18,968 nucleotides of DNA from Myxococcota bacterium (GTDB lineage: Bacteria > Myxococcota > XYA12-FULL-58-9 > JALHOP01), in the NCBI GenBank assembly GCA_041288095.1, contig JBGGMJ010000046.1, forward strand, positions 1 to 18,968, written 5' to 3'. The translations under genes and the position numbers were made by a program. Numbering within the stretch: position 1 is the first letter of the stretch; each line of letters begins with the position of its first letter. The notes under the pieces are model-generated. The model had not been told where the DNA came from, did not search any database, and was given only the letters and a program-made list of their open reading frames with translations. This document shows positions 1-18,968 of this stretch, in pieces.

Positions 1-21
1 GCGCGCAGCATGCCACGGTCT

Positions 22-1563
22 TCAGGGCTTCGCGAGCGCGACGAAGATGGTCACCCCCTGCCGCTCGATCTGGAAGCGGATGGGTTGGCCGCTCTTCACA
101 CCCTTCACCGCGGCGATCACTTCGCGGGCGTTATTCGCGGCTTTGCCCTGCACGTTGACGATGACGTCGCCGCGCTGGAAGCCGGCCCGCGACGCGACGC
201 TGCCCGGAGCGATGTCCTGAACGACCGCGCCTTGAAGCGTCTTCGCCTTGAGCTGCTCGCGGAGGCCGGCAGTGAGATCCACCACGGACAGACCGACGCT
301 GCCCGCCGATTCGCCGTCGCCTTGGCTCTCGTCTTTGCCTTGCGCCTTGACGCGCGCCGCGTCCTCGGGAAACGCTTCGAGCTTCACCGACAACACCTTG
401 CGCTCGCTGCCGCGCCAGACCACCACCGGTACGCTTTTGCCGACACCCGCCATGCTGGCGTAGAGAGGCAGGTCGCTCGAGCGGACGAGCTTCTTGCCGT
501 CGAACTCGAGGATGACGTCTCCTTGGCGGAGGCCGGCGGCGGCGCCCGGACCGTGGTCGACGACCTCCGAGACCAAGACGCCGTGATCGTCTTTCATGCC
601 GAAGCTCTCGGCGAGCTCGCGGCTCAGGGGTTGGATGCGCACGCCGATCCAGCTGCGCGTGAAGCGCCCTTCGCGCAGCTGCGGCAACATGCCTTTCACC
701 ATGTTGATGGGAATGGCGAAGCCGATGCCCTGGCCCTGCGCGTTGATCGCGGAGTTGATGCCGATGACCTCGCCGCGCATGTTGATGAGCGGGCCGCCGG
801 AGTTACCCGGGTTGATGGAGGCGTCCGTCTGCAAGAAATCGTAGAGCCCTGTCCGCCCCGACGGAGCGATGTCGCGGCGCTGCTTGGCGCTGATGATGCC
901 GACGGATACCGAGTGATCGAGGCCGAAGGGGTTGCCGATGGCGAGCACCCAATCGCCCATGCGCACGGCGTCGGAGTCACCGAGCACCATCGGGGTCGAG
1001 CTCGGCCGCTCGACCGTCTTCACCAGCGCGACGTCGTATTCGGGCGCGGTGCCGACGAGGGTCGCCTTGATGGTGCGCTCGCTGCCGTCCGTCGTAGCGA
1101 ACGTCACCTCGATGTTGGTCGCGTCTTCGACGAGGTGGTTGTTGGTGAGGATGAGGCCGCTCTGGTCGATGAGAAAGCCCGAGCCCAAGCCGTGCCCGCG
1201 CGGCTCGGCTTCGGGGAGGCCACGACCGAAACCGCGGAAGAAGTCGAAGGGGTCCTGGGCTTGCGCCTGCCCCTCACGGCGGCGGCCGCCGACTTCGACC
1301 TGAATGCTGACGACGGAAGGCACGAGCTTCTCGGCGAGGTCCGCGAGCTGCGGCAGGGTCTGAGCGGTGGTCTGGGGACTGACCGGGTTCTCCGCCGGCG
1401 TCGGCAGCGCCAGGTCTGCCGGGTTGGCAGTCGCGTCGGGGGCGAGCGCTTGCGGCACTCGCGGCGTGGATTCAGGGTTTTGGGGCGCGTTGGCAGTCGA
1501 ATCTTGCAACCGCTCGCAACCAAGAATGAGGAGTAGAGCGAAGGTAGTGGATAGTCGTCGCAT
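22..1563 (-). CDS. degP: HtrA/DegP (Do family) serine protease with two PDZ domains, probable lipoprotein
   Basis: Trypsin-like triad motifs TNNHL, YDVAL and INPGNSGGPL; GLGSGF; GNPFGL; two C-terminal PDZ-like segments (WIGVRIQ...GLRQGDVI and VGLSV...GFQRGDVI). Start moved from 2145 to the ATG at 1563 (MRRLSTTFALLLILGC, lipobox-like) because the longer frame overlaps the + strand gene at 1720. Confidence 0.92.
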   Translation of the reverse strand: MRRLSTTFALLLILGCERLQDSTANAPQNPESTPRVPQALAPDATANPADLALPTPAENPVSPQTTAQTLPQLADLAEKLVPSVVSIQVEVGGRRREGQAQAQDPFDFFRGFGRGLPEAEPRGHGLGSGFLIDQSGLILTNNHLVEDATNIEVTFATTDGSERTIKATLVGTAPEYDVALVKTVERPSSTPMVLGDSDAVRMGDWVLAIGNPFGLDHSVSVGIISAKQRRDIAPSGRTGLYDFLQTDASINPGNSGGPLINMRGEVIGINSAINAQGQGIGFAIPINMVKGMLPQLREGRFTRSWIGVRIQPLSRELAESFGMKDDHGVLVSEVVDHGPGAAAGLRQGDVILEFDGKKLVRSSDLPLYASMAGVGKSVPVVVWRGSERKVLSVKLEAFPEDAARVKAQGKDESQGDGESAGSVGLSVVDLTAGLREQLKAKTLQGAVVQDIAPGSVASRAGFQRGDVIVNVQGKAANNAREVIAAVKGVKSGQPIRFQIERQGVTIFVALAKP

Positions 1564-1622
1564 GGCGTTGGCTCTCGTAGACGGGCTGATTGGCGCGAGA
1601 CAAGATAGGTCGCAGCTTTTCA

Positions 1623-1649
1623 GCACCAACCCCCGCCCCCTGCCGATAA
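1623..1649 (+). promoter_or_regulatory. sigma28 (FliA/WhiG)-like promoter, GCACC-N14-GCCGATAA
   Basis: Perfect sigma28 -10 box GCCGATAA at 1642-1649 in intergenic DNA 70 nt upstream of ATG 1720. The -35 position (canonical 4-mer-N15 spacing) reads GCAC, like the other copies in this window. Confidence 0.6.
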
Positions 1650-1719
1650 CCCGATAGACGATAAACGCGTCAAGCATCCTTCTGCCCTGAAGAACGCTTG
1701 CACCTCGAGGGTTGAGCTG

Positions 1720-2649
1720 ATGGACGTCTCTCGTATCGATTCGGTTCAGAGCTACGGTCAGACAAGCCAAACCACGGAGCAGGCGAAGAAACGCCTGACT
1801 CTCAACGAGTCGAGCAGCTTCGCCAAGGGCACCTCGGGCATCGACCTCACCGCCATCAAGAACCCGGTCGACGCCGTCAACAACACCCAAGAGGGGCGCG
1901 TTCTCCAGACGCGCGACGGCAACGAGATCGAGATTCCGACCCTCGACGCCGAGACACGCGCCAAGGTCAACGCACTCCACGCGAAGGTCAGTGAAGCCGG
2001 CCGCCAACGCCTGCAGGCCGCTGGTCTCGAGCTGGGTCGCGCTTGTTTCGCGTACGTCGCCGCCACCCGCGCCATGAGCAAGGGTGAGCCGACCGGCAGA
2101 GCCCAGCTCGAAGCCGCGACCTCGGCGCTCTACGGCGCCGCGCAAGCGAACCTCGCAGCCGTCGCCAACGAAACGCAGGGCAAGCCGCCGAGCGGCCTAT
2201 CGCAAAAGGCTTACAACGACGCGATGACGGACGCGATGACCAACGGCATGGCCGGCGTCGAAGCCGATCTCAATGCGACGATGGAAAAGTTCATGAAGAA
2301 GGCGCAGATGGCCGAGACCATCGACACCGACTCCGCCGAGCTCGCCGACATGCTCGCCAATTGGCCCGAGGGCAGCTCGCAGACCTTCACCTGGCACGAG
2401 GCGGTGAAGGACGACAGCGGTAATTGGAGCATCGTCGAAAAGACCGCCACGCTCTCGAAGGAGCAGGCCGAGGATCTCTCCCACAAGCTCTCCGCCGACT
2501 CGCAGGGCTTGAACAGCATGAGCGCCATCGAGATGCAGATGCTGCAGGTCCAGGTGCAGGACTATCAGCAGGCGATGACGACGCTCAGTAACGTCATGAA
2601 GTCGCACGACGACAACCTCAAGGGCATCATCCAGAACGTCAAAGCGTAA
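1720..2649 (+). CDS. Hypothetical protein with T3SS needle/filament (SctF/Bsp22)-like C-terminus
   Basis: 309-aa ORF with high GC3 codon usage, Ser/Thr/Gln-rich N-terminus and no Sec signal. It ends LNSMSAIEMQMLQVQVQDYQQAMTTLSNVMKSHDDNLKGIIQNVKA, a pattern resembling the terminal helix of T3SS needle and filament subunits. The coding call is secure; the function is inferred. Confidence 0.75.
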   Translation: MDVSRIDSVQSYGQTSQTTEQAKKRLTLNESSSFAKGTSGIDLTAIKNPVDAVNNTQEGRVLQTRDGNEIEIPTLDAETRAKVNALHAKVSEAGRQRLQAAGLELGRACFAYVAATRAMSKGEPTGRAQLEAATSALYGAAQANLAAVANETQGKPPSGLSQKAYNDAMTDAMTNGMAGVEADLNATMEKFMKKAQMAETIDTDSAELADMLANWPEGSSQTFTWHEAVKDDSGNWSIVEKTATLSKEQAEDLSHKLSADSQGLNSMSAIEMQMLQVQVQDYQQAMTTLSNVMKSHDDNLKGIIQNVKA

Positions 2650-2655
2650 CCCGCT

Positions 2656-4581
2656 TTAGCGAACTGGCATATCGCGGCCGAACTTGGTCTTGTAGGCCTC
2701 GCGAATCGCCGTCAGGGCGTTGTTGTTCTTGTCGTACATGTAGAGCTTGGCGAGATCGGTCCAGGCGCTCTCGAGATCGGGATCGAGCTCGACGGCGCGC
2801 AAGAGGTGCTGAACCGCGGCGTCGGTGTTGCCACCGCGCGCTTCCATGAAGCCCAGCAGCTGATGCGCACGCACGAGCTCGTCGTACGTCGCGAGCGCCC
2901 GAGTGCACTGCTCACGCGCTTCTTTCTGGTGTCCTTGGCGCGCCTCGAGCTCGCAGCCGATGACTTGCAGGCCGGGCGCCTTGGGGAACTTGGCGAGGCC
3001 GCGACTGAGCAGCGCCCGCACGTCACGCAAGTGACCGACCGCGAGACCTTCGCGGGCATCGCGGAGGATGGCGGCGTATTCGCAGTCGTTCCCCAGGTTC
3101 ACGCCCACGTCTTGACCGGCGGGCAGGCCCTGTTGACGGCGCGCCGCGACGCTCCAGGTCGCGATAGTCGCGGCGCCCTCGCCGCCAGCGAGCTTCCCGG
3201 CGCGCTCGGCGGAGACGATACAACCGAGCTGCGCGTAGATGTTGGCGATGTTGGTCCAAGCGGTGCGCGCGTCTTCGGCCACCTTGGGGTCGATGGGAGT
3301 CGCCGGAGCTCCCTGAGGGGCCGCCGCGGGCACCGGCTCCGCCGAAAGCTTCTTGTCGACCTCGCGCGCCTGCTGCAGCGCCGACGCCGTGCTGCCCGCT
3401 AAAGCGTCCAAGCGCGCGAGAAATACCTCGCTGGTCACGAGGTCGCTCGCGTCGGCGGCGCGGGCGCAGAGCTCACGTTCCTCGGCGAAGCCCTTGACGC
3501 GGCTCGGGTGATCGGTCGGAGCGCCGATGGCCATCGATGCGCGTACGTTGCACCCGAAGTCGAGCAAGCGATCGTTGTCGGGGTGCTTCTCGATCATGAC
3601 GTTCGCCAAGGTCCATGCTTCCTTGAGCCGGCCGGAGTTGGCGTAGGTCTCCGCGTGCGTGAAGGTCTCCTTGGTGAGGTTGTCGAACTCGCGCTTCTTG
3701 GGCTTCGCCATGCCGGCCTGCTTGCTACGCCACGGATGCTCGATGGCGTCGCGCACGCGGGCCAGATCCGCTGCATCCGCTTCAGCGGACTCGCGAATGA
3801 GCAGCACGTTGAGCTTGCCGTGCCAGGACGCGACGGCGCCGTTATCGAAGAGCTGATCGCGGTACGCCAAGCCCAAGGCGAAGATGCGTGTCGCGAGAGC
3901 GCCGAGGTCGCGGGTCTGTGGATCGTAAGTGACCGCCATGATGGACGAGGCGTCGCGCGCGTGCGGCGCGCCGAGTGTATGGCCGAGGTGATGCAAGAAC
4001 ATCACCAGCTCCTTGTGCGCGCGGCGCTGCCTGTAGATGTTGCCCCTCTCGAACTCGGCGATGCCCTCGAGCTGAGCTCCCAACGCCGCGAACTCCGCCG
4101 GGTCGTTGATGCCACGCAGCACCATGTGGCGCCCGAGCGTCACCGAAGTGCCCATGGCGTGGATATCGTTGGTGACCTCGCGCGAAGCGCCCATCAAGCC
4201 TACGATCCAGCCGGTGTCTTCTCCGGCGTCGATGGTCTGCAGCTCGGCGAGCGCCGCTTGCAGATCGTCGCCGGCGCTGCGCTCCCAGATACGCGTGTTG
4301 CTGACCTCGAGGCGCACCGCGAACTTTGGTGCGAGCAGCCGGTTCGCCTGCTCGACCAGCTCGCGTACGTGCAGGTCCCACGACGGATCCCGGGTGCGGT
4401 GGCTGGCGTCGGCGTAAACGCGCAGCTTCAAGATCTGCCGCACCGCCGCCGTCGGAGCCGTCCCTTCCATCGTCGCCGGGGCGACTTCGCGCGCCACCTG
4501 GGCCTCACGCTCGGCGGGCGAAGGCCAGCAACCAGACAGGGCCGCGGTGGCGAGCAGAAAAGCGAGGCGGTGGCGCGCCAT
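2656..4581 (-). CDS. Lipoprotein with metzincin (matrixin/reprolysin-like) domain and C-terminal TPR repeats; catalytic Glu replaced by His
   Basis: N-terminal MARHRLAFLLATAALSGC lipobox; HHLGHTLGAPH followed by a Met-turn (SSIMA); TPR-like C-terminus (AHQLLGFM...AVQHLLRAVELDPDLESAWTDLAKLY). Confidence 0.85.
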   Translation of the reverse strand: MARHRLAFLLATAALSGCWPSPAEREAQVAREVAPATMEGTAPTAAVRQILKLRVYADASHRTRDPSWDLHVRELVEQANRLLAPKFAVRLEVSNTRIWERSAGDDLQAALAELQTIDAGEDTGWIVGLMGASREVTNDIHAMGTSVTLGRHMVLRGINDPAEFAALGAQLEGIAEFERGNIYRQRRAHKELVMFLHHLGHTLGAPHARDASSIMAVTYDPQTRDLGALATRIFALGLAYRDQLFDNGAVASWHGKLNVLLIRESAEADAADLARVRDAIEHPWRSKQAGMAKPKKREFDNLTKETFTHAETYANSGRLKEAWTLANVMIEKHPDNDRLLDFGCNVRASMAIGAPTDHPSRVKGFAEERELCARAADASDLVTSEVFLARLDALAGSTASALQQAREVDKKLSAEPVPAAAPQGAPATPIDPKVAEDARTAWTNIANIYAQLGCIVSAERAGKLAGGEGAATIATWSVAARRQQGLPAGQDVGVNLGNDCEYAAILRDAREGLAVGHLRDVRALLSRGLAKFPKAPGLQVIGCELEARQGHQKEAREQCTRALATYDELVRAHQLLGFMEARGGNTDAAVQHLLRAVELDPDLESAWTDLAKLYMYDKNNNALTAIREAYKTKFGRDMPVR

Positions 4582-4641
4582 GGCGGCTTACCATAGGCCT
4601 TCGCGGACTAGCAGGCGAGTGTTAGCGAAGCTTCGCCCACA

Positions 4642-4650
4642 TGGTAGAGT
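4642..4650 (+). promoter_or_regulatory. Extended -10 element (TGgTAGAGT) placed for a leaderless transcript starting at GTG 4657
   Basis: TG-n-TAGAGT at 4642-4650, 6 nt before the GTG; no Shine-Dalgarno sequence. Confidence 0.4.
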
Positions 4651-4656
4651 CGCGAC

Positions 4657-4971
4657 GTGACCATCAAGAAGACCGTCATTGGTCGCGGCCTGCCCCGGAT
4701 CCACCCGGGGCTCGAGCAGAAGCTGCGCGAGGCCGAGGACGCCGAGAAGAAGGGCAAGCGCGTCCGCACCTATGACGGCGTGCAGCGCGTCACCCGCCCC
4801 TCGCTCGATGCTTCGACGGAAGAGCGGGCCTGGCAAGCGCGCACCATCGGTCTCATCGATCCTCAGTACAAGCTCGAGAACGACGCGCTGCAACCGCTCG
4901 CCGAGCAGGCCGCCTTCCGTCCAGGTCAGGACCTCGACAAGATCTGGGACGAGCTCGGCGAGGCCGAGTAA
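4657..4971 (+). CDS. Hypothetical protein (N-terminal fragment of the interrupted HD-like frame)
   Basis: 104-aa ORF with typical high-GC3 codon usage, GTG start and a candidate promoter immediately upstream. Confidence 0.5.
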   Translation: MTIKKTVIGRGLPRIHPGLEQKLREAEDAEKKGKRVRTYDGVQRVTRPSLDASTEERAWQARTIGLIDPQYKLENDALQPLAEQAAFRPGQDLDKIWDELGEAE

Positions 4972-5007
4972 ATTCGCGCCGGCGCCATCGAGCGCTTCCG
5001 CCTCGAG

Positions 5008-6183
5008 ATGGAGTCGGTGCTCAGGCGCGCCGGCAGGGAGTACAAGGAGCCCCACCGCATCGGCGGACGTCTCGACGCCCGTAACCTCAAGCGCAGCGCC
5101 GAAAACGTCAGCGCCGAGGTCGCGACCTTCGCGGAGGTCTTGGCACCCGACAGCTACAGTCTGCTATTGCGGTTCGTCGAAGAGACGCGCGCGGTCCTCG
5201 ATTCGGCGATGCGCCAGCAGGCGGTGCAAGGCGTCGACGCCGTGTTCACCTACGAGCTGGTGCGCGACATGGCACGCAAGCTCGTCTACCAAGAGCTGGT
5301 CTCGCGGCGACGCGGCATGGGCGACCGCGGCATCCGCCGCATCATCGCCAACATCCAGCTCGGCGAATCTCTATACGGCCAGCTCGTGCCGCAAGGCCTC
5401 GCCACCGTCCGCCATCGCATCATGATGCGCATCATCCACGTGCATCAAGACCTCGGGCACACGGCGTATGCGGCGCGCGTGAGCTTTCGCGGCGGCCGCC
5501 TGCATCGCGCTTACGGCGCACGCATCTTCACCGACGAGACCAACAGACTGCGGCCGCTGCTCACGCCCACGGAGCTCGATCTGGTGCGCGCCGCCGTGGC
5601 GACCCACTCCTCCGAAGAGCTGCCGTTCGCGCAAGAGATGGTGCTCGCCTTGGTGCGCGTCGCCGATCACCTGGCGCCGTTCGCGCCTCACCGCGTCTAC
5701 AAGCATCTCGAGGGTATTGCCGGCGTCACCGACTACCTCGACGACATGTTGGCGCGCGCCCGCGCCGGTGACGGTCCCCGCTATGCCGCGATCCGCTCCT
5801 CGCTGCGACGCTACCTCGCGGAGAACACCGAGCTGCCCGAGACGCTGCGCGACGACATCATCGCCGACTTCCGGCCGATCGATCGCGGCGCCGACTTCAT
5901 CGAGATCGGGCCCATGGCGGGCGAGGTCAGCGGCATCACCATCGAGCCACGCGCCAACGGCTCGGCTGGCCGGGTACTCGCGCAGGTCACCTACGACGCG
6001 TTCAGCCACCGCTATCAAGGACTGTTCGATCACCAGCAAGACCAGCTCACGCGCCTCGCCCGCACCACGCGAGTCGACCTCGCCAAGGCGCGAGAGCAGG
6101 TGCGCTTCATGGTGAGCGGCCATGGCTCGCTCGATCTGGAGTTCGTCATGCCACCGGAGCCGGTCGAGAGTGGCGCCGCCTGA
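5008..6183 (+). CDS. HD-domain-like protein with degenerate metal ligands (C-terminal part of the interrupted frame)
   Basis: Motif order matches HD-fold proteins: GDRGIRR (cf. DHGxxH), HVHQDLGH (cf. HDxG), HRAYGA, AVATHS, LVRVADHL. Confidence 0.7.
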   Translation: MESVLRRAGREYKEPHRIGGRLDARNLKRSAENVSAEVATFAEVLAPDSYSLLLRFVEETRAVLDSAMRQQAVQGVDAVFTYELVRDMARKLVYQELVSRRRGMGDRGIRRIIANIQLGESLYGQLVPQGLATVRHRIMMRIIHVHQDLGHTAYAARVSFRGGRLHRAYGARIFTDETNRLRPLLTPTELDLVRAAVATHSSEELPFAQEMVLALVRVADHLAPFAPHRVYKHLEGIAGVTDYLDDMLARARAGDGPRYAAIRSSLRRYLAENTELPETLRDDIIADFRPIDRGADFIEIGPMAGEVSGITIEPRANGSAGRVLAQVTYDAFSHRYQGLFDHQQDQLTRLARTTRVDLAKAREQVRFMVSGHGSLDLEFVMPPEPVESGAA

Positions 6184-6346
6184 CGTGTGGGCGTTGCTGG
6201 GCCTGACGCAGTTGGGCCGCGGTGACGCGGGTGAGCGCCGAATTTCGGCTGGGTCGCGGACACCCTAGAGCACAGACACCTCCACCCAACCGGCTCGGAT
6301 CGCTCGCGGAAGGGCTTCCGGGCGGCCCGGACGCGCTCTCAGGCCG

Positions 6347-6361
6347 TGGCACAGCACTTGA
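6347..6361 (+). promoter_or_regulatory. sigma54 (RpoN)-type -24/-12 promoter
   Basis: TGGCAC-agcac-TTGA versus consensus TGGCAC-N5-TTGC, with exact spacing and one mismatch. It is followed by an AT-rich melting region (AAATAGATA); +1 is predicted near 6371-6373. Confidence 0.6.
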
Positions 6362-6370
6362 AATAGATAG

Positions 6371-6530
6371 GAACCGAGGGCGGCGACGCCCTGGTTCGAC
6401 CCTTCTTTTCTCTGCATGTGTCGCCCCTGCGCGACTCCCAAGTTTCCGTCGGGCCAACCCGACACCCTTCCCCCCTCTGCCTGCGCGGCGCCCGGTCCAA
6501 AAGCCGGGCGCCGCCTCCCTCCTTTTTGGA
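6371..6530 (+). ncRNA. Candidate structured small RNA with four stem-loops and C/U-rich linkers
   Basis: Begins at the predicted sigma54 +1. Stems at 6371-6397 (GCGA GNRA tetraloop), 6420-6435, 6448-6463 and 6485-6514 (11 bp perfect). Linkers are pyrimidine-rich; T-tract at 6523-6527. Confidence 0.5.
6485..6527 (+). terminator. Terminator-like GC hairpin followed by a displaced T-tract
   Basis: GCGGCGCCCGG-tccaaaag-CCGGGCGCCGC, then ctccctcc and TTTTT. The 8-nt gap before the T-tract is non-canonical. Confidence 0.4.
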
Positions 6531-6563
6531 CGCCACAGTGCCGCAAGGTCTCCCCGTGGAGGC

Positions 6564-6590
6564 GCAACCCGCGTCGCAGCGGCCCGATAA
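6564..6590 (+). promoter_or_regulatory. sigma28-like promoter, GCAAC-N14-CCCGATAA
   Basis: 7/8 match to GCCGATAA with GCAA at the canonical N15 spacing, 25 nt upstream of an in-frame TTG that has a GGAG RBS. Confidence 0.55.
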
Positions 6591-6615
6591 AGCTCCAACA
6601 AAACTGGAGCTCCGC

Positions 6616-7491
6616 TTGGGTCCGACTACCGTCAAAGAGTCCATCGCACCGCCCCTGAACATCGTCGGAGCCTCTTCGCTGACTGGCCGCGAGGTCGTCC
6701 CGGTCGCCTCGGCGGGGCAATCAATGCCTCTCGCCGTCGCCGCGTCCTTGATCCGGGAGCAGGACAGCAGCTTCGAGCGCGTCACCTACGGCAAGGCCGA
6801 CTTTCACAACGGGCCATTCGTGCGCGCCAAGAATTGGTGCGCTCGCAACGACCTCAACGTCGACGGCAGCAACTCGCGCGTCGCGGTCGGCTTCGTCGGT
6901 ATCGCCGGCGCCCTGGCGGCGACCATCGGTTATCACGTCTACGTGAACACCGATCCGAACGTCATCACAGCGATCACCGGTGCGCTCATTGCCGCGCCGT
7001 TCCTGGGCTCGCGTTACGTCGTGGGCGCGATCGATTCCCTCGCCGCGCGCAGCATCAAGAAAGCCTTGCGCCGGCAGGTGCAGCTCGAAGCCGTGCGGCC
7101 GAGCATCGTGGCCTTCCGCGAGAGCGTCGGCGTGGAGAAGGCCTTGCGCGGCACGGTCTTGACCTCGTGGTTCGAGCTCATGGACACGAAACGCGCGCTC
7201 AGCGGTCCCGCGCGGGTCGAGCTCATGCGCGTCAAGCAAGAGCTCGAGGCCTTGAGGGCATCCGATCGCAACGACGCGAGTCGTCTCTTCGAGCTCACCA
7301 AGCTGGTCGACGCCAAGGGCGACGTCAGCAGCCATGCCGTCGATGCGATCGTCAGCCAGCTGCAAACCGCTTCAGACGATGAGCGTGCCGCCCTCGCGCA
7401 GGGCGTCGTGCAGCTCCTCCACGAGAACGGCCGCGACGTCGACTACGTTCCCGGCCATAAGCTCCACGAGCTGACCATCGAAAAGCGTTAA
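6616..7491 (+). CDS. Hypothetical membrane protein (two-TM hairpin plus helical C-terminus)
   Basis: Same frame as ORF 6418-7491; start reassigned to TTG 6616 (GGAG at 6606-6609, promoter motif just upstream). Hydrophobic segments VAVGFVGIAGALAATIGYHVYV and VITAITGALIAAPFLG. The stop overlaps the pdxA stop (TTAA 7488-7491). ATG 6724 is an alternative start. Confidence 0.72.
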   Translation: MGPTTVKESIAPPLNIVGASSLTGREVVPVASAGQSMPLAVAASLIREQDSSFERVTYGKADFHNGPFVRAKNWCARNDLNVDGSNSRVAVGFVGIAGALAATIGYHVYVNTDPNVITAITGALIAAPFLGSRYVVGAIDSLAARSIKKALRRQVQLEAVRPSIVAFRESVGVEKALRGTVLTSWFELMDTKRALSGPARVELMRVKQELEALRASDRNDASRLFELTKLVDAKGDVSSHAVDAIVSQLQTASDDERAALAQGVVQLLHENGRDVDYVPGHKLHELTIEKR

Positions 7492-8402
7492 CGCTTGACG
7501 CAGAGCTCCAACGCGAGCTCCAGGGCCGACAGCATGCCCGCCGGCCGCGCCTGGTCCTTGCCGGCGATGTCGTAGGCGGTGCCGTGATCCGGTGATGTGC
7601 GCGGATGCGTTAGGCCGAGCGTCACGTTGACCGCGTCGCCAAAGCCGAGCAGCTTCACGGGGATGAGCGCCTGGTCGTGATAGAGCGCGACGACGCCGTC
7701 GAACTCCCCGTCAACGGCGCGGCGAAACAGGGTGTCGGCGGGATAGGGTCCGCTCAAGCGCACACCGGCCGCGCGCGCCGCCGCCACCGCCGGCTCGAGG
7801 ATCAGCTTTTCGTCGTCACCCAAGAGGCCGTCTTCGCCGGCATGCGGATTGAGGGCGGCCAGCGCCAGATTCGGATCGGCGATGCCGAGGTGAGAGCGCA
7901 GAGCCGCCGTGAAGAGCGCGGCCACCTCGACGATGCGCGCGGCTGAAAGCTGCTTGATCGCCAGCGCCAGCGGCACGTGGACGGTCGCCAGCACGGTGCG
8001 CAGCTGCGGCGAGAAGAACGCCATCGCGGTCGGGCCGGTGCCCATCTCGCGCGCCAGGATCTCGGTATGGCCGCGATCGTTGCTGCCGGCCAACGCCAAG
8101 GCATGCTTCGAGATGGGAGCGGTGACGAGGCCGTCCGCCTGTCCGCTCTTGCACAAGGCGATACCGGCGGCGAGCGTATCGAGCGCGGCGCGGCCACTGG
8201 CGGCGCTCGCGCGACCGAGAGGCCCCGCGAAGGGCGCGATGGAGTGGGCACGCTTGCCCAAGCGCCGCGCCATCGGGTCCGCTATGTTTTCGGGCCCGAC
8301 GACGATGATGCTCGCGGCCGCCGGCAGAGTCGCGATCGCTTTTTCGGTGACCTCGGGCCCGATGCCCGCCGGGTCGCCCACCGTGACCGCCAAAACAGTC
8401 AT
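7488..8402 (-). CDS. pdxA: 4-hydroxythreonine-4-phosphate dehydrogenase
   Basis: Signature motifs GDPAGIGPE, VTAPISK, GHTE, LNPHAGEDG, GPYPADT, YHDQALIPVK, RTSPDHGTAYDIAG; directly downstream of surA. Confidence 0.97.
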   Translation of the reverse strand: MTVLAVTVGDPAGIGPEVTEKAIATLPAAASIIVVGPENIADPMARRLGKRAHSIAPFAGPLGRASAASGRAALDTLAAGIALCKSGQADGLVTAPISKHALALAGSNDRGHTEILAREMGTGPTAMAFFSPQLRTVLATVHVPLALAIKQLSAARIVEVAALFTAALRSHLGIADPNLALAALNPHAGEDGLLGDDEKLILEPAVAAARAAGVRLSGPYPADTLFRRAVDGEFDGVVALYHDQALIPVKLLGFGDAVNVTLGLTHPRTSPDHGTAYDIAGKDQARPAGMLSALELALELCVKR

Positions 8403-8405
8403 GTC

Positions 8406-9545
8406 CTAGATACGGACGTCGATGAATGCCTTGGCGCGCAGCTCCTGCATCCAGGCACCCATCTGGCGCTCCATCTCCTCTTGATAGATCTCGTTGCGGA
8501 ACTGGTTGAGCGCGTCGCCGCTGCAGTCGAGAGGCGCTTCCTCGGGGACGGTGTCCTTGCCGGCGAGCTTGATGACATGGAAGCCGAACGGCGTCTTCAC
8601 CACGCTCGAGACCTCTCCCGACTTGAGCGCGAACGTCGCCTTTTCGAACTCCTCGACCATCTCGCCGCGCGCGAAGCAGATGCGCCCATCGGGCGACGCT
8701 TTGTCGTCCGAGTACTTGTTGGCGTAGGCCTTGAAATCAGCGCCGTTCACGAGCTCCGCCCGGAGCTGCACCGCTTTGGCGTACAAGCGTTCGGTCTCCG
8801 TCGCGCCGGCGCCGTCGGGAACGCGCAACAGGACGTGCATGGCACAGACCTTCTTGTCGTCGCCGATGCGGCCACGCTCTTCGCAACGGCGCAGGACCTC
8901 GGCCTCCTTCACCTGCACGCGGCCCTGCACCTTGAACTGCACGAGGCGCGCCCGCTCGATCTGATCGCGCAGCTTCTTGCGGTATTCGGACCAGGTCATG
9001 CCCTGACTGTAGAGCGCTGCCTGCAGTTGATCCTCGGTGATGTTGTTCATGCGCAAGACTTCTTGCACGGCGCGGTCGACGTCCTGCTCGGTGACGCCGA
9101 GGCGATCTTTGTTGGTGCCGAGCTCGTGCGAGACGATGCGCTCGTCGATCTCGATGTTGAGCACCTGCTTCAAGATGGCGACGCGCTTCTTGTCGCGTTC
9201 GCTCGGGTCAGTCACGCCCTCGAGCTGGCTCATGTAGGGCTGCGCCTTCTTCTCGAGCTCGCGGATGGTGATGACTTCGTCCTCGATGACGCAGGCAATG
9301 CGATCGACACCAGTGCGCGGCCCCTTGGGCGTCGTTCGCTGCATCGGCGCGAGCTTTGGCGGCGGCTTGCGGCGCTTGTCGTCCTTGTCCTTGTCCATGT
9401 TCGGGAAGCTGTTGTTGTTGCGGCCGCCGAAGCCACCACCACCGCCTCGGCCGCCCATGCCACCCATGCCGCCGTATTGGGCATGCGCACTGTCCGCGAT
9501 AGCGAGCACGGCGAGCCAAGCCACGATGAACGTCTTAAATGACAC
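8406..9545 (-). CDS. surA: SurA-like periplasmic chaperone / parvulin PPIase
   Basis: VDRIACVIEDEVIT (SurA N-domain), a parvulin domain (HVLLRV...YSDD...GEMVEEFEKATFAL...KTPFGFHVIK) and WMQELRAKAFIDVR end. Start reassigned to GTG 9545 (GAGGAG upstream, signal peptide ending AHA-Q), overlapping the previous gene's end. Confidence 0.88.
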   Translation of the reverse strand: MSFKTFIVAWLAVLAIADSAHAQYGGMGGMGGRGGGGGFGGRNNNSFPNMDKDKDDKRRKPPPKLAPMQRTTPKGPRTGVDRIACVIEDEVITIRELEKKAQPYMSQLEGVTDPSERDKKRVAILKQVLNIEIDERIVSHELGTNKDRLGVTEQDVDRAVQEVLRMNNITEDQLQAALYSQGMTWSEYRKKLRDQIERARLVQFKVQGRVQVKEAEVLRRCEERGRIGDDKKVCAMHVLLRVPDGAGATETERLYAKAVQLRAELVNGADFKAYANKYSDDKASPDGRICFARGEMVEEFEKATFALKSGEVSSVVKTPFGFHVIKLAGKDTVPEEAPLDCSGDALNQFRNEIYQEEMERQMGAWMQELRAKAFIDVRI

Positions 9546-10473
9546 GGGACAACTGCTCCTCACGAACCACGATCTGCGATTTGCTCCGCAGCTCGGCGAT
9601 CTTCGCCGCATGGGCGTCTCGTTCTTTGTCTTTACGGAGCCGCGCCTCGACGTCATCGCGTACCTTTTCGATGGGACGCGGGGCCGGCGGGCGATGCTCG
9701 AGCACTTTGAACACGTGAAAGCCGTATTCGCTAGGGATCACGGGGCTCACCTGGTTCACCGGCAGCTTGAAACAGGCCTCGTCGATGACCTTGGGCATCT
9801 CACCGTGCGCGAAGAAGCCGAGATCACCGCCGTTCTTGGCCTCTGGGCTAATGGATTCGCGCATCGCCACCTCTTCGAAGGCCTTGCCGGCGCGTAGCTC
9901 CTGGAGGACGCGTTTTCCGTCCTCTTCGGTCTTCACGATGATCTGACGGGCGCGGACCTGCTCGGGGGAGACGTTCAGCGCCGGGTTCTTCGTAAGATAG
10001 CCCTCGATCTCGGCGTCGGTCACGGCGACGCGCGAGTAAACGTGGTCGTGGAAGTACTTGCGGATGACGAGCAGCTCCCGCACCTCGGCTTTGAGCTCGG
10101 CCGTGGTCATGTCTTTCTTCTGCAAGAGCTGGTCGAACTCGTCGTCGCGCCAACCCTGGCGTAGGTTGTCGTAGCCGCGGTCGACGTCGTCGGTGCCGAC
10201 GATGACGTTTTCGGCCTCGGCGGCGCGCGTCAGCAAGCGCCGATCGATCAACATGTCGAGGATGGCGCGCTTCTGGGCGTCGTCCGAGGTCTGCGACGGC
10301 AGCCCTGCCTCATCGTCGTCGCTACCGCCGTGGAAACGCTTGAGCTCACGCTCGAGCTCGTCGACGTAGATCGGCGAGCCAGAGACCGTGGCGAGGATCT
10401 CGCGGCGTTCTTCTTGGTTGTCGTTCTTGCATGCGACGGCCGCCATCGCGGCGACGAGCACGAGACGTTTCAT
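9535..10473 (-). CDS. Parvulin (PpiC-type) peptidyl-prolyl isomerase lipoprotein, PrsA/SurA-like
   Basis: MKRLVLVAAMAAVAC lipobox; VRARQIIVK, GGDLGFF, SEYGFHVFKV rotamase motifs; ATGA overlap with the upstream gene. Confidence 0.92.
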   Translation of the reverse strand: MKRLVLVAAMAAVACKNDNQEERREILATVSGSPIYVDELERELKRFHGGSDDDEAGLPSQTSDDAQKRAILDMLIDRRLLTRAAEAENVIVGTDDVDRGYDNLRQGWRDDEFDQLLQKKDMTTAELKAEVRELLVIRKYFHDHVYSRVAVTDAEIEGYLTKNPALNVSPEQVRARQIIVKTEEDGKRVLQELRAGKAFEEVAMRESISPEAKNGGDLGFFAHGEMPKVIDEACFKLPVNQVSPVIPSEYGFHVFKVLEHRPPAPRPIEKVRDDVEARLRKDKERDAHAAKIAELRSKSQIVVREEQLSRVI

Positions 10474-11441
10474 GGAGTCGGCTCCTGCGCCGCTTCGATG
10501 CTGCGTTGCAAGCCCTCGAGCACCAGGGCGAGCTTGTCGTCGTAGACGGCGATTGGATAGCGCGCGCGCAGCTCGGCGAGGTACTTGTCGAACGCGAGCG
10601 ACCGCTGGTTCTTCAGGAGCCTCTCGCGGATCTCGTCGCGCACCTCGTCGATCGGCCGTGCCAAAGCCTCACGCACCGCGACGACGCGCACCACGTGCCA
10701 GCCCTTGGTGCTCTGCACCGGCTGGGCGGCCATCTCGTTGGTGGCGAGAGAGAAAACGTCGTTCGCGAAAGAGACACCGAGCTCGCTCGCCAGCTCCTGC
10801 TTGGTCTTGAAGAGCAGCTCGCCGCCGCGGTCCTTCGACTCGGACGCAGTGGAGAAGCGCTGCGCCATGGTCTTGAAGAGCGCCCGGTTGTCCGTTTTAG
10901 CGGCGAGCTCGGTGATGAGCGCGGCGGCGGTCGACTGGCCCTTCTCGTCGGGTGAGAGCTGGATGTGCGCGATGCGCCGCATCTCCGGCTGCATGTACTG
11001 ATCGCGGTTGCGATCGTAATACGACTGCATCTCCTTCTCGGAGACGACGACACCCTCTTCGTTGAAAGTCGCCTCGCCGAGATCGCGCTCGAGGAGCTTA
11101 CGGACCATGATCTTGCGCGCCGCGGCGATGACCTCGGGATCGTGGTCGAGCCCGCGCTCCAGCGCGGCTTGCGCGAGGAGCTCCAAGCGCACCTGGTCCT
11201 CGACGAACTGCTTCACCTCGCCGACGTCTTTGTAGCGACGCGGCGCCGCCTGTCCCTGGGCGCGGATGGCTTCGACAATCTGGTCGCGGGTGATCGGAGT
11301 GATGCCGACCTTGGCCACCGCCGGGCCCTCCTGCACCGCTGGCTGCAAGCACCGACCGCTGCTACCCGAACGACCTTGCGGCGGCGTGCAAGCCACCAAG
11401 GCGAGGCAGAGAAGATGAGCTAAGACGCGGCCGTAAGGCAT
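10470..11441 (-). CDS. Parvulin (PpiC-type) peptidyl-prolyl isomerase lipoprotein
   Basis: Start at ATG 11441 gives MPYGRVLAHLLCLALVAC (lipobox); RRIAHIQL, SKDRGGEL, PVQSTKGWHVVRV rotamase motifs. Confidence 0.9.
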   Translation of the reverse strand: MPYGRVLAHLLCLALVACTPPQGRSGSSGRCLQPAVQEGPAVAKVGITPITRDQIVEAIRAQGQAAPRRYKDVGEVKQFVEDQVRLELLAQAALERGLDHDPEVIAAARKIMVRKLLERDLGEATFNEEGVVVSEKEMQSYYDRNRDQYMQPEMRRIAHIQLSPDEKGQSTAAALITELAAKTDNRALFKTMAQRFSTASESKDRGGELLFKTKQELASELGVSFANDVFSLATNEMAAQPVQSTKGWHVVRVVAVREALARPIDEVRDEIRERLLKNQRSLAFDKYLAELRARYPIAVYDDKLALVLEGLQRSIEAAQEPTP

Positions 11442-11504
11442 CGGTGCCAGGTGGGTAGCACCCGGAACCTGCTCAAGCAACCAACCGGCTGCGCCGCGGG
11501 TGAT

Positions 11505-13397
11505 CTAGCGCTGAGCCGCCGCGTGACGAGCCAGGTAATCGCGAATCGTCTGCTTGGCGTGGGTCACGGCCTCGAACGGCTCCTGCCCCGTTGGCCACAC
11601 CAGCTCGAGGACGTCGAGGGCACGGCGGGCTGCGTCCGGATTCGGCAGGACGCCCGGCGCGGCGTCGTCTGACACCGTGTTCACGGTTTCGAGCAAGCGG
11701 CGGTAGGTCGCGCGCTCGGCCTCGGGACGCGAGCTGTCGGCAACGCGACGTTCGAGCTCCGCACGGAAGGCGGCCGGATTGATCATGTACGGGAAGGCGA
11801 AGGAGCGCTCCGGGGTCGCGAAGACACGGCGACGGAATTCCGGATCCATCGTGATGTCACCATTACGATCGGCTTCCTGCATGGCGCCGTAGAGACCGAT
11901 GAGGATCGAGTCACCGCAGTGCCCGAAGACGCCGTAGCCATCGGCGCGCAAGCGCTGCGCGGTAGCGGACGTCGATATGGTGTCGGCATAGAGGCCGGCG
12001 TCGATGATCGTGCGCAAGGCAGCAGGGCCTCGCACGGTCACGTAATCGCGACCATTGGTCCAGGCCGAATCACGCTCGACGCTGCCCGGGAAGAAGCCGA
12101 TGTTGCTTACGCCCTGGAACCACGCAGCGCCGCCGGTGATGCGCGGGCCGGGCGCGGCGGCATCCGCCGGCGGGCGCACGCTAACGTTGAGCTCGAAGTG
12201 GACCCAAGGCACCAGCGCCTGGCGTCCATCGGCGCCGCGTAGACCGATAGTCGAAAACGTCGGCACGGCGAGCTTGGTGAAGGAGCCGTCGGCGTTACGC
12301 ACCGACAGGTCGGGGAGATCCGCGCCCTGCATGCGCAGGCGCACCTCGAGCTGGTGGCCGCTCGCCTGGAGATCGGTGAGGAAGCTGGCGAGGCTCGTGT
12401 ACGTCTTGTCGCCAAAACGGACACTGAAGCGCTCCCCTGGGTTCTTGACATGCTCGTTCGAGCCAAGGCGGTCGAGGACCTCGGACCAGAGGCGATTCTG
12501 ACGCTCGGCGGTGAGGTCGCCGGTCGCGGGCAGCTCGCCGTAGTAGAGGGGGCCGGCAACTTGCCGCGGATTCACGCGGTTGGTGCGGATAGTCGAAAGG
12601 TCGAAGGTGTTGAGATCGACGTGACGGCCGAGCTGATGGTCACGCTCCGTGCCACCGACCTGACCGGCCTGGTACGCGCGATTGAGATGCTGGAAGCCGG
12701 TGCGGACCTCGTCCGGGCCCCAGGCGAAGATGCGCATGAAGAGCTCGGGGCGATTGAGGAGACTGCGAACCGCGAACTCGGGCAGGGGGATGCCCTGCGC
12801 GCGCAAGACCTGCGTGAGCTCGCGCTGGAGCTCCGGGTTCTGCTGCGCCAGGCGGAACATTTCGGGATAGCTGAGCGTGTCGTTGTAGCGCGTGGTGTCG
12901 AGGCGCATGGCGGTCGAGAAATCCGCAAAGCCCTCCGGCGGATGCAGAGCACGCTCACGCAGCATGCCCATGAGGTCGCCCTTGGCGTTGGCCGCGGGCT
13001 CCGGCACCAAGAGAGGAAGGCCGAACAGGAAGCCGACCGAGTCGGCCCAAGCGGCGGCAGCGGTGCCGACGATGCCGGTAGCCACGGCGCCGGCGCGGTA
13101 GCCGGTCCCGCCGAGAGCCCACAGGTCGCGGGTGATGCCGTAGTTTGCGCGGCTCCAGCCGCCGACGCGCGAGAAGGGCGAATACCAGCGCGAGCCCGAC
13201 TCGGCTGGTGGATCGGGCTGCGGCGTCGAGGCCGGGCGAGCGGTCGGTGTCGATTGAGCGCGAACGACCGGGAGCCGCGGGGTGGCGTCCGCGATGCGGA
13301 GGATGGGGGGCTGGGCCGGGGCATCGTCGGTGAGCACCACGGGGGTTCGATTGGGCTCGACTCTGGAAGCTGGGGAAAGAGGTGCCACTGCGACCAT
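11505..13397 (-). CDS. Hypothetical protein, 630 aa, with Pro-rich disordered N-terminus
   Basis: Long ORF with coding-like codon bias; about 70-aa Pro/Thr/Ala-rich leader, one hydrophobic segment (AVATGIVGTAAAAWADSVGFLFGLPLLV) and a globular C-terminal part containing GYGVFGHCGDS. Confidence 0.8.
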   Translation of the reverse strand: MVAVAPLSPASRVEPNRTPVVLTDDAPAQPPILRIADATPRLPVVRAQSTPTARPASTPQPDPPAESGSRWYSPFSRVGGWSRANYGITRDLWALGGTGYRAGAVATGIVGTAAAAWADSVGFLFGLPLLVPEPAANAKGDLMGMLRERALHPPEGFADFSTAMRLDTTRYNDTLSYPEMFRLAQQNPELQRELTQVLRAQGIPLPEFAVRSLLNRPELFMRIFAWGPDEVRTGFQHLNRAYQAGQVGGTERDHQLGRHVDLNTFDLSTIRTNRVNPRQVAGPLYYGELPATGDLTAERQNRLWSEVLDRLGSNEHVKNPGERFSVRFGDKTYTSLASFLTDLQASGHQLEVRLRMQGADLPDLSVRNADGSFTKLAVPTFSTIGLRGADGRQALVPWVHFELNVSVRPPADAAAPGPRITGGAAWFQGVSNIGFFPGSVERDSAWTNGRDYVTVRGPAALRTIIDAGLYADTISTSATAQRLRADGYGVFGHCGDSILIGLYGAMQEADRNGDITMDPEFRRRVFATPERSFAFPYMINPAAFRAELERRVADSSRPEAERATYRRLLETVNTVSDDAAPGVLPNPDAARRALDVLELVWPTGQEPFEAVTHAKQTIRDYLARHAAAQR

Positions 13398-13417
13398 CCT
13401 GTTCTTAGCGAAGGACA

Positions 13418-13445
13418 GGATCGGTGACGCGCGGTCATTAGTTGC
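13418..13445 (-). promoter_or_regulatory. sigma28-like promoter (weaker copy), GCAAC-N15-ACCGATCC
   Basis: Minus-strand copy of the motif, 20 nt upstream of ATG 13397; the spacer is 1 nt longer and the -10 box is degenerate. Confidence 0.4.
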
Positions 13446-13481
13446 GGCAACGCGAACTGAAAACGAAGCAGCACAAAGTGC

Positions 13482-13508
13482 GCAACACCCGGCCGCCGCA
13501 GCCGAAAA
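13482..13508 (+). promoter_or_regulatory. sigma28-like promoter, GCAAC-N14-GCCGAAAA
   Basis: 7/8 match to GCCGATAA with the same -35 word and spacing as the 6564 copy; 38 nt upstream of ATG 13547. Confidence 0.55.
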
Positions 13509-13546
13509 CCAGAGTGGACAATCAAACAGATACTCAGGGTGCTTTT

Positions 13547-14848
13547 ATGGATTTGATGGCCGTAGCATCGCGATTCCTCCGTCGTGACGCGGACTTAGCG
13601 CCGGCGCCGAAGGCACCAGCCAAGACGACGACCGCCCCCGCTGCCTCCTGCGGTGATTGTGGAACCTGCCAAGCTGTCGAACCGTGCGCCAACGCCATCG
13701 ACGAGGCCCTGAAGCTCGCCGCCAACCGCATCGCCTCCCTCACCGCGCTGGCTCCGAAGGGCGAGCCGTGGACCGGCTGGCGGCCTTTCGAGATCGTCAA
13801 CCGCATCGAAGAGGCCGATCACCAGGTCACCTTCGAGCTCAAGCCCTGCGACGGCGAGCCCATCCCCGGCTACAAGCCCGGCCAGTTCCTGACCGTCGGT
13901 CTCACGATCAACGACGTACAAGAGCAGCGTTGCTACAGCCTCTCCGACTCCCCACAGCAAGACGTCTATCGCATCACCATCAAGCGCGTGCTCGCGCGCG
14001 GCGAGACCGCCCCCGCTGGCAAGGTCTCGAATTTCATCCACGACCAACTCCAGGTCGGCAAGAAGCTCGAGGTGAAGTCGCCGGCGGGTGAGTTCGTGCT
14101 CGACATGGCGAAGACGACCCCGGCCGTGTTCATCGCGGGTGGCGTCGGTGTCACGCCGTTCCTCTCGATGCTCAAGATGGTCGCCGACACCGGCAGCGAG
14201 CGGCAGGTGCATCTCTTCTACGCGGTCGAACAGACGAGCGAGCTAGTGCGCGCCGCCGAGCTCCGTGAGCTCGCCGCCCGACATCCGAACATCAAGGTGA
14301 GCTTCGTCGTCGCCAAACCCAAGGATAGCGAGCAGCCGGGCGTTCACTTTCACCACACTGGTCGCATCAGCATGGACCTGCTCAAGAGCCAGCTGCCGAA
14401 GGGTAACTACGACTTCTTCATGTGTGGACCGGGGCCGATGATGGCCGCGATGACCGAGGCCTTCCAACACGCCGGCGTCAGCCACCGCAACATCCACACC
14501 GAATCGTTCGGCGCCGCGCCGGCGAAGCCCGCGAGCGCCAGTCCGCTCGAGCGTGCACTCGGCGTCAACACCCCGGCGGTCGAAGTGCACTTCGTCGGCG
14601 TCAACCGAACGGTCGCGTTTTCGCCCGACAAAGGCTCGCTGCTCGAGCAGGGGCTCGCTGACGGCATCGAGCTCAACTCGATGTGCCGCTCGGGCAGCTG
14701 CAAGGGCTGCCAGTGCAGTCTGGTGAGTGGCAAGGTCGAATACCCCTTGGGTGACCCAGGCGTCCCCCCGGGCAAGGTGCTCCCGTGCGTGGCTGTGCCA
14801 CTTGCCGGTGAGCCCGTCGTCATCAACGAAACGATCGCGCGGAGCTAA
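13547..14848 (+). CDS. FAD/NAD(P)H-binding oxidoreductase with C-terminal 2Fe-2S ferredoxin (PaaE/Hcr-like FNR family)
   Basis: RCYSLS and GKVS (FAD), AGGVGVTP and MCGPGPMM...ESF (NAD), CRSGSCKGC...VLPC (2Fe-2S). Start reassigned to ATG 13547 (AGGGTG upstream, downstream of the promoter motif). Confidence 0.92.
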   Translation: MDLMAVASRFLRRDADLAPAPKAPAKTTTAPAASCGDCGTCQAVEPCANAIDEALKLAANRIASLTALAPKGEPWTGWRPFEIVNRIEEADHQVTFELKPCDGEPIPGYKPGQFLTVGLTINDVQEQRCYSLSDSPQQDVYRITIKRVLARGETAPAGKVSNFIHDQLQVGKKLEVKSPAGEFVLDMAKTTPAVFIAGGVGVTPFLSMLKMVADTGSERQVHLFYAVEQTSELVRAAELRELAARHPNIKVSFVVAKPKDSEQPGVHFHHTGRISMDLLKSQLPKGNYDFFMCGPGPMMAAMTEAFQHAGVSHRNIHTESFGAAPAKPASASPLERALGVNTPAVEVHFVGVNRTVAFSPDKGSLLEQGLADGIELNSMCRSGSCKGCQCSLVSGKVEYPLGDPGVPPGKVLPCVAVPLAGEPVVINETIARS

Positions 14849-14850
14849 TC

Positions 14851-16857
14851 GTGAACAGCATCGCTCAAACCTCCACAGCCAAGACCTCCGACCTCGTCAC
14901 CCGCGCCGTCGCGGAAGCCGTGGTCATCGCCCAAAGCGGCAAGCCCAATGCAGGTGGCGAAGCGATTCGCGCGCTCGACGCCGAAGTCGCCCGCCTCCAG
15001 AGCGCCGGCCAAGGCCGTGAAGCCCGAGCGCTCACCGCGAGCTTCAAGTCCGCTACAGCGGTCGCTGTCGACAAGCTCGCCGGCGACATCATGAGCGGCA
15101 AGACCAAAGTGACCCAAGGCCCGGACACCGCCAAGCGCGACTTGAGCGCTGGTGGCGCCCCCGCCGGCCGCACCGCCATGTTGCGGCCGGTCTTCCCCGC
15201 GGTCGCCGACACCCGTCACACCGTCACCGACGAGCACGGCGTCACGCGTGTGGCCGCATACGACACGACCAAGGAGACTGCCCCGCTGGCGCTGCGCTGG
15301 ATGCGCGAGGCCATGCAGATCGGCGAGGTCCGCCGCAAGTTCAAGCAGTACAAGAAGCGCGTCAACGAGATCGTGAACGCTATCCCGGACAAGGAGCTCG
15401 CCTGGTCGCTGACCCGCTTCGACGCGCTCGCGACCCAAGAAGGCATCTTGCGTGACAACAACGCGCCGCTGGTCAACCAGTGGCACGACGGTCACCTCAC
15501 CTTCCAGGCGAAGCCCACCGACTTCAAGGACTCGACGCTGTCGCGCGAGGCGCTCACCTACCTGTTCAAGCAAGCCATGGACCGCGAAGAGCCGGCCGAG
15601 CGTTACGGTTGGGCCGCGGCGCGCGCGCTGCACGATCGCTTCCACCGCGTCGCACACTTCATGGGCTCGACGCTCGGTGAGCGCGTGCTCAAGGTCGCGC
15701 TCAAGGGCACGCCCGGCAACGTGCAGATGGGCTCGATCTGGATCCAAGAGGAAGCGCGTCACGGCGACATCATGGAGTCGTGTTACAACGCCATCCGCCT
15801 GCCGAACGAGCCCGAGCTCAAGCAGCAAGGCATCAACTCGGTCATGCGTCCCATGACCGACAAGGGCGCCAAGTCGATGATGCTGGCGCGCGCCTTCGCC
15901 GAGCTCGGCGCCGCCACCGGTTACCTCACGCTCAAGGGTAACGCCGTCCCCGACTCGAACGCCGACAAGGCGCTGCAAGGCATCTTCCTCGACGAGGTCT
16001 ACCACTACGTGCTCATGCGCGCGGCGAACGTCGTCGGCTACGAGCTCAACAATCGCTGGATGCACGTCGTCAGCATGCTGATCGACAGCTTCAGCTCCAC
16101 CAACCAGGAAGCGGCCGACGCCGCGGTGCACCGATTGCCCGAGTTCCTCTTGATCATGGAAGTGGCGTACGCCTTCAACGCCATCGACAAGCGCGTCGAC
16201 AAGTTCTTGAAGACGCTCACCAGGCAGCAACTCGAGGCGGGCGTTGGCCCCGTCCACCCGAAGCAGGACGACCTCAACGCGGCGTTCGCGGACGGCAGCC
16301 ACGCGCGTACCATCCCGTTCGTGATGGAGCAGAACCCCGACCTCTCGCACGAAGATGTGCTGATGCTCGAGAAGCGCTTCCCTGGCGACTACAAGCTCGA
16401 GAATCGCGTCATCCGCCAAAGCGACATCGACATGATGCTCGGCGAGTACCGCAGCCAACGCTTGAGCAATCCGAAGTACTGGATGGCCAAGAAAGGCTTC
16501 CAGGACGTCGGCAACGGCACGCTGGTACGCCGCCTCGAAGAGGGCGACGGCAGCATCACCTTGCGCTTCAAGGGCCGCGGCGAGACGCCGGATGTGCGCG
16601 TCGAGAGCGAGCACTTCGTCTCGTTCGAAGGCAACATCGGCACGATGACCATGCGCGAGATCGGCGCTCTCATCGACGCGACCGGCAGCAAGCAGTTCAA
16701 CGCGGCGCTCAAGGAGCTCGAGAAGACCGACTACGAGCGCACCAACCCACCGAAGTTCTACGAAGAGATCGTCAGGAAGCTCGGCCCGAGCGCGAAGTAC
16801 CAAGCGAAGCCGTTGACCATCATTGAAGACGTCACGGGCTTGCCCAAGGCCTCATGA
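14851..16857 (+). CDS. Ferritin-like diiron protein, acyl-ACP desaturase-like core with long N- and C-terminal extensions
   Basis: WIQEEARHG (cf. WxAEENRHG of soluble acyl-ACP desaturases), a second ExxH in DEVYH, plus candidate monodentate Glu ligands in REEPA and FAELGA. GGAG RBS before GTG; directly follows a ferredoxin reductase. Confidence 0.8.
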   Translation: MNSIAQTSTAKTSDLVTRAVAEAVVIAQSGKPNAGGEAIRALDAEVARLQSAGQGREARALTASFKSATAVAVDKLAGDIMSGKTKVTQGPDTAKRDLSAGGAPAGRTAMLRPVFPAVADTRHTVTDEHGVTRVAAYDTTKETAPLALRWMREAMQIGEVRRKFKQYKKRVNEIVNAIPDKELAWSLTRFDALATQEGILRDNNAPLVNQWHDGHLTFQAKPTDFKDSTLSREALTYLFKQAMDREEPAERYGWAAARALHDRFHRVAHFMGSTLGERVLKVALKGTPGNVQMGSIWIQEEARHGDIMESCYNAIRLPNEPELKQQGINSVMRPMTDKGAKSMMLARAFAELGAATGYLTLKGNAVPDSNADKALQGIFLDEVYHYVLMRAANVVGYELNNRWMHVVSMLIDSFSSTNQEAADAAVHRLPEFLLIMEVAYAFNAIDKRVDKFLKTLTRQQLEAGVGPVHPKQDDLNAAFADGSHARTIPFVMEQNPDLSHEDVLMLEKRFPGDYKLENRVIRQSDIDMMLGEYRSQRLSNPKYWMAKKGFQDVGNGTLVRRLEEGDGSITLRFKGRGETPDVRVESEHFVSFEGNIGTMTMREIGALIDATGSKQFNAALKELEKTDYERTNPPKFYEEIVRKLGPSAKYQAKPLTIIEDVTGLPKAS

Positions 16858-17918
16858 GCACGTCGTATCGGCGCGTCATCGTACCCAAGTTCGGCCCCGC
16901 TGACGTTTTAGCGGTAGAGACGGTCGAGACGCCGCCGCTCGGCGCGAAACAGGTGCGCGTCGAGGTGCACTTCATCGGCATCAACTACGCCGACACGCTG
17001 GCGCGACGTGGCTACTACAAGTGGGCGGGTGATCCGCCCTTCGCGCCCGGGTTCGAAGTCTCTGGTGTGATCACCGAAGTGGGCTCGGAGTCGCGCTTCA
17101 AGGTGGGCGACACCGTCATGGTGTTCAGCCGCTTTGGTGGCTACGCCGAGATTCTCACCGCCGACGAGGAGCGCGTATTCGTGCTGCCTCACGGCATGTC
17201 GTTGCAGGAAGCAGCGGCCGTGCCCGCCGTGTACGCTACAGCGCACCATGCGCTCTACGAAGTGATGCGTGTCCGCGAGGGCGAGAGCATCTTGATTCAA
17301 GCGGTCGCGGGAGGCGTTGGCCTCGCGGCGCTACAGCTCGCCAAGCACAGCGGCCTCGTCACGTATGGCACCGCGAGCTCCCCCGAGAAGCTCGCCTTCG
17401 CCGCGGAGCACGGGCTCGACCACGGCATCGACTACTCAAAGGTCGACTTCGAGGAAGAGATCGCGCGCCTCACCGACAAGCAAGGCGTGCGCTTCGTGCT
17501 CGATTCCTTGGGTGGCGAGGGGTTCCGCAAGGGCTACCGCTGCCTGTCATCGCCCGGGCACGCGCTGGTCATCGGCGGCGCCGGCATCGTCCCACCGGAG
17601 TCGACGTTCTCCGTGGAAGGCGTGCTCGAGTGGACGCGCGTCATCAGCGACTTCGTGAAGGGTGGCGTGTTTCATCCGTTCCCCCTCATCGTCGAGAACA
17701 AAGCCGTCTCGGGCATGCAGATCCTCCTGTTGTGGGATCAGCTCGAGTACCTGCGCGGCGTCGGCGAGCGCATCCTCGAGCTCTACACCAAGGGCGCCAT
17801 CAAACCATTCGTGCACGAAATCTTCCCGCTGACGGAAGCCGCTGAGGCGCATCGCTTCATCGAAGGACGCAGGTCGAAGGGCAAGCTGCTGCTGTCGACG
17901 GAGTCTGCCCATGTTTGA
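16854..17918 (+). CDS. Zinc-independent MDR oxidoreductase (VAT-1 / quinone or enoyl reductase-like)
   Basis: GINYAD, PGFEVSG, ILIQAVAGGVG nucleotide-binding loop, AAEAHRFIEGRRSKGKLLL end; ATGA overlap with the previous gene. Confidence 0.92.
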   Translation: MSTSYRRVIVPKFGPADVLAVETVETPPLGAKQVRVEVHFIGINYADTLARRGYYKWAGDPPFAPGFEVSGVITEVGSESRFKVGDTVMVFSRFGGYAEILTADEERVFVLPHGMSLQEAAAVPAVYATAHHALYEVMRVREGESILIQAVAGGVGLAALQLAKHSGLVTYGTASSPEKLAFAAEHGLDHGIDYSKVDFEEEIARLTDKQGVRFVLDSLGGEGFRKGYRCLSSPGHALVIGGAGIVPPESTFSVEGVLEWTRVISDFVKGGVFHPFPLIVENKAVSGMQILLLWDQLEYLRGVGERILELYTKGAIKPFVHEIFPLTEAAEAHRFIEGRRSKGKLLLSTESAHV

Positions 17919-18132
17919 GCTGCCATTTTTCAACTGGCGCCGAGGCGGCGGCAAGGTCGAAGCCAAGCGAACGCCAGCGACCGCGTCGGATAGCGCTCCC
18001 GTCAAGCCGGTCCCGACCGCTCCGTCGCGCGGAGAGGGGCCGCGGGGTGACTACGGCGCGCTCACGACGCCGACACCCGGCCTCGGAAGCAAGCGATCCG
18101 CGCTCGTCACCGTCCGCCTGAGCGATGTGTAG
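17911..18132 (+). CDS. Small hypothetical protein (73 aa), probable last gene of the operon
   Basis: GGAG at 17900-17903, 7 nt before ATG; 8-nt overlap with the upstream gene; fills the gap to the convergent mfd stop. Confidence 0.5.
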   Translation: MFELPFFNWRRGGGKVEAKRTPATASDSAPVKPVPTAPSRGEGPRGDYGALTTPTPGLGSKRSALVTVRLSDV

Positions 18133-18145
18133 CCACGGGGCTCGC

Positions 18146-18968
18146 TCAAGGGGTCGCCTTCAAAAGCCCGACCTCGTGGCGGATGACCCGCAGCAGATCC
18201 GCGTCCGTCGAGCCGGGCGGCATGTCGACGGTGATTTGCAAGCGCCCGCTCGGTAACAAACGATAGCGCTGCGGCTCGCGCTGCAGCTTCTTGGCGAGAT
18301 CGTCGCGGTCGAGCGGCGCTTCGGCCACGAAGGAGAGGCCCATCTTGGCGACACCCGCGTCCGCCACGGCAGACAAGGCGCTGCAGCCCATCGCCTTGAG
18401 CCGGCGGCGGATGACCATGACCTCGGCGAGCTGCGCCACTTCTTGGGGCGGGTCGCCGAAGCGCTCACCGATCTCGGTGTAGACGTCGAACACGGCCTCG
18501 TCCGTCGAAGCAGACGCCATGCGCTGGTAGAGCTCGAGGCGCAACATCGGGTCCGGGAGGTACGATTCGGGAAGGACCGCGGTGACCGGCACCTTGATGT
18601 CGGGCTCGACGTCGACACGCGCGCGCTGACCTTTGACGCGCTCGACCGCTTCGGCGAGCAGCTCGGTATAAAGCTCGAAGCCAACGGCGGCGATATTGCC
18701 GCTCTGCTCGGCGCCCAATAGGTCACCGGCGCCACGCAGGTCGAGATCGTGCGAGGCGATCTGAAAACCGCTGCCGAGCATGCTTTCGCGCTTGAGCACG
18801 GCGAGGCGCTCGACCGCGTCTTTGGTAAGGTTGTCGCCGGGCGGCAAGAGCAAATACGCGAAGGCGCGCTCACGCGAGCGGCCGATGCGGCCACGCAGCT
18901 GGTAGAGCTGCGCCAGGCCAAAAGTGTCGGCGCGGTTCACGATCATGGTGTTGGCGCTGGGGATGTCG
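18146..18968 (-). CDS. mfd: Transcription-repair coupling factor, C-terminal part (truncated by the window edge)
   Basis: DIPSANTMIVNRADTFGLAQLYQLRGRIGRS, TRG motif GSGFQIASHDLDLRGAGDLLGAEQSG and TRCF domain (LPESYLPD...RLELYQRMA). The frame stays open to the window end. Confidence 0.97.
   Translation of the reverse strand, partial: DIPSANTMIVNRADTFGLAQLYQLRGRIGRSRERAFAYLLLPPGDNLTKDAVERLAVLKRESMLGSGFQIASHDLDLRGAGDLLGAEQSGNIAAVGFELYTELLAEAVERVKGQRARVDVEPDIKVPVTAVLPESYLPDPMLRLELYQRMASASTDEAVFDVYTEIGERFGDPPQEVAQLAEVMVIRRRLKAMGCSALSAVADAGVAKMGLSFVAEAPLDRDDLAKKLQREPQRYRLLPSGRLQITVDMPPGSTDADLLRVIRHEVGLLKATP

Follow-up and report, generated by a model that had tools for sequence, protein, structure and literature searches.

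The four promoter-like sites in the window (the whole 18,968-nt stretch of DNA that was analysed) are promoters of a very large gene set, comprising some 300–400 transcription units, which is marked by the bipartite consensus GCAAC-N15/16-CCGATA(A/C) throughout the uncultured Myxococcota MAG from which the window was taken (hereafter G000; 90% complete). The best explanation, and in our judgement a likely one, is a regulon linked to a type III secretion system and driven by FliA2, a FliA/WhiG-like sigma factor encoded beside secretion genes. The first-pass annotation, for which the window alone was read, is right on the motif and on the type of sigma factor: the four strings occur exactly where and as it wrote them, and the sigma28-type -10 with a changed -35 that it described is found genome-wide as CCGATA with GCAAC. 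Its small regulon has to be given up, as the promoters go far beyond a handful, and its reading of the downstream products as type III-exported proteins is, judged from their sequences, plausible. What is added here is a likely sigma gene inside the type III cluster and the occurrence of the motif 5' of type III operons. No published description of this sigma/promoter system was found in a literature search.

The motif and its promoters in the window

In the whole genome of G000, 81 exact matches to GCAAC-N14-NCCGATA and 36 to the N15 form were found, whereas the same half-sites at the control spacings N11, N12, N13, N16, N17 and N18 gave 2, 0, 4, 1, 1 and 1 matches, respectively. A genome scan, as proposed in the first-pass annotation, brought out both an intergenic placing and a bias towards gene starts: 110 of the 117 exact sites lie outside predicted genes, the intergenic share of the genome being 7.3%, and the sites stand mostly 20–60 nt upstream of a start on the same strand (median distance, 46 nt). 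When one mismatch was tolerated, 302 intergenic sites were recognized at the two real spacings, compared with 3–10 per class at the control spacings; 234 of the 302 have GCAAC as the -35, with GCACC, ACAAC and GAAAC as variants. The commonest intergenic -10 is CCGATA (178 intergenic vs 36 coding). Genome-wide counts of variants, intergenic and coding, are 21 and 4 for GCACC, 17 and 2 for CCGAAA, and 6 and 5 for CCGATC, the intergenic enrichment of the last being weak. About 300–400 promoters in G000 fit the weight matrix, and 316 first genes lie downstream of sites of at least 15 bits; the matrix, which like the gene models and the leader test is rough and purpose-built, was trained on sites that it then counts, with the control spacings as the sole guard on these numbers.

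The matrix consensus for the -10, (G)CCGATA(A/C), is that of the sigma-28 (FliA) class (GCCGATAA). The -35 is GCAAC in place of the TAAA of enteric sigma-28 or the TTAAG of Bdellovibrio, and no TAAA-type -35 class was found among the other intergenic CGATA sites of G000. Because the spacing is strict, the placing intergenic and a same-strand start nearby, and because the boxes are conserved while the spacer varies, the sequence supports the motif as a genuine promoter class with a sigma-28-type -10, CCGATA, and an altered -35.

Table 1. Promoter sites (P1–P4) and genes of the window. Scores of P1–P4 include the spacing term unless stated; distances run from the end of CCGATA.
Feature	Position	Strand	Description
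P1	1623-1649	+	GCACC-N14-GCCGATAA; 20.8 bits; 72 nt 5' of ATG 1720
309-aa protein	1720-2649	+	disordered N-terminus, helical bundle, type III needle-family C-terminal helix
P2	6564-6590	+	GCAAC-N14-CCCGATAA; exact consensus, top site of the window, 25.7 bits; 27 nt to TTG 6616
291-aa orphan	6616-7491	+	probably starts at TTG, with GGAG 6 nt before it; a pair of neighbouring hydrophobic segments in the middle
630-aa orphan (611 aa from start 13340)	11505-13397	-	Pro/Ser/Thr/Ala-rich N-terminus; behind P4
P4	13445-13418	-	GCAAC-N15-ACCGATCC; 17.4 bits (15.7 without the spacing term); divergent from P3; -10 variant CCGATC
P3	13482-13508	+	GCAAC-N14-GCCGAAAA; 23.3 bits; 40 nt 5' of ATG 13547; -10 variant CCGAAA
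Three-gene operon after P3	13547-17918	+	Pfam matches, gene model
FAD/NAD/2Fe-2S reductase (FNR-like)	13547-14848	+	head of the operon after P3; Pfam
668-aa orphan	14851-16857	+	second gene of the P3 operon
Zinc alcohol dehydrogenase	16854-17918	+	third gene of the P3 operon; Pfam

The next-best match in the window after P1–P4 (Table 1) scores 13.4 bits. P4 is the weakest of the four; it is probably real, because 104 intergenic matches of at least 15 bits were found at its N15 spacing, compared with 2–10 at control spacings. It lies 22 nt from ATG 13397 and 79 nt from the start at 13340, which is preferred by the gene finder and by the Atlas record of the 630-aa orphan, beginning at residue 20. 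The -35 and -10 of P1 are invariant in two relatives (L109 and L110; 88% and 78% protein identity), in which the spacer differs and, in one of the two, has one extra base. P2 and the 291-aa orphan are absent together from the congener G001, which is without the segment 6527–7491.

The filament-like C-terminus that had been noticed in one of the products is a needle-family helix in the 309-aa protein behind P1. Its likeness to PF09392 (E = 0.0037; 17.8 bits, below the gathering cut-off of 29.4 bits) is restricted to the C-terminal 60-odd residues, a typical needle protein having about 80 aa, and the same family is recognized at E ≤ 0.01 in six of the 10 homologues found in all (best, 6.1e-05). 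The AF2 model of this protein has a mean pLDDT of 73.8, with residues 1–59 below 50, and the leader test found no Sec-like leader in it. Neither the 291-aa nor the 630-aa orphan has a Pfam or NCBIfam family, and the Atlas holds no usable relative of either; its record for the former is the identical 291-aa sequence with the same TTG start at 6616. The genes of the P3 operon abut or share a 4-nt overlap. The first-pass annotation placed a non-housekeeping gene after each of the four sites; the first gene behind P3, however, is a reductase heading an operon and is not obviously accessory. The plus-strand open reading frame at 10–1536 of the first-pass annotation is an antisense artefact of a minus-strand gene for an HtrA-like protease.

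Gene content of the regulon

As predicted from their sequences, the regulon proteins are mostly lineage-specific orphans without Sec leaders. The enrichment of orphans that had been expected is strong: 81 of the 101 genes following exact sites have no Pfam match, compared with 31 of 101 random controls (p = 1.3e-12). Sec-like leaders are found in 17 of 316 regulon genes and in 389 of 2192 others (p = 8e-10), and the Ser/Thr/Pro/Ala-rich, leaderless N-termini seen in the window turn out to be dominant in the regulon, the fraction of these residues in the first 30 being 0.378 vs 0.315 (p = 2e-21), or 0.385 vs 0.308 (p = 2e-20) when the comparison is made with other proteins lacking hydrophobic leaders. 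The absence of a Sec leader is equally expected of cytoplasmic proteins. Peptidases of families S8, C11 and M64, a GH3 glycosidase and a serpin are included, all leaderless and with polar N-terminal extensions, as are two or more proteins ending in a needle-family helix. Ordinary-looking enzymes (the FNR-like reductase, a homoserine dehydrogenase fusion and a glutathione peroxidase), an adenosine deaminase and a Ser/Thr kinase also belong to the set.

The sigma factors and the type III cluster

Both kinds of gene that the first-pass annotation had wanted sought are encoded in G000, namely two FliA/WhiG-like sigma factors with one FlgM, and the non-flagellar SctV, SctU, SctJ, SctL and SctN. FliA_WhiG (TIGR02479) is the best family both for FliA1 (G000:C127:21744-22571; 166.1 bits) and for FliA2 (G000:C92:35188-36072; 163.7 bits), each score being below the curated cut-off of 189.6 bits. 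In the candidate sigma, about 90 residues separate Pfam regions 2 and 4, and region 3 is present; with FliA_WhiG as its best family, it does not fall into the ECF group. Orthologues of FliA2 show 95–99% identity within the genus and 63–80% in 16 of the 18 other genomes of the order. The 80-aa gene directly after FliA1 encodes a FlgM (PF04316, 31.3 bits vs the cut-off of 25). The co-transcribed 159-aa orphan before FliA2 matches no family at E ≤ 0.01 and so is not a member of FlgM (PF04316). The predicted complex of this orphan with residues 66–294 of FliA2 gave an ipSAE of 0.76, the best control giving 0.00; 116 of 157 solved complexes attain the ipSAE mark, as do two of 215 mismatched pairs, and this calibration is rough, since the alignments used were small and purpose-built (at least 43% of contacts agree between runs; partner pLDDT at least 57). 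In the model, the 159-aa protein is predicted to wrap regions 2–4 of FliA2.

The order TPR-orphan-sigma-sctI-sctJ, in which the TPR gene is chaperone-like and the orphan small, is found around FliA2 in all three genomes examined (G000, G004 and G029), interrupted by an efflux operon in G000. The sigma gene of G029 is flanked by a TPR gene on one side and sctI-sctJ on the other; a site of 24.2 bits heads the operon, and four more sites (15.6–25.4 bits) lie 5' of a TPR gene and sctV; three of the five exact matches of this genome are on the T3SS contig C57, two of them inside the cluster. In G000, the 185aa-TPR-159aa-FliA2 operon has sites of 15.7 and 17.2 bits in front of it, the sctI-like/sctJ...sctL/sctN operon has one of 17.9 bits, and one of 17.2 bits lies 382 nt 5' of sctV. 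No site of at least 11 bits was found 5' of sctU in G000, nor one of at least 13 bits in the G004 cluster, despite the same gene order. The chance probability that two of three type III loci carry a site is about 0.04, which is modest. Apart from sctU of G000 and the G004 cluster, a sigma factor encoded beside secretion genes and a promoter before apparatus operons are both present, as in systems of the HrpL type. The SctV score of 850.8 bits exceeds the cut-off of 692.25, the FlhA model remaining below its own; SctU is found, and the Sct family is the best one for each of SctJ, SctL and SctN, yet all three are below their own equivalog cut-offs. The FliI/YscN subfamily reaches 561.6 bits (cut-off 379.5). 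In this 90%-complete genome, the best match to the secretin SctC (TIGR02516) has 142.3 bits, short of the cut-off of 238.45.

These arrangements suggest how the system may work. A sigma-28-family factor would read P1–P4, with the -10 CCGATA retained and GCAAC used as the -35. FliA2, encoded in a needle-poor myxobacterial type III cluster, would drive its own operon, the sctI-like/sctJ...sctL/sctN operon and probably sctV, its further targets being needle-domain proteins and some 300–400 scattered units. The 159-aa protein, made just before FliA2, may hold the sigma as FlgM holds sigma-28, and the sigma may be set free in step with the secretion machine. In that case the regulon would form the machine's late programme, with cargo as a considerable share. 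A bolder version can be put forward only tentatively, and we would sooner doubt than expect it: that GCAAC-N15/16-CCGATA marks the type III system's own sigma and, in this genus, tags a repertoire of secreted or injected proteins that numbers several hundred, most of them orphans that come and go as cassettes of promoter plus gene; that the sigma is freed when its novel FlgM-like partner exits through the machine; and that, throughout Myxococcota, the cargo of the 'needleless' type III system could be predicted from the motif.

Among genomes, the motif largely follows FliA2 and does not track flagella. Genomes of the order with FliA2 contain 8–143 exact matches, compared with 2–9 for a control pattern, the exception being G007 (65% complete; one match vs one control). 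Members of the order without detected flagellar rod genes keep the motif (37 matches in G004, 42 in G015, 19 in G010 and 17 in G006), whereas flagellated genomes lacking a FliA2 orthologue have 0–1 (G024, G032 and G038). Because its orthologues largely track the motif across the order, including genomes without detected rod genes, FliA2 is the most likely reader. That the motif instead serves late flagellar transcription by an ordinary FliA, encoded like the flagellar cluster in a part absent from the incomplete assembly, is very unlikely. All three congeners do carry flagellar rod genes with a third FliA-like sigma gene next to them, flagellins, a second FHIPEP gene and a further FlgM as the second, none of which was found in G000; however, besides this distribution of the motif, which flagellated genomes outside the order lack, no flagellar or chemotactic gene occurs among the 101 behind exact sites, and no site of at least 15 bits lies 5' of flagellin in five loci (G001, G002, G003, G005 and G011), where the nearest match (14.3 bits, L155) falls inside the flagellin coding match. 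An unlikely, though less remote, alternative is that the motif is read mainly by FliA1, with its FlgM-family anti-sigma gene next to it, and that FliA2 serves the secretion cluster alone or shares the same specificity. FliA1 is FliA_WhiG-like and has a neighbour passing the FlgM cut-off, and the genomes with the pair of FliA1 and a short FlgM (G000–G003, G005 and G025, with 117, 121, 143, 91, 60 and 45 exact matches) are the six richest in the motif, so that these promoters may be shared by FliA1, or read chiefly by it in the genus; in G005, moreover, FliA1 (59% identity) and the short FlgM were found and a FliA2 orthologue was not. These genomes are interrelated, however, which makes the six-of-six coincidence statistically weak. 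Members of the order without a detected FliA1 orthologue or FlgM (G004, G010 and G015) still have 19–42 matches vs 2–4 for the control, G029 has neither FlgM nor a close FliA1 and yet bears six sites within the cluster encoding its FliA2-like sigma, and no site of at least 11 bits precedes fliA1 in G000.

A rival that concerns the products rather than the reader is quite conceivable, though it falls somewhat short of an even chance: the regulon would serve a life phase or stress response of the whole cell, in the manner of the FliA-driven attack phase of Bdellovibrio, with the secretion system as only one target and nearly all other products intracellular. The size of the set, its enzymes (including the reductase/dehydrogenase operon, the adenosine deaminase and the Ser/Thr kinase) and the missing Sec leaders, which fit cytoplasmic proteins, agree with this, as does the precedent that 92 of 140 attack-phase promoters of Bdellovibrio have a FliA motif, according to the part of the source available (PMC3627812). 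However, the N-termini differ even from those of other leaderless proteins, families that are normally extracellular occur here in leaderless form, at least two members have the needle-family helix, and the sigma gene lies in the secretion cluster in three of three genomes, all of which argues against this rival. That the motif is no promoter at all, and is instead some repeat or is bound by a transcription factor, is scarcely credible in view of its two short boxes, its unconserved spacer of fixed length, its fixed orientation and promoter-like distance to the next gene, and a -10 identical to that of a known sigma class.

Relation to known systems

The situation resembles the class 3 flagellar promoters of FliA (sigma-28), with their FlgM checkpoint, in the CCGATA core, the overall spacing, FliA_WhiG as the best family, a small predicted partner encoded adjacent to the sigma, and a sigma gene in a type III export cluster. 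It differs in the GCAAC -35, the absence of flagellar genes among those sampled, a partner without a FlgM Pfam match, and the scores of both sigmas, which are below the cut-off. In plant pathogens, type III secretion is controlled by HrpL through the hrp box, and in Bordetella by BtrS/BtrA; these sigma factors are encoded with secretion genes and belong to the ECF type (group 4), their promoters mark the apparatus operons together with scattered effector genes, and the anti-sigma of Bordetella is secreted. The present system likewise has an alternative sigma encoded with secretion genes and a recognizable promoter before apparatus operons, its effectors being candidates; unlike those ECF factors, FliA2 has region 3 and is FliA/WhiG-like.

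In the part of the Bdellovibrio study available (PMC3627812), the FliA promoters are given as TTAAG-N16-CCGATA, and the attack-phase set comprises proteases and many uncharacterised proteins. Bdellovibrio bacteriovorus is thus similar in having a sigma-28-type motif before many non-flagellar genes in a predator lineage, and different in that, as far as that text goes, a flagellar FliA acts there in a flagellated cell, whereas here the motif is flagella-independent, the candidate sigma is encoded among non-flagellar type III genes, and the set, counted in silico, is about three times larger. The 'needleless' T3SS* of Myxococcus xanthus (mxan_2434-2464) has, in the available parts of two reviews of myxobacterial predation (PMC10433427, PMC12075869), the same inventory (SctD, I, J, L, N, O, P, Q, R, S, T, U and V, several TPR/LcrH-like chaperone genes, and no T3SS secretin found to pass the cut-off), to which the present lineage adds proteins of about 300–400 aa with a needle-family C-terminal helix. 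The effectors of T3SS* and the substrates of such type III-like systems are stated there to be unknown, and neither review contains the word sigma. A sigma in the cluster, a candidate partner and a sharp motif together offer a testable route to a list of candidate cargo in any genome of the phylum. A further suggestion is that an early, non-flagellar branch of the flagellar export machinery kept the sigma-28/anti-sigma control known from flagella but altered the -35, and that the regulon of one lineage then expanded to several hundred promoters from a few linked to the cluster, as seen in G029.

The promoter motif in the window and across the genome

Four sigma28-like promoters before accessory genes had been taken in the first-pass annotation as a candidate regulon of type III-exported proteins. 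All four motif strings (P1 to P4 in the table) are present in the window, the rest of which scores at most 13.4 bits with the weight matrix. P4 (ACCGATCC) is the weakest of the four, and its -10 variant occurs genome-wide at six intergenic versus five coding positions. The genome of the window (G000, with the window as contig C46; an assembly of 5.85 Mb, 66% G+C and 90% complete) was annotated with a purpose-written finder based on codon usage; it has 4,962 predicted genes, and 92.8% of the sequence is coding. In a whole-genome pattern count, GCAAC-N14-NCCGATA has 81 exact matches and the N15 form 36, and the same half-sites at N11, N12, N13, N16, N17 and N18 have 2, 0, 4, 1, 1 and 1, respectively; the half-sites co-occur at two spacings only. 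According to our own gene models, 110 of these 117 exact matches fall between genes, and the distance from their -10 to the nearest downstream start on the same strand peaks at 20-60 nt.

When one mismatch was tolerated, 302 intergenic sites were found at the two real spacings, versus 3-10 per class at nine control spacings. The weight matrix gave 244 + 104 intergenic matches at 15 bits or more (versus 2-10 per control spacing) and 281 + 133 at 13 bits or more (versus 12-19); it was trained on the sites it counts, and scoring the control spacings with the same half-site matrices guards against this circularity. On these counts, the motif class comprises about 300-400 members; the original observation is thus confirmed on a scale far beyond four sites, with strong enrichment in intergenic DNA. 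When the intergenic CGATA sites were screened for a second -35 class (for example TAAA), weaker GCAAC variants alone emerged. The promoters are mildly clustered (40 neighbour gaps below 2 kb, versus 29.8 ± 4.4 expected). At G000:C10:79858-83576 (-), three successive genes (182, 402 and 66 aa) each have a strong site of their own (20.7, 24.3 and 25.3 bits).

Predicted promoter sites of the window and the genes downstream of them
Feature	Position	Strand	Description
P1	1623-1649	+	20.8 bits
P1 downstream gene	1720-2649	+	309 aa, disordered N-terminus, needle-family C-terminal helix
P2	6564-6590	+	25.7 bits
P2 downstream gene	TTG start at 6616	+	291-aa orphan, start probable
P3	13482-13508	+	23.3 bits
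P3 downstream operon	from 13547	+	FAD/NAD/2Fe-2S reductase, 668-aa orphan, zinc dehydrogenase
P4	13418-13445	-	17.4 bits
P4 downstream gene		-	630-aa orphan

Genes downstream of the motif

The claim that a non-housekeeping gene follows each site stands for P1, P2 and P4, which precede orphan or needle-helix proteins, and is doubtful for P3, whose operon appears to serve ordinary redox metabolism. Upstream of P1, a plus-strand ORF at 10-1536 (508 aa) was rejected as an antisense artefact (codon-position G+C of 0.86/0.47/0.69); the real gene there is on the minus strand (about 22-1458), and its product is an HtrA/DegP-like serine protease that has a lipoprotein-like leader. The intergenic region of P1 is therefore a divergent one. 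The 309-aa protein matches PF09392 with an E-value of 0.0037, and six of its ten known homologues match this family at E ≤ 0.01. For the same protein, Foldseek against the PDB returned weak rows only (NheA, MakB and IpaD; E-values of 7e-3 to 0.1, TM about 0.15), VIA-align over 48,161 chains gave generic helical bundles with Z below 8, and a profile search of PDB sequences gave a single chance-level match, so the predicted structure assigns it to no family. P1 is kept in two relatives, with both boxes invariant and a divergent spacer that is one base longer in one of them. Promoter footprints are possible for P1 only, because DNA searches in five relatives gave a match of at most 35 nt for 13200-13750 and, for 6300-6900, a match limited to the flank upstream of the promoter. 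The ESM Atlas yielded no usable relatives of the 291-aa and 630-aa proteins.

An alternative start of the 291-aa gene at 6418 was dropped, since P2 would fall within that ORF and the TTG has a ribosome-binding site. Positions 6527-7491, which hold P2 and this gene, are missing in the congener G001 between otherwise collinear flanks, which align to 4843-6526 and 7492-8934 and lie only about 40 nt apart; promoter and gene are jointly absent and were therefore gained or lost as a single unit, an insertable or deletable cassette. Farther along the window (7488-11480, -), three SurA-like PPIase paralogues (416, 312 and 336 aa) lie in tandem upstream of pdxA, with an overlap of the first two ORFs as listed.

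Genome-wide, the genes after exact sites are enriched in orphans: 81 of 101 have no Pfam family at E ≤ 1e-4, versus 31 of 101 random genes with an upstream gap (Fisher p = 1.3e-12). Among the 20 members with an annotation are six peptidases (three S8, one trypsin-like, one C11 and one M64), a GH3 glycosidase, a lipase, a PHB depolymerase, a serpin and a kinase, along with an adenosine deaminase and a glutathione peroxidase; none of the 101 is a flagellar or chemotactic gene. Leaders and composition were compared with the background in 316 genes, each the first one behind an intergenic site of at least 15 bits. By a crude test, Sec-like leaders occur in 17 of these versus 389 of 2,192 background genes (p = 8e-10), and the deficit persists when any alternative start is allowed (52/316 versus 683/2,192). 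The Ser/Thr/Pro/Ala share of the first 30 residues is 0.378 versus 0.315 in the background (p = 2e-21), and an excess is also seen against background proteins without hydrophobic N-termini (0.385 versus 0.308). Start errors are an unlikely cause of these differences, because ribosome-binding-site words are not rarer in the set (45%) than in the background (32%). Ser/Thr/Pro/Ala-rich leaders lacking Sec signals, described for the window, thus hold as a statistical property of the whole set, of which 267 members are singletons in an all-against-all BLASTP. These sequence properties fit putative type III substrates.

Type III secretion cluster and candidate sigma factors

A sigma28-family gene and type III genes were both found in G000: two FliA/WhiG-like sigma factors, FliA1 (contig C127) and FliA2 (C92), together with SctJ, SctL, SctN, SctV and SctU. 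The gene immediately after FliA1 passes the Pfam FlgM cut-off; FliA2 lies 11 kb from the operon running from the sctI-like gene and sctJ to sctL and sctN. The genes for SctU, RpoH and SctV, the last of which exceeds the hrcV cut-off, are elsewhere. G029 is a 9-Mb genome from another family. One of its strands carries a 24.2-bit site and then a TPR protein flanked by orphans of 191 aa (before it) and 131 aa (after it), next a FliA2-like sigma factor, followed by SctI, SctJ ... SctL, SctN, SctO, SctP-like, SctQ, FliO-like and SctR, S, T and U. After SctU come four tandem sites (15.6, 25.4, 20.1 and 19.0 bits; locus L148, G029:C57, 13740-15090, -), about 430-475 nt apart, two of which precede unannotated ORFs of 73 and 78 aa, and then a TPR protein and SctV. 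G029 has five exact motif matches genome-wide, three of them on the cluster contig and two within the cluster. The gene order is the same in G004 (TPR, orphan, sigma, SctI, SctJ, FliG-like, SctL, SctN, SctO, SctP, SctQ, FliO), where the cluster stretch read has no site of 13 bits or more. G000 keeps this order with an RND efflux operon between the sigma and the sctI-like gene, and has sites of 15.7 and 17.2 bits before the 185aa-TPR-159aa-FliA2 operon, 17.9 bits before the sctI-like/sctJ operon and 17.2 bits 382 nt upstream of sctV; none was found before sctU. The chance probability of a site at two of three loci in G000 is about 0.04. In three genomes, the order of the genes and the placement of the sites support a tie between this sigma factor and the type III system.

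The insert at G000:C92:24471-35154, which splits a cluster contiguous in G004 and G029, holds the efflux operon (an outer-membrane factor, two permeases and an adaptor) and a 488-aa orphan. Between sctJ and sctL lies a gene for a FliG-like protein with weak FliG_M/FliG_C matches (G000:C92:21671-22693; G004, L151, 12089-13126), whose presence in a non-flagellar cluster is in keeping with an intermediate form between flagellum and injectisome.

Rod, hook and flagellin genes were not found in the 90%-complete G000 assembly. Rod genes and flagellins are present in all three congeners, along with a third FliA-like gene and a second gene each for FHIPEP and FlgM, and the idea of an unflagellated lineage was withdrawn; the flagellar cluster of G000 was either lost or left unassembled. 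Their flagellar region looks complete (flagellins, rod genes and FlhA-like, FliA-like and FlgM genes); it is located at G001:C2:514-548 kb, in G002:C2 and in G003:C59 + C10, and no part of it was found in G000. Of 40 sampled Myxococcota relatives, 24 have flagellar genes. In its distribution the motif does not track flagella: exact matches number 37, 42, 19 and 17 in G004, G015, G010 and G006, where rod genes were sought and not found, and 1, 0 and 0 in the flagellated G024, G032 and G038. In five flagellin loci from relatives, no site of at least 15 bits precedes the flagellin gene.

Across genomes the motif does follow FliA2, except in G005. Orthologues of FliA2 show 95-99% identity within the genus. 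Beyond it, they were found at 63-80% identity in 16 of the order's 18 other genomes and at 37-69% in some further families, and motif counts drop in the same order. FliA1 is a serious rival as the reader of the motif, or may be a second reader, because G005 has 60 matches and carries FliA1 and a short FlgM, with no FliA2 orthologue found, and because the six genomes with the FliA1 and short-FlgM pair have the six highest motif counts. The reading of the motif as a sigma28 variant is itself well supported, and we rate the set as a putative alternative-sigma secretion regulon.

A small orphan directly before the sigma gene is homologous in G000, G004 and G029 (44% and 23% identity), and no Pfam family was found for it. 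When the 159-aa orphan of G000 was folded with residues 66-294 of FliA2, ipSAE was 0.76 (best control 0.00), a mark that 116 of 157 solved complexes attain, as do 2 of 215 mismatched pairs; this calibration holds roughly, since small alignments of our own were used. Runs share at least 43% of contacts, partner pLDDT is at least 57, and the predicted contacts join sigma regions 2, 3 and 4 to the C-terminal half of the partner. The model supports the predicted binding of this orphan to FliA2; by analogy with FlgM, it may be an anti-sigma factor that would leave through the secretion machine.

Comparison with known systems

HrpL with the hrp box, and BtrS/BtrA, are the closest in logic to this regulon. 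In Bdellovibrio, TTAAG-N16-CCGATA is present in 92 of 140 attack-phase promoters, and FliA was proposed to act as their global regulator; proteases and many uncharacterised proteins belong to the set (PMC3627812). The G000 motif shares the -10 and the spacing with these promoters, whereas its -35 is different, its set is larger and its candidate sigma factor comes from a non-flagellar cluster. The M. xanthus system (mxan_2434-2464) is described as being without secretin, needle and translocon, with several LcrH-like chaperones and unknown effectors, and the word sigma occurs in neither of the two texts (PMC12075869, PMC10433427). No report of a FliA-like sigma factor in a myxobacterial type III cluster was found in the literature searched, outside which the original 2022 paper lies. 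The regulon motif is valuable for finding the cargo of the myxobacterial type III system.

The needle-family helix LQVQ.Q.Y.Q.M...S.V......I.QN.K/R, at the extreme C-terminus, is common to the products of G000:C196:1-885, G000:C10:81060-82268 and the P1 downstream gene (about 294+, 402 and 309 aa, respectively), whose N-terminal parts are dissimilar and of which the C10 gene has a 24.3-bit site. Such proteins are odd beside an M. xanthus system termed needleless.

Follow-up and report, generated by a model that had tools for sequence, protein, structure and literature searches.

A putative tip or filament-type subunit with a needle-like tail, encoded apart from a type III secretion system in a Myxococcota genome

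The P0001 gene and its surroundings

The stretch of DNA analysed here (the window, 18,968 nucleotides) comes from a genome of 5.85 Mb with 66% GC that is 90% complete. It holds the gene for P0001, flanked by a divergent degP (22-1563, minus strand; Trypsin_2 and PDZ) and a convergent lipoprotein gene. The translated frame ends in ...GLNSMSAIEMQMLQVQVQDYQQAMTTLSNVMKSHDDNLKGIIQNVKA, with base 2506 at G263, which bears out the 309-residue frame and the 47-residue tail read in an earlier note on this DNA. The features of the gene are as follows.

1720..2649, plus strand: ORF P0001, 309 aa, putative T3SS* tip/filament-type axial subunit
1720..1896, plus strand: residues 1-59, S/T/Q-rich N-terminus without a Sec signal (pLDDT <50, composition, no hydrophobic segment)
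1948..2178, plus strand: residues 77-153, three helices (predicted structure)
2203..2358, plus strand: residues 162-213, long helix (predicted structure)
2380..2454, plus strand: residues 221-245, beta-hairpin after a conserved WP motif (model and conservation)
2458..2646, plus strand: residues 247-309, two amphipathic helices, candidate SctF/SctA-type tail (profile matches, conservation)
1623..1649, plus strand: sigma28 (FliA)-type promoter-like site, GCACC-N14-GCCGATAA (promoter profile score)

Ten homologues share 35-99% identity with P0001, the top one possibly being the source genome's own copy; Myxococcota MAGs account for the named relatives (88% and 78% identity). In a library clustered at 50%, 250 representatives match at E ≤ 1e-3. 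Conservation in the family is highest in the tail and in the region of the WP motif and beta-hairpin. Neither a signal peptide nor a membrane segment was found in P0001, and a tblastn search of the tail against plasmids gave no match. In relatives, the gene is partly covered by contigs from two soil metatranscriptomes of a single study, in small shares that we did not count as evidence of expression.

As the earlier note had stated, no secretion-apparatus genes were found in the window, on inspection of nine ORFs by Pfam and the rest from the ORF list. We take the ORFs read from the list to encode PdxA, SurA-like PPIases, an oxidoreductase and Mfd; of the ORFs scanned by Pfam, the five at 4657-4971, 5008-6183, 6418-7491, 11505-13397 and 14851-16857 gave no match better than E 0.025. 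In a Pfam scan the convergent lipoprotein (2656-4581, minus strand) has a metallopeptidase-like part and a TPR part. It carries the metzincin-like motif HHLGHTLGAPH, also present in the orthologue from genome G063, and C-terminal TPRs; the motif has His at what we presume is normally the catalytic Glu position.

The second family copy of the source genome (G000:C188:6437-8926) also adjoins degP, and across the order a sister subfamily lies after degP in 12 of the 15 loci examined. In a quick tree, in which 105 of 125 rows have no group label, a single branch (SH-aLRT 96) divides the stand-alone subfamily of P0001 (8 labelled rows) from this sister (12 rows), most of which is linked to degP. 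Within the stand-alone subfamily, degP adjacency is seen in three of eight copies, all from one genus. A functional tie of the family to degP or periplasmic quality control is possible.

The -10 box GCCGATAA lies 78 nt from the P0001 ATG. Among the regions upstream of 4096 genes, a profile trained without this site scores it in the top 0.5%. Six of seven orthologues also have a site in the top 3.3%, compared with none of 13 copies from the sister subfamily or more distant groups in the top 5%; the L011 and L012 copies keep both boxes with a changed spacer. A regular expression for the promoter, run on 17 loci mostly of the sister subfamily, found the site in two genus copies only. Genome-wide there are 130 exact copies of GCCGATAA, a box recognised by what we take to be the sigma28 -10 consensus; 43 (33%) are followed at 10-150 nt by a start on the same strand, compared with 10.6% in shuffled controls (n = 30). 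A GCAAC-like box lies 13-15 nt upstream in 26 of these 43 sites, against a background of 3.9%, the pattern having been derived from the same 43 sites. The promoter type is found before many unrelated genes, and no sigma70 promoter or terminator was found at the P0001 gene. Elsewhere in the window, an FAD/NAD-binding 2Fe-2S oxidoreductase gene (13547-14845, plus strand) has the same promoter type (GCAAC-N14-GCCGAAAA, top 1.2%). The sigma28-type regulon is large for a genome in which no flagellin was found, and many of the downstream genes seemingly lack signal peptides; such genes could encode T3SS* substrates.

A needle-like tail and its protein family

The earlier note had likened the tail to needle subunits (SctF), and this likeness proved to be above chance. 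The Pfam family T3SS_needle_F (PF09392) aligns with residues 244-307 of P0001 at E 0.0037 (17.8 bits, under the cut-off of 29.4). Among 104 family members, a mostly full-length selection from the 158 found, the same model matches 34 at E ≤ 0.05, with a best value of 4.8e-6; the next family matches three. NCBIfam models gave SseB for 14 of the 104 (best 4e-5) and SctF for 10, and P0001 itself had no match, TIGR02105 included, and fell under every curated cut-off. A PF09392 scan of 22 order genomes yielded 44 matches at E ≤ 0.5, a loose threshold that also produced matches in 5 of 14 control genomes, and no genome had a match over the cut-off. All three matches in the source genome are tail paralogues, and all 16 of the 44 listed that were fetched from relatives are tail proteins matched at the C-terminus.

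In the reverse direction, profiles built from family tails only were run against 1711 ORFs from four named T3SS regions. They placed Nitratidesulfovibrio SctF first (E 3.5e-4) and a SipD-like SctA tip second (E 0.87), and missed HrpA-type SctF and AcrV. A PDB sequence search returned only rows at E 0.3-7, including 7y6c_F, YscF (2p58_B) and IpaD. Feature neighbours in the ESM Atlas, a single source, included clusters in which EspA makes up 12% and 27% of the members (score 0.91) or LcrV 12% (score 0.90); clusters with SctF, CT620/CT621 (0.85-0.89) and DUF720 (0.87) fell below 0.9 and serve as leads only. The tail is homologous to T3SS axial helices of the SctF/SseB type, a remote relationship that recurs across these searches. 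Of the features that define SctF, P0001 has the C-terminal amphipathic helix; it is not an ~80-residue two-helix hairpin, scores below the cut-off, and is not encoded between SctE/SctG-type chaperone genes.

Of 154 profile hits, 150 have the tail no more than six residues from the C-terminus. In three long homologues (P0116, P0120 and P0145) the helix-hairpin core occurs more than once or the tail lies inside the chain. Sec-like signal peptides occur in 13 of 143 homologues (P0119, P0139, P0141 and ten others), so the module is used without T3SS export too; one of these proteins has what we take to be a PEP-CTERM-like end.

Counting paralogues, as the earlier note had proposed, gave nine proteins in the source genome, P0001 included, with the tail within five residues of the C-terminus at E ≤ 7e-5; the search profile contains close orthologues of three of the nine. 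Decoys made by reversing the ORFs gave no hits at E ≤ 2. A tenth protein, C203:43888, is a weak match (score 0.019). Many paralogues have unrelated N-terminal parts, with open frames of up to about 1400 aa. A TPR chaperone gene is beside or near five of the ten, and no TPR-chaperone match was found within 1.5 kb at any of the 20 P0001-family loci scanned.

The structure of P0001 was predicted for residues 58-309 from 112 sequences (pLDDT 95, pTM 0.85). The model has helices at 77-88, 92-120, 126-153, 162-213, 247-265 and 269-308 and a beta-hairpin at 221-245, and the conserved core of the family is helix-hairpin-helix. The S/T/Q-rich residues 1-59 are likely to be a T3SS export signal, and helices 77-153 a likely built-in chaperone domain, such as the N-terminal helical bundle described for IpaD and BipD in the accessible text of PMC13466201. 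Packing of these helices on the coiled coil, in which helix 162-213 is the likely axial partner of the tail, is suggested by the pTM of 0.85 and by matches to helical bundles that take in both ends of the protein. The hairpin is likely surface-exposed. The extra exposed domain foreseen for a protein this much larger than a needle subunit is partly recovered: there is an extra part, modelled not as one domain but as a helical domain at the N-terminus and a beta-hairpin further inside. Between residues 162 and 308, the predicted long N- and C-side helices enclose an alpha/beta region, as in SctA tip filaments; the available text of PMC12607632 describes Bsp22 likewise as a long helix, a mixed alpha/beta region and a long C-terminal helix.

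Fold searches with two models, a kind of check suggested by the earlier note, yielded no significant match. Foldseek returned nothing at E ≤ 1e-3 (IpaD, E 0.035, TM 0.21). VIA gave EspA at Z 5.9 (rmsd 8.7, 151 aligned); BAR domains scored higher, at 6.8-7.6. The flagellar proximal-rod fold 7cg0 aligned with residues ~185-287 at Z 5.8 (rmsd 4.4, 104 aligned), and a proximal-rod likeness in the ESM Atlas had TM 0.72 by target. The BAR and KaiA rows were set aside as generic helical matches. Pore-forming toxins (Nhe/Mak/ClyA), with Nhe and Mak in the top Foldseek rows at TM <0.2, were rejected on TM values under 0.27, rmsd of 16-28 and the lack of a hydrophobic segment.

The T3SS* of the source genome and of Myxococcus xanthus

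One SctV, scoring above the TIGR01399 cut-off, and one SctJ are encoded in the source genome and account for its only FHIPEP and YscJ/FliF matches. On contig C92 lie the genes for SctR, S, T, Q, P, O, N, L and J, together with a FliG-like and an SctI-like gene and the closest FliA-type sigma in the genome. The core genes are spread over G000:C31:3248-5395, C41:2102-4220, C5:84-2082 and C92, and the C92 cluster is broken up by efflux and other unrelated genes. No flagellin was found in this 90% complete genome, and P0001 and the 104 family members gave no Pfam match to flagellin, rod or hook families. The T3SS loci contain no SctC-type secretin, which counts against a tip or filament reading of P0001; the secretin matches all lie in other loci, which from their neighbours we take to be PilQ, Tad and T2SS. 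The system fits the myxobacterial T3SS* type.

One tail paralogue, C92:37386 (185 aa), belongs to this cluster: its gene has a small helical gene on one side and a TPR gene on the other, and fliA, sctI and sctJ follow downstream. An hhalign comparison with the P0001 family gave a 47-column alignment at probability 97.8 and E 1e-12. The order of its cluster, E-F-G..I-J-K-L-N-O-P-Q-R, is that of the named N. vulgaris T3SS; every one of 22 order genomes has the protein, and most of the loci fetched keep its neighbours. By gene order, C92:37386 sits in the SctF slot. Searches with its alignment retrieved SctF neither from PDB sequences nor from Pfam (0 of 33 members). The promoter of C92:37386 ranks in the top 3.7% and that of sctI in the top 1.4%; two other paralogues also have this promoter type, and it is weak before five of the nine tail paralogues scored, a point against the tip or filament reading.

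The last 64 residues of C92:37386 are predicted to bind the TPR protein, with a complex score of 0.84 against 0.02 for the best control; the mark applied, reached by 116 of 157 solved and 2 of 215 mismatched pairs, is roughly applicable here. The models share at least 72% of contacts with partner pLDDT of at least 70, and almost no contact is made to the small protein. The predicted arrangement is that of YscE/F/G as given in the available part of PMC13466201. The pass may reflect likeness to the solved YscEFG and PscEFG complexes, and such likeness is here the point. The complex that passed is that of the paralogue and not of P0001.

A second locus, the C203 operon (G000:C203:38242-45069, locus L005), holds a tip-like gene, an LcrH/SycD chaperone, two SseC-like genes and one SseD-like gene. 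The chaperone scores over the cut-off, the SseC-like proteins reach E 8.5e-11 and 0.002, and the SseD-like protein E 2.6e-5. By these profile matches, C203:43888 heads a tip-chaperone-translocator operon. C203:43888 holds the canonical tip slot, and the P0001 gene stands alone.

Across 251 genomes of the phylum, a sample of kin that are not independent and that includes the unpublished G180, the tail was hit in 213 and an SctV/FlhA gene in 223; a hand tally gave both in 211, the tail only in 2, SctV/FlhA only in 12 and neither in 26. The 12 comprise seven FlhA-only genomes, all seven examined and without the tail, and five of family f15 with SctV, whose lack of a tail hit counts against the tip or filament reading. 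Full-length P0001 matches (E < 1e-20) occur in 16 of 17 genomes of the order; the best outside it is a single match at 1.7e-15. A single-protein query with an SseC-like translocator gave hits in 15 of these 17 genomes and none in the other 234. Flagellin is present in 16 of 22 order genomes, and the P0001 family is retained in the flagellin-negative G073, G012, G001, G078 and G000.

Complete f16 genomes show the same E-F-G-fliA-I-J order, and their long clusters hold two or three identical tail-only genes of 72-74 aa.

SctF-position gene plus two to three needle-sized tail genes, f16: L102:9710-10276; L103:7255-7476 and 9670-9891; L105:12823-13919

The 72-aa protein aligns with PF09392 over its length at E 0.14 and returned no SctF in a PDB sequence search; the three f16 orthologues of C92:37386 that were scanned have weak PF09392 matches (E 0.002-0.08). 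The 74-aa protein matches the P0001-family tail at E 4.6e-5. Clusters of the f16 tail genes at 90% include MXAN_2434 and Q1D9J3 of M. xanthus DK1622. Q1D9J3, 74 aa with two accessions, has the tail, and MXAN_2434 clusters with the F-position tail protein; public sources label both hypothetical or uncharacterised. MXAN_2434 lies outside the published deletion mxan_2438-2451.

The accessible texts of PMC3459982 (Abby and Rocha), PMC12075869, PMC10849154 and PMC10433427 describe the myxobacterial T3SS* as being without a secretin, needle and translocon. The evolutionary model for injectisomes in PMC3459982 includes SctF loss, PMC10433427 treats the substrate route of the myxobacterial T3SS as an open question, and the available part of PMC10196010 does not mention a needle. 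In the open literature, subscription papers aside, only Abby and Rocha (PMC3459982) came up on myxobacterial SctF, and searches on needleless, translocon, injectisome and MXAN_2434 found in the texts available no paper that departs from the needleless view. The presence of the tail in MXAN_2434 and two 74-aa genes challenges that view. We tentatively propose, as a serious possibility short of a probable one, that the T3SS* has overlooked SctF-type subunits (MXAN_2434 and the two 74-aa M. xanthus genes) and an SctE/G-like chaperone pair, and that in the source order the needle helix has expanded to at least ten interchangeable tip or filament subunits, alongside a translocon but no secretin of its own, P0001 being one self-chaperoned member. 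If this is true, the earliest-branching injectisome kept its needle as a contact weapon with swappable tips. The family names candidate needle, chaperone, tip and translocon genes, some of them in the genetically tractable M. xanthus, which opens the means of prey lysis by the T3SS* to direct tests. In the open literature as far as covered, there is no close precedent for needle-tail subunits that form a family across a genome and bear varied cargo domains.

A candidate tip or filament subunit among known systems

We consider it reasonably probable that P0001 is a self-chaperoned tip or filament subunit exported by the T3SS*. The homology of the tail, the T3SS elsewhere in the genome and the tail paralogues support the variant filament or tip subunit, encoded away from its machinery, that the earlier note had suggested; the refinement is that the machine, by its type, is the myxobacterial T3SS* called needleless in the accessible text of reviews. 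By the features that define the families, P0001 is neither an SctF nor a member of a named SctA family, and by analogy it would work like SctA.

We infer that export, self-chaperoning and polymerisation would proceed as follows. The FliA-type sigma of the cluster would turn on P0001 together with the needle and inner-rod genes, and the disordered N-terminus would direct export by the T3SS*. Before export, the N-terminal helices would cover the tail and keep the protein soluble, as in IpaD and BipD; because they would shield the tail, no chaperone gene would be needed beside P0001. After export, the coiled coil of helix 162-213 and the tail would add P0001 as a needle tip or filament extension, and the paralogues would serve as interchangeable tips or filament coats for different targets.

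P0001 could instead be an effector-like substrate of the T3SS*, with a needle-derived tail used for export, chaperone binding or docking and not for polymerising, like Chlamydia CT620/CT621 and DUF720, the leads from the ESM Atlas. The unrelated N-terminal parts of many paralogues, in frames of up to about 1400 aa, the lone position of the gene and the occurrence of its promoter type before many non-structural genes would all suit such a role. The position of the tail at the very C-terminus in nearly all hits (150 of 154) is, however, what a helix that lines a lumen requires, Pfam detected no enzyme domain in P0001 or 104 family members, and the conserved helix-hairpin-helix core is not a catalytic fold. 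We regard this role as unlikely. An alternative main needle subunit, an SctF with added domains that co-polymerises in the shaft and does not cap it, would account for a tail nearer in sequence to SctF than to SctA, and the F-position protein is likewise enlarged (185 aa). Such a subunit is improbable, given that the SctF slot is already taken, that no E/G chaperone pair adjoins the P0001 gene, and that long helices with an alpha/beta insert fit Bsp22 and EspA better (as far as the available text of PMC12607632 goes).

Less probable again is a flagellar export protein, or a generic amphipathic helix with no T3SS link. Flagellin in 16 of 22 order genomes, a promoter of sigma28 type, the weak proximal-rod alignment over residues ~185-287 and SctF scores that are all sub-threshold point in that direction. 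Against this, the family persists in five flagellin-negative genomes and is absent from all seven FlhA-only genomes, the decoys gave nothing at E ≤ 2 beside nine real hits at E ≤ 7e-5, and the closest FliA-type sigma sits inside the T3SS cluster. We retain a tip or filament subunit as the preferred reading of P0001.

Among named systems, P0001 resembles Bsp22 of Bordetella and EspA/SseB in its long helix, alpha/beta region and long C-terminal helix, with weak SseB/EspA matches. It differs from them in about 150 extra N-terminal residues and in having no translocon operon and no adjacent chaperone gene, and EspA superposes poorly on it (Z 5.9, rmsd 8.7). IpaD, SipD and BipD, at ~310-330 aa, are alike in size and in an N-terminal helical domain before the central coiled coil; weak IpaD rows were returned for P0001, and a SipD-like protein ranked second with the tail profile. 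In contrast to these tips, P0001 has a much smaller distal domain, its TM to IpaD is about 0.2, and its family has two copies in several genomes and many tail paralogues. With SctF (PF09392, TIGR02105) it shares the sequence of the C-terminal helix, and the paralogue C92:37386 adds E-F-G synteny and a predicted TPR contact; P0001 differs in its length (309 aa against about 80), its scores under the cut-offs and its lack of E/G neighbours.

In Chlamydia the T3SS genes are likewise distributed over several loci (accessible text of PMC3459982), and there is a weak Atlas likeness to CT620/CT621 and DUF720; Chlamydia differs in having a secretin and a eukaryotic host, and no homology to P0001 emerged at the level of sequence. 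The M. xanthus T3SS* (mxan_2434-2464), in which no SctC was found either, has the same cluster type and gene order as the system of the source genome, whereas the full-length P0001 family and the SseC-like translocator are found almost only in the source order and not in f16.

Follow-up and report, generated by a model that had tools for sequence, protein, structure and literature searches.

The Qrr1-4 RNAs of Vibrio are sigma54-dependent sRNAs, and Rfam contains models for both Qrr and the Pxr RNA of Myxococcus. Pxr, the one myxobacterial sRNA that we found to have been studied in depth in the literature searched, is a 108-nt RNA of three stem-loops whose gene is flanked by pxrR/nla19 and by a gene for NADH dehydrogenase (PMC5568312); the accessible parts of two papers describe for it a fold of several stem-loops and a predicted sigma54 promoter with an enhancer site upstream (PMC5568312, PMC5684412). 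An earlier note on the contig studied here had proposed a further RNA of this sort, lying behind a -24/-12 box and beneath a spurious ORF start. The present analysis confirms that the sequence features of positions 6347 to 6530 are real and more than chance, and leaves their interpretation as a sigma54-dependent sRNA plausible and partly supported.

The window, that is, the whole stretch of DNA analyzed, is an entire contig of 18,968 bp with about 67% G+C. Its lineage is known only from metagenome-assembled contigs. The candidate region sits in a 432-bp gap separating two plus-strand genes (Table 1). The upstream gene is interrupted in this contig by an in-frame TAA (4969-4971) at a position that lysine occupies in two database sequences (P0125 and P0126). 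Protein searches returned relatives of up to 85% identity for the upstream protein and of up to 86% for PdxA, but only two for the 291-aa protein encoded downstream. Many pairs of upstream protein and PdxA agree in the length of their longest contig (76067, 37808, 50338, and 90506, for example), which points to linkage of the two genes throughout the group, whereas the 291-aa gene is confined to two relatives. Where the relatives of PdxA and of the upstream gene carried a name, they were MAGs labeled “Myxococcota bacterium” or “Deltaproteobacteria bacterium.” Searches of Pfam, NCBIfam, and PDB assigned no family to the neighboring proteins, so that genomic context offers no hint of function.

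Table 1. Positions of the genes, promoter-like elements, predicted hairpins, and pyrimidine tracts discussed in the text
Feature	Position	Strand	Description
Upstream gene	4657-6183	+	conserved family, about 500 aa, function unknown; 57 homologues
Direct repeats	6204-6217, 6223-6236		TGACGCAGTTGGGC / TGACGCGGGTGAGC; short two-copy matches, may be chance
Palindrome	6237-6249		GCCGAA-T-TTCGGC; may be chance
-24/-12-type box	6347-6361	+	TGGCACAGCACTTGA; TGGCACA-N4-TTGAA
Hairpin 1 (H1)	6372-6396	+	10 bp, one bulged G, GCGA (GNRA-type) tetraloop; -15.6 kcal/mol
Pyrimidine tract 1	6400-6413	+	CCCTTCTTTTCTCT; 14 nt, P unpaired 0.97
Hairpin 2 (H2)	6420-6435	+	weak, 5 bp, 6-nt loop CCCUGC; -7.3 kcal/mol
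Linker H2-H3	6436-6447	+	TCCCAAGTTTCC; mostly unpaired, P 0.90 for 6437-6447
Hairpin 3 (H3)	6448-6463	+	6 bp, loop CCAA; -10.6 kcal/mol; kept in centroid
Pyrimidine tract 2	6465-6478	+	CCCTTCCCCCCTCT; 14 nt, P unpaired 0.97
Hairpin 4 (H4)	6485-6514	+	strongest; 12-bp G+C-rich stem, loop CCAAAA; -29.0 kcal/mol; kept in centroid
Pyrimidine tract 3	6514-6527	+	CCTCCCTCCTTTTT; 14 nt, P unpaired 0.81; contains CCUCC, ends in T5
Two-part hairpin	6578-6627	+	encloses GGAG 6606-6609 and TTG 6616-6618; kept in centroid
Downstream gene	6616-7491	+	291-aa membrane-like protein, two hydrophobic segments, no known family
pdxA	7488-8402	-	3' of the 291-aa gene; then three SurA/PPIase-like genes

Judged from its sequence, the region 6347-6530 reads as non-coding. 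The real genes of the contig had codon-position GC of about 0.62-0.72/0.42-0.51/0.85-0.86; within the gap, the frame of the ORF opening at 6418 gave 0.74/0.61/0.73, and a gene-like pattern was absent from every frame. None of the five mechanical ORFs spanning the gap had a Pfam match, and the 91-aa minus-frame translation of 6342-6614 had none by phmmer among 1.84 billion representatives, a search that cannot show the RNA to be absent from relatives. The 291-aa database version of the downstream protein (P0002) starts where TTG 6616 lies, as does a relative 63% identical to it (P0003), and GGAG at 6606-6609 precedes this start codon (6616-6618). Because the database starts lie there, the codon-position GC of the gap is unlike that of genes, and no protein matches were found, the ORF start at 6418 is spurious, as had been proposed. 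The same proposal spoke of an ATG in the 6418 region: the codon at 6418 is in fact GTG, which opens the long ORF, whereas the nearby ATG is at 6416 and opens a separate frame of 80 aa. That both frames are open is what speaks for translation of the segment, be it as an N-terminal extension of the downstream protein starting at GTG 6418 or as the 80-aa frame that ATG 6416 opens; with the two starts preceded by CUUUUCUCUGC rather than by a purine-rich ribosome-binding site, and with the database starts, codon-position GC, and Pfam result just given, we regard it as scarcely credible.

The box at 6347-6361 is the feature by which the region would be tied to sigma54. TGGCACAGCACTTGA was the sole exact match to TGGCAC-N5-TTGM in the contig, where 0.07 were expected and where 14 of 200 shuffled contigs contained at least one; with one mismatch allowed, the pattern occurred at chance level (2 found vs 2.04 expected). 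In M. xanthus, the sigma54 consensus is TGGCACG-N4-TTGC(T/A), and the 12 promoters tabulated in the accessible text carry GC in the -12 element in 11 cases, GT in 1 (nla6, mutationally characterized), and GA in none (PMC9765219). The -24 half of the box here, TGGCACA (6347-6353), is perfect and agrees in every letter with that of actB in the same table (PMC9765219), and it stands at the correct spacing from a -12 half that reads TTGAA, with GA in place of the consensus GC. Of the -24/-12 box claimed earlier, the -24 half and the spacing stand, and the -12 half departs from the consensus. The box is intergenic and has the same orientation as the hairpin region; an A/T-rich stretch, AATAGATAGG (6362-6371), follows directly on its 3' side, and with G6360/A6361 taken as the -12 doublet the predicted +1 falls at 6372-6374, which is the start of H1. 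Enhancer-binding protein sites of sigma54 promoters lie about 80-150 bp upstream; the direct repeats and palindrome at 6204-6249, some 125-170 bp upstream of the predicted +1, are possible, if putative, sites of this kind. A sigma54-activator domain was found in none of the 14 window proteins scanned. The case for a working sigma54 promoter is weakened both by the GA doublet, which has no counterpart among the 12 M. xanthus promoters, and by the want of an activator gene in the window.

Downstream of the box, RNAfold gave the four hairpins that the earlier note had described as starting at the expected +1, with their onset at 6372 and a GCGA loop on the first. Measured against 200 shuffles, the plus strand of 6372-6530 folded at -66.3 kcal/mol (z -4.26), and no shuffle was as stable; the 188 nt from the upstream stop codon to +1 (6184-6371) were without excess structure (z +0.25; 116 of 200 shuffles as stable). 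A scan of the plus strand in 159-nt sliding windows (mean z -0.28, sd 1.07) ranked 6361-6519 first of 355 with z -4.53, the next best reaching -4.01, and the same window held the most significant fold among the 705 windows of both strands. The fold score alone is not decisive, since windows inside genes also reach z values near -4 on the plus strand (18339-18497 at -4.0 and 11926-12084 at -3.96).

The significance of the fold is strand-specific, a point that bears on an alternative in which the minus strand would be transcribed into a purine-rich RNA that displays GGA motifs between hairpins and acts as a sponge for a CsrA/RsmA-type protein. The minus strand of 6372-6530 does fold (-73.0 kcal/mol, z -2.57; 3 of 200 shuffles as stable) and carries six GGA triplets, but about six are predicted from composition and only one lies in a hairpin loop. 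Moreover, the minus-strand window at 6361-6519 was unremarkable (z -1.72, among 350 of the 355 windows scanned, the best of which scored -3.80), no promoter-like site was found on the minus strand, and T5 runs are absent from the minus strand of the contig. The GNRA-type loop is confined to the plus strand, as is the U-G pair that closes H4. Taken together, we consider a minus-strand sponge very improbable.

The C/U-rich single strands noticed between the hairpins are present as three all-pyrimidine tracts that are accessible in the predicted fold (Table 1). These were the only pyrimidine runs of at least 11 nt on the plus strand of the contig. Runs of at least 13 nt were not more numerous in the contig than in shuffles (3 vs a mean of 2.03); three runs within 130 nt, as seen here on one strand over a span of 128 nt, arose in 0 of 3000 shuffles, and clusters of two runs appeared in 52. 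Common to tracts 1 and 2 is the motif CCCTTC-Y4-CTCTGC, a 16-of-21 match whose differences are TTTT/CCCC and two flanking bases, and CCCTTC[Y4]CTCT was found only at 6400 and 6465 when both strands of the window and of 80 distant loci (1.2 Mb) were searched. The CCUCC of tract 3 (within CCUCCCUCCUUUUU) is complementary to ribosome-binding sites of the GGAGG type, and GGAG-like motifs precede several genes of the contig. When the RNA was paired with 13 start regions from the window, the duplex energies did not surpass those for random 42-nt windows, the score being dominated by the stems.

The composition of this block also invites a reading as the zone where transcription of the upstream gene (4657-6183) terminates, in which the tracts would form a Rho loading (Rut) site with the hairpins looped out, H4 and the T-run would help release, and the box would be fortuitous. 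For positions 6426-6525 on the plus strand, (C-G)/length was 0.26, a value surpassed by just one other of the non-overlapping 100-nt peaks on the two strands of the contig, with a GC skew of -0.38, and the tracts are predicted to be unpaired. Intrinsic terminators are not enriched in the contig, which makes factor-dependent termination plausible, and a terminator between the upstream gene and pdxA is to be expected from their apparent linkage in relatives. Against this, tract 1 begins 216 nt past the stop codon, with the intervening 188 nt free of structure or bias; the exact -24 box, the A/T-rich stretch, and the onset of structure at +1 are left unexplained; and the shared 16-of-21 motif exceeds what a composition requirement would ask for. 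We therefore hold a Rho-dependent termination zone to be a serious alternative, if an unlikely one.

The 3' boundary of the block is marked by TTTTT at 6523-6527, one of three runs of T5 or longer on the plus strand and without counterpart on the minus strand. The run begins 8 nt past the H4 stem, with C-rich CUCCCUCC between. A scan for intrinsic terminators, which required a T-rich tail 0-2 nt after the stem, called no site in the region, and across the contig canonical terminators were not enriched (10 found vs 11.7 expected). A canonical intrinsic terminator at H4 was rejected: the stem is present, but the T-run is 8 nt away and the scan made no call. The earlier note had the RNA end in a T-tract just before the promoter of the next gene. 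The T5 is there, but a sigma70-type scan of 5900-7000 returned no promoter; the whole contig likewise returned none (1.5 expected), so the scan is insensitive in an organism of this kind. Another GG-N10-GC, at 6528-6541 and considered as a promoter of the next gene, is a pattern at chance level.

These observations at the 3' side bear on the possibility that the same transcript is the 5' leader, of about 244 nt, of the gene at 6616-7491, with the box as the promoter of that gene; H4 and the T-run would then be at most a partial attenuator, and the leader would act with a hairpin over the ribosome-binding site to tune translation in cis. The gene lies on the same strand, 90 nt past the T-run, and inefficient termination is what a T-run 8 nt from the stem would lead one to expect. 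Its GGAG and TTG start are buried in a significant hairpin (6578-6627; -22.4 kcal/mol, z -3.35, 1 of 200 shuffles), and GGAGGCG at 6557-6563 is the complement of the CGCCUCC in tract 3. No other promoter-like site was seen in 5900-7000, which makes read-through into the gene just as natural, although a sigma70 scan that is silent across the contig gives this silence little meaning. In the centroid of a 289-nt fold, the hairpin region and the start region were not joined by any long-range pairing, and the structured block, rich in pyrimidines, has sharp limits at +1 and at the T-run. On this evidence, a leader is a genuine possibility but a somewhat unlikely one.

Searches for relatives of the RNA itself returned nothing of recognizable kinship. 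Rfam gave no match at gathering scores; with E up to 10, the interval 6150-6750 gave three matches (E 1.3-4.5) of generic hairpin or composition type, which were rejected, and none of them was Pxr. The view that the element belongs to no known RNA family is thus upheld, the only matches outside gathering scores being hairpin-level ones at E of 1.3 or more. Scanning genome contigs by a PdxA alignment (19 sequences) and the motifs YHDQ[AG]LIP and PDHGTA[YF]D recovered at least 80 loci, with 35-49% identity and from other phyla, and no Myxococcota relative was among the matches listed. When 6340-6535 was compared by blastn-short and nhmmer with the window and those 80 distant loci (1.2 Mb), only the query itself was found, with no second copy, a result that has no bearing on relatives. 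Plasmid and phage collections searched by blastn gave no match, and the open-access literature text searched held no description of a similar RNA.

What, then, is the element at 6347-6530? That it contributes nothing, a promoter-like hexamer having come by chance to adjoin G+C-rich hairpins and low-complexity pyrimidine DNA where the intergenic sequence is variable, is a view that gains from several of the results above: there is a single sequence, exact boxes turned up in 14 of 200 contig shuffles, folds with z near -4 occur inside genes of the contig, and the presence of the downstream gene in only two relatives marks the locus as evolutionarily young. It does less well with the coincidence of the box, the onset of structure at +1, the clustered tracts (0/3000), and the rare T-run within 180 nt of one strand, and absence of function is also unlikely in our estimate. 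Because the -24 half-site, the A/T stretch, the onset of structure at +1, the repeated accessible motif, and the rare T-run come together, a functional plus-strand RNA element of some kind is likely, if well short of certain. A single sequence does not decide between the kinds.

The best single reading, tentative and short of an even chance, is that of a sigma54-driven base-pairing sRNA of about 155 nt. The putative sigma54-type promoter at 6347-6361 would drive a non-coding plus-strand RNA from about 6372, switched on by an enhancer-binding protein, with an end most likely near the T-run at 6523-6527. The four hairpins would hold the three 14-nt pyrimidine tracts single-stranded, and the tracts would pair with purine-rich translation-initiation regions of mRNAs and so block ribosome entry. 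An active promoter, the position of the 3' end, a trans mode of action, and the targets are what we infer under this sRNA reading; the sequence features, the strand-specific significance of the predicted fold, the predicted accessibility of the tracts, and the absent coding signal are what the analysis shows. A more specific proposal, which we put forward as doubtful, is that three hairpin-separated polypyrimidine modules, namely, the two copies of CCCUUC-Y4-CUCUGC and the anti-Shine-Dalgarno-like tail CCUCCCUCCUUUUU, are, in place of loops, the working parts of an undescribed sigma54-controlled RNA, of which this would be the first member. If so, a single RNA could engage several purine-rich ribosome-binding sites simultaneously; another option is that the modules would titrate some factor that binds pyrimidines, for example Rho, S1, or a cold-shock protein. 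Were the sRNA reading true, it would add a second sigma54-wired myxobacterial RNA, one whose polypyrimidine seeds lie in linkers, would broaden the known range of enhancer-dependent RNA regulators, and would give a handle on an activator and its regulon. As a leader or a Rho loading site, the element would be an ordinary one, of value for local annotation only.

Among described RNAs, Pxr of M. xanthus and related Cystobacterineae is the nearest in background, sharing the phylum-level setting, a sigma54-type box, and a multi-stem fold, and the published probe implies that Pxr contains a C-rich segment like the tracts here, as far as the accessible text allows (PMC5568312). The differences are substantial: here there are four hairpins and about 155 nt, the neighbors are of unknown function, and the window holds no activator gene. 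The 26-nt Pxr probe gave no match at up to 3 mismatches. The earlier note had suggested Pxr for an Rfam scan, and Pxr did not match the candidate; membership in that family was rejected on sequence (Rfam and probe), on position, and on architecture.

Looser likenesses extend beyond the myxobacteria. Qrr1-4 of Vibrio, GlmY of Enterobacteriaceae, and NcS25 of Burkholderia resemble the candidate in that the sRNA gene lies directly behind a -24/-12 promoter; they differ from it in showing no sequence or model similarity, Rfam giving no Qrr match here, and the -12 element of the candidate deviates. RsaE/RoxS of Firmicutes is a base-pairing sRNA with C-rich seeds. In Actinobacteria, 6C sRNA is described, in the text accessible, as binding mRNAs through C-rich loops (PMC6486639). 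With both of these the candidate has in common accessible C-rich motifs able to pair with G-rich ribosome-binding sites; in contrast, their motifs lie in hairpin loops and those here are 14-nt tracts in linkers and the 3' tail, with no Rfam match. Rut sites, which the accessible text describes as C>G-biased (PMC13650167), are a likeness of another sort, namely, to a C>G-biased RNA of about 100 nt with unpaired tracts, downstream of a gene. Unlike the candidate, however, a Rut site needs no promoter box, precise hairpin array, or repeated motif. Rut sites are also poorly structured, whereas the hairpins between the tracts here are strongly structured, although hairpin-interrupted Rut sites do exist, as in lambda tR1. 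If real, the candidate RNA would thus belong to a known kind but be unusual in its layout, with seeds carried in linkers and tail rather than in loops.

The GGAG motif and TTG start codon of the downstream gene (6616-7491, + strand), which encodes a 291-aa protein, lie inside a two-part hairpin at 6578-6627 (+ strand; -22.4 kcal/mol, z-score of -3.35), and only 1 of 200 shuffled sequences was as stable. Because both elements are enclosed by this predicted structure, the fold model suggests that translation of the gene would be masked in its default state.

A further complementarity was found within the sRNA-like region itself: the loop of its fourth and strongest hairpin (GTCCAAAA, 6495-6502, + strand) and the T-run region (TTTTGGAC, 6524-6531, + strand) are perfect complements of each other, a match that could reflect a pseudoknot, an alternative pairing, or chance. 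Where the T-run ends, a second GG-N10-GC arrangement begins (TTGGACGCCACAGTGCC, 6528-6541, + strand). The remainder of this element fits the sigma54 consensus poorly, and by our own arithmetic TGG-N9-TGC is expected roughly a dozen times per contig.

Elsewhere in the contig, three other 159-nt windows with strong folds were identified (see table), all within or across coding regions. The top window for C-over-G, i.e., (C-G)/length per 100 nt, lies at the 5' part of a 630-aa gene (11505-13397, - strand).

Fold and C-over-G peaks elsewhere in the contig and genes of the neighborhood
Feature	Coordinates	Strand	Remark
159-nt window with strong fold	18339-18497	+	z -4.0
159-nt window with strong fold	11926-12084	+	z -3.96
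159-nt window with strong fold	8163-8321	-	z -3.8
Top C-over-G 100-nt window of the contig	13234-13333	-	0.29
Three consecutive SurA/PPIase-like genes	8406-11480	-	adjoin pdxA
mfd-like gene, 3' part	18146-18946		beyond the SurA/PPIase-like genes

The conserved ~500-aa gene upstream (4657-6183, + strand), of unknown function, is broken by an in-frame TAA at 4969-4971. Comparison with database proteins placed a lysine at this position in two of them, one otherwise identical (P0125) and one 85% identical (P0126); the TAA may stem from a nonsense mutation or from a mistake in sequencing or assembly, or it may be read through. Homologs of this upstream gene and of pdxA often have longest contigs of equal length, a coincidence suggesting that the two are linked across Myxococcota MAGs. 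A protein search recovered only two relatives of the intervening 291-aa gene. Given probably linked flanks around a gene with so few relatives, the sRNA-like region and the 291-aa gene may be occupants of a variable slot.
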